Of a stretch of 64,000 bases of DNA, positions 1 to 64,000 are shown piece after piece (the stretch's first letter is position 1; every line of letters begins with the position of its first letter). The translations under genes were made by a program, and so were the position numbers. A model generated the notes under the pieces. The model made no database searches. It was not told the DNA's origin and saw only the letters and a program-made list of their open reading frames with translations. The stretch is taken from the NCBI RefSeq assembly GCF_964194025.1, contig NC_134472.1:51584001-51648000 (forward strand), read 5' to 3'. This stretch comes from Convolutriloba macropyga. Lineage: Eukaryota.

Positions 1-2998
1 AATTGATTGTCTAAAAGAAAACTGATTGTTTAAGCGTAAAAATTTTAAAGCTTTCGTTGACATGTTTAGCGTATTTTAGCTTTCATAAATGTTAGCATTT
101 GTTTGCGTTTGATGCTATCAATGGAAAATATATAAACCTCAGTATTGCATCTGACAACGCTGATTTCAAAAAAATTTACATTTGATATTCTACGTTTCAC
201 AAGATTTTAATGTTACCCTTTGCAACTCTGCACGTTGAATTGTAGAAAACTGACCAAACAAAAAAACAATTTGAGCATATAGTTCCTTCCTCACTGAAGT
301 GGTTAGGCAGAGAAAAACGATACGCTCACAACATCAAAACTACTCTTCTTCGAAGTCGCTTGAAAACAAACTACTTAATCTGACAGATGCTATCTCGGTT
401 TTTAATTTATATAACCAATTGTTGCACATAGATCAAAGTAATCCGGAGAAAACTGTCGTCAATTTCTTTGTTAGACTCAGCAGCAACACTTAATGACTAA
501 TACAAGCAGAACTCTATGCTAAGGACATTTTTACGCAACCACTGTGTTCTAGCCGAACAAAACCATAGGCTATTTGCCTATATTACAAGATATATTCATT
601 GACCTCCTCTGCACAAAAAAGGGATCTTTCGATAAATTTATCATGATTTCAAATCAATCGTTTTTTTTTCTTAAAATTGAAAAAACGTCAAGAAATATTT
701 AACAGGAAAAAAACGCGCCTAATTATAATACGAAATTATTTTGGATTGGAAAGCTATACCATTACACCAAGAGTTTTCTTGCTTCCGCTGCTTGCTTTTC
801 GAAGAAACAAAAAAAATAGTGTTCCAAATGATTGTTCCTTAACAATTGATTGTCTAAAATAAAACTGATTGTTTCAGCGTAAAAATATTTAAAGCTTTCG
901 TTGACATGTCTAGCTTATTTTAGTGTTCACAAATGTTAGCGTTTGTTTGTCTTTGACGCTATCAATAGAACAAATTTAAACCTCAGTATTGCCTCGGACA
1001 ACGCCTATTTCAAAAAAATTAAATTTGATATTATACGCTTCACAAGCTTTTCAATGTTACCCCGCACAACTATGTACGTTGAATCGCAGAAAACTGACCA
1101 AACAAAAAAGCCAGTTGAGCATATAGTTCCTTCCTGACTTAAGCGGTTCGGTAGAAAAAGAACGATATGCTGTTAACATCAAAACGAAGTCGCTTGAAAA
1201 CAAACTACCTATTCTGACACATGCTATCTCCGTTTTTAATTTATATAACCAATTATTGCACATAGATCAAAGCAATCCGGAGAAAACTATCGGTAATTTT
1301 TTGTTAGACTCAGCACCAACATTTAATAATTATACAAGCAGAATTCTAAGTTTAGGACATATTCAAGCAAACACTGTGTTAAACCAACAGAACCATACGC
1401 TTTTTTGCTGAATTTACGATGTATATTCATTGATCTTCTCTGCACAAAAATGGGATATCTCGATAATTAAATCATGATTTGAAATTATTCGTTTTTTATT
1501 AAACTTGAAAAAACAGTTAAAATTTTTCAACATAAAATGAGAGTGCCCCATTACAATACGAAAAAATTTTGGATTGAAAAACTATACTTGTACACCAAAT
1601 TGATTCTTGTCTCCGCTGCTTGCTTTTCTAAGAAGCAAATTAGTGTTCGAAATGATTGTTCCAAATACAATTGAGTGTCCAAAAGAAAACTGATTTTTTA
1701 AGAGTAAAAGATTTTAAATTGTCGTTAATAGATTCAGCGTATTTTAGCGTTCACAAAAAATTAGCTTTTTTGGCGTTTGAGGCTATCGATTGCCAATATT
1801 TCAACATCCGTAGCTCCCCTGACAAAGCTAAATTTAAAAATGTTTTTGAATTGGATATTTTACGCTTTACAATTTTTTGAATAATACCCCTCACAACTCT
1901 GTACGATGAATCGTATAAAACTGACAAAACAAAAAAATCCATTTGAGCATATAGTTCTTTCCTCACTGGAGTGGCTAGGCACAGAAAAACTATATGCTCA
2001 CAACATCAAAAATACTCTTCTCCGAAGTCAATTGAAATTAAGCTACCTTTTCTGAGAGATGATAACTCGGTTTTTATTTTATTTAACCAATTGTTGCACA
2101 TAGATCAAAGTTATCAGGTGAAAACTATCGTTAATTTTTTGTTAGACTTGGCACCAACGCTTAACAACTAATATAAGCAGAACTCTAAATTTATAACAAT
2201 TTTACGCAAACATTGTGTTTAGCCATTGAAACCAATGGCTAATTTTACCGCTTTTTGCTCAAATTACAATGTATGTTCAAGGACCTTCCTTGAAGGTAAA
2301 AGGGATACGTCGATAATTGAGCTTTGATTTCAAATCTTTTTCGTTTCTAATAAACTTGAAGAAAAGCGAAAGTTTTAAAAGAAAAAGGTCAGCGCCCCAT
2401 TACAGTTCAAATACTTTTTGGACTGCAAAATTATTATATTACACCAAAAGTACTCTCGCTTCCGTTGCTGGCTTGTCTAAAAAACAATTGATTGTTCCAA
2501 AATCAAATGACTGTCGAAAAGACAAATGATTGTGAAAGTAATAACGTAAGCCTGTCGTTAACAGTTTCAGCATATTTTAGCGTTCACAATTATTTTATAT
2601 TGTTGCGTTTGAGGCAATCGTTCACAAATATTTTAACCTTCACAACTCTTCGGACAACGCTAAATTCAAAAATTGTTAGAATTTGATATTCTACGCTTCA
2701 AAAGTGTTCTAACGCGGTTACTCACATTCTGTACGACGAATATTTTGATCAGAGAAAATTGACTGAGCCGAAAAACCAATTTCAGCATATAGTTCCATCC
2801 TCATTAAAGTTGGTAGGAACAAAAAACCGATATGCACTTAGCATCAAAAATGCTCCATCTCGGAGGGAATTGAAATTAAGTAACCTTTTCTGACAGATCT
2901 TACCTTGATTTTTTAATTGATATAACCAATTGTTGCATATAGCTGAAAGTGATCAAGAGAAAACTGTAGTTAACTTTTTCTAGACTCAGCAGCAACGT
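1..2998. repeat. Tandem array of ~835 bp units (~3.6 diverged copies, runs off the left edge) containing a degenerate HINE family A terminus
   Basis: Anchor (g/c)agcatatagttc at 273, 1117, 1945 and 2783 (periods 844/828/838). The unit segment atattctacg...aactgacc...gagcatatagttcc aligns by eye to 39650-39790. Confidence 0.9.
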
Positions 2999-3258
2999 TT
3001 GCCTGAGAAAATACTCTGAAAATCAAAAGGTTTTCTCCAACTTTTATGTTTGCTACTAATTCTTTTTTCTAAGGAAAACATTGATTCTGTTGAGTTCGAA
3101 AAGCTATTTCACAAGATTACCATGGCTTTCGAGAATAATGATATCAAGCAATTATTACTATGTATATAACGCAAAATATTACTACGCAAGATATGTCACT
3201 ATTTTGACGGTTTCATTGTTCCATGAATTAAAAAATACTCGTGCAAGTGCTCCTTACT

Positions 3259-3295
3259 AAACGAAGATGATCGGTAATGTGTGTTCGCACATAAT
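3259..3295 (-). mobile_element. Degenerate hairpin end of HINE family A
   Basis: tcggtaatgtgtgttcgcacataa matches tcggtaatgtgcgatcgcacataa at 36799-36822. Confidence 0.55.
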
Positions 3296-3597
3296 TATCC
3301 AAAATTTAAATGTCAGATGTGTTATTTACGCAATATCCGATTCCACAGATAAAATTATACTTCTGCTGCCCTAGCAGTTCAACCATTAACATTGTGTCAA
3401 TTTAAAAATAACATTTGTTTTCTGCAGCTTTGAAAAAAAAATCATGACTTTTGGGTGGAGATCAAATTTTGCTGTTTTACATATAATCAAATGACAATTG
3501 GACAAAAATTTTCCTCCCATACACAAGAAATTCAACAATTGTATAATGTATTAAATTGGGTTGTTAAATTATGATGAAACTGGTAAAAAAAAACTGA

Positions 3598-6005
3598 TGC
3601 AAAAAATTTGAATTGTATTGGGGTGCAGTCTTTTTTACGACCCGAATAGGAGATATTGTTATCTATTTTTTAACGACTCGAAGAGGCGTTATAGTTTTCT
3701 GTTTTTTTGATAAGTTAGCTTGGAAACCGGAAGACCAGGGAGTAAATAAAGTTTGAAAAAGATATTTCAGTGATGAAAATCGAAGAGAAGGGAAATTAGC
3801 CACTGGTTATTTTATTCATGCATTCTTTTGAAAAAGAGCTAGGAATGTAGGTGTGAAAAAATTTAATAAGCGAGTTACGCTAAATTTAACGCTAAATTTA
3901 GTTTTTGTCAATTTCTTCCCTGATTTTTACTGTTTTCGAAACTTTCAGCCCATTGTATTGTTTTATTGAATTTGGAAAAATAATTAAAACCTCATGCTTC
4001 TAGGTTCTGTTTACTACAAAGGATATAAGTTCAATTTGCTACAAAGTTATATGTTTCCATGAAAATTCACAAAATAAGAGAGAAATTTTGAACAGATTTA
4101 CTTTCATTTTTTTTCTCACTCTTTTCTCCTTTCTTTAAAAAATAGCAACCTTTGTGATTTTTTTGTGTTAAATTAATAGTTTTCATTGCATAAAACATTT
4201 TTTTTGCTTTTTTTGTACTCGTACTTTATAGTTAGTTAGTTTGATGGGGCATTTTTTTTGTTTTTCGGCTTTAGGTTGTTGTTTTCTCTGCATTGATGAG
4301 TTCTCCAAGGAGAATTTCTGAAGCAGTTTTTTTCTTTTTTGAAACATTTTTTTCTTTTTTCTTTTGAATCTTTCTGTAAAGTGGTGTTTCTAAACAATAC
4401 TATCAAGGAGTTGTTTTTTTGGGACCATTTTGGACCATCTCAGTACTTTATAAGGGTTTTTTAGAATGCAAACTTGAGCTATTTTGTGATTTCGCCGTTT
4501 TAGACCTCTTTTTAAAATCGGTTTCGTACTGTTTTTAATCTTTTGCGTTTAAAGTAAAATGTTTGGTTGCAAATAAATTTTATGATTTTATTTGTGCTCT
4601 TTACATTTCGTTATTATCATTTTAATATATTTTTAATAGAAATAATGCTAAATTTGAACAATTTCTTTGCTTAATTTTTCTAGTTTTGAATTTTTTTGCC
4701 TAATTTTTCTCTTTTGTTTGCCTTTCAGAAAATTTTGTCACGTTAAATTGTTTAATTAGGGTTGGTGGTGGAGCTATTTCTACAAATGGAAAACAGTTAA
4801 ACTATTGATGGCACAAATTTAATAAAAACGAATTGATCAATTCAGCAATCTTTTGTTGTTTGTTGGTCCTATTCGTTTTTATTTATTTCGTCTGCAAGTT
4901 GTTTGTTCCAACCACATGACGTCATAATCACGTTAGCTATACTTTTTCTTCATTCGTTTATTCAATATCAGCTAAATTGCGTTTGTGGCATCAATTTTCA
5001 CTCTCAGTGGACCAATTTGATTTGTTCAATTCTGTGAATAAATTTTTAGTCGTACGGGATATACCTCACTCACCAAAAATGACCTCATCACTTTGAAATT
5101 GATGTTTCTCCACCTTAATTTGAAGAGATAACGTCGAGTTAGTTTGTGCTACTCAAATTGAAGACTATTTGAGAGCAGATAATAGAAGCACTATTAGTTA
5201 TACAGTTGCCTAATTAAAATCTAACATCTCAGCATTAAATAAATTTTTTTTTCAATCTTATTCTGTTACCATCTTTTATCAGAAACCTATTGCGGCTTTT
5301 AACAGAAAGCTACTGATCTACAAAGCTATTGCTTCTTTTTCTGGCAATTTGACAGCTATGTTTAGGTTCTGCTCCAATTGAGTTTTTTTCAGTGGGTTTG
5401 GGTCGTCTCGTTTTGCTACTTAATAATAGACAGGGGTTTTTTTTTAGGTGTGTTGAGAAGAGTTATCAACAGTTTTTCAATTTTTAGAGAATAATATAAA
5501 ATTGACGAGTTTTTCAGACTTTTCCTTTAACTCCTTTCTGTTTTTTGCTAGCTTTTTCTCAATTTTCGAGTTGTATCCCTGGTTGTTTTCTCGCATCACT
5601 TGAAATTTGTTTGAACAAAACTAAATCATAGCAGACAGTATATTAAGAATGTTGCTATTGGTGTCGCATCCAATGAAATGTTTTCAAGAAAAAATTTATT
5701 TCTATCTTTTCACATGACATTTTGTTACCTCAGTTTAGTGTTTCAAATCGATTGCAATAATGAAACCAATAGTTTTATTGGTTAGTGCTTGATTAGGATC
5801 TAAGTTTTAGTTTACTTCGAGTTCATTCCAGATTTTAAGGCTAAGATCTGTTTACACAATTTCATGATTTTTGAAGTCACATTGAAGTGATATTTTTGGT
5901 GACAGCGCAGCCGAAAATGCAAGAAAAAGCGAGTTTTTTTGCGAAAATTTTTTTTTCACCATATATCAAAATAGAGTCAGAAAACAATGTTTGATTTAAA
6001 AAATA
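3598..6005 (+). repeat. Mosaic interspersed repeat including an inverted copy of HINE family C (hairpin end at ~5343-5363)
   Basis: Reverse complement of 3600-3700 matches 18460-18520 and 27835-27905; 4860-5363 matches 16940-17420 and 40900-41280; 5840-6000 matches 17575-17730. Confidence 0.65.
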
Positions 6006-6539
6006 GCTTTCTCGCTTGCTGTTTTTTTTTCGCATGCGGCAATTTGAATTCAAATTCTACACTTTTTCAATTTTTTATTGCATTTTAAATATAAATGGTT
6101 TTTGCAATGCGTTCAATTTTTTGTTTAGTCGAGGAGACTTTTTGGATTGTTTCAGGACTTTGCCTATTATTTTTTTAAGTTGTATTCACACATTTTTCTA
6201 TGACATTGAGCTTTCGAAACGAGGTAAAAGAACTAAAGCTCAGTGGGCATTAAATTTCGTTTAAAAATCACAACTAGATTTAGTAGTCTTTTAGGATCTT
6301 TGATTGTTGAACGGTTTCAATGTGAATGAGTCATTTTTTGTTGTGTCTGCGCCGAAAATGGTTCAATTTTCAGGGTTTTTGTTATTTTTATTGTTCGTTG
6401 TCAGTAGGATAAAAAATAACGCTTCTATAATATTATAAAGTTCTTTTACAAGTCGTAAAAACTTATATGCGTGTTTTTGTGCTATATATTTTGGTATTAT
6501 AAACCTGAACACTCAAAAAATTGATAAATTTTGCAATTT

Positions 6540-7830
6540 ATATTTCAAGTTTTTTTTGAAATTTTGCGTCATTTTTTTCAATCTTTAGGTGTCAATGAAA
6601 CATTTTCATAGCTTTATCATGGGTTAATGAATAGTTTTTAAAGACATTGAATTGGTTTTGAAAATATTAATATCAATAAATTTAACGACTTTTTTTTTAC
6701 CACATGCAAAGTTTTGTGAACTTTTCTTGTAAGTTTTTTTGAGCTTTTGGATCCTCAGAGGTCAAAAAATCTTAGCCTTGACAGTAGATTACTGAACAGC
6801 TCTTAACCACATTGAAATAGTCTTGAGGATAATGATTTTGGTAAATTTAGTAAATTTACCAAAATCGTAGATACCTATATACCTGTCATTTTTTTTTTAA
6901 GTTTTCGTGAAATTTGTCGAAAAATTGTTTTAATGGTCAATGAAAACTTTTTATTGCCTGACGATGGATTACTGAATAGTTTTTAAAGATACTGAAAAAA
7001 TTTTGGGGATCTTACTATCACTATATATAGCGATTTTTCATTATAACTAGTCAATTTTTGTGAACTTTCAATTCTTCAATCAATTTTTTGAGTTTTTCGA
7101 TTATTTGGCGTCAATTAAAATTTTCTGTGGCAATAAAATGGCTGACTAGATAGTATTTAGAAACAACCACTTGGTTATGAAGATATCAGTATCAATTTTT
7201 TTTTCAGCAAACTTTGAGAATTGTAGCTAAATTGCAGCTTTTTCAATTTTTTTTCTATATTTTATCATTTTTTACATCTTTTGTCCTATTCGGCCTAAGA
7301 AAGTTTTACGAGCTTGGTGTTGAGTAAATTGTTAGTTTTCAGAGACAAGGATTTGATTTTGCGGATATTAAATTGACGAAATTCAGCCGCCTTTCGAAAG
7401 ACAATTACAGTTTTTTATTAAAACTTTTTTCTAATTTTTGGGTGTTGTTTGATCTTTAAAATCAAGCAAATCTTTTGAGGGCTTGAAAATGGTTTACTAA
7501 ACATATTCATGAGACAATGAAAAGTTTTGAAGATCATTAGATCAAAGATTTGAGATTGATTTTCAAAATTTTCCGACTTTTCGATTTATAGAGGCAAACA
7601 AAACCTTTTTAGGGCTTGCAGACGCCATAATTAATAGTTTGTAACGAAAGAAAATAATTTTGAATTTTAAAATATCAACAGAATTATAGCAACTTTCTGA
7701 AAATTCTTGGTTTCCTTCAAGGGTTTCGATTTTTTTCGGTTGCGAGTTTTTTTAATCTTCGGAGGTCAATGAAACACTTTAAGGAATGAAACCATATTAC
7801 TGAATCGTTTAGAGGTGAAAAACCATTTTT
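6540..7830. repeat. Diverged satellite, ~170-180 bp period, ~8 copies
   Basis: gtcaa(t/a)(g/a/t)aaa-type anchors at 6591, 6761, 6936, 7110 ... 7765, each followed by similar ctgaatagtt/agaca(c)tgaa blocks. Confidence 0.65.
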
Positions 7831-8488
7831 TCAAAACTTGTGCTTTATTAAGGGACATATTTAAAATGACAAAATTTTTGGCTTTCAGGATTTTAGCTGC
7901 AAGAATTTTTGCATTGTCAGTGTTTTAGTGTTATCTAAATTTCTGAAACTCCGTTTGGCTGGCACTGCTCAATTGGTCTGCAGTGAATTATGGTAATTCT
8001 TAGTTTTTCAACTTATTCTTCGGATTGTAATTCAGGCCTTGTCCTGCTATGTTTTTGCAAGATCTCTTCACAATTTTTCTGCATTTTCACGTTACTGAGA
8101 AAACAATTTAGAGTGGTGTTTCAATAAGGCTGGATTAGTAAAGGGAGGAAAAAAACGAGTTTATAAAAGGCGTAATTTATTATTCAAACTACTTTTAAAG
8201 TTGAGTGATAAATCGGTATTTGAATAAATTTACAGTTTTTGTCGAATTTTTTCTTCACGAGCGGTAATCTGACTTCCTTTTTCAGTTTTTCATCTCTTGA
8301 TTACTATTAAAATGACACATGTATTGAAATTGTGTCTATTTGCATCTTCATGAGTTCTAAAGCAGGCAGTTAATGCTTATTATGACTCTTACACTAATTA
8401 TTGTCAAGAAATATTCGTGATTATTTGATATTTGCCCATCTTTATTAAAAGTTTCTGTCGTACTAACCTTTCTGTTGTCACTTAGTAA

Positions 8489-8595
8489 TTTCATTGACAA
8501 GTCTGATGAGCAACTAGAGAGGCATAAATGAACATAATTTATTTTCATTGACAAGTCATTGATGAGTAACTAGAGAGGCATAAATGAACATAATT
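8489..8595. repeat. ~52 bp near-perfect tandem duplication
   Basis: tttcattgacaagtc..tgatgag(c/t)aactagagaggcataaatgaacataatt occurs twice. Confidence 0.9.
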
Positions 8596-8649
8596 AAAGG
8601 TTCGTGTTCAAAGCTAGGGGTTTCCCTGACTTTGATATTTTTTTTAGTT

Positions 8650-9650
8650 TTGAGTTTTGGGTGCATTTGCTGTACTCTTAGTGGTGCTTTGATATAACAT
8701 CAATAAGGACGCAATAATTTTTATTGCTCATACTTCCTTCTTATCTCTTAATCTCATTAATAACATAAGGTGATCTTGTATGGTGCTAAAAATGCCCAAA
8801 ATAACCGTTGCAGTTTATAGCTTTTGATTTTTATTTTTCAAATACGTGGTTAGTTTTCAACTAAGTTTAGTAAATTATTGAATTTGCCACTGATAATTGT
8901 ACACATTGCCAATATATCTCAATATATAGCTCAATCTCATCAGCTGCTAATTTGGATTACGTTAATGGAAATAACTTCTTTAAGTCCGTAGCTGTTGTTT
9001 TCCATGACTTTATAATATTTGTTTTTAACAGAATTAGCGAACTTCTGATTTTTGCAAATTTTGGTTGGATTCTTGTCATAGCATTTGTCTCAATAAGGAC
9101 AGGTTTCATCGGTTGCTAATGAGGAATAATACCCAGATAGTCGCTTGAGTTCTCAACAGTCGATTTTTAGTTTTGGCATTTTTTTTTTCAAAAAAATGAA
9201 AATTTATTTTTTTGTTCTGTTTGCTCTATTGTTTCTCTTGTTGTCTTATCGGTTAGTCTCAAAAGTAACAATTCTTATTTAGAAATGCTAAAGGTATTTA
9301 TTACGTCTAAAGTTTTATAATAGGCTGTGCTGAAGGATATTGGCATGTAGTTTTGAGGTTCTCTTGTCACCGGCCAAGATTCTAATTGTTGCGACATTCT
9401 CTAGTTTTTTACTTCTGTGATTGATTCCCACAATGTTGTTGTTTTTTGTACTCACTGTAAGGATGTGTATAGTCAAAGTTTTGCTATTGTTAGAGATTCT
9501 AAAACGCCAAATCTTGAAAAAGTTATGTTTAAATTTTTGTGCTTTTTTGTGCATATTGGGTCAAGGGCTTTGTTGTTTATCATAGATTGAGGTTGCTGTG
9601 TAAATGCTAATAGTCAGGTCCTTAAATAATTCAATGCTTTGAATTGTAAA
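8650..9650 (-). mobile_element. Highly decayed LINE ORF2 fragment
   Basis: Minus strand near 9330-9372 reads GDKREPQNYMPISF, resembling the KGD...NYRPIS motif that precedes RT; many stops and frameshifts. Confidence 0.35.
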
Positions 9651-10199
9651 TCAGGACTTCTGCTATTTTTTAAACATGTTTCATTAGTGCTCTGGCATAA
9701 TTCACAAACCCGTAGTCCGGGCGGATTCTGAAATGTTAAATTATTTAATGTGACGGCCTGACAATTTATAAGGAAGATCAGGATCATAAAAAAAAGAATG
9801 ATAGTACAAAAAACGGAAAATGAAATAACAAACCTGTTGTAGACAAAATTTTTGCGAAAAATGGAATAATTAGAGAAGCTTTAACCTTTTCTCAAGCGTC
9901 TACAGGTATAGTTTAAATGGAAGTTGTTATTCGAATTATAATGCTAAGTATTCGGACCATAATTTTGGATGATAAGAGCAGAACTATTTTAACTTCCTCC
10001 ATTCTTAGTATTTTTCCAACAATTGTCGCCTTCTACAGTTCTTTTTGATTAAAAATGTTGACTCCTAGCTGCTGCAACAGAAAACGTTTTTAACGTGTTG
10101 ATTTTATTCTTTTCATTAAACTTCAAGCTCGCACAGTTTTACAACAAAAATTAATGCTTAATCAACTTATAAATTTACATTTGAGGTTGATTCTGCCAT

Positions 10200-10870
10200 T
10201 TCTAGCCTTTGAAACTAAGGGGCCTATGGAAAAGCTATAGGTAAAAGCTATTTTTGCAAAACTTTTACATTACAGCTGTTTATAAGAAAGGAGACAATTA
10301 GAACCACAGAAATATCACAGAACTGCCGCTACGAGAGCAACTCAAATATCAATTTACTTATCAATAATAAACAAATTCTTGTCTCGAGAAAATATTATTC
10401 ATAACTGAAAATATAAACCATTGTTGATCATAATGAAATAGTTTATCGATGTTTTATTCACACCTAGTAAAAGCGTTCAATTCAATATCTTCGGATAATT
10501 TGATAAAATTAGCCCGGTTTTGGACAAAAAGCACAACTTTCATTAAATATCTTTCATTATGATAGAATGTGTTATAATGGTATTGCACAAACAGATTGGG
10601 TTGTACTGGTGTTGCTCAAGGAAAAGTTGTTGGGCCATTAAATTTCATACTTTACGTCAGCGCTCTCAGTCAAACCATTGCAAGGAATTGAAGATATTTC
10701 AAACAAAACGGACCAGTAAATGAAACCAAACAAGTTAATCTTAAATGAGCGCAAAACGGAGTTCGTTTTTATAAAATATATTTATTTTCTCAACACATCT
10801 TTTCTAAAAGGTACGTCTGGAGCCAACAGATTAGTGCAGGAGTTTAGGTATAATTTTTTACAAAAATTAA
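10200..10870 (+). mobile_element. Decayed LINE reverse transcriptase fragment
   Basis: Motif remnants in RT order: VYKKGD (~10278), KAFNSI (~10470), GVAQGKVVGPLNFILYV (~10608), LNERKTEF (~10741). Confidence 0.55.
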
Positions 10871-12023
10871 CATATTAGTCAGCTGAATAAAATTATCATT
10901 AAAATGGCATCAGCCATCTGATCTCCTGATACTTGGTTCGTCTTCAAAAAACTCTCACGGCAAGAAAAACTTTTCAAATCACATGTATTGTTCCATTTGG
11001 ATTTTATTGCTTTTTCAAAACTTCTTCTATTGACAGAATTAAAAAACAAAATGAGCGCACTGAATTTAGTTTTATCATGTCCCCTTTTTCTCATGAAAAA
11101 GTAAATCAACATTGAGTAATGGTTGGTTTATTACACAAAATTTTATTCGGGAGTGAAATAACATTCCAATTATAATTAGAAAGATAACTTCGAATATCAA
11201 AATTAAACAAATCAAATTTACTCTATTCCATTTAATTAGCTTCGCTCATTATTTGTACTCCCCGTCAAATTTAAATTGGATTGAGCACATTGTAAGTTCT
11301 GCAGTCGGAAGCGCTGAACCCATGGATAAGATTTTGTGGATCATAAACACTCTTAATAGAGAGGTTTACAAAAACGAAAACTTTGCAATACATTTTGCTA
11401 TTAAAAGTTTTTCAATTATAAAACTTTTGTATCTGCAAAAGATATCGATCGCTCGTTCAAACATGACTTGGCAAAAGTCAACATGGCATCAAGTTCCTAA
11501 AATTCGCACGGTTGGAACAATAATTCAAAAACAGGTGAGAAGGACAAATTTACCTTATGCGATCGGAGTTGGACTCCGCTTGGCTTCTAGCGTATTCCTT
11601 GTTACGCTCTAACATTTGTTCAACTTGATTTCTCATTTTCAACCATTCTGCTAGATACGCATTCTTGTTCAGAGCGGCGACCACCATATTAGCCAACAGA
11701 CATCCATCTATACACTGTTAAAGCGTTGCAAGCTTGCTTAGCATTTGCAAGACATAATGTAATTTGTAGTCCACAGAATAATTTTTGGTAGTCCATATTT
11801 TCTATATTAATTCTGGCAAAGATTCTCATAACGTCCAATCGTGCGTTGAAGACATATTTTGACTGTTTCGAGTTTTTTTCAACGATGACAAAATTTTACT
11901 AGATCGACAAATTGAAAACCCAATACAAGGTGTCTACAATTGTCAATGACCGTCTCTAATTGTGTTCATTGTGAAACGAGATACTAAAGAGCTTCCGTTT
12001 GTAAAAAAAATCAATTTCACTAT

Positions 12024-12029
12024 TTTATT
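12024..12029 (-). promoter_or_regulatory. Candidate polyadenylation signal AATAAA for RFC1
   Basis: tttatt on + strand, ~100 nt downstream of the RFC1 stop codon. Confidence 0.5.
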
Positions 12030-12125
12030 CAATACTCATTAGAAGAAATCAAAATGCAAATACACCAGCCGGTAAGATAATTTCAGAGACACACTAATCA
12101 AAGAGGACATCGTTTTGACACGTTT

Positions 12126-12689
12126 TTATTTGGATCCTTTCTTGGTTGCTTTTTTCGATCCCGTTCCTTTTCCACTTGCTTTAGAGGTCGATGAACCCGC
12201 TGCCTTCCCCTTTCCTGAATTTGCACTACCAGCTGCTTTTTTAGGAACCTTTTTCGAAATCAAACCGGGAATAAAGTCATCATCTTCTTCATTCTCGGCA
12301 TCTTTATTGGACGGGTTACCCTCTTCGTTTTCACCGCCTAATAATACTGCATCATCAGCGTCTCCCGGTTTCTTTTTCTTCGGGGCTGAATTTGCATTAG
12401 CACTCTTGTAAGACAACTTATTGTAGAGTCGAGTAAAGGCAGATTTGTTTTTAGTGCTGACTAACTTCCACGGATCGTCCGTGTCACTCATTTGACTCAT
12501 TGAAAAGATTGTGTCAAGGTCATCTCGAGTGAGATCCATGTCAAGCAAAGCATTCACGCCCATTTCAATGCCATTCTCCTCTTTGGAGTGAAGACAGTCG
12601 ACAAAACGTTTCCGCAACACGGGCATGATTTGCATGTTAAGGTCTTGCTTCGAGGAGTTGAAATGAAGACGCGTATGAACCTGCAGATC
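12126..12689 (-). CDS. RFC1: Replication factor C subunit 1, last coding exon (RFC1 C-terminal domain and Lys-rich tail)
   Basis: Acceptor ttttag| at 12690, then GAT CTG CAG (DLQVHTRL...), phase 0 and in frame with ORF 12126..12635. Continues the ...NDRLLQ of the upstream exon; KSAFTRLYNK is an RFC1 C-terminal motif. Confidence 0.92.
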   Translation of the reverse strand, partial: DLQVHTRLHFNSSKQDLNMQIMPVLRKRFVDCLHSKEENGIEMGVNALLDMDLTRDDLDTIFSMSQMSDTDDPWKLVSTKNKSAFTRLYNKLSYKSANANSAPKKKKPGDADDAVLLGGENEEGNPSNKDAENEEDDDFIPGLISKKVPKKAAGSANSGKGKAAGSSTSKASGKGTGSKKATKKGSK

Positions 12690-13447
12690 CTAAAACGTTA
12701 TGTATCCTAACCAGATGAACCAAAAATGCCTGAGCAACCTAAAATTATACAGGACCTGTTTATTTGCACATTTTTTAAATATTGTTAATTAAAAGGTCAA
12801 TTTGATTGAATCCCAACAAGAAGTTAACTGTAATTGAAACTCTGTACGTTTCACAGGAACTTAATGGCTGAAAGCACTAGCAAACACAGCTGTCAAAGTT
12901 TTCAATAACAAATCGAAGTAACAGCCAGATGAAACAGCAGTTCAAATTTTTGCCAATCGTTCACTCAACAACGTCTATTTAAAAGCATTTTAAATAGAAT
13001 GAGTGGATGCAGCGATGACTGTACAAGTCTAAACGATTCGACGCAAATATAAGTAAAATCGGCAAATATAAGTAAAACAAGAATCTTTTTGACGTGAACA
13101 GCAAAAACGGACAAAGCCTGAATTGAGTGACAGAACTACAGACCTGACTACCCGGTTGATTTACAAGAGTTTTTATCAATAAAGCAAATGAATGTAAACA
13201 CTTAAGACAAAAATTTAAAAAAAAACTGTATTTTAGAGCTCCAGTGGTGTAGAATATCTTAGAAAACACAAGGTGGGAAACCGATGAAATTTTAGCTTCT
13301 GAAGAAACTACACTGAATGCTTTTGATAAAGTCAGGACAAACTAATTCTCGCGCCGGGAATGAGGGCAAGGGCAAGAACAGAGATTAAAAAGATTTTTGA
13401 AAATGAGCCAGGTCAATTTATTACAATACAATTACAAATAGAAAACA

Positions 13448-13845
13448 TAAACCGACAAATGTCGGAAGAATTGCTCTTGAACGACAGGCAAGGCAATTTA
13501 ATTCAAGGTCTGTAGCCTAAATCAATTTTTCTTTATAGGTGCAAAAAACCTTGACCTCAACGGGATTCGAACCCTTGACCTCCCGATCTATGCCCACCCG
13601 CATTAACCACTGTGCTCTGTTTCACGTATTTTCGCAAACTGCAACCGATTATATAATAGCAACAAGCTTTACTTAGGAGACAGCAATAGAGATCACTCAA
13701 AAATGAACGAAAGCGTAAAAAGTCACTTGAGAAGTCAAAGAATGTTCTAGAAGAAAAGCGCAAAATTGTCAAGCGAAAAATTTGCATAAAAAAACACACA
13801 CGCGTTTACAATAATTGCTATGAGCTTCGTTCAAGAGCAATTAAA
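13448..13845 (-). mobile_element. HINE-like element family B with an internal tRNA-like Pol III cassette (in RFC1 intron)
   Basis: Hairpin ccgaca-aa-tgtcgg at 13452-13465; perfect 16 bp subTIR aattgctcttgaacga 13469-13484 / 13827-13842; inner IR taattgct...agcaatta; B box ggttcgaatc (-) at 13564-13573. Confidence 0.75.
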
Positions 13846-14453
13846 CAATAAACAACAAATTATCAAATAAATTAAAACAAAAATTTTGAATAAAAAATCA
13901 GGCAAAGAAGAACACTGCCAGAAAATGGTACGAAAACTTTCAAACTCATATTGAATCCAAATTCATTGCTAAAGGTCTCTGATATTTTTCACATCCAATA
14001 AATTTGGTCAAAGAATCGCAAATTTGACTAGAAATTAGTGCTTCGAAGAAAAATTGTTTTTCTTGCTTTCTTTTTGACAACGATAGAAATCCAAAAAAAT
14101 AGAGAGCAAACAGTGGATGCAAAATTTGACCATGTTGTATGTAAAACCATCTCATTACATTTCAAAACTTTGATATATTAAAGACATTAGTCTGATAGGA
14201 TTACCAAGAGAGTTTTTAAATTTAAATAAAACAAATCTAATATTGACAATGCCTAATTAAGAGCTCCAATAGTATCAAACTCATTGAAACAATAGATTTT
14301 GAGAAACGGATCAAGGTCGTCAACCTAAAAAAGCACTCACTAAAAGCTTTTACAATATCTAACGACTCAGTAACTATGGGAAGGTGAATGAAGCTTTTGA
14401 AAATAAACGGTTTCAAACATTTTTAAAGACAGCTTAAATATATAATCATCCAT

Positions 14454-14796
14454 ATAATAATAATAATAATTGTGGTTTCTGCGTAATCGCAGTGGAACAG
14501 CATTAGGCCTACAGTAGCCTGTTTTCAGCTGCCCTTTTTCTTATTATTCCCCACATTTCAGACTGTTCTTTTTATGAGCAGCATTGCTCTTTTTTGGGTG
14601 ACTTTAGCCACTTTTTTTGAGTCTGAAACTTTCACGTGGTACCATCATTGTAGCCAACATTGGTCAGGCTATGGTCAACCTGAAGCTATGGTTAAGTAAG
14701 AGCTCATCCTTACACAGACAACTTCACGGAGGCAGGGGATTGAACTCTCAATCATTGGTGTGTGAACCACACACCTTACCTCTCGGCTATCACGCC
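14454..14796 (-). mobile_element. tRNA-derived SINE with (ATT)n tail
   Basis: Minus strand starts ggcgtgatagccgagaggtaagg (A box), then gagttcaatccc (B box), a ~270 bp body, and ends attattattattatta. Confidence 0.75.
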
Positions 14797-16939
14797 GCAT
14801 ATGAACAGTTTAAAACAACTAGAAAGCAAACCGTTCCAATAATGAATCTAGTTTTTGACAGTGTGACAAATACGACAAATTAAAGCATGACTCAAATACC
14901 TGCATGCATTTCTGAATATGTACCCAAGTCATTAGGACCGCTAGCTACATACCATTAACGTTTAAAGAGAAAATGACTCTAACCTATAGAGACTACTTGA
15001 AAAGTGCCCTATTTCTTACTGCAATACGAAGTAGTTCAGATCTCACTGATTGCGAAAAAAATTTTAGAATAAAGGGTACCAAAATTAATACAAGTGTAAC
15101 CAAATTATAAATTTAATGCCAAATTCGGATCATTAAATAATTTATACAGTATTGCAAAAAAGTAAACATTGAGTACGATATGCAAAACAAAAGACAAAGC
15201 AAACAAAAAAATGTAAAACAACAGATCAGTGCCAAACTCCACAAGAAATTTGTGTAAAAACCAATCTTTGGGAAAAACCAAATGGTTTATAAGTTTTCGA
15301 AGGACTAGAGTTAAAATGAAAAACGAAGATTGAGGAAACTTTGCGTTGCTACAATGCAGATGAGGTCAGTCAAAAATGGTACTCAGACCGAACACCAAAA
15401 AGAACTATTATTAAGAGCACATTAAAAAAACCATGCCTAATCTTTTACCGGATCCCATAAACTAAAACTCCCATCATCTGCAAATTAAATGTAGTTACGT
15501 TTCTTACAGTCGTGAAGAAATCAGACAGAAAAAGAACAGTAGTAAAATACCGAACGTAAACAAACCATCTCTGGAAAATTTATTTGCTCTCACGTCAACA
15601 GTAGGTTTTGAAGTCCTAAAATTAGTCGTTTGATATCTGTATGGCTACCGCGGGACTAAACTCACGCTCAAAGTTAGCTCAACAAAAACCAAAATGTGTG
15701 TGCAGATTTTCAAAAAAGACGCTCAATTAAAATCCAATTTCTTTTAACTCTAAAACTGCGTTTTATAATAGACAACTGAGTAGCCAAATCTGGTTCGCAA
15801 AAATCCAGACACTCAATTTTACACTAACTGAACAGAACCCACAGTTGAACAAAGAAATATTAAAGTGAAAAGTTTCTCAAAAAAGGTTTCATGTGTCTAA
15901 TTTCTTTTTCAACTCAATTTTGCGAAACTGTTTTTTGAACAAGCAAGTTTTTGGTAGCTGTCGGACCAATCTTGGCCTTTAGATAAGGCTATATGACATT
16001 TCTAAGTTTTTAAATGGCGATTTTCTTAACTTTAAAACTCATGAACAATAAATCAAATGAGATATTTAAGAAGATTTTCCACAAAAAAATATTCGAATCT
16101 TGCAATTCAAAAATCTGATCAAATTGGCTAAAAATGGGCTTAAATTTTGTCTCAAAAGTTCTCAAAAGTTCTCAAGCAATTGATATTATTAGCAGTTCAG
16201 TTTGAATCAGTTTGAATCACTCTCGCACAATTGCTTATTTAAGGTACCCTCGATCAAACCGTCAGTTAACGAAAAAGATAATTTAAATCAAGTTATAAAT
16301 GCAAAATCATTGGTTGATGCAAGAAAAAAATTGAGCCAAAAGTTTTGACGGCCTTAACTATATATAGTAAAAGTGTAACATGCATTAGTTTTAATCATTA
16401 AGAAAACCTAACTCCGCCAATAAACATACCTCTAACTCTTCTTAAATTTTATTGTCTTCAGTTTTTGTCCAAGATAAGAAAACAGCAATATATATACACT
16501 CTTTCATCCGGTTTTAACACGCCCGGTTTCATCATCCAAACTCAAACCCATCAAAAAATTTTTTGTATCGACTTTTCTAAGATCCCAACTTTGCGAAACA
16601 AACTGTTTCATGCACAAACAACAGTTTTTAGAGGCTGTCAGGTCAATTGCGCCTCTACACCGAGCCATGTCTAAGATATCGAACTTTTTTAAGGTCGATT
16701 TGAGTTAGTTCGAGATTTTCTGTCTCAGGAACAACTCACGAACAATTAATCAATTCCCATATCTTATTTTTTCGTGTTTCTCAAGATAACACACTCAAAA
16801 AGTTGATTAATTTTGCTAGTCTGGGATGCCCGAACAAATCGATTGTCTCAAAAAAGCGGGACTGACATTAGGTTCTCCCATTTTTTTCTCAAAAATGTGA
16901 GAGCAGGAAACAGTAGAATGAACCACTATAATACTAATC

Positions 16940-18608
16940 AAAAAACATAGGCGGCAAATTGCCAGAAAATAGCCGCAATAGCTTTGTAGATCTTCAGTCT
17001 TAAAAAGATAGTAAGGAGCAGAGCAAAAAAAAATTTCTTTTTATTAAAAGCTTAGATGCTACATTTTGATTAAAAATCTGCATAACCTATTGCTGCTTCT
17101 ATCAACTGTTCTTAAATAACCTTCAATTAGAGTGACGCATATTCACTTGACCTTGTCTCTTTGAATTGAAGTCAAGAAAGGTCAAATTGAGAAAGAGGAA
17201 GCCATTTTTGAGTCAGGTTTATCATATCTGACCAAAAACTTAATCACGCGAAAGAACAAAAAACTCGCTCCAATAGGAATCAGAAAAGACGTCACGCACG
17301 TAATTCAGTTAAAATTGCTTGCAAGAATGAACAAAAAGCAGATTTAAAGTGAGTGTGACGTCATGTTCGTAAAAATCTTGACGACGCAATAAAAATCATA
17401 GCAGGACAAATCCTGACATACAATTCAAAGAATTGTCATTGGCTAAAAAAAACTAGAACTAGAATTGACAATGACTGTATTAAGAAAATCATTTAGAAAA
17501 AAAACTTGAAAAAAAAACAGTAAATATCAATGTCAAAATTCCGCATGTGAAAAAACTAGCGAGAAGGCCAATTTTTGTTCAAACACCATTTTCTCACTCT
17601 AATTTAAAATTAGAGCAACAAAACTCACGCCGCAAAACCACTCGCTTTTTCGCTCCACTTACTGTTTCGGCGTGACCCCAATCATACTCCAATTTGACTT
17701 CAAAAATCATGAAACTCTGTGAACAGATCTTAAAAAAAACATAGCCAGACGAATTCCGGGAACGACTCGCAGTAAAAAACAGGCAATCCTCACTGACCTG
17801 GAGCACCTCGTACTTGATTGCATGAAACCTTTTGAAAAAAAAACAGGAAAACTTACATGAGAAAACAAACACAGAAACAAAAAGCATCTGATAAAATTTA
17901 CATCAAGTTCCGACTCTATTATTGGCAAAGGCAAAAAAAAACCTCGCGAAGGCAAAATTGATGGCAACGGAAGAAAAAATGAAAAACCAATATTCTCAAT
18001 AAAAATTCGAACAAAACTCTTCAACGCTACCATGCAACCTCTCAAACAATATTTGGAAAACCTTAAATTAAATTTTCAGTCATTCGACCAATACGTTGCA
18101 GAAAAACATTAAGAAATCAAGGTTACAAAAGCAAAGAAGACAAAAACCTGGAAAAAATTAGAAATATGTATAAATTATTTGAGTGAAAAGTGCCCTATCT
18201 AGCTTTCAAGTGAAACAACAAGTGTAACAACACCTGTATAATTCCTCTCAAATAAAATGTGATTAAGAAAAATGACAGCAAAAACCATAAAATTGGACGA
18301 AATAGGCAAAAAAAAACTTAAAATCAGACAAAACTGGCAAAATTTTGCTCAAGTTAATTCGATTTTATTTAACAAAAAGAAAATACCCAAAGTTAATAAT
18401 AATCAAATTAAGAGACAAAGAACCGATTTAAACCACAAAACACCCTAAATCCAAACACCCTAAAACCCTCCTCTCGAGTCATAAAAAAGACAGCGCCCCA
18501 ATACAATTCAAATTCTTTGAATTGTAAAAAACCGAAATTCTTTGAAATGTAAAAAAAACCGAAGAGAAAGCCAATAATAGCCTCAGCTACCGCTTTGCGG
18601 CTATTAAT
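16940..18608 (-). mobile_element. HINE-like element family C, ~1.67 kb (in RFC1 intron)
   Basis: A-run, hairpin ggcaa-a-ttgcc 16953-16963, 11 bp subTIR aatagccgcaa 16968-16978 / ttgcggctatt 18595-18605, inner IR taatagcc...ggctatta; related copies at 4860-5363 and 40842-41307. Confidence 0.7.
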
Positions 18609-18635
18609 AACATTGTTCTTAAATCTGCTGCTTAC

Positions 18636-21296
18636 TTGTAAAAGTCGGTCATTTTTAGATCGTTTCGAATTCTGTCCCAGCCATTGCGGAAATGCAACAA
18701 ACGGTCCCATACCACCTTGACACAATTCTCCCGGAATCACACAGGTATACATTCCCACTTTAGGCAAGAGAGACCAATTATTTGTCGATCGGATTATTTT
18801 GGAAGTCAAGTCACCGTATGTCAATGAATCCGCTGACTTCGAAATCGCAGCTAATGTAGATTTGTTATTACCTCGACTCATGGTAGTTTGCAAATAATTT
18901 TCCTGCATAAATAATGGCATCATACTATAGTCATAGAAGAAAAGATCGAGCTTGTTTCCTATAGTCATTTTTCTCCGCTCTTCGCCAAAACAGAAAGCAG
19001 CGCGACAGGCATCGAATGGACCCATTTTCTGATCTTTCTTAGCAGCGGTTGCCTTTTCCTTTGCTACGTCATAAGTTAAAGGTTTTTGCATACAGAACCA
19101 AGCCTGCAAATGGTGTATAACCTGACGGACATCTTGGTTAGCACCTATGATCATTTGTTCCAAAGCGTTGGGATTGATTTTAAGGCCCTCTTTAAAGCAC
19201 ATGGACATCATTGCACTTTTCAACTGCTCAACTCTTGGTCTCTGGAACCTTAAGTCAAGACAGTGGTTTGCGAGACTCCGGACTTTTTGGTGTTGTCTGT
19301 CGTTGCATATACATATTACAGGTATTTTGGACTTCTTGATTAATCCAATTAGCTCACCCATTCCACCTCTGTCTTCATTGCCAGCCATTCCATCAACCTC
19401 GTCCATTATTAAGACGTGCTTCAATTCTGCCTCTTTTGACGTTGTGACGTCACTAGAAGATTCTTTTGATGTCATCAAGGATGTCAAAGTCCCTGACTTC
19501 AAAGTTTCTGCTACAACATTATTGAGCAGTTTTTGAGATCGCGTATCACTAGCATTCATGCTTATCATTTCAAAGCCCAACTCCTTGCAAACGATAGTTG
19601 CAGTTGTAGTTTTGCCGATACCCGCAACTCCAGAAAGTAGTGCGGCACGATAAATTAACCCGTTCTCTTTGTTACCAGGCACACCTCGGTACGATTTATG
19701 GGTAAACACTGCATGCCAATTTTGTAACCAGTACAAGAGTTTCTTGGCATTGCTTTTGTCACCCTGCTGACCAATAATTTGCTTTATTGATTTAGCTTGG
19801 TATTTGTCAACCCAGAGCAGAGAGTCTTGTGGGTCGTGATTAGACTTCATGTCTCTAGGTGCATTTAAGTTCGTATTGCTCGCCTTGCGTTCATCGACAG
19901 AATTGGACTTAAGCACTGGTGTTTGAGATTTCTTGGTCTCTAATTTCGCGTTTTTGTTGACTATATCGAGCACAGCAGAGTTATTTGAATTTGAAATAGC
20001 AGTACACTCTAATTTTGTGGCCTGCTTTTCAGGGTTAACTTTTGCTGCCTTGCTTTCTGGTGAAGTCTCATCTTTAATAGAAGAGCTTTTATCGGGAATT
20101 CTCTTCTTACCTGTTTCATATGATTTCGAGTTTTCTATCGTACTTTTCAATTTAGCATCAACATCTCGCTCATCTTCATTTTTCAACTCTTCACCTTTAC
20201 CTTTAGTATGTCTTGACACAAGTTCCAATAATTGATCTTCGTCTATTTTTTCAGTTCCGCATTTTTCAGCTTTCGAAACCTTTGATTCCCCTGGCTCTCT
20301 TCCAACAACGATATAGGATGTCTTCGAACTGACAGTAGTAACAACTTTACCTCCGTGCCGTTCAATGAAAGATTTTACGTCGTCGCGTTCAAAACTTTCC
20401 ATAATCCCAGTAAGAACAAAAGACTTCCCAGATAAGCAATCATCCGGGCCGCGTGGAAATTTCTTTGCTCCCAAACTTTGAGGTCCAGCTCTATTTTGAT
20501 AGGACCAATAAGCCGAACGATTACTCGTCAGCTTTTTATCCGATAAGTTTGTTTCTTCATTTTTCACAGAAGTCGAGGCTTGCGGAGTAGGTGTTTTCTC
20601 GGCCGCCAGTGTTTTCGATTTATCTTCAGCTTTCTCATTTTTCTTGGGTGTTGCCGTCGATGAACTATTTTTACTCGAGTTACTCACAGTTGGCGGAGAT
20701 TTATTCTCGCCAACTTTTTCAACTGCGGCTCCAGCATTATTTTTGGATCTTTTTGCTGCAATTTGGTCCACTTGTGCTTCTTCGTATTTCAATGAGAGCA
20801 AAGGATCGTTGTCCAATTGAGCAAGAGCTTCCTTAAACTTAGGGTTGCTGTGCACCTCAGCATCAGGAGGTAGGCTATTACTTTTCACAGGACTCACTTT
20901 TTTCTTCGGTGGAGATGTAGCTTTCTCAACATCCTTGCTCGCTTCTGTATCGTTAGAACTCGGCGCCGCAGCTTTCTTGCTTGTTTTTGATGACTTTCTA
21001 AATTCATCTATCGGTTTACTAGCTTGCTGTACTGTTGCCGAACCGAAGAAATCATCCGCGGTTGTCAGCTTGATAGTTTTTGGAGGTGGGTTTTTTGACT
21101 TTGTCTCGGCTGCCTTCGCCTCATGATGCTGCTTCTTAGACACTGGATTGCTATCATCTTCATTTTCATCATCTGAATCCAGCATGATGACTCGTTTCAT
21201 TTTCTTTGATTTAGATTTGGAGGATCCTGCCTCTTCATTGCTGGTGGAGGCTTTCGGCTTGCCGAAAAAATCTCGAATATCTTCTAATCTCTGCAT
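18636..21296 (-). CDS. RFC1: Replication factor C subunit 1, large first coding exon (887 codons: N-terminal DIRxFF motif, BRCT, AAA+)
   Basis: EDIRDFFG; BRCT (LSGKSFVLTG...GGKVVTTVSSKTSYIVVG); LWVDKY; Walker A GVAGIGKT; NASD; Walker B MDEVDGM. Donor CAA|gtaagc at 18635. Spliced protein ~1074 aa. Confidence 0.95.
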
Positions 21297-23094
21297 TCTG
21301 AATTCGATTTTAATTGCTTATCATTCCGTGATCTAAAACAGCAGCAATATTTCGGGAGTCAATCGCAGAAACTATACGGAAAGATACTTTAGCAGAAACA
21401 ACAAAACGGAAATTAATAGGTTTCCAAGACAAATTAATAATTAAACAATTTTAATTTTCAATGTCAATATCACCCATACCTATTACTTTCATAACTTTTT
21501 TGGCAGTAGTCCCAAGAGACGACACTTTAATTGACGGAATAATGCAGTGAAAAAGAAGACAAATTCCAAGAAAAACTGCAGAAAACTCACCGCATATTTA
21601 ACTAAAAGCCTGTTTCATTTTGACTGTAGTGTGACATACGTTTGACATTCTTTTACTTCAGAAAACTTACCAAATAATTATATCCGCAACACATTCATTG
21701 TTAACAGCAAAAAAATTAAAAAGCGGCAACGCTTTAAGAACCGCTCTATTTTCCAGATATTCAGATATTAGACAAACTACGTCAATTAAATGACAAGCTC
21801 ACTGGTATTTGTTTAATTCAATTGCAATATTTGACGTACATATTTTTGTGTTAAATTTTTATACACTCATACCACCCAAAACAAATATTTAGGACCTCAG
21901 TAAACAACTCGGCTCGGAAAAAAACTGCAAAATTTTTTAGCTCAAAAAATGGTACTCCACTGTTCAATTCCACGATCCATTTTTCAAACTTTTAAACAGT
22001 GGCAGCAATATATGCTCCAGTTCGCCAGAATGCGTTCTATAAATAGGACCACGCTACTTAACTACTTAAAAACTTGCACGCCCCTGTTTATCTGAACATC
22101 TCAAAATTCTCAAGAATGTGAATGGTATGCAGTTGTAGAACAAAATTAACAGTCGGCGAGATTCATCAGTAAAATCTTATATCTCAGTATAAATCTTATA
22201 TAATCTCAGTATAAACTTTATATCGTATCAGCAAAATCTAGTATAAAACTTAGGTTTTTATTATAGTGAGAAAATGGATATGATAAACAACATGAATCAG
22301 CTTTATGATCGATTCGCTTAATTCAGGTTTAGCAAGGATTTCGGAGGTTCAACATGAAATAAAAAGCATTTGCAGTGCAAACTACAAAAAAAACGAAATG
22401 CTATTTGTGGTAACTTTTTCACTTCGCTCTAGGAACGTCAATTATATGTCCAATACATGATCAAAACTATTTGCAACAACAATTATGGGCTACAAAAAGT
22501 ATTGAGATAACATATTAAACATATCTCACGAATTGCTCCCGGAAGACAAACGGGGGCTCGATGCAATTTTAGCCTGCTTCAGCCAGGTTACCAGCGGTTC
22601 AATAGATTTACTAAAGGGCTTCAAAGGACCTTAGCTTGAATAGGCCATTAGCAAAATTCAAAATAAAAAAGGAACACAAATTCAGCGCATTTGATTTTCA
22701 GTAGAACCTAGCCACTAATTTGTTCAAAAGCCTGAAATTGTGAATGAAAAGGCGATTTAAGTTACGCAAAAAAAAATTAAGTCACCTGAAGTCAAATCAG
22801 TCAGACAACAATTTTTCATTAAGACAGTACTACAACAATTGATTCAAGCTTTTTCGGGAGCAAATGAAAACAATTCTCAAGTACTTGCTTCTGTCGCACG
22901 AAAATATTCAACATAATCAGTGATAAAAGATTAAGGAACTACTTCAAATTCGCACAACTGCACCTGAAAAGTTTCCAGAACTATCATTCAATAAGGTTTT
23001 TGTTGAATTTTGCTGCCCAATAACTACTTCTGGTGATGACAAAAAAGGCAGGTTTAAGAAACTCTATTTTTGCACTTATTCGGCATGGTTAAAT

Positions 23095-24249
23095 TGTTGA
23101 TATCATTTTACGTCAACTAGATGATGCGCCTTCACTTTGGCCGGTTCCTTGGGTATTTGGTCTTAAGACCTTTAGAGGAAACAATTCCAAGCCATAAAAA
23201 TAAGAGCATCGGTGCGAAGACCATCTGGGGTCCAGCTCTTTGAGGACATGAATCCCGTGGGCCTCAAGTCTCCTTGAAACCATCTTTATGGACATAGCAG
23301 AGAAGATGTTCTCTGAACAAAACATGTAGTGCAGTCATTCTTTATCATTTTAGCTCTGCGATCACAGTGGCAACACTACTCTATGATGTAATTTTCTGTA
23401 GCTATCACAACACCTATCTTGTCTAGATCTTACACAATTTTTCGTACTAGAAGACTTTCAATTCAGATACTAAACTTGCGCAAGGACAACAAACACAGTT
23501 TTCTCCGACACCACTCATCAACTTTCAGAAAACGCAGTGTAGCAATTATCACAGCTTCCTCACATCTGTACAATACTAATTCTGTATTCGTTGCCTACTT
23601 GCAAAGACGTTCAGGTTGATTAGAGTTCACAAGATTTCAATTTGAGTCTTTCCAAATCACTTCTACTTAAACAAACTTCATCTACTAGTCTTGATTTCAC
23701 TTTCTTTACTTTGTTAACTTTTGAGCCAGTTAAGACATTCTCGAGCTTATTGGAGACATTTTCAACCAGGTAGAAATCAGCGAGACATGAAGGCGAGAGC
23801 CACTTTTATAACAGGGTCAGACCAACAACCACTTTTACTCCATTCGTTCAAGGGCGTTAATTAGAGGCTCTGACTGGACTCTTTCATCTCAGGCTCTCGC
23901 CTGCACTAATGAGTGTCGGACTGGCAAGGAATTCCAAACGAATTTCGTTGAGTCCGAGGTGGCTTATTCAGTGCACACTCCTCAGATTATCCGCTTAGCT
24001 AACAACCGCTAACTGCGTTGTTAGCAGTTACCCAGGGGCACCACGTGGAGGTTGTGGATCACGTCTATGCTCTGGATTACTAACCTTCCTCCGAAGGTTT
24101 TCGTCTCAGCAATGCGCTTCCACGTTTCCCAGATAATCTTTATGCCACGAAAGAAATTGCGATTTAAGATCGTGAAAATTTGTGTTGACTACAACCAAAC
24201 TGAATTGTCAATCAATTGCATTACTCTGCTGTGGATTCAGAGTTCAAGA
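23095..24249 (-). mobile_element. Possible solo LTR
   Basis: GC-richer ~1.15 kb block bounded by tgttga ... ttcaaga (near TG..CA), TATAAAA on the minus strand at ~23805-23811, imperfect 4 bp flanks aaat/taat. Confidence 0.35.
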
Positions 24250-25799
24250 TAATCAGATCATGAGAAAGTGCTTCAAAATAAATTTTTTCCGATTTTTGGG
24301 ATTTAGTTCTATACGAATTCTGGACTGCATTTATTTTCACTCATATAATGTTTTCGAAATAACTGTTTCAAAATAACAAATAAAACAATTTAGAGGACTT
24401 CCCATTCCCCAAAAACTCGTCCCCGACAGTTATGTCGTATATTATAGTCATGATTTAAGGAAAGGAATGCCCTGAAAATATCTTTCATGTATTTCTATAT
24501 TTTCGTGTGTTTGGAACTCCAAATGTTTGTTTTCTTTCTTTTGGGAAAGGAAATAACTCGTGAAGAGCTTAAAATTGTACCTAATTTTGTAAAATTCGTC
24601 AGAAACTGAGACAGCTTGCCGTCTATATTCCCTAAATAAATCGAGTGCTGAAATCAATGGTATTTCATTAAATTTTACACTGTAAGTACCCAAAATACTA
24701 AAAAGCTTCAGACAGCAAGAACTGCAAAAGAAAAAGTTTGCAGTAATTATGAAACTCAAGGAAAAATATCAAAAGCAAATGCTCCATCTCTAGTTGAATA
24801 CAATTATCGCAAGAACGAGTGCAACTGAATTCGTCAATCTGAAAACCTGTTCTAGTCAAAAATACCAGCAACTAACTATTGATTTTGATAAAAACACAAC
24901 GCTTGATGTATGCTTATAGCAGATGGACGAATCTTGTAAATTTTTTGATATTTTTGTCACCTTTTCATATTTGCAAGAGCAAACCACAAGAGCTCCCCAA
25001 TATTTTTACGCACTCTTGGCTAAGCATCTTAATCAGCTTTTGATAAAAGTGAATGTGTAGCAATATTTATTATCTGATTTTTAAAAACAAAATTGAAGCG
25101 TATTTGAGATTGTGGTTTATCGTTTTGCATAAACAGTAGCCGATCAACAAAAAACAGGGGCTAAAATTTGAGTTCCCGAAACTCTGAAAATTTGAAGAAG
25201 ATAAATAAACGATCAACATGGGATGAATTACTCTCAAACGACCAGTGGGGTAGGGAAGAAGTCTTTTTTCTTTAGTGGTAAGTCATGTGTAACCAAAAAT
25301 TCAACAATACGAATGAACAGAACAGGACAAAAACTGAATTACAATGCAAAAACTTGAATGATCCAATGACCTGAAAATTTTCATTTTTACAGCAACATCA
25401 AGTTAAGAGAGTGAACAAAGCCCATGACCCTATTTGCGCAAAAATGAACAAAAATCTAAAAGCAATTAAAATCTTTCTCTTTCCATGATCTAGTGTTTTA
25501 AGAGTCAACAATTTTGACCATACCTGAACATAACAACATCAAAACTGACACAACGCGTCCTTAGAATGAGCACACAATACAATAACCTTGTGCGAATCAA
25601 CAGAACACTATATTGGAAAAAAAGAGAGTCAGTGGCGCCCAAAAAAGAAAACCATATTAACTCCCCATTAGCTCCCTATGAGACTTGTCCTTAATAAGAT
25701 CATACAATAACAAAAACAAAAATATAACACTATCAAACTCAAAAACTCACAAACTCAAGCGTCAAAGTCATGAAAACTCGATCCAAAAACTAAATTCAT

Positions 25800-27960
25800 T
25801 TCTAACCAATGAGATTTGTAAATAAAAATACTAAGTGATAAAACAGAAATAGAAATGAGGGCAAAAATCGAAAAATTCAATATTTTTTGAAAACAAATAG
25901 TGTCAAAGTCATAAAACGCATTAGCTAACCGTTGGGAAATTCAAACACGTGCAGAGAGGCGCAATTAGAACACCTGTGTATCACGAAAACAGTTGTCGAA
26001 TCGAAAAAAAAACTTTCAAAAACCAAAAATTTGTTCAAACATCTATTTCGCAGTCCACTTTCAAGGTAGCTTGAAAAAAACACGCTTTAAACTTACTCGC
26101 TTTCTCGGTTCCTTCACAACTCCAGCATGACTAAAACTACTAATCTAATTTGACTTCTCATTGGCGTGAAAATGCAGAAAGTATGAAATGCTCTTGAAAA
26201 AAAAAAACAAGACAGCGCACCAATAGAATCCAAATGCTTCGGATTGTAAAAAAACTCTCTCAAATTAGAGTTAAAAATTACGTCGTTCATTAAAATAACG
26301 TCACACGCAGTTCATTAAAAATGCATGAATGAAAGAACAAAAACAGAGTTGAATTGATCGTGACGTCATATGGTCGAAGCAAAATCTTGACAAAATAAAA
26401 AACAGCGAATTCCAGGAGCGAGTAGGAGAATCGCATCTTTCCAAACAAAGCCATACATGCAGCTAAATCGACTATCCGAAGCAATTAATTGCTGCCCACT
26501 AGTTAAATAAAATCTTAAGCAAAACATTAAACCCCTGACGAAATGAAAAAAAATCAGAGTTGACATAACTTAAGCAAGCAAACAAAAACAATTTTGAGAT
26601 CATTCAGAAACCATTAAAAAAGCCGTAGAAATTCGATTCTTCAAACCAAATATTACCAAATAAATCGCAGAGTGAAATCTTGAAACCCTAAAATTTGTAT
26701 TATTAGAAACATATCTGGTCAAGTTGAAATATAGTCGAAATTTTTAAGATGAACAAAACCTGATAAGAAAACTGAGCGGACTAATTGTCACGAAATAACC
26801 CGTCTAACCAATTAAGAACTCTTCAATTAAAACTGCGACCCAAAACGACATATTGTTAAAGCATCAAGAAGATTAAAGAAACTGAATTGAATTGTAATGA
26901 AAACCCGAAAAAAATAATTAGGTCTCAGGGAAACAATAAAAATCTTTGTTTTGGCGTCAGAGCATTGCAAGGAATTTAAGACCTACTTCACTCTCGTCGG
27001 CGACATCTCCGTTAACATGATTTCGAACGTATGTAAAAAAAATCAGTCTTTTTAGTTAAACTTATGAGGCAAATAGATTGTATAAAACTAACAAATTCTA
27101 AGATTTGCCTCGTCTTAAACGAAATCTACATCAAACAATAGAAAAAAATAAAAGGAAAAAGGCTGAAATCTTTGCAATTTTCAAAAACAAAAAAAATGGA
27201 CAATCACCAAAAATGGATTAGTGTATAAAAATTTTTCCAAATAAAGAAAAACAGGAATTTATTTCATGAATTATCAATGGAACGTTACCAATTACATAGA
27301 TCACAGAAATTTCCACTCCAAGATCCCAAACAAAAAAATTTAGAAAAAATTTAACTAAAAATTGAGAAATATGACCGATTTTGCACTTGAAACGCAATAT
27401 GCTCGCAACATTCAAAATTTCAAAAAAGATTGTCAAAACGCCAAAAATAATTTAATTAGTAATAGAACGAAACTAAAGTCCCTGACGCTGCACATAAAAA
27501 CTTTCTAGTAATGAAGACCGAAATACAAAAAGGAAAAATTTTTCAAAAGCCGCGGGTGGATTATTAAGTGTACAATTTTACAAAGCAAAAATACCATAGG
27601 TTAAAAAGGTATGTTGCCATAAACACTGATTTTGCGGGAAAAAAATCAGGTCGAAGATCCAAACGAAGAAAGTAATACAAAGCCATAACTTAACAAAATT
27701 TGGCACTTGAAACGCAATATTGGGCTCTTAAAATATTGTGTTATCAATTGTGTAATGAAAAACAAAATTTCAAGCAACAAATTCGGTTATTCACTCCATG
27801 AAGTTGGATTTGTTGCTCGCTTACAGATTAAAACTAGAAAACCATAGAGCCTCTTCGAGTCGTAAAAACCTCAAGGAAGCAAATACTCCTCTTCGAGTCA
27901 TAAAACCCAAGAGAAACCTTCGAGTCATAAAAAACAAAAAATAGCCCCAGCATACAACTT
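25800..27960. repeat. Mosaic interspersed repeat sharing modules with HINE family C
   Basis: 26020-26160 matches 17565-17705; 26280-26400 matches 17285-17395; cctcttcgagtc(g/a)taaaa-like motif three times at 27850-27930, related to 18468-18485. Confidence 0.55.
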
Positions 27961-28865
27961 TCATCGCTACAAAAGAGAAAGTGCAAATACAGTTAGTTTA
28001 ACAAGCCAAACGCAGAATGATTTAAAAATCGTATGAAAAACTGATTATTACTCTTATTATGCCAAATTAACTTTCTTTGCGCAAATATAGATTGACTGCA
28101 ATAAAGTAAGTTTTGAAGGGTAAATTTAGGTTAAACCAAACACAAAACTCAACCAATAGCAATATTGAAACCAAGCCAAGTTTAGTTTCGCCAACCGTAA
28201 TAACTTTTTTACCGGGTATAAAATTTGAACTTCAAATCTGTTCTACGGTCTTCATTCATTAAGGTATCATTAGCTAATTCAACTCATTTTTGATTCGCAG
28301 ACGAATCTTTCTGTTCTTCGCAGTCAAACACGGATTGCATCTCGGGCAAACCATGCAAACTGTCGCTGCTCATTACGGTAGAAATCGTATCATCACCTTC
28401 GATTATTGATTCTTTCGCATATACAAAACTACCGAATATGTCAATTGAAATCAAGTTCGACCTGTACGAGCTTTAGCAACAACTTTGAACTATATTTCTC
28501 TCGCTGCTAGTACCTTTCAAGACGTTTTTAAGGTGCACCTTTGCAAAAAAAGTTTCCAAACAAATGTGGGCTAATATTGACGCATCGCCAACGCTATTTC
28601 GAACGGAGTGCGAAGAGAGCGAGCTCAACTAATTTTCATGTTATTTTCAATTCATCAAAAGGTAGCTGCATGAAAACGAAGATACGCACAGGTCGTAAAT
28701 TAGGTTAAGAATAGGAATTTCAAAATAAATGCATCAAGTATAAACTAAACCTTAGTTGCCGTTAAAGGCAAAAAATTAAACTTTGAGAATCATCATCGAT
28801 TTGATTGTACTGAAAAATGAAACTGTGCTGAAGTACAAATTGAGCGTGCATCAGTTTGACAGTGG

Positions 28866-29012
28866 TTAGAACTGCACTTTATCCACTCTGAGACACGTGA
28901 TGTTGCAGTACAGCAGGTTGCTCCCTGCCTTCTCTCGCACATCCACGTCTACAATCTGGAATAGGAATTGACTCTCCAGGTCACTATGTCTCATCTGCGA
29001 CATCGGCTCAAC
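28866..29012 (-). CDS. Last exon of an unrecognised small spliced gene (VEPMSQMRHSDLESQFLFQIVDVDVREKAGSNLLYCNITCLRVDKVQF*)
   Basis: GC-rich island; ctaac branch-like site and gacag| acceptor at 29013; 48 codons plus TAA; phase 0 joins the upstream exon. Confidence 0.65.
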   Translation of the reverse strand, partial: VEPMSQMRHSDLESQFLFQIVDVDVREKAGSNLLYCNITCLRVDKVQF

Positions 29013-29142
29013 CTGTCACACAACTACTTTTCTCACGTTAGCCATTTTGCATAAATCCCGCTGGAAATTTCTGCATGTTGAAATTTTGTAGGCAATTTTT
29101 AACTGCGCATCATAAAAGGAGTCACTAAAAACTGCTTTTTTA

Positions 29143-29215
29143 TTGCTCCGACCCACAAAGGGTGAGAGGAACAATATGCTCAACTGCTTTCATTGTTCAG
29201 TCAATTTCGGCTGAT
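29143..29215 (+). mobile_element. Terminal fragment of HINE family A (intronic)
   Basis: ttgctccgaccc-acaaa-gggtgagaggaacaatatgctcaactg...gttcagtcaatt matches the reverse complement of 39724-39791. Confidence 0.7.
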
Positions 29216-29532
29216 AAGTTATCAAGCCTTTGTTTTTTTTAAAAAAAAATACAAGCTCAATATCAAGAGATGTATTTATACCCTAGCTTTCTGAATAAGT
29301 ATATTGATGAGCCTTATTAAAGATGTAATGCGGATTTTTTGAACTGACAGTTGCTTCCTATTTTGTCAGTCCAAATAAAATTTGGTACAAAAAATTAAGC
29401 CTGAAAACCTATCACCATTACCTGATAATTTTTTGCAGCAGCAAAACGTCACCTCGGCACAAAATCAAAAAGGTTGCCTCACAACAATATGTATCTATTA
29501 TTACCATTGGGAATGATAACATTGAAGCAAAC

Positions 29533-29664
29533 CTGAAAGACAGTCCTCCAGCCTCTCTGTTTGAACCCCCTGACAACTGGGTAGTTGAGAGTGGTAAGGT
29601 GGTTGTCCAGATGGTACAGCTTAGAACACAGGTGCTTGTCCTCCACACGAAGCAGAGCCTTCAC
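29533..29664 (-). CDS. Internal exon of the unrecognised spliced gene (VKALLRVEDKHLCSKLYHLDNHLTTLNYPVVRGFKQRGWRTVFQ)
   Basis: gtag| acceptor and CAG|gtttgc donor; 132 nt phase 0-0, stop-free, GC-rich relative to flanks. Confidence 0.65.
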
Positions 29665-30399
29665 CTACGCATTCTCAATGTTGGAAAGCACTGAAATGCT
29701 TTTTTGTCTCGATCTATTTGCATTTGTCACGACTTAATTCAGCACTTTATCGCAATATAACCACTACTATAGTTGACGATGGGAGAAAAATTACCTGGCC
29801 GATTGTTATCAATAATACAACACAATAATTCTACCCTTCTGAACAATGCGACCGCAAACACAACTGAGAAATGATGCTTGTTACATGCAATGAGGGCGAC
29901 CGATAAAAGTTTATAATCAGCGTTTCAAACTTATAATGATTAATCAATTTTTTTTTCGATGTGTCAACAGCATTTCTTAGTACTCGTGGCTTTCCTTGTT
30001 TAAAAAGCCAGAGGTGCAATTATAACATTTCCAATGAAAGGCGAACGCACAAAAAAGGTTTTCAGAATCGTTACTTCAGATTTGTTAATTTATCAGATCA
30101 GTCAAGTATGAAAACGATAAAAACTTAACTGAAACTACGATTTTTAAATGCAGGTTTTCTTGACCATATCTTTAATAGCATCACTTGGCCACAAAAAGAT
30201 GCTAAAATTTTAAAGGGTAGAAACCTCCAGAACGTAAACGACCCAGAAAGCATTACTTTCTTAGCTGAGTTGATAATAATAATTAATAAAATAATTCCTC
30301 GCTAGTCAATTACTGCGAAGCTCAAAATCTTGGGCAACCACTAGCTTGTAGAGAGCTTCCAAGCAAAATTGTACACAAGAAATTCTTTCAACTCGCTTT

Positions 30400-32855
30400 C
30401 TCTGATGAAAAATATGAGCTAGTCGAATCGAACCCAGTGATACGTGGCCTGAAAACGTCATTGTTCGGAGCTATTTTCTAAACCAGGCGCCGACGTGGTT
30501 TAAGTAATTATTAGCTTAACCGAGATCATCAGACGACCGACTAAAGACTATTCGTGGGTGTTTATAAAATGCTCGTTTGTTGAATAACAAATATGAAGAT
30601 GCATCTTCGTTTCTTATATCAAATAATTTCTTGATCGAGGTAAACGGAACATGGCTTTCAGAAGCAACTAATTACAAGCTCAATTAGATCGCTGGAGAAA
30701 CAATGTTTATCATTCCAACCGAGAACCTTCCCGTGGTGGCGGACCATCATCGTTTGTAAAGGAAAGCTGTAAAATGAATTTTGGCGGAGAAGGAGTTTAC
30801 AGAAAACTGGTAATATCTCATTGATGAAGCGTATTTCTACAAATCAATTTTCTGGTTATTGTAATCTATCGTGTTCCTGTTTGATATATATTTCAGTGCT
30901 TTCCAAAGTTTCTGATAAGTTATCGCACGTGTTGTCGGTTCATCATCCTAAGTATACAAAATGTCGGTTAATTAGTGATTTCAATGTTCCAATTAATCTG
31001 AATTCTCCCGCCGTTTCGAGTCTGCTTTCACTCTTTAACGAGCTTAACTCAGTAAATTTTGTTACTACTCCGACAATCACAAGTGGCAACATATTAGATT
31101 TAATTGTTTTTGATATTCATGGAGAGGTGGAGGTAAAAGTTCAAACCAGCACTTCTGATCATCATTTTGTATTCTTTCAATTTAATATAGATAAGAGTAA
31201 GTCCGAAAAAGTCGAGTAATTTGATTACAATGGGAAAAACGTTGACCTATTTGTTTTTGCAGATCACCTTTTTCCCAGATTTACTACTCGATCATAATTG
31301 TCCTCCTTGTTTGTCGAACCAATGTTTGTGGGATTTTCATGATTCTTTAGATGATACCCGCAAATGCTTGGCAAACTATGGAAAGCGTCTAAGCTACTAA
31401 AACAAAAAAATTGACGCAGATTTTGAATGAATCCATGTACCGAAAATGTTAATTGTCCAAAGTAAAGTTTGAGAGCTGTAGTTCCCTATTATGACATGTT
31501 ACATCAAAAACGTTCCAATTACCTCACAAATCGACTCAACAATGACAATTCACGAAATCGGTTTATGACATTTGATCAAATATTCAAGCTGAGAAGAAAT
31601 TGCCAGAGTCCAGTTATTATCACCACGTCAACTTGCTAGCAATATTAACACTTTCTTTGGACAAAATTGATAAAGTGCGTGCGTCTATCATCTCGCATTT
31701 GGATTTTATTCTCTCTGATAGAGTTGCCACAAGTTGGAAAAGTTGCCACAAGGGACAAAAGTGAAGATATATAACGTAACGTGTTGTTACTGAAATTTCA
31801 AGTTCTACATCTAACGATTTCAAATATTTTGCAACCAAGTATTCATCTCTCTGCTCTGGTCTAGTAAACTGGATCCTTCTGTCAGGCGTGTTTCCGGATG
31901 AATTGAAGCATGGTGTATCGAACCAGTTACCTGTTCGCGAATTTATTACAGAGTTGTGGGAAAAAATAGTGCTATTACAGCTAAAAGGGTATTTATCGAG
32001 AAGTTCAACGTGACTTACCAACAAATCAGTCTAGAGATAACATCATTCCACTGAAACATCACTCAATTGTTGCGTCCGAGAGCTTCACAAAAATTTGATT
32101 CAAAAGAAAACTACCTTGCTTGTGAGTCTTGATTTGGTCAGTGCTTTTGACACGGTTGACTTTGATATTTTACTAGCTATTTTCGAGAAGGAATACGATT
32201 TTTAAAAAACTGATTTAAAGAATTTACACGAACGCAAATTACACGTGAAAATCAAACATTCGATATCTATGGAATTACGTGCGCAGTCTTGAGTGCCTCG
32301 AGGCACTATATTGGGGCCGTTTTATTCTTGTTATATATCAAAACAGTTGGACCTTCTTGGTGAAATTAAAGTTCTACATAATCATTTTAACACTGATAAC
32401 CTCAATTCATTTTAATTTCAAAGAGCATTATTCAGAGAGCAGTATTTCTTCAGTGTTAAAAGATTTGAACTCTTGAAATTGAAGTGACGAAAAGATACAA
32501 TGCCTTACAAGAACAGGAACCTTACACTACAAGAACCCCTTTCCGACAGATATTATGATTCTTTTGTAACAGATTAAAATCAGCACGTGTGTAAAATTAC
32601 TTGGTTTCTATTTGGACGAGATGATTTTTGAAAAACAAATAAACAGTTCAAAATGCACAAATGAGACTACAAAGCGTTCTTTCGCTGACCAGGAAGCCAA
32701 GAGTTGGAATGCACTACCCGAGTATTTGAGAGTTGAGGTATTCCATGATAGTTTTTAAATGAAGCTGAAAATTCTTCTATTCTGCCAATCATTCTGATTA
32801 TTTCTCCGCCTTAACAGTTTTGAGGAAAGACTGGTCAAACAAATCATCATCATCA
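30400..32855 (+). mobile_element. Decayed L2-like LINE (APE endonuclease + RT) inside the intron of the unrecognised gene
   Basis: NAR..NK, TWL, RGGG, SDFN, TSGNILDLI, SDH (APE); LDLVSAFDTVD at ~32128; VPRGTILGP; 3' WNALP; (cat)n tail at ~32845; many stops and frameshifts. Confidence 0.8.
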
Positions 32856-33630
32856 AATTGATCGTTGCAAAATATTTTTTATTACTTTTAGCAACAGTAT
32901 AATGGCTCTGATTGTTTGATTTTACTACGATAGTAGTATTGCAGAACCTGTTCTATTCACATATTAACATCACTATTCACATTATATGGGAGCGTGAACA
33001 ACTGCAGTGGACTATAATACTGTAAACAAACAGAAAAATTGGACACGCTCTTTTTAATTCAGATTTAAAAATTTATATTTCTCATCTGTCAGTTTCAATC
33101 TTTACTAATATCAGCCACTTAATGCAAAACAGCGCCTATTTGCCTCATAAACCAGAGCAGATACCGTTTTTAAGCCTTGGCCCTAGCAATATATCAAACA
33201 ATATTTTAATGAAAAGATGTTGGCGAAACCTGAGCGAAGCACAATTTAACGCTCATTATTTTTGCAAAACAGTCTTGCAAAACAGAAAACTCTGAAAATG
33301 GAGTGGTGCCCGTGCGCAGTGAAGCGCCATAGGTTGTGAGAGGCAAAAAATAACACCTGAAAAATTAACACCGGATTTCTATTTCTTTCTACCGTCGTTG
33401 GTTTTTAATAAACGTTTTGAAAATAACGTTGGTTTTTAATAAATTATCGTTATCTTCTATCCTACAAAAGGAAAACAAGAAGTCAAACAAGAAATCTCGC
33501 AATATTTTCAGAAAGTTCAACAATTCGTACTTTACAGAGAACAAAACTTTCCAAAGCGTTTAGATGCCACCTTCTAATACAACAAATTCTAAAAAAACAG
33601 TGTTTTCGAAGATCAAAAGGAAAAGATTAC

Positions 33631-33659
33631 CTGGTCGAATTCTGGTACCAGTCGGTGGC
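33631..33659 (-). CDS. 29 nt exon of the unrecognised spliced gene ((G)HRLVPEFDQ)
   Basis: Strong splice sites tttttcag| and CAG|gtaatc; phase 1-0, compatible with neighbouring exons. Confidence 0.55.
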
Positions 33660-33755
33660 CTGAAAAACGAGCTACAAAAGGTGTGCCCATAATAAGCAAG
33701 AAAGATGCACATATGTCCTCCTTGAGATGAGTTAAGACTTTACCATTAATCATAC

Positions 33756-33774
33756 CATGCTCACACTCAGCCAT
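33756..33774 (-). CDS. Candidate first coding exon of the unrecognised gene (MAECEH-G)
   Basis: ATG GCT GAG TGT GAG CAT G|gtatga; a 96 nt GT-AG intron joins it in phase 1 to the 29 nt exon. Start assignment is tentative. Confidence 0.4.
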
Positions 33775-35616
33775 AGTAAAGTCAATACAATGCATAAATA
33801 TTTCATAAAATTGCAAAAATGTTGTCCAATTAATACAGAATTTGATACAACAAAAACTAATTATAGAGCAAAAACAACAATTCAAAAGGAATAATTTGAA
33901 TAAATGTTCGAAAACGTCAGAACTCAACCGCTATTTATTCTCAAAATAGGGAAAATGAAGCTATCAGAGAGGCAATGGTTAGTGGCATAGATGTCAATTG
34001 AATGGCGAAGAATGGCAAAAAGCAATAAAGAGCCAATTAGTAAAACAGGAAGCTAGATTGAGCTCAATGTTTTACCCAACTATAATCGGCAATAAATCAA
34101 AGAATATTACCCCAGGAACTAAATGTGAAACTATTAATAGCTTCTACTAATAGAAGCGTCCAGGTAATAACCAATGGCTGCTCAGTAAAAAAATTCTTCT
34201 ATGTAGCTCAGAATAATAATCGGCTTAAGCTGACAGAACGCGAAGGGATGCGAAAATGACGTCGAAAAGGGGATACTGAGATAAAATCTCAACAAGAGCA
34301 CGTTAAAAGCCCACAGGCATCCATTTACGCATATTCAAATGTTTTCAAATATCCAATTATTGTCGTAGGTTGCTACAGTTCGAATCGAAGCAATTTCTAT
34401 CATCCCACTGAGTGTTGATTTCAATGGCAAACCGTCAATTAAGCTGCACTGCCTTCATAATTTTCAAATTGCTAGACTCTAATTACAAAATTGAGAACAC
34501 CAACGCGCTTGCAGAGATGCACACACGCTGACCCTAATGCCCTGCCTATTAAAAAAAAACGAGCCGATGTAGGATTAGAAATATTGGAAAATTATTGGAT
34601 CAAATCATGTGTAAAAAGTATTCTTGAAAGGAGAAACAGCGTTAAGTTAATGTTTACAAAATCAGGAAATGAGAATGAGCGAATAAGGGTGTAAATTAAC
34701 GAGTAAAAACAAGACTTCATTAGCAAGGAAAACATATCCAGGAGATGGGTAAACTGACTCCTTGTCAAGGAGAGGCAAAAGGTAAACTTAATTACACAAG
34801 TGACAGATTGGTGTCTCTCTGCTCCGATACCATCCTTTCCTAATCACGGAAATTATTTCTCAAGACGCTCAAACAGCCCAGAGCAATAGCTACAGTATCA
34901 CACATTGCAGTAACAGCCACAAGTTAAAACAACAATATCACTCAAAAAACTTAATCGCTTAAGGCTGATGTACACCTACTACAGAATTGCAATCAGGCCA
35001 CACAAACAAAACAATTCGATAAACCGAGAAACATTAAGCTGCGATGAAAGCTTAATGTGTTGACATGATACATGTAATGCCGATACTAAAATCCCGACTC
35101 TTACTTTTTAAAAGGCATTGTTGAGCTCCGCAGTTATCAGCAAGGATTATGAATGTGCGATAGAACGTTGCATGAAAGTTCGGAGCTACTCAGATTTTCG
35201 GCTTATGGTTGACTCTTGTGACGGATAGAAGGCTTGAAAACAATGGTGCTGTCCCGTTTAAGATCTGAATACTCAAATTAGTTGCGAATTATGTTTTCAT
35301 TGTTGATATAAGTGCTTTGAGCTCCAGCCCAGCTGGTATAATTATTTATATCTATGGGGTTTGATTTATACAAGCGCTAACAGCTATAATTTTTCATATA
35401 TTATAACCAAGAGTTCCGGAGATGTGATTTGGTAACGTTTTTCACCCATAAACATCCAATTCCAAAAAAGTTTTCAATGTTTTTTCTTTAGTGTTAATCG
35501 ACTACTTTTACCTTTTGATTGAAAATTTCAGTAGCTAGAGAACTGTTTGTTAAAAAATCACTGACTCCAAAATAGAGGTTCTATAAAGATAATTTTGAAA
35601 AAGCACCTAAATATAA

Positions 35617-35999
35617 CTTCACTTTCTAATGTGTATTGCAAGGAGAGAATTATGTTGGTGTTGTATAATGTTTGATGCCAACAACGCAATATTGGACATT
35701 AAATGCAGCGTCAATCATCAATTTTCACGGTTTATTTTCTCCCAATTTTGTTAATGGTAACAATGTCAAAAATTATGGTAATAGTACCAACGGTGAAAAT
35801 ATCTTACCATTTTCTCTCCTTGCAATACACATTAGAAAGTGAAGATATTTTCACCGTTGGTACTATTACCATAATTTTTGACATTGTTACCATTAACAAA
35901 ATTGGGAGAAAATAAACCGTGAAAATTGATGATTGCCGCTGCATTTAATGTCCAATATTGCGTTGTTGGCATCAAACATTACAACGCCAACATAATTCT
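35617..35999. repeat. Long inverted repeat (~160 bp arms) whose loop holds an inverted copy of the left flank
   Basis: 35646-35805 vs 35842-35999 differ by 2 substitutions and one 2 bp indel; 35812-35844 is the exact reverse complement of 35617-35649. Confidence 0.95.
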
Positions 36000-36785
36000 T
36001 AACTGTTCCTAATTTTAAACATAAAAGAGTTACCAAGTTAAGCAAAAAAATATTTACACTTTACACGGTTTGACAGTAAATACCTTAGTTTGCATTCAGT
36101 CGATGTCAAGTCTGCTAAAAATGGATTTTTTTATTTGACGATTTTACTCAAAGATTGTAAAAATGGAAAAATAAACCATTTCCGAGATTGTATGTTTATT
36201 GTGAGATTGTGACGCATATGCAGTAAAAAAAAGTTGATAAAGAGAAATGATGATGGCGGACTCAGCAACTAGTTGAAGAAAAAACAATAATCTACAAATA
36301 TCTGAATAAATAAGCTGTCAAGAATGCGAAACCGTTGTTTCTTCCAGAAAATAGCACAAATAAGCAATTAATCAACAGGTTTTATGATCAATAATAAAGG
36401 ATGCTTAATTTACAAAAAGGGGCAGTTCCCGATAAAAACATTTAAGGCACCATGGACAGTTTTGTCAAGTACTCTTTTATCAGTTCTGAGCAGATAGGGT
36501 TTTTTAAATCTTTAGATTTCGTTTTCTCTTCAGTACTGTAAAGAATCACTCGGCACATCCTGAAAAGGGTGAAACAATTTCAAAATGTTCTGATGCAAAT
36601 CAATTGAATGATTGAGCCCATAATCAACAAACTATGACAAATGTACCGTACGTCACAGCCGAGCAGAAAAAAAATCCGAAAATATTTTGTCAAAAATTCA
36701 AAAAAATTTTTGATTCCATTAAGTAGGAGCAAAACATTCAATCAAAATTTTTTCATCAACAGTAAAACGACATTAATGGCAAAAA

Positions 36786-39700
36786 GAAACAAGGCGGCTC
36801 GGTAATGTGCGATCGCACATAAGGTTCCGACCCCGCTCATCCACAATTTTGGCCTAATTGTCTACCAAATGAGGAACAGATAGAAAAACACAAAAGTATT
36901 TTTCAAAAAAAGAACTGGTGTATGAACGAAAAGATAGACTACAAAGCAAAAAACTCAGTGGAGTAAAAAATGATGCATTAGATTGATGAGATATGCCAAT
37001 TTTAAGAAAGCGATCGAAGACGAACGGCAAAATCAAACAACAACAACAAACATTAATTACATCAAAAAAATTATGTCCGTTTTAAAAAACAAAACTTAAT
37101 AACAAAGTCAAAATAGCGTTTGATAAAACTGAAAATAAACAAAATAACTTGTAATTCACCAGAAAAAAATGGTTGTTCGCCAGTTCATAATGAAGCTCGG
37201 TAACAATTAGACAAAAAAGAACAGAAAGTTTAAAGTTAGAAAATTTGCTGAATTTTTTTTTTTAAATTAATTTCAAAGTAATGAAAACCATTCGGAATCA
37301 ACTAAAATATCCCATAGGTTTACAGTTACCAATGCTTCCTTAGAAGGGAATTAAGAACTCTTGGTATTCAATTTTTTATGCAGCTATAAAAAGAACAACA
37401 AATAGACAACAAACTAAAAATCAAATAAAACTTGCCATAAAATGCTTTGGAAGCCGTAAAGCCATACTTTGGCCCCCAAAAAATGTTCGATTGCACCTTC
37501 GTCAAACACCGATACTGTATTATCTGGCCGCTCAATAATGAAAATAAGCAATAATTAGACAAAAAAATGCAAAATTATGTAATACTTGTTTTCTTTCGAA
37601 AGAAAATTATTTCCAAAAACATGAAAGCCATAAATTACAAAATGAAAAAGTTGAGTAGGTTCGACCATTCTTCCATAGGAAACCCTTGAAACCTGCAATT
37701 ATCCTGAATACGTCTTGCGCCTACAAAAAGAACGTCAAAAATGACAAAAATCAAAAATTCATTTACTTTTTTTTTGTGAAAAACCCTTGTGGAAGCCAGT
37801 AAAATCATAACGAATTCTCTTAAAACATTAGATTTTGTGACGCCAATCCCTTTTGACACCTTCCCTTGAAATGTATTATGTGACTTCTCATTAATGAAAC
37901 TAGTTAACAATTAGACCAAAAAAAAGCAAGATTATGTAAAACTTGTTTTTATCGAATTTTTTTTTTTCCAAACACATGAAAGCCATTAATTACAAAATGA
38001 AAAAGTTGAATAGGTTCGTTTATTCTTCCAAAGGAAGCCCCCGAGAACTGCAATTAACCAGAACACGTCTTACATCTACAAAAAGAACGTCAAAATGACA
38101 AAAATCAAAAATTAGTTTACTTTTTTTTGTGAAAAGCGCGTGTCGAAGCCAGTAAATTCATAACGAATTTTTTTTAAAAACGTTAGATTTTGTGACACCA
38201 ATCCCTTTTGACACATTCCCCTGACAAAATTAATGTCACCTTTAACCTTTAATTAACGAGACCAGGTAACAAACAGACAATAAAATGAACAAAATTGCGA
38301 AGTTGAAATGTTTTTTTTTTCACTTTGGAAAACAATTGTTTTCGAAGTCATGAAAGCCATTATCTATCTTCTAATATCAGAACGTCTGCTCATCTACTCT
38401 TCCAGGAAAAGCCAACCAAACCAGGTCATTTTACAGGAACTTAAATGCGACTAAAAAGACAAAGTAAAAACGACAGTTAAAGACAAAATTAAAAAATTCA
38501 ATTAAATTCTTCGAGAAAGTATTGTCGAAGCGGCAAAGAACCACAATCTATATCTTTAAGGATTTCAATATTATCAATTGTGCGTTATTTTGAACGCGAA
38601 AAATGTGATATACGAGCTGACAATAACGTGATAATTTGACAAAATTAGAAAACAAGAAAAATGGGCAAATACCTAAATTTTTTTAAAAAATTTGTGAAAT
38701 CTAGTAGTATCCAAGCCAGAACACCATAACTTAAGGCGTAAAACCGCAATAAATACTAAATTTGAATTCAGCAGAAAGAAGGAGCGCTCTTTGATTGCCG
38801 ACACTAAGCTACAAGTTGACCAAAGTAAGAGAAAAATGGAGGCAAAATTCAATAAGCCATTTTTTATTTAAAAATCAAATATTTTAAGTCAAAACGACCA
38901 TCAGCTTTCAATCACCTAGATAAATTAATTTTGAGCAATTTGGGAAGCCAATAGGACATATCACTAGTGAGCTTTGATTGAAATGTTCTGTTATTTGATT
39001 AATATAAAAAAGATCGTATTTTTTTTTAAAAAACCGACTGATGACAATCCGAATTATTTTTGGATTGTAACGGTCCAAGATTGGTACAGAACTAGTCCTG
39101 CTAATGTTGATTGTCCATTAGGAATATTTAATTTTTGGAATGTCATTGATAGAGATATTTTGTTCGTTAAAAAGTCAAAAGTAAATGCTGCGTTTTTGAT
39201 AATCAACGAAAAAAGTTAGCAAAAAACGGCAAAGTTTTTTTTACAGAGCACTCCCAACGGAAGTTGAAGTGGATTTAGCCACCATTTCAGTCTAAAAAGA
39301 TTGTGTTAGTGGTTTTGGAAGTGCACTGCCTGCAAATTTAATCAGAGTGGACTAAAGAAACTTATTTCGTGCTGTTTTTGATGAAAGAGTCTGAATTTTG
39401 TGAAATTTTTAGCCGGAATTTGTGACAAAAAATTCAATGAAAATAGCCGACAATGTATTTTGTCTTTAAACGTAAAATCAACAACATTTTCATGAAAAAT
39501 TTTATTAAATTTTAACAAAATTGGCGACATTTTAGTCAAAAATTCCGAAAAAAGGTGAATGAAATCAACGGAATTCACTCTATTTTCTCAAAAGTTTAAA
39601 CCTCGATATCTCCCTGTCAAAAACGAAAATCAAAAACATCTTTTTAATTCCATATTCTACGCTGGACAAGCTTTCTAATGATACCAGTCTCAACTCTCTA

Positions 39701-39794
39701 CGATGAATATATCGATCGGACAGAATTGACTGAACAAAAAAAACCCAGTTGAGTATATAGTTCCTCCACCCCTCAAGAGGGGTCGGAACAAAAA
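36786..39794 (-). mobile_element. HINE-like element family A, ~3 kb, with internal ~355 bp tandem repeats
   Basis: 16 bp palindrome atgtgcgatcgcacat 36805-36820; subTIR gttccgacccc 36824-36834 / ggggtcggaac 39779-39789; terminal hairpin acccctc-aa-gaggggt; A-runs at both ends; internal unit anchors at 37205, 37553, 37909, 38271. Confidence 0.75.
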
Positions 39795-40841
39795 TTCCCT
39801 GTGGAGCATCAAAATTGATTAGAAAAAATTCAAAGCAAACTTTTCAGTCTCAAAAAATAACTTATATGAAATGAATGTCACGTCACATCTTTCTTTGAGG
39901 GACCTGAGTTGAACAAAGTTACAAAACGGTTGTTTTGAAATTCTCGATTTCTTTTGTGAAACCCTCAACGGTCAAAACTATTGACTAATTTCTTTACATT
40001 GTTCCTTGGTTCTAAAACGTAATTCAAAAGACCCGTTTGGACGGTAAATACAAGTATGAACCCTTGTTTAAAAATGTTTAATTTTTTTAATTCTGTTTAA
40101 TTTATTGAAGTTCATAATTACAGCTTTCTGTTGGAACACCAAGCAGAGCAAAATTATTGATTTAAGGACCTGGTGTCCTTATTCTCTACAATTTCAACAA
40201 ATCAAATTGGCCCGAAAAACTGAAACAACAGAAATGTTTCAGAATGAGAGCAAATTGGAAGAAAGATTTCAAACCATTACGAGTAAGCCCTAACAATCGT
40301 AACTATTCAGCCCTAAGTGAACGTCAGAGAGCTGAATCATGCCATAAATAGGAGCAAAATACATAAGAAAACAAACAGAAAAACAGCGCATTGAATGAGA
40401 AGTTAGCAAAAATCCGGTAGAACTGCAATTTCAGATCTATCTGCTAAATTGTGGAGAACTAAACTACTTTTGCTTTAGATCAAAAGAAATTTGTCAGCAG
40501 TCTAAGGCAAATTTTTGGACAGAAACCGACGAAGTGAGTGAAAGGGGCAATTAAGATTATTTTTAAACGAAAGAGCAGAATACTAAAAATCCAGTAGTAC
40601 TAATTTCAGATCCCAGATCAATGTTTACTCTAGTAGAATAGTAGCTCTTTATCTTCAGTAAGGCTATATTGCAACTTATTTCGGGAAGCGTACTTGACAA
40701 AAATAGACAAAATCAGATAACAATGACAGAATTGAGGCGAGTTTTGTGCAAGCACTAAATAATAAAAAAATCACTTTTCGCACAAAAGTCCGGTCGATTG
40801 ATTCATCGACGATAAGATGCCCGAAAAGAGCTAAAAATGAA

Positions 40842-41307
40842 AACATCGGCAGTCTAAAGATCAGCAGTCTAAAAAAACAGTAAAACAGACAGACCAAATA
40901 AATTTGGTCTTTTCATTGAAGGCTGATCTGTTATATTTTGATTAAAAATCTGTATTAAGTTATTGCTGCCTCTATTAGCTGACCTCAAATAACCTTCATT
41001 TAGAGTGACACACACCCATTTGACCTTATCTCTTTGAATTAAATTTAAAAAAGTCTATTTCAAATTGAGAAGTCATTTTTGAGAGAGGTAAGTCAAGTTT
41101 GACCAAAAATTTAAAAACGCGTATGAACAAAAAAACTCGCTCCACTAAGAGCGAAAAATGACGTCACACATGCAATTCAGTTGAAATTGCATGAACGAAT
41201 GAACAAAAAGTGGCTGTTACGTCATTTGGTCGTAACAAAAATCAACGACGAAATAAAAAAAACAAGAGAAGGCCAATAATAGCCCCAGCTATCGCTGTGC
41301 GGCTATT
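40842..41307 (-). mobile_element. Internally deleted HINE family C copy inserted in an A-run without TSD
   Basis: Absent from the paralogous unit (empty site gctaaaaattaaaatgactaaac at ~43058-43080); ends aaacatcggc ... aatagcc..tgcggctatt as in 16940-18608. Confidence 0.75.
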
Positions 41308-41704
41308 AATGACTAAACTAATAGCAGTTGAAGATAACTTCAATTATCACAATTTAGAGAATGAATTTTATTACTTAACTTTATGCAAAAATCTTGTCAA
41401 AAACAGACAAAGGGAGCGAAAAGGGCATTAAAACCACTTCAGAAAACAACAAAAGCAGAACAATCAAAATAGCCAGCAAAACTAAACAGAATGTTATTGT
41501 AGATGGTAGAATTCCAGATAGCTTTTTATTTTCTAGGTTATAACGAAGCCTACTTCACAAAATCAGCCAAGAAGGGCTAATTTTAAGCCATTTTTGATCA
41601 GAAGCAAACTAATTTTTTTTTAAAACTTCTAATCAAATTGGCCCATAAAACTGAAATAAAGAAATGTTTCAGAATGATAGTGAATTGGAAGAAAATTCTC
41701 TAAC

Positions 41705-42496
41705 TGTACAGAAGTGTGCTACACTCAGGAACACTGTTTGATAAGCGGTGCTAAATTGAGAATTTAGGTCATAGTGCGTGAAGCAAAAACTTGATTTGGA
41801 AAAAAAACCAATTTAACATGCGAACAAATTGCTTAGTAGATTTGAGTAAACTACAATTTTAAGATCACTAACTCAAACTAAAAATACTATGACGTGACTT
41901 ATCACACCACTATGACAACACCAACTCAATCTTGATAATTCTGTCGACACTTATCTCTATCTAATAAGATACTAGAGATAAGCGTGTCCGCAAATATAAA
42001 AGGAGCTTGCACGCTCAACTACCAACACTTCTTGGTCCCCGATAGGTTCAGAATTAAATGATACGACCGTATTGCTCCCTTGCTTAAATTGCATCTTACT
42101 AGAGATATATTTTAACTTTGTGACTAGTTCTTAACTAAAAACTCTCTAAGTCAGAAAATATTAACTTTTGGAAATAAGGTAAGTTCAACATACCTTCTTT
42201 AAGTTATATGTTAACATCTCTTAAATTCTATCTAAGCTACAAGTTTAACTTAGAAGAAATCATCCTGTGCTAACCAGTGCTATTTCAATCTTAATAACTT
42301 CACTTTTCTATCTTTCATGCTCGGTTCATAGTTGATGACGTTCAACATAACTTATTAATTCATATTTGCATTTAACTTTCTTTACTACTCAACTATATAC
42401 CAAACGTAGAACTAGGGGGTTGAACTCTCAAGTTATCCAGATGGTCCCGCGATTAACCCCGTCGTTTAAGTATCTAATGTACGGACCAGTAGTATA
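41705..42496 (+). mobile_element. Solo LTR (792 bp) with 4 bp TSD TAAC
   Basis: taac|tgtac ... gtata|taac (TG..CA with a C>T change); TATAAAA at ~41995; absent from the paralogous unit at ~40270. Confidence 0.7.
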
Positions 42497-44404
42497 TAAC
42501 CATTACCAGTAAGTCCTAAAAATCGTAACAATTCAGCTCTAAATGAACGTCAGACAGCTGAAACATGCCAAACTTAGGATCAAAATAAATACAAAAACAA
42601 ACGACAGAAAAACAGAATTGAATGAGAAGCTAGCAAAAATCCGGTAGAACTGCAATTTCAGATCTATTTGCTAAATTGTGGAGAACTATACTTTTGCTTT
42701 AGATCAAAAGAAATTTGTCAGCAGTCTAAGGGCAATTTTTCGACAGAAACCGACGAAGTGAGTGAAAGGGGCAATTAAGTTTATTTTTAAACGAAAGAGC
42801 AGAATACTAAAAATCCAGTAGTACTAATTTCAGATCCCAGATCAATGTTTACTCTAGTAGAATAGTAGCTCTTTATCTTCCGTAAGGCTATATTGCAACT
42901 TATTTCGGGAAGCGTACTTGACAAAAATAGACAAAATCAGATAACAATGACTGAATTGAGGCGAGTTTTGTGCAAGAACCAAATTATCAAAAAAATCAAC
43001 AATTTTTGCACAGAAGTCCGGCCCATTGAGTCATCGACGATAAGATGCCCAGTAAGAGCTAAAAATTAAAATGACTAAACTAACTAATAGAAGCTGAAGA
43101 TAACTTCAATTATCACAATTCAGAGAATTAATTTCAGTACTTAGCTGAATGCGAAAATCTTGTCAAAAGCAGACAAAGTGAGCGAAAAGGGCAAGCAGAA
43201 CAATCAAAATAGCCAGCAGAACAAACCAGAATGGCATTATAGATAGAATCCCAGATCGCTTTTTCTTTTCTAGAAGGTTGTATTATAAGTTATAACGAAA
43301 GCGTACTTGACAAAATCAGCCAAGAAGGGCTGACTTTAGGCCATTTTTGATCAGAAGCCAACTAAATTATTAAAAAATTGAGAGCTTTAGAACAAAAAGT
43401 CAAGCCGATTGATTCATCAAAGAATGAGGTAGCCAAATGTAAATGACTTAAGTAATAGCAGTATGTTGAAGCCTTAAAACAGCTTCAATTATCCAAATTC
43501 AGAGACTGAATTGTGCTACCAAATATTCTGATGTAAAAAACCAGATATTTTTGACAGAAACAGACAAAGTGAGCAAAAAAAGTCATATAAGCCCGTTTTA
43601 AACGAAAGTAGAAAAATGAAATTATCCAGCAGACCTAACTCCAGATTGATGTTTTATATAGTAGAATCCCAAAAAGCTATCTAGTTTAAGTACGGTGATA
43701 TCACAAGTTATCACGGGAGCGTACAAACCACATTTAGCAAAGTCAGCTTAATATGACTAATTTGAGGAGTTCTGATTTTAAGAAATGCACAGAAGTCCAG
43801 CCGATTGACTCATCAACGCATTATATTTCTAGCAGTATGTTGAATCCTCTAGCCTATTCATTTATTCAAATTCACAGAAAAATTTTTACTGAAGCAAATA
43901 GATTCAATCGACAACCATGATACAGCGAAGTGAATTGTTTTAATTATTTACTATATACGATGGACTTAAATGCACGGTGGAGCACCGGCTGTAAAACAAT
44001 AATAGAAAAATTTAAATTTAGCGATATACAATATATCTCACTAGAATTCAAGTCGTTTCGAATCAAATTTTAATTTTTAGACATTATCAACATACTTCCA
44101 GACTATCACTGATTTGAATTCCTGTGTCATAAATGTTCTTTACAAAATGTATATACTAATTTCAAAATATCAGGAAAAATTCTGGACACAAGAGATTGGC
44201 TTCGCTAAAAAACTATACTTACCTAGGTAGTTTCAAAAGTTTAACAAAATTAAGCACGCAAAAATCAGCGAACAAGAAGTCGCAGAAGTATTAAATGACA
44301 TTAAATATAAAGGTACATGTCAAAACACATCTTGAGGAACCTGACTCAAAACTCATCAGAATTATTTTCTAATGACAAAATCTCTCAAAAGAAGACAATT
44401 TTCT

Positions 44405-44783
44405 AAACAGACTGACAAAGGCAGGATGAATTGCTCTCGAACGACAGGCGGAGTGATTTAATGTAGAGTGGGTGTAGCTTAGAAATGTTTCATAGGTGCA
44501 AAAATCGTCCGACCCAACAGAGGTTCGAACCCCGGACCTCCAATCTGCCAGTCCAACAAATAGTCCACTTAGTTACAATGGCGTTGATCCTTTGTCGTCA
44601 CAATCTCTTTCATATTCAATAGTAACTGAGATCAAAAATGAAGAACTCAAGCGTGAAAAGTCACTCAAGAAATTAAAGAATGTTGTAGAGCAAAAGCGCG
44701 AAAACGGTCAAGCAAAAATTTTGCAAGAAAAAAGACACGCACATTTACAATAATTGCTTCAAACTTCGTTCGAGTACAATTAA
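44405..44783 (-). mobile_element. HINE-like element family B with tRNA-like Pol III cassette
   Basis: subTIR aattgctctcgaacga 44429-44444 / tcgttcgagtacaatt 44766-44781; B box ggttcgaacc 44522-44531; colinear with 13448-13845. Confidence 0.75.
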
Positions 44784-45337
44784 TAGTTGCAATTCAGATG
44801 ATAAATTCTAGACAAAATGTCGAAGATCAAAATCTTTGTAATACTGACAGCGTCACTGAGATGCGAGTCTGAGGACCTAATATGTTAACATTGAAGGTTC
44901 TCAATTGATTTTAGGAGTTAAAATTTAGATTTTAAAATACCGCCGCAGAATTCTCAGCAAATCGTTAATGGGATATGACAAGACCTTGATTTTACCACGA
45001 CGAAAATTGACAGCTTTCAAATCATTGACACTGCAACTATCATTATAAAAAGACGGTTCGACATTTTTCGAACTCAGAACTTTAGGAACAGTTTGAGACA
45101 AAACTCGAATTAGTTTGAGACATATATTTGAAAGAGAAAAAGTAACAAAGACTACATAAGATTTGGAAAAATAATTCATCACAATAAGAATTAGATTTGT
45201 GTCCAGAAGAAAGACTTCCTCAGATGTCCAATATCACCGACTTGGCTGAAGCATTTCAAACATTCTCTTGGCCAGCGCAAGCCATGCAACCATGTCAAAA
45301 TCTGACTTCCTAATGACATTTCTGCTGCAATACATTT

Positions 45338-48300
45338 TCAGTTTAGAGATCCTCTACAGAGGGGACTTGCACATAGGCAGGGTATTTTGTCATCTTCAAG
45401 GGGGAACTTATAGTCATAAGTGATTTCCCCGCCGGCAGGAATTTCCTCTTTGGAATAAATTACGATTCTTTTTGTTTCGTCAACTGTTAATATTTTGGCG
45501 GTACAGTTGGGTGTACAGGAGTGGTTTATAAAGCGACCAAAGTTACCACATTTTGTCGCGTCTATGATTGTTTCGTGATCTATTCTAAACAAATAACTGC
45601 TTCCAATGCCAATCTTTTCATAACTTTTTTCGCGATTATCTGCCACTTGTTGCCTGATAACTTGGCCAACATACTCTATAACCATCTCATCGGCAGGAAT
45701 AGTTTCCAGAGCAAACAGACCCCAGTTGTGAATTCTACTTTTGCCAAAGGTCAGTTTCTTTTTTCTGAAGTGAAGCTGGTTGTACTTCATTAATTCTGAG
45801 TCGTACTCTGCAGCTTGTGATATAGACATTAACTGTCGCTGTTCTAATCTAGCACCTCTTGATAATGTTGTGGAGCTGGTAGTTGAGGTGCTGCTGGATA
45901 ATCTGGAATCCAAGTCACTAACATACTCAACCTGCCGCACTAGCAATTGATTGGATGAACTTCTCTTGGAGGGAGCTTTCGCTGCTGTCTTTTTCGATTC
46001 TTTTTCATACAGCCTACACCTCGCACATGTGCCAGGAGGAGGAAGGTCGTCTTGATTTTGGTTCGTCGCTTTCCTGCGCTTGGCTGGACGCTCCGGTGAC
46101 GGTGCAGGTACACAATTTGAATCGACCCATTGACCACCATGGAGTTCAGGGTTTGATTCCATTTCGAGGTAGGCGTTCCTGAGAAACTTGAAGTCTTCTG
46201 AATCCAAACCATCAGTAACAAAACTTTTCAAGATGTCCATTTCTTCATCCGTGTCTCGCAACCTGCTTTCAATTTTGGGTTTTTCAGGCAAACCAGAGCT
46301 GCTCGAACTATCTCGACCCATTCTTGATACCTGATCAAAAGTTTCTTCAATTAATCTTTCAATCGCTGTTTTTCGTTTCTTCTGCTTCGGTTGTTCTTCC
46401 GGTACAATTTCAGTAACATCTTCTGTCGGCTCTATTGCACGTTTCCTTGAAGAAATTTCAGTTACTTGTTTTACATCTGGTGAGGTTTGTTCTTTAGATT
46501 TTGACTGCACTATTTGTGGTGGCTTTATTTCAAGTGGAACTGCTGCATAGCAGTGATCAACAGGAATACTAGACAACATTTCAGCATGCTCTTTATTTTC
46601 ATCATTTTCGGAAGCGGAGCCCAAATTTGCCTCAGATTCCAATCGCGAAAAGATTCCGATATGGTTGTCCTTATCTGAAGTACCGTCTTCCTTCAAATTC
46701 TCAATAGCCGAATCTTCATCACAAGGCTGCGAACCAACCGAGGCTTTGTCAATAGTTGCATTAACTTTTGACTCACCAGGTGATACGTTTTCTGCTTCAT
46801 CTATCGTATCATCTTCACTGCTGACTTCAGGCTTGGCAATTTCAGATTCAGGCACCTCAACTTCGCTTCGATTCCGGTTCACATCAGGCTCCTTTTCATC
46901 GTCTGAAACTTCTGTTGTACCTCCCTCTTCCTCGTCTTCACTCTCGGACTCTGAAGACTCTTCTTCGGATAATTCGGATTCAGAGCTTTCTTCCTTGATA
47001 CCAGAGACTCGACGTTTACGCGCTGTTTCCGGTTCTTCATCCTCGCTGTCGGAGTATATTTTACTTGCAACTTTTTTAGACCAAGTTGTCTTGTTATCTG
47101 TTGTACCAAGATTTTCGACATTGTCATTATCTTTGTCGGATCCTAATGACTTATCATTCGCGTCCGCTAGATTCTTCAAATTACTAAACAAAGGTTCAAT
47201 TTTATGTTCTGATCTGCTGTCTTGGGTCAGATTTTCAGTGTTTCTTAAAGCTTCAGGCTTCTTCCTGATTCTGAAACTTGACATTGACATCACAGATTTG
47301 AAACCGAAACCAGAAATACTGCGGGAGGTCCGACCGTTCATTAAGGATGAGAGGTCCAGCAGCGGTGCCAACGTTTCCGGCTCTTTAAACCCACTGGAAG
47401 GCTTTTTGTTTTCTTGATCTTCCCGGGTCAATTTAACAGCTTGCTCTTGTAAACGTTTAAGTTTTTCGGTTTCATCGTCAAACCAGTAATCTAGCTCCCT
47501 ATACGCAATACTTTCTACCATCCTTCTGTGAATGTCTCGTTTCAATATTGTTCTTATATCTTGCAGAAGCTTTCGAACCGATTCATTTGTCAGCACCTCA
47601 ATTTTTTCTCGCATTGGCGGCTTCGCTGGTTTCACATTTTGCCCTTCAAACGGAACTGCTGGGGCGAGTAGTGGAGTGCCATCAGGCCCAAAAGCTTGCA
47701 TTAAATTTGGGTTCTGAGGCTGGATAAAATTAGTTGTCAAGGAAGGCTGAGGGTAATCTGCAGTCAGCTGTGTATTGTAAGCTTGCGGGTTCACAGCTGT
47801 ATTAGGGAGCATTTGGAAACTGTTTTGATAGTTTTGCTGAATTACAATTTTAGAGCGCTTTTGTTGGTCTTCGGCATCGCTCAAAGGCGATAACATCATA
47901 TCGTCATCTGCATTTTGTGATTGTGATACTGGAATTGTGGTCGATACAAACGTCTGACCATTTGGCAATACAACTGTTGTTTGGCCTACAGTTTGCTGGG
48001 TAAAAGATACATTTTGCCCAGCCATAATTGAAGTGTTTATGGAATTCAAAGTCATTGCTTGGGACTGTTGAGGAAGACTAAGCATACTTTGAGTCGGAGC
48101 TTGAGAAGTTGGACTTTTTGGAATATCTGATTGTCCAGTTTCCTTGCTGCTATTATGTTCTTCTTGCTCCAGCATCTCTTCATCAGAAGAGAACTCATCG
48201 TAGTCGGGATTATTCTTAGTACTTTTGCCCAACAGCTCGTTGATTCTGTCGTCCAGACTTTTCTGGTTATGCTGGATAGTAACAGCCATTTCCGGCTCTT

Positions 48301-49759
48301 CGTTGCTCTCGTTGTCCTTTTCGGTGTCCTCATTATCTTCTGTGCTTTCGGCAGTTTCACTCCCAGAATCGTCTGATTTATCAACGGAGAGCCCATTAGT
48401 TGTCGGCTTGTCCGGTTCGTCTGAGTCAGTTTGAGACTTTGGAATAAAATCACCTTCGGGAGATTTGGCCATTGCTATTTCTTTCTCAATGGTAGCCTTT
48501 TCCACGCTATACTTTGTTGAGTGGTATTGAGGGTTCTGCACAATTGACTTCATAAGCTGGTCTAATTTCTCCATGCCTGAGGGAAGTTCGGGAATACTTT
48601 TAGAGGGATAGCTTTTCTCAGGTACTTGCTGCTCAGTTTTCGGTCGAGGAGATCGCTCGCGATTAGCGTCTCTAAACATGGAAATGTTTGAAGAACTATT
48701 ATGATTGATATTATTATAGGACACGCTATTTGATTTCGCAGGCATTTCCGAATGTCGACCCGATCTCGAATTCTCTGGCAAGTGATTATTAGTTGTTGCA
48801 GAATGATTTTGTTTATTGTTGTTCACTGCACTACTAGTGTGGTGGCTATTCACTGGCCTTTGATTTTTTGGCAAGGAGCCAGAGAAGGTCAAATTTGGTT
48901 TTCCTGACTGGGTATCGAAAACTAGTTTGTTTTGCATTGCTAACTCATAAGCCTCTTGGAGGATAGTCCCTCTCGAGTCAATCATAACATACAAAATATT
49001 TCCCATTGTGGGTTTTTGATGTAAAGCTTGGAGTGCATCTTTGCATGACGTTACCGACTGGAAGACCACGCGTCCAATCCCCAAATGTTTCCGTGTTTTC
49101 TGGTTAGTATAAATCTTGGTTTTCTCTAAAGCTCCAAATGCCGAGCACATTTCATGCAAGAAATCATTGTTTATGTTGTCATTTAAATTGCATATAGTTA
49201 ACTCTCGAGCGGGGGGAACGCCAACATAGTTTTCATCGACAGTAAATTTGGGAAGCGGCAGATCGGCAACTTCTACTGACAGCAACCTTACGAATGAGTT
49301 TCTCGGATCGTGGACAATGTTTAGACTGGCGCTACCACTGTGCACGCCCGATCCCAATGGATCTCCTGGTTCCTTGCCATCGTAACGGTAGACGAGGCGA
49401 GATCCCTCATCAATCATGGGATCTGAGATGAGCCGATATGCACTGAAATTGTGAGGTCTGTGAGAGGCGGCAGTTCCGACAAACACCGAGGCATTCTGGG
49501 GGTGAACTGTTAATTGTGATTGGTGATGCAAAGTCGAGGGATTAAGAATTGGAGCAGACGGCATCTTTATCGGAACAAAAACTTTATTTTTTCTGGTGAT
49601 CAAATAAACAGTGAAGATGACTTTGGTTCCGATGAACTCAGCAAAAAGATCTGGAAGTCTGACTGAATCCAATGTTGATCCACTGTCGACTCTCGCATGG
49701 CATACCATTAAAGTTACATCTAAAAATAAGTCAGATTCGATCAACAACGAATTGCTCAT
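45338..49759 (-). CDS. SETD1: Histone H3K4 methyltransferase SETD1/Set1 (single uninterrupted ORF; start may be the downstream ATG at 49564)
   Basis: YRLISDP...VYRYDG N-terminus, RRM (NLNDNI...[10 protein letters not shown]), acidic tract, N-SET, SET ([10 protein letters not shown]...[11 protein letters not shown]...ITYDY), post-[16 protein letters not shown]. Confidence 0.96.
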
Positions 49760-50131
49760 CGCTTCAACGAAAGTATTTACTATAATAATTCGGGTACTTT
49801 TATCGATACTGATCAGTATTTCAAGACCACGTTTTCGTTCTTATATCCAATCCCACTAGAAATATCATAGATTACTCAACTAATACGACCTAGGCCCGAT
49901 GACTCATAAAAATCAGTTTCCTTAAAAACAGCGCTCTTAATAGGAACAGCATTGGCTCTCATACACGGTTGAAATAATTGACAGTCAGGTAACATTCTAA
50001 ATCATGAAAAAGTTCACTTGAAGTTAAGTTTACTCGTTTGAACTGATAGACAATTCCTTAAGTTTGAAACTCTTTGTTCGCGCACAATGAAAATAAAAGG
50101 AAGGGCCATATTCAATGCGTACGCTTAAACA

Positions 50132-50273
50132 TAAACCAACTAATGTCGGAAGAATTGCTCTCGAACGACAGGCGGGTAGAAAACAATTTTACCCTGGTCA
50201 AGCGAAAAATTTGCATAAAAAAGACCAACACGTTGACAATAATTGCTATGAACTTCATCCAAGAGCAATTAAA
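50132..50273 (-). mobile_element. Minimal (~140 bp) HINE family B copy lacking the Pol III cassette
   Basis: Same hairpin and subTIR aattgctctcgaacga (50153-50168), same other end ...caagagcaatt (50270). Confidence 0.75.
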
Positions 50274-51210
50274 CAATGCTCTATAACAAATTATTAAAAA
50301 TTCAGAGCTGAGCGAGACTATACTTTATGCTCCAAAGATTATACATTTGAAAAACAAAAAAAAACATTTCACTATGATAATGCGGGAAAACTGTTCTCTA
50401 GACCCCTTTATAAATACTGTTATTGAGCCGTAAACGTAGCACAATACACAAACATTCAATCAACTCAAAATGCAAAAGCAGTAAGCTTACTGCCGAAAAG
50501 TATGCATAGTACATGAAAATTTATTTACATAAGCCATAATGGACGAAAAAAGCCTTGATTTTCTTCACCTCGATTGGGATAGAGGATGGATGCAATTAAA
50601 TTGACGTGAGCTCTCAAAAACAATAAGAGCACAACATTTCCATTAAATTTGACAGCTACTTCTTACAGCCAAAATTGAAGCCTGGTAGTGTCACTCAATG
50701 AAAAAAATACAGATCTGAGATCAGTAGACTGATGTTACAGATACTGTCGACAAATTTTTGGCAGTCTTTCCTGTTTGAATTTGTTTTTAAAATGCGTAGC
50801 TGTTGAGCAGTTCTTTTCAAACAGAAATGAAGAATGAAGCGGCTGCAGAAAGTATTACGCAGAAAATATTTTTTCAGAAAAATATTACGCAAAAGTAGGT
50901 ACGACAGGGAAAAACAAAACGGAGAAAAGGCTCGACAAAGGAAAAGCATTGCACTAATGTTCATGTATTACCATCCGGATTTAAAATACCAAAAATATGG
51001 CAAAGACTGCTATCAAAGCAGATTCAAAATCCTGACTTTTTAATATAAACATAAAATGGAAAGACCACCTAATATTTTGAAATATATCGACAATTTTATC
51101 AGCTGTTTTGAAAGTTTCCGAAGCTCTCAATTAAACACATAAGAGCGCAGATGGATGATTTGAAATTGAAACCATTGTGTTCTTGCAGTTGGCAAAAGAA
51201 GGTTCTGACA

Positions 51211-51603
51211 TAACCGACTAACGCCGGAAGAATTGCTCTCAAATGACTATGGAGAGCTCAAATCTATTGCGGCACGCTTCAGTCGAGGTGATGGGGAACT
51301 AAATCCAATGGAGGGTGGGCTTCAAATGACGTCATTAGAGGTTATTATATACCACTATAACCACTAATAAATTAATTGGAAAAAGAATAGACCAAATTCG
51401 ACGCATTTTTTGTTTGACTTTTAGAACAGAACTGCCGCCACTTGAGTTCAGCTGCTGACACTAGTTACTGACAGAAATTTAGATCATGAAAAACAAAAAA
51501 GTAAAGGGCGTAAAAGTCACTCAAAAAGTCAAAACGATCAAGCGAAAAATCAAAAAGATCAACGTTTACAATAATTGCTTGAAACTTCTTTCGAGAGCAA
51601 TAA
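51211..51603 (-). mobile_element. HINE family B copy with different internal sequence
   Basis: aaccgactaacgccggaagaattgctctc ... tttacaataattgcttgaaacttctttcgagagcaat; 51250-51480 does not match the other copies. Confidence 0.65.
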
Positions 51604-51899
51604 ATACACCACTTTCAATAATTTCTCAGATTAGCAAACATCATTCAGACAAAATCAAAACACCCAGACAACTGCATAAAATTTTACTGTCTTGAGTTCA
51701 AGATGAAAAGAAACACAATCAACAAAATTAACCATTTCAGAAAAAATGTGGCTGGCTTCTTGTTACAAGATGCCTAGCACGAGGCATTGAGAACACATCA
51801 AGATTAGTCCCAAGTGATCAAAACAAAAAATGATTCTTTCCATCTCATGTCAACACAGACATAGCCAATTAAATTGCTCTTAAAGCAAATGAGAAATCA

Positions 51900-54800
51900 A
51901 TTCTGTTTAGATAATACGTTCTTAGAACTGAACAACGTCATAGAATAAATGCTTGAGAGCAAATAAACAAAGGCATCAATAGTTCCAACTTTCTGGCAAC
52001 AAAAAATCATTCACTTAATTTCTGGAAGAAATTAAGCGAAGTACTGGTGAGGAAGCAAAGATGGTGACTGTAGCTGCGAAGGCTGGTCTCGTAATGATGT
52101 TAGTACATGTCATCGCTTACCAAGTGGAGGTAAAGGCCCAAAGCCGATAATTGCCAAGTTTGTCAGACGTGATACTCAACATCAGTTGATGAAGAAAAAA
52201 AGGAACTAAGAAAACACTAACATATTTGCTAATGATGACCTCATCCCAATTCGTGCCAAGATAACTAGTGAATTGAGGAAGAGGGAAAACGTTTGTAATG
52301 TTCTTACCGTAAAATTATTGTATTTACGCGAGATAATGAAAAGATTATGTTCGATAATCTGTACAAGTTCCAAATGTGTAATAATGAGCTATTCTCTGAT
52401 GTGTGAGAATGTAAGATGCTTTTTAAAAAACTGGGATATCTGACGCATCAGTTTGCGCATTGACGTTTCTTTTATATGCTGAACTATTTTTGAACCACTT
52501 CGGTGACATCCAGCGATATCCGGGCCCTGAAAATGAATACAAAAGTTTTCAAAGTTTGGGAGAAATGTAAAAATTTACGCGTTGCTCATAAAACTTTCAA
52601 AACGTATCCAACAAGCGTTTGCAACTGGAGTCTTTTGTTAATGAAATAATGCTACTGTGGGTATATCAGAAAGTTGGTTGACAGAAGATGATAAAACGTC
52701 CTTACGGAATGTGGACGTTGTGGGTATATCAGAAAGTTGGTTGACAGCAGATGATAAAATGGCCTTCCGGAATGTAGTTCCCAATATTCCTGAACTATTT
52801 AGATATGAAAGAAGTTGAATAAACTCAAAAACAAAAGGGGAGATGAAGCTTTTTGTGCCCTTGAAACTTGCTCCAAATCATACGGATTTAAAACTGTTTG
52901 ATTAATCAACATACCACTCATTGTGGGTTGAAAGTCGGTGCAATTTTTCAAACAACCGCAGGTCTATAATGCTTTTGAATATAACATACAACCCCCTCAA
53001 GTTATATCAGAATGAGTTCCTTGAGCCTTTTTTGACAAATATAGACAATTCATCTTGCGAATCCATTCCTATCATTCTATTCGGTGATTATAACTTAGAT
53101 TACCTTAATCTCTGCTTTAAAAAATCTGGACTGAGTAGTTCTACCCTACGGTTTTACAATAGCTAGTCAAAATTAACCTACGGGTGTATGTAAGACAATG
53201 AAAACTCACAATGATTACATTTCAAACCAAAACGCTGCCAACGATAAAAAAGCTTTGTATTTGAAAGTGCTTTCAAAACCGACAAGTTTGGTTCTGTATT
53301 ATTTACAGAAGTAAGCGTTAGAAAACAAAATGAATCATATTAAAAACATTTGATAGGAAAAAGTATGATAAAATCTCGTTTTGCAAATCGTCGTCAGACA
53401 TGCTATGGTTCAAAGTATATTAATGTTCGAATGCAAATGATATTTTATATATGTTTATTTATCTCCTATCAAGTTCAGTGGAAAAGCATGCATCCCTTAA
53501 GGTATTTTTAAAGAAGAGAAGTCTAAAACTGTTTAAGGAAATGTGGTTTGACGAGGAGTGCAAAAGTTTACTGCGTGAACATCAAACGTATGAGAATTTA
53601 TTTGAATTCACCACCAGAAAATAGGTCACTATACAGTAAGATTCAAAATAGATTGTCTAATATATTGAAAGAAAAACATGAGAAGTTCTCTCCCTGGGTA
53701 CTGCTAAAGATTGCTGGAGCTTTATTAATAATGTTAGTGGGATAAATAAGCAACTGTAAACATTGTAAACAGCAGAAAACATTCTTTCGGTGATATGATT
53801 GTTGACAAAAAAATTGCAGAATAATTTAATTTTGTGTTCTCAAACCTAGGGCAGTATTGTGGTGAGAAAAACAAGAATGACCATTTTTTGATGTTGTCGA
53901 CTCATCATCTTTTGATTTTTGGCCAATATCAGATAAATATTATTTTGGTATCAGAGTGCTAAATCCCAGCAAACCAACTGGTCCTTCTAAGGTACCCCCT
54001 TGGGCTATTATTGATGGTAAGCAAATTCTGGAACCCAACCTGACGTTCGATATATATCAATGCCTTAATGACTGTATTTTTCCTACGATTCTCAAAAGAG
54101 CTGACATAACATCAATCTATAAAAAAGGTGACATCACGGTCCCTGTAAACTATCGTCCTATCTCGATAACTACTTCAATTTCTAAAAAATTTTAAAAACT
54201 TCCACAACCGAATCACACATTATACAGATTAGAAAATTACTATCGTCGCTTCAAATTGGATTTCGATGTATGGTATCAGCACCAGATGCCATTCTATTCT
54301 TCATTGAATCAGTCCAACATGAAATTGATAGTGGTAATAAAGTTGATGCCATTTTGCTCGTTTATCAAAAGCTTTCGACGCACAATCACACCAAATCCTT
54401 TTGAAAAAATTACAATCTCAACTTCTGCATTACAGGTCAAAAAATGTTTTCTTCCGGATCGCACACAAGTTTGTCTTAATGGAGTTGTGTCAAATTGCAT
54501 TGCGCTAAAAAAGCAAGGTTCTCAGGGGACACTCATAAAATCACTTTTTATCAACTTATATATAAATGACCTCACAAATTAGGTAAGTAAAACTGGTAAG
54601 TTTTTGCAGTATGCGGATGATCGTTTATTGTTTTGCAGTAAAAAAAATCTGATATTGCCATTAACTCTTTGCACAAAAACATTAAAAGTTTGGAAACAGA
54701 CTTTTGTATCAATAGGTTAAACTTGAATGCCAAAAAACTGAGTTTATTACGGTCCCGCGCAAAAATGATGACAGACTTAACGATTCTGAGACTGTAGTTG

Positions 54801-55480
54801 TAGGAACAGCAACATTAAAAAAACCAGTGTAAATATTTAGGTGTTAACACAGAGAGTCAACTTTATTTTTAAACACAAGTGAAAAAAGTTATGGCTCTTG
54901 TAATCAAAACAATTAAAATTGTTCAACATAGATTTCCTACCACAGTATTACGCACGCGTTTTCACGCACTTGTCATTAGTCATTTAGAGTACTGTTTTAT
55001 TTCTCGTTCAAATCAGTTCAACTTTGGTGCTTTCTTTGGAGAAACAGATAATTAGGAAGTGTCGTTTTTTTTCGTTCTAGTATCAAGTCGTCGAATGACT
55101 TAAGAAAACGTAAAGATGTAATCGTTATAAGAGAGCTGATCGAGTTGAAAACTTTAACGTAGTACTTCCAATACATTAGAAATATGAAGAGCCTTTCAAC
55201 GAGTTTAAATTTACGTACGGTCAGCTACAGGATTAACAAGCGCACTAACCAAATAATTTTTTTGGGAGTACTCCATCTGTTTCATCTTCTAAATCATTCC
55301 TTAATCATGTATCGTTGAAGTGGAACTCTTTACCATTGTACCTCCGAGATAGAAGTATAAGTTCTCAGATGTTCAAAAGTCGATTGAAAAAATTCTTGAT
55401 AGCCGAGTCAACAGCAGTTCCTATCCAACAAACTAGCACATGGTGTGACTTCCGCTTCACATGACCTGTGACCAGTTAAA
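51900..55480 (+). mobile_element. Near full-length decayed CR1/L2-group LINE (ORF1 + APE-RT ORF2)
   Basis: ORF1 remnants CHRLP..PKPIIAKFVRR and IFANDDL; ORF2 GDIQRYPGP, GISESWL (duplicated), YNP, GDYN, KPTGPSKVPPWA, NYRPISIT, QYADD (~54607), KWNSLP; many stops. Confidence 0.85.
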
Positions 55481-55765
55481 TTTGAATAAACTATTTGTGC
55501 TTCTACATAAATCATTTACACTTATTGTGTATTTAGCGACAGCTATCCCTTTACAAAAATATATTGTTCTCTCTCTCTCTCCCACACACACACACATAGT
55601 CCCTATTATCAATTGCTTTATACCTCGGACCTTTGCTTTCGCTAATTGTTCAATTGGATGCCGGCCTAGATCACTATATTCTGTGTGAAGTGACTCGAGG
55701 AGTGAACGTGGATGTTTGCCGCGTACATAATTTTCGGGTTAATATGAGTGACGTGTGTAAAATAG

Positions 55766-55996
55766 GTTTAAATAAACCGGGGAGAGCAGTCAGGTCTTTC
55801 AAACACAGTCTAGAATCAGCGACGTTATCTACAGCAGCAACTATTTCATCGTACTAAGAGAAATATGAAAGATCAGTCAGGAAAGCCAGTTTAAATAAAC
55901 CGGGGAGAGCAGTCAGGTCTTTCAAACACAGTCTAGAATCAGCGACGTTATCTACAGCAGCAACTATTTCATCGTACTAAGAGAAATATGAAAGAT
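55766..55996. repeat. Perfect 108 bp direct duplication with 15 bp spacer
   Basis: 55766-55873 = 55889-55996; spacer cagtcaggaaagcca. Confidence 0.95.
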
Positions 55997-56235
55997 TTAT
56001 ATTAATGTATTGTTTTCAAGCGAATATTACAACAGAAACAAATTAATTTCGCTTAAGAAAATAAAGAAATCAAATTAAGGCGAAAGACATTTGATATGAA
56101 AACTAAGCAGCATGAAATTTAAAAAACTATAACTACGGTATTCAAAGACGACAGATCGAGGCTTGTTCGTATTAATCACCTGAGCGGAAAGAACAGAATA
56201 GGCTAATTAAAGGTTCGACTAATCCAACGCTTCGT

Positions 56236-56916
56236 TTACTTTCCTTCTTTCAATAGGGCCATTCGACCTGGACATAGCTGATCCGTTACTTTGGCAAGAG
56301 GCTCGAACTCTTTGTAGTCGACCATGTGGAACTCAGTAACAAAGTAAACAAAATGCTTGTAGCACTGATTGACATGAGCTTCGGATCCAAGTGAAACAAT
56401 TGGTTCGAAGTGATGAATATATACATGGATGAAGACCCGGTACAACCGAGTCAGAATTTTTTTGCAGAGAGCTGGAAAATGCTTTGGAAACGGAACATCG
56501 GTGGTTGTTGGGAACTCTTTTGGGTTGTTTATTTTGGATTCAATCCAGTCCATTAGATGGGTCATGTATTCAGGAGCTGGCAAAGCTGTTGGCTTTTTAT
56601 TAGTTTCATCAGCCCAAAAATATTCAAACTTCGTACCCCCACTCATTTTTGGGCAAGTAGTGACTGTGCAGTACTCACTGATAACACCATAAATTAAATT
56701 TACGCGATTAAAGAAGTCAACAACATGAACAGCCAGCCAGTCGTTTCGCTCTTCCTTTGGAGGTAATTTTACAATTTCAGCAAAATCTAAGCCTGCTTTC
56801 AAAGATGCTTTGGCATACTTGTGCAGGCTGGAGTGACCTGAGCCATCTTCAAACTTCTTTTTCGGACGAAATGTTTGGTCCTTTTTTCCACGAACGAGTC
56901 CTTTGATATAAGACAT
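56236..56916 (-). CDS. MOB3: MOB kinase activator 3-like (226 aa, uninterrupted)
   Basis: [59 protein letters not shown]; first ATG at 56916 (the ORF track starts upstream at a non-ATG codon). Confidence 0.93.
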
Positions 56917-57935
56917 CAAAACTAAAAAGATAGTATTGACTGTACAATAGTAGTATGGGATTCTGCAAGCGCTCGGAGCAGCCTTCTTGACATTTGAATA
57001 AATATTCAATCTGATGTACCGACAGAATACAACACTATAAAAATTACTTCAACTGGAATGATAATTAACATGTCCTCATATAACAGAAAAACGGGAGGAA
57101 AAGTTAGACTTTAGAAAAAATAATCACTATCTTACGAGAAGTTTCTAAGAACTTGTTAACACTGCTCCCCAAAGCTATTGACCTTGGTTACTAAACTTGG
57201 TGATTCTGAAATAAAATGCAAGGCTAATTTTCAAGATATCTTGATCAAAGGCATTAGCGCCATCAAATCTTCAGAGTACAAAGGTTGTCATTTCTCCGAT
57301 CCCGATGTGTTCACGCTCGTTGAACTTATAGCCCGGCCAATCTGTTTTTTCTCCCTTCATTTATTCCACTTCGCAGTCAGTTATCGCGACGGATTTTACT
57401 TCTCGTTTTAGGAAATCAATCAGCCGGCCCTGCGACGACATCACTCTCAACCCACTGCACAATTCGCACTAGGGATCTTAAACAGCGATGTTTTATGGTG
57501 CTATGAGCGCATCAACTACCATTATGCTTGATGCTAAGACCTTACTGATCTAAATATTTAAATAAGGAACACATCTGCGTAATCTGTAGGTCAGACAATT
57601 TTGAACTCGCTGTCAACAAAAATCCAAAGACGGGATTCAAAAACAACAGCAGTCTACGGATTTCGATGCTTTTGCGCAAATAAAATCAAAATTTCTTCCC
57701 CGTTCTCAGTGAAGACTTGTCTTCCGCAGTAAAAACCAAAAACAGTTCAGTCTCTTTTGGCCAGAATAATTTTCACAAACCTTAACTAACCGAAATCAAA
57801 CAGTTAAGGCTTCGCCTCAAACAAACAATTAATCGCTCAATTGCTCCCCCGATGACACGGTAGCTCTCATTTCTCTTTAAAATTGAAGCAATTCAGACTA
57901 GATTCCTCAAATAGTGCAAAACGAATGCCGGATAT

Positions 57936-59427
57936 GTAGTAGTAGTAGTAGTAGTAGTAGTAGGAGAGTCTTTAGGGTCGGAGCCCTCGGGTGTGGAACC
58001 CTTCAGTTTTCGTTTGGCACGAGTTTTTTCATTGGTTTGCAGATTCCACAGTTGCATAGAAGTCTCCAGGTGCAGCTGTCGAGTTCGTTGTAGCTTCTGT
58101 GGAAATAGTTTTGGTACATCTCTGTCAGAAGTTTCTTCGTCATTGGCTTCTCCGTTGTCCTACTGATGATGTTGAATAGCTTTGTGGCTCTGAAGAAAAA
58201 ATTTTCGTCTGATTTATGTAGTCGGTGTTTGGGGAGTTCAAATTCCTGCTTTTGTCTTGTTTCGTTTTCTTTTCGCTTTGGCAGTTTGTCTTCGGGGACG
58301 TAGTAATTGCCTTCTAGGATTGAGAGGAGATAGAGGACATCGTGCATTTCCATGTACATGGAGAGTGGGAGTATTTTCAGCGTTTCGAGTCTTTGATGGT
58401 ATTCGTCGTTTCCACCGCATATCCACTTTGTTGCCTTTTGCTGGATCTTCTCGATTGATTTCATGTCAGTCTTCGAAGGGTACCAGACTTGGGAGGCGTA
58501 AGTGAGTACGGGCACTACGTATCCTATGTAAGCGTTCAGTTTCGTTTCCATTGAGGTTCTGCTCGAAACATTTCGTTTGAGTGTGTAGAAGGCTTTCCAC
58601 GCTTTGGTTGTTCTAAGTTGGCAGTTTGCGCTCCAAGAGAGATTTCGAGACATTACGACTCCGAGATCTTTTTGGGTGGCAACGGTTTCAAGACCTGCTT
58701 CGTCACGCTGGGCTAGATCCCCTCTGATGAGGAGAGTTTTACTTTTGCTAACATTTAGGTCCATATGGTTTGCTTTGCTCCATTTCTGTATTTCCCCGAG
58801 AGTGGTCTCGCATTCGTGTTCACCGTGGGTAATTGCTTTGAAATCATCCGCGTATCCGAAGGCCGGGATGTCTGAGATTTCTTCGGGGAGATCGTCAATG
58901 TAGATGATGAACATCAGAGGCCCCAAAATTGATCCCTGAGGTACTCCGCTGGTTACATTTCTGGTCTTTGATTTGCTTGTTCCAATTTTGACGCGTTGCG
59001 TTCGGTTTGTGAGATAGCTTTCGAGTAGTTGGAGTAGCTTTCCTCCGAGGCCAATGTTCTCGAGCTTCTGGATGAGTCTTTTGTGCGCTACTTTGTCAAA
59101 GGCTTTTCTGAAGTCAACATACAGAGTTCGAATGTCATTGCATTTTTTCGATTCAAGTTGCTGGTATAGTTCGTCTGTGAAGAGGATGAGTTGAAGTACT
59201 GCTGATCGTTTCTTTCTGAAACCGTGTTGGGAGTCAGAGAGGGTTCTTTCTATTGGTGGGTAAAGCCGTTCGAAGATGACTTTCTCGAAGACTTTTGAGA
59301 CGTTCTTCAATAGACTTATTGGTCGATACTGTGTGATGTCTGCTTTGTCGTTTTCTTTGTAGATCGGGGTGATCTCACTTGTTTTCCAGCTCTCTGGGAA
59401 TTTTCCTTTATTAAGGCAGGTTTGGAA
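57936..59427 (-). mobile_element. Young 5'-truncated CR1/L2-group LINE: intact RT C-terminal half, 40 nt 3' UTR, (TAC)9 tail
   Basis: Frame open 59427-58003: YRPISLL, QHGFRKKRS, DFRKAFDKV, GVPQGSILGP, YADD, KDLGV, C-terminal CTWRLLCNCGIC; (tag)9 at 57937-57963. Confidence 0.92.
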
Positions 59428-59899
59428 TCAATTCTCAAGGCAGGTTTGGCTATCTTTCTCAATTCAATTATCCTATGGAAAAGCTAAAACCTGTACTACT
59501 AGTAGTAGTGTCATCCAGCTTCAGTTAGGTGAACCAAACGGAGGAATTTTGAATAGGAGCCAAACTGCAGACAGAACTCTCCTGTAGACTTTTCAAATCA
59601 ATTGATTTTTTATTGACAAATCGATTTTCTCTCCAGCTTTACAGATACAACAGGATGGTTCATGTTCTAGCAGCCAGCTCACTCCATCACGCCGTAAAGA
59701 GTGATCAATATATCGAAAAGAAGGAACTTCTGCCTAAGATAACAACAGTTCCTGGGCTTTCATTTAACCCAAATATTAATAAAATGTAACTAAATTAATA
59801 AATGACCTTCCCCAGCATTGGGTGAAAATTCTCTGGTCCGTGGGCCCTCCCAGCACAACGTCTTCTTTAAGCATTTCGTATAGTTGAAATCTATCAATA

Positions 59900-62300
59900 C
59901 AAAGATATTATACATACATTAGCAGAGAAAAATGTGAAACAAAAGACCGAGAGCTTTAGAAAACAAACAACTAATGCCAAAAAGATTAGGCAAACTAACA
60001 GCCTCCCTTCTTCAACCACAGTTCCCATTGAAGCATCAACGATTTCGCGCCGCCTAAGTGTCCTTGAGCCTCGAATGCAGAGGATGGAAATCCTGAGGAT
60101 AGCAAAGCTCATTTTTGTCCTTAAATATGGTATGTCAACGTAGCTGTCCTGTATACGCGCAAAGAGCTTCAACGCCAGTTGTTTCAGCGCTTTTGAAGCT
60201 GATGGGCCTGCTCCGCCAATGCCTGCGAAGAAAAGTGGACGCAATGTTGCTTTCTCAACATCAATTACTCTTTGCTCATATTTGTTCTATTTAAAAGATT
60301 CACGGTACTCGTAGGCGTTGCTACTTCAAGGCAAACTTTTACATCAAAATATGTTTTGTTGAACCTTGGTTCATTATGTCACATACGGTTGCATCATCGG
60401 TTTCGGACAGTGCCGGGTAGGTTTCAAAGTGAACTTTTGATTGCATGCGCATGGTGACAAACACAAAATTTCGCTCTTCTTTAGGTCAAAATGATGTTGC
60501 CTCAATACCTTAGCGTTCAGACAGCTTGATACTCAGTTTTCACAAGCTATGTTAGGTGTGCGAATCAAATTCTTATTCATTTCGCTTGTAATTCTCTTCT
60601 TTCTCCTTTTTGATATCATGTAAAAACTGTTGTCGCTTTAGTTCGGCTTTGGGCAGAGAAAGGGATGAAGAACTTGACAGTTGAAATGATCATTCTCTTT
60701 CTTTTAAACGGTCTTCAGGATTAAGGATGTTCTGACCACCCTTTTTTATCATCAACGAAAATATATTCCGGTATTTTTGATTGTAGACAATATTCTATAA
60801 TGGAATAGGTAATAGTTTATCGTTGATTGATGTCTCACATTCATTTATCATGTCATCGAAAATAGTTGTTGTAGTACCAAAGTCAGTTGATTTTGAACCG
60901 ACTAACTGAACGGTTTATGAGCATGTTGATGTGAAACATTAGTATGACCGACCAGATTTTCAACAACAGTTTCTGCTGTCTAATAATTATTCTACAATTT
61001 TTTTTTTGCGTTATCAGAACCTATTACACTACCAAGTGTTCTGAAACAGTCGACTATTTCCATTTGGTCAGAAACAAACACCTGCTATGCTTTTCCAAAA
61101 CATGTTCTTTGGTAATAATATGGCTCCTGTTAATCAGCAACATATTTTTCCAATCCGTCGAAAAATTTTTCAGGTTATCAAGAACGCATAGATCGCTACC
61201 ATTGTCCGCATACCACTTCTGAATTTTAAGCAATCGTCAGCAATTTCATTTAGGCTGATAATAGCAAATCCGTTGATCGCATGGGTGTCACATGGGTGTT
61301 GTACCTTCCTGAGATTGTAGTGATTGTTTGTTAAAAAAACAAAACTAATGGTTCATGATATGAATTAAATAAAGAATGCTGGAGAGAAGGTCACAATTCC
61401 TCAATGCTTTTTAAACCAAGATCACGGTTGAGAAAATTGAAAACTCTTGTTTGCGTCGATGAACAAGATGGTTTCTCTATTATTAAGAGCATCTCTCAAG
61501 GAACAAATAGCATGTTTAATTCCTCCCTTTTGACTCATACATAGTTTTTAATCACCATTTAAAACCTTTAAATTTGTTCCAACCCACCTTGCAAGCGTTT
61601 TTCCAATAACTTGACCTAGGACCTCCACAATTCCTATCGGTCGTACATCAGGGCAATTCTCATGAGCTATCAACCGACATCAGTTATACGGAAGAAGAAA
61701 AGCTCTTCAACTGATTTTCGTTTTCACCCAAGTAAGAAAAATAGTCTGAAGAACACACCAGGTTTTCAAATCAAGTGCCAATTGAGCACAAGGAAGGACA
61801 TTGTTCGGAAAGGGGGATGGGTGATGCTGTTTTGAAATGTTTTCAAGGTAAAAATTCACCTAACTGACAGCAAAATTAGGAAATCAAACTATTTGAAAAA
61901 TGTATAGACATCATTATTTGCACAGCTTTATTAAAAGATGTCCCCAGACATTACTACAGATGGAAAACAATTTGCAAAACTTTGGAAAGTGTTCTCGGTT
62001 TTTCGCTGTAGTAATGATTTCGAAACGCTTTAACCGTATCATTGTAGTAATGGTATTCTTATCAGTATCTCTCACATTCTGCAGTAATTTCGCCAAAACT
62101 AGATTGCTGACTTCTGTAGGTGGAATGCACAACAATGCGGCCATTCCTTTTGTTTCGCGTGCTGCTCCTGAATAACTAGCAGGTTCTGTTTTTTTACTTT
62201 GAAAGATCCTTTGGTAGCACAAAATTCTAGGTGGCTCTCAAAAACGTTGGAACCTGCAAAAGCCTCCAGCAGTAACTTCTAAGGTACACAGAGGGCTGCA
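59900..62300 (-). mobile_element. Decayed CRE-like (restriction-like endonuclease) non-LTR retrotransposon
   Basis: In order on minus strand: DVRPIGIVEVL (~61620-61650), EGTT, YADNG (~61200), KGG, PCAC...HC zinc-knuckle remnant, YFDVKV, PLFFAGIGG.GP...YLRTKMSFAILR..ILCIRGSR. Confidence 0.75.
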
Positions 62301-62949
62301 GCTCTGACTCAATTATTTTGTGCACTTTACTTTCTTTTTTTAAGACTATTAGCTATTTAATACTGGTATAAATCTCTTTTTAACTTGTCTTTGAAAATTT
62401 ATGCAACTTTAAATTTCCGAGTATTACTGCATATATTGGTTTTATTTGATAAAACCTTTCGTTTTGAAAATCGAGGCAAGAGATCAGGACAAACTAGAGC
62501 AGGAGAAATTTCAGGTAGCAGAGCAAGACAAAGCTAACTGAATCATCTTTTAAATAAAGTAATGAGTTCCGAATATATTCAAACCGAAACTTGTTTTACA
62601 ATCTGATACTTACTTTGTTTTGTTGAAAATCGCAAAACTCTGCCCGGTTTCCGGTTGTGACACTAAACTACACAACATAAAAACAAATCGCGCACTAGTT
62701 GTGAATTAACCCGGTAACTGTGGTGTTTTAACGCGTCACAGGTGTTAACGTTCGAGAAATTCCCCATTCAATATTTTTCAGAAAGATTCTTCATTCCAGA
62801 GAAAACACCAAAAAACCTCTAATAACGATCTTCACAAGAGTTAAAACTTCATATCTGCTCCCGGCTAACTACCTATTATATTGAAACTTCTCGCACTCCC
62901 AGTGGCTTGCTGTATTCGATCTCTTTCGGGCTTTCACGAAACTGCTCTT

Positions 62950-63400
62950 TTACGTTTCCTTTGCAAGATGCCTGTCTCTTTCGCAGAAACTCTTCTCGTA
63001 CTCTTGTTTTGGGTTAAATCTACCTTTCCAAAATATTAACTCTGTCGCCGATTTGGAAATTTTTCGCACCAATTAATCGAGATTTTGAAAAAAAAAGCGT
63101 CTGAATTTTTCTGAAAACTTTCTGATTTTTATAAACTACTCGATTTGAGGAATTATGTATAAATTTAAGGTTTAAGAACGATTCTTACAATTAGATGGTA
63201 ATACAATGGCGAAGAACAAACGGCAGACTTCACAACGGTTTTAAATGTCACTATGAACCTTGAAAATCAAATATCACAAGATTTAGACCCTGTTGTTATC
63301 ATTACTTGCTCATACCAAGAAAAGTTGATCTCAGGTTCCTTGATCTGTTTGTTTTTCTCAAACACAGTGTCTGTTCTCAATGATAACGTTGTTCACCATA
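62950..63400 (-). mobile_element. Possible decayed DDE integrase remnant
   Basis: Only two short motifs: QTDQGT (~63335-63352) and FQIGDRV (~63038-63058), in integrase order. Confidence 0.2.
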
Positions 63401-64000
63401 ATTATTCTCAGACACTATCTTGGTTTTGATTTTTGAGCAAAAAAATTGGATGATAATTGGTCAAAAAATTTGTCTCCCAAAAAAATAGGCCGTAAAATTT
63501 GACTGTAAAACTTGTACGTTTCGAGTGTTTCTGATTAATAATAATTTTTTGAATCTTTCCGAAGAAAAAGAAGCACATTTGAATAAATTTCAAATTGGTC
63601 AATGTTCAGCTCTTCTTGATATGAGAGTTTGCGAACAGACGAAGAATATAGAAGTCTGCTGTTAACGAACAAACAAAGGTCTCCTGTATATGGAGCCAAA
63701 TATCAACACAAAAGGAAACAATTCTAATCTTCCGTGGCTGCGCAGCAATTCAGCAAAAATTATTGTAGAAGGTTTCATCCATATGTTTTTTTTGATCCAC
63801 AAGCAACTGACAATGCTTGTTTGATGCCCTTAAAGTCAACGGAAACATAAATCAGTCAAAAAGAAAAATTCTAAATGACTCTAGAAAACCGCAAAAAACA
63901 GAACGGAAGGAAAGTCAAAAATTAAGCTAAACAGAAGAGAGGTGACCATATTTTTCTGCAATATAGGGGCCAATTTATCATTAGATTAAAAGAAATGCTG

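What the first reader, a model, noticed from the sequence alone, without database searches (positions are those of the whole stretch)
28866..33774. Hidden four-exon gene for an unrecognised ~108 aa protein
Seen: exons 33774-33756, 33659-33631, 29664-29533 and 29012-28866 (-) have GT-AG boundaries and compatible phases (1,0,0) and give a stop-free product: MAECEHGHRLVPEFDQVKALLRVEDKHLCSKLYHLDNHLTTLNYPVVRGFKQRGWRTVFQVEPMSQMRHSDLESQFLFQIVDVDVREKAGSNLLYCNITCLRVDKVQF. The exons are GC-rich islands, and transposon remnants fall only in the predicted introns. The composition looks globular and I do not recognise the family. The first exon is the least certain part.
Basis: partly seen in the sequence, partly recalled or inferred. 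Interest (0 to 1): 0.7.

Follow-up and report, generated by a model that had tools for sequence, protein, structure and literature searches.

The report
Probable orphan small-protein gene, acoel worm
Two single-copy segments between the RFC1 and SETD1 genes of an acoel worm look like real protein-coding exons of a small protein with no known relatives. No RNA data could be reached, and the proposed start of the gene is unproven, so this is an ordinary candidate lineage-specific gene.

Summary
The sequence facts hold.

- **Exons 3 and 4 (29664-29533 and 29012-28866, minus strand):** They are well beyond chance. Both are sharp GC islands and single copy in the 1.18-Gb genome. Both show the same codon periodicity in the predicted frame, with GC3 of 0.65-0.68. 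That matches the most biased actin and tubulin genes here. They rank 3rd and 1st of 485 comparable open stretches. The two listed haplotype variants in exon 3 are both synonymous.
- **Exon 2:** It is a distinctive 29-nt GC micro-island with excellent splice sites.
- **Exon 1:** It is not distinguishable from many alternatives.
- **Repeats:** They lie only in the predicted introns.
- **Relatives:** No family was found in exon-by-exon searches of Pfam, PDB sequences, the ESM Atlas, a word search and viral and metagenome contigs. A full phmmer scan of 1.84 billion proteins, run with exon 4 only, also found none. Its one hit is a repeat-inflated chance match.
- **Expression:** All four reachable sequencing runs are genomic DNA, so splicing and expression are untested.

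My best reading, at about 0.55, is a lineage-restricted small-protein gene whose 5' end is unresolved. Interest is low to moderate.

The parts
28866..29012 (-). Exon 4: the last 48 codons plus the TAA stop.
   Evidence: The translation is confirmed. GC is 0.49, with GC1/2/3 of 0.55/0.27/0.65. It ranks 1st of 485 open stretches by GC3-GC2. It is single copy. The model frame has the best codon score of the six frames. Single-sequence AF2 predicts a long beta-hairpin with pLDDT 93-94 at its centre.
29013..29532 (-). Predicted intron 3, 520 nt (gtttgc...gacag). It holds a multicopy ~80-bp repeat at 29137-29216.
   Evidence: GC is 0.34. The repeat has at least 40 copies elsewhere in the genome. A 2-nt insertion at 29025 in one haplotype lies in the intron, not in an exon. 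CAGGTT occurs at both junctions.
29533..29664 (-). Exon 3: 44 codons, entered and left in phase 0, with no ATG.
   Evidence: The translation is confirmed. GC is 0.52, with GC1/2/3 of 0.57/0.32/0.68. It ranks 3rd of 485. It is single copy. The variants 29560 T>C and 29596 A>C are both third-position and synonymous. AF2 predicts a helix at residues 10-26 followed by a hairpin, with mean pLDDT 72.
29665..33630 (-). Predicted intron 2, 3966 nt (gtaatc...gcgtag), mostly a decayed low-copy repeat at 30207-32855.
   Evidence: Copies at 67-79% identity lie on other contigs. A confirmed 5.9-kb intron in the neighbouring RFC1 gene shows that introns of this size occur here.
33631..33659 (-). Exon 2: a 29-nt micro-exon. 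Plausible.
   Evidence: GC is 0.59. It is one of 12 GC micro-islands in 15.7 kb and is bounded exactly by tttttcag|G and CAG|GTAATC. It is one of only two places on this strand with strong sites and an open frame, and the only GC-rich one. The plus-strand control gave none. The 32856-33900 stretch that holds it found no second copy in the genome.
33660..33755 (-). Predicted intron 1, 96 nt. It is in frame and stop-free, so retention would also keep the frame.
   Evidence: The 104-aa ORF at 33613-33927 runs through exon 1, intron 1 and exon 2 in one frame.
33756..33774 (-). Exon 1: ATG plus 16 nt. Unsupported beyond sequence logic.
   Evidence: The start context is good (A at -3, G at +4) and the donor is ATG|GTATGA. 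However, 32 alternative phase-1 first exons lie within 1.5 kb, including a second donor ATG|GTAAAG at 33744. An in-frame upstream ATG lies at 33795.

Best explanation
This is a lineage-restricted (orphan) protein-coding gene on the minus strand. It lies in the 24-kb gap between a SETD1-like gene and RFC1 in an acoel worm genome. Its two 3' coding exons (29664-29533 and 29012-28866) are joined by removal of a 520-nt intron. Together they encode about 92 residues of a small, non-secreted protein. Per-exon predictions suggest one helix followed by beta-hairpins. Codon usage is as biased as in the most biased actin and tubulin genes of this genome, which I take to mean it is, or recently was, well expressed and under selection. 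The start codon must come from an upstream exon, because exon 3 has no ATG. Shown: the coding signature, single-copy status, splice-compatible borders and the absence of detectable relatives. Inferred: splicing, expression, the start and any function.
For: - Both exons show the same strong codon periodicity in the predicted frame, with GC3 of 0.68 and 0.65 and GC2 of 0.32 and 0.27.
- They rank 3rd and 1st of 485 open stretches outside known genes. Only 0.09% of 44-codon windows reach this level.
- Their GC3 matches the best actin (0.65) and alpha-tubulins (up to 0.64) of the same genome. The neighbouring genes RFC1, SETD1 and MOB have 0.38-0.42.
- The model frame has the best codon score of all six frames in both exons.
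- GC falls to 0.34-0.37 exactly at the proposed splice sites.
- Exons 3 and 4 are single copy by DNA and by protein, and the stretch holding exons 1-2 found no second copy. Repeats lie only in the introns.
- The two listed haplotype variants in exon 3 are both synonymous, against a synonymous fraction of 0.23 expected by chance.
- No listed indel falls in an exon.
- The neighbouring genes are on the same strand, and one has a 5.9-kb intron.
- Exon 2 is a GC micro-island with excellent splice sites.
- The exon peptides fold with fair confidence from single sequences.
Against: - There is no transcript evidence. All four reachable runs are genomic DNA, with even depth over the introns and no joints at the predicted introns.
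- My run search used a 5.8-kb stretch, which can hide a small RNA.
- No relative was found anywhere.
- There is no paralogue or retrocopy in the genome.
- The intron 3 donor is weak (GTTTGC), and both 3' acceptors lack a pyrimidine tract.
- A stronger acceptor (gcatttcag) about 30 nt upstream of exon 3 would introduce an in-frame stop.
- No AATAAA or ATTAAA lies within 1.3 kb after the stop.
- Atlas 'recognition' values are low for both exon peptides.
- The antisense frame shares the periodicity, so the strand call rests on stops, codon scores and splice sites.
Confidence: 0.55

Rival explanations
1. These are relic exons. They would be the remains of a formerly functional gene, or of an old and now unique insertion of foreign or transposon coding sequence. 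They still carry a coding signature but are no longer expressed as a protein.
For: No relatives were found, no RNA evidence is available, and the start is unclear. Splice signals around exons 3 and 4 are weak. No poly(A) signal lies nearby. CAGGTT at both ends of intron 3 would also fit a target-site duplication from an insertion into a once-continuous ORF.
Against: A GC3 of 0.65-0.68 with sharp borders should decay in a 33%-GC genome if it were unselected. No stops or frameshifts occur in 92 codons in either haplotype among the listed differences, and both listed variants are synonymous. There are no other copies, so it is not a recognisable transposon family. Transposon ORFs measured here have lower GC3, at 0.49-0.52.
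Confidence: 0.2
2. The exons belong to a different transcript structure. They could be part of a longer gene, or of a polycistronic, spliced-leader-processed minus-strand transcription unit running SETD1 - candidate - RFC1. The 5' exons, or the start, would then differ from the reader's. In one version only the 45-codon ORF of exon 4 is translated.
For: - Earlier notes of this scan call the genome an acoel with spliced-leader trans-splicing and candidate operons, and 30% of genes are trans-spliced in another acoel (PMC9911081).
- All neighbouring genes are on the minus strand.
- Non-exonic DNA over most of the window is T-rich on the minus strand, as inside the RFC1 intron.
- Exon 3 has no ATG, and the first ATG after its acceptor lies in exon 4.
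- The collection holds only the 45-aa ORF, P0001.
Against: Exon 3 has codon periodicity as strong as exon 4, in the frame that continues into exon 4, so it is most likely translated. The published S. roscoffensis leader ends ...AAATAGA and supplies no ATG. No further exons with this signature were found between 21.3 and 45.3 kb.
Confidence: 0.15
3. This is chance. Two open frames happen to lie in GC-rich patches, and there is no gene.
For: Open frames of 44-49 codons are abundant, with 485 of at least 40 codons outside known genes. Short exons with GT-AG borders can always be found. There are no relatives and no RNA evidence.
Against: The joint signal is very unlikely by chance. The 1st- and 3rd-ranked periodicity values lie 520 nt apart, on the same strand, in compatible phase, with GC borders at AG and GT.
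Confidence: 0.1

Closest known systems
Taxonomically restricted (orphan) small-protein genes, as annotated in large numbers in acoel genomes. Example: the 34,493 gene models of Symsagittifera roscoffensis, whose authors call their pipeline more inclusive for non-conserved genes (PMC9911081).
   Same: It is a short ORF of about 100 codons with few exons. No relative is detectable outside the lineage and no domain is known. It sits between conserved housekeeping genes.
   Different: Transcript support is missing here. Its codon bias is unusually strong for an orphan, equal to the most biased actin and tubulin genes.
Sushi/CCP-like repeat protein P0002 (423 aa, four tandem repeats), the only hit of the 1.84-billion-protein scan.
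   Same: A 25-residue stretch of exon 4 shares 13 identities with each repeat.
   Different: The score of 42.6 bits is the sum over four near-identical repeats. One repeat scores about 28 bits in the pairwise BLASTP, which by my estimate is far from significant against a library of that size. The first cysteine of the repeat is absent from the aligned stretch. Exon 3 has no match at all. I treat it as a chance match.
Pfam C2_SYDE (PF25336).
   Same: Exon 4 aligns weakly to profile positions 12-52, in a beta-strand-rich stretch.
   Different: The score is E 0.024 and 15.2 bits, against a curated cut-off of 27. Only a third of the domain is covered, and no further C2 sequence lies downstream before the stop.

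Membership tests
Protein-coding gene (generic) | An open frame with codon-position bias like that of known genes of the same genome. | tested here: met
   Exons 3 and 4 have GC1/2/3 of 0.57/0.32/0.68 and 0.55/0.27/0.65. They rank 3rd and 1st of 485 open stretches. GC3 equals that of the best actin and tubulins.
Protein-coding gene (generic) | A spliced, polyadenylated transcript. | not testable with these tools
   Only four runs were offered and all are genomic DNA.
Protein-coding gene (generic) | Purifying selection or conservation in relatives. | tested here: inconclusive
   Two of two listed exon variants are synonymous, which has p of about 0.05. No sister-species sequence could be reached, and no homologue was found.
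Protein-coding gene (generic) | A defined start codon and 5' exon. | tested here: inconclusive
   Exon 2 is distinctive. Exon 1 is one of 32 alternatives.
Transposable-element remnant | Multiple related copies in the genome, by DNA or by protein. | tested here: not met
   Exons 3 and 4 match only themselves, and the best other protein matches have E of 1-8. The stretch holding exons 1-2 found no second copy.
C2_SYDE (PF25336) | A score above the Pfam gathering threshold over the domain. | tested here: not met
   15.2 bits against a cut-off of 27, covering 41 of 120 profile positions.
Sushi/CCP-like repeat (as in P0002) | Significant similarity to a single repeat, including its conserved cysteines. 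| tested here: not met
   13 of 25 identities per repeat. The first cysteine of the repeat is missing from the aligned stretch, and exon 3 is unmatched.
Cystatin/stefin-like fold (recalled from memory for the helix + hairpins and the 'VVRG' motif) | A match to the Pfam cystatin profile or to a solved cystatin. | tested here: not met
   Neither exon gave such a hit in Pfam at E up to 10 or in PDB sequences. The joined peptide was not tested.

The most novel reading that the evidence does not exclude
This is a young, acoel- or genus-specific gene, possibly born de novo. It encodes a well-folded small protein of about 100 aa (one helix plus a four-stranded sheet) and has already acquired the codon bias of the most highly expressed genes. 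That would imply an abundant protein with a lineage-specific role.
Probability: 0.3. Interest if true: 0.4.

Novelty: new member of a known kind. Interest (0 to 1): 0.25.

Why it matters
If real, it adds one unannotated, probably well-expressed lineage-specific protein to an acoel genome. Acoels are used to study early bilaterian evolution, regeneration and photosymbiosis. Strong codon bias in a gene with no relatives would make it a good case for studying how new genes become abundant proteins. Orphan genes are found by the thousand in every newly sequenced animal lineage, so the find changes no general picture. The method may be the more useful result. In this AT-rich genome, sharp GC3-rich islands pick out coding exons well even where no homology exists.

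Tried and rejected
Searches that found nothing credible:
- **Pfam, both exons, antisense ORFs, read-through ORFs and nearby GC islands:** nothing above noise.
- **PDB sequences:** only GCN4-zipper and designed beta-trefoil noise.
- **ESM Atlas:** no usable hit.
- **Word search:** only the window's own 45-aa ORF for exon 4, and nothing for exon 3.
- **Full phmmer scan with exon 4:** one repeat-inflated chance hit.
- **Viral and metagenome contig scans:** none. Exon 3 alone is too short for that tool, so its 61-aa open stretch was used instead.
- **Rfam and tRNA scans of the window:** none.

Ideas rejected:
- **Multicopy transposon:** rejected.
- **A spliced leader that donates the ATG to exon 3:** rejected, because the published acoel leader ends AAATAGA.
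- **A gene on the plus strand.** A 121-codon antisense open frame covers exon 3. It is judged less likely because the antisense of exon 4 has stops, its codon scores are lower in three of the four comparisons, it has no usable splice sites and it has no Pfam hit.
- **Further exons with the same signature between 21.3 and 45.3 kb:** none found.

Full report
**Setting.** The window is G000:C5:51584001-51648000 of a 1.18-Gb eukaryotic genome with about 33% GC. Earlier notes of this scan identify it as an acoel worm with spliced-leader trans-splicing. Most of them name Convolutriloba macropyga. I did not verify the species.

The conserved genes in the window all lie on the minus strand:
- RFC1: a large exon at 18636-21296 and a last exon ending at 12126. 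The 5.9-kb intron between them has the borders CAA|GTAAGC and ttttag|G.
- A SETD1-like gene (RRM + SET) as one 1473-codon open frame at 45338-49759.
- A MOB/phocein gene at 56236-57009.
- A LINE reverse transcriptase, also on the minus strand, at 58003-59310.

The finding lies in the 24-kb gap between SETD1 and RFC1.

**Check of the observation.**
- Exon 3 (29664-29533) and exon 4 (29012-28866) translate as stated. So do exon 1 and exon 2, with the split codon G|GC.
- All three introns begin with GT and end with AG.
- The four exons add up to 327 nt, which is 108 codons plus TAA.
- The exons have GC 0.49-0.59, against 0.34-0.37 for intron 3 and the flanks.
- Repeats lie only in the introns. 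An ~80-bp repeat with at least 40 copies sits at 29137-29216. A decayed low-copy element of about 2.65 kb sits at 30207-32855.
- Exons 3 and 4 are single copy by DNA and by six-frame protein search of the whole genome. The unique stretch 32856-33900 holds exons 1-2.

**Is it more than chance?** An open frame alone is worthless here. Outside the known genes the window has 485 stop-free stretches of at least 40 codons.

The composition inside the frames is not ordinary.
- GC at codon positions 1/2/3 is 0.57/0.32/0.68 in exon 3 and 0.55/0.27/0.65 in exon 4. This is the same pattern in the predicted frame of both.
- By GC3 minus GC2, exon 4 ranks 1st and exon 3 ranks 3rd of the 485 stretches. The exon 3 stretch is diluted by 17 read-through codons.
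- Only 0.09% of non-overlapping 44-codon windows reach 0.36.
- The 1st- and 3rd-ranked stretches lie 520 nt apart, on one strand, in compatible phase, with the GC drop exactly at an AG and a GT. That is not a chance pattern.
- A codon log-odds score puts the model frame first of six in both exons.

The GC3 level is informative. RFC1, SETD1 and MOB have 0.38-0.42. The best actin of this genome has 0.65, other actins 0.51-0.53, an actin-related protein 0.36 and alpha-tubulins 0.43-0.64. The candidate therefore shares the codon bias of these presumably highly expressed genes. The two transposon ORFs measured have 0.49-0.52.

**Polymorphism.** The four public runs that hold the region are genomic DNA. 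Depth is even across exons and introns, contigs are colinear with the genome, and there are no joints at the predicted introns. They do show a second haplotype.
- The two listed differences inside exon 3 (29560 T>C and 29596 A>C) are both third-position and synonymous, K>K and L>L. Only 23% of possible changes there are synonymous.
- No listed indel falls in an exon.
- This is weak support with p of about 0.05, and the list of differences was truncated.

**The 5' part.** Exon 3 has no ATG, and an in-frame TAG lies directly before it. If exon 3 is translated, an upstream exon must bring the start.

It is one of only 12 GC micro-islands of 30 nt in the 15.7 kb upstream. It is bounded exactly by an excellent acceptor (tttttcag|G) and donor (CAG|GTAATC). 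A scan for short segments with a strong acceptor, a strong donor and an open frame ending in phase 0 found only two places on this strand. It found none on the other strand, and exon 2 is the only GC-rich one.
- *Exon 1.* It has a good start context and donor. However, it is one of 32 ATG..GT phase-1 options within 1.5 kb, and a second good donor lies at 33744. Another 218 ATG..GT exons could join exon 3 directly. Intron 1 is 96 nt, in frame and stop-free, so it may not be an intron at all.
- *Points against the exact model.* The intron 3 donor is GTTTGC. Both 3' acceptors lack a pyrimidine tract. A stronger acceptor (gcatttcag) about 30 nt upstream of exon 3 would bring the TAG into the message. 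No AATAAA or ATTAAA lies within 1.3 kb after the stop. That last absence is not surprising on a T-rich strand.

**What is the protein?** All searches were made exon by exon, by reference. That covers search, fold, exact look-up and a junction pattern.
- Pfam gives nothing for exon 3. For exon 4 it gives only sub-threshold noise: C2_SYDE at E 0.024 and 15.2 bits, against a cut-off of 27.
- PDB sequences give only noise.
- The ESM Atlas gives no usable hit and low recognition values.
- The word search finds only the window's own 45-aa ORF for exon 4, and nothing for exon 3.
- The full phmmer scan of 1.84 billion representatives with exon 4 returns a single protein, P0002. It has four near-identical sushi-like repeats, and its 42.6 bits are summed over those repeats. 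One repeat shares 13 of 25 residues and scores about 28 bits in a pairwise BLASTP. By my estimate that is far from significant against a library of this size. The first cysteine of the repeat has no counterpart, and exon 3 does not match. I treat it as chance.
- Viral and metagenome contig scans find nothing.
- There is no paralogue or retrocopy in the genome.
- Single-sequence AlphaFold runs on the separate exon peptides predict a helix (residues 10-26) plus a short hairpin for exon 3, at mean pLDDT 72. For exon 4 they predict a long hairpin with pLDDT 93-94 at its centre. This is compatible with a small alpha+beta protein but proves nothing.

**Limits of the negative results.**
- The protein collections may hold no transcriptome or annotation of this species or its close relatives.
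- The 45-aa self ORF did not appear in the big scan, so short ORFs, or the window's own proteins, seem not to be in that library.
- My single run search used a 5.8-kb stretch, which can hide a small RNA.

**Verdict.** My best reading is a real, lineage-restricted small-protein gene whose two 3' exons are correctly drawn (about 0.55). Exon 2 is plausible, and the start is unresolved.

The rivals are:
- A relic that keeps a coding signature (about 0.2).
- A different transcript structure, including spliced-leader or operon-type processing between SETD1 and RFC1 (about 0.15).
- Chance (about 0.1).

The exact four-exon, 108-aa model is right with a probability of perhaps one in three. I know of no described relative, but orphan genes are common in newly sequenced lineages, so the interest is modest.

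Noticed in passing
window 35666-35981: A 140-nt inverted repeat, 99% complementary, with a 36-nt loop. It is flanked by a second 40-nt inverted pair (35610-35649 and 35812-35851). It looks like a foldback or MITE-like element.
   Followed up: no
window 29137-29216: An ~80-bp multicopy repeat inside intron 3, with at least 40 copies at 76-89% identity across the genome. It coincides with a depth bump and loose contig ends in the DNA runs.
   Followed up: partly
window 30207-32855: A decayed low-copy element of about 2.65 kb, with copies on C6, C755, C4 and C2 at 67-79% identity. Its short plus-strand ORFs look LINE-like by eye but give no Pfam hit.
   Followed up: partly
window 13000-18000, 25000-28000, 33000-45000, 50000-52000: Non-exonic DNA is T-rich on the minus strand, with plus-strand AT skew of +0.16 to +0.27. 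The sign is the same as inside the confirmed RFC1 intron. All host genes in the window are on the minus strand. Continuous minus-strand transcription (operon-like, with the spliced-leader processing noted elsewhere in this genome) is possible but untested.
   Followed up: no
window 23116-24188: A cluster of GC islands (up to 0.53 GC) lies between the candidate and the RFC1 start codon at 21296. It has several short open frames on both strands and no Pfam hit. It could be the RFC1 promoter or 5' UTR, or another unrecognised feature.
   Followed up: partly
window 28284-28454 (-): A 56-codon acidic ORF lies 410 nt downstream of the candidate's stop. It has a moderate codon score and no Pfam hit. 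It is probably 3' UTR or chance.
   Followed up: partly
window 45338-49759 (-) and 18408-21296 (-): The SETD1-like gene is a single uninterrupted 1473-codon frame, and RFC1 has a 2.7-kb first coding exon. Conserved genes here have few but long introns.
   Followed up: partly
window 44504-44559 (-): A GC micro-island holds a tRNA T-arm-like GGTTCGAACC motif, but ARAGORN calls no tRNA in the window. It may be a tRNA-derived SINE fragment.
   Followed up: no
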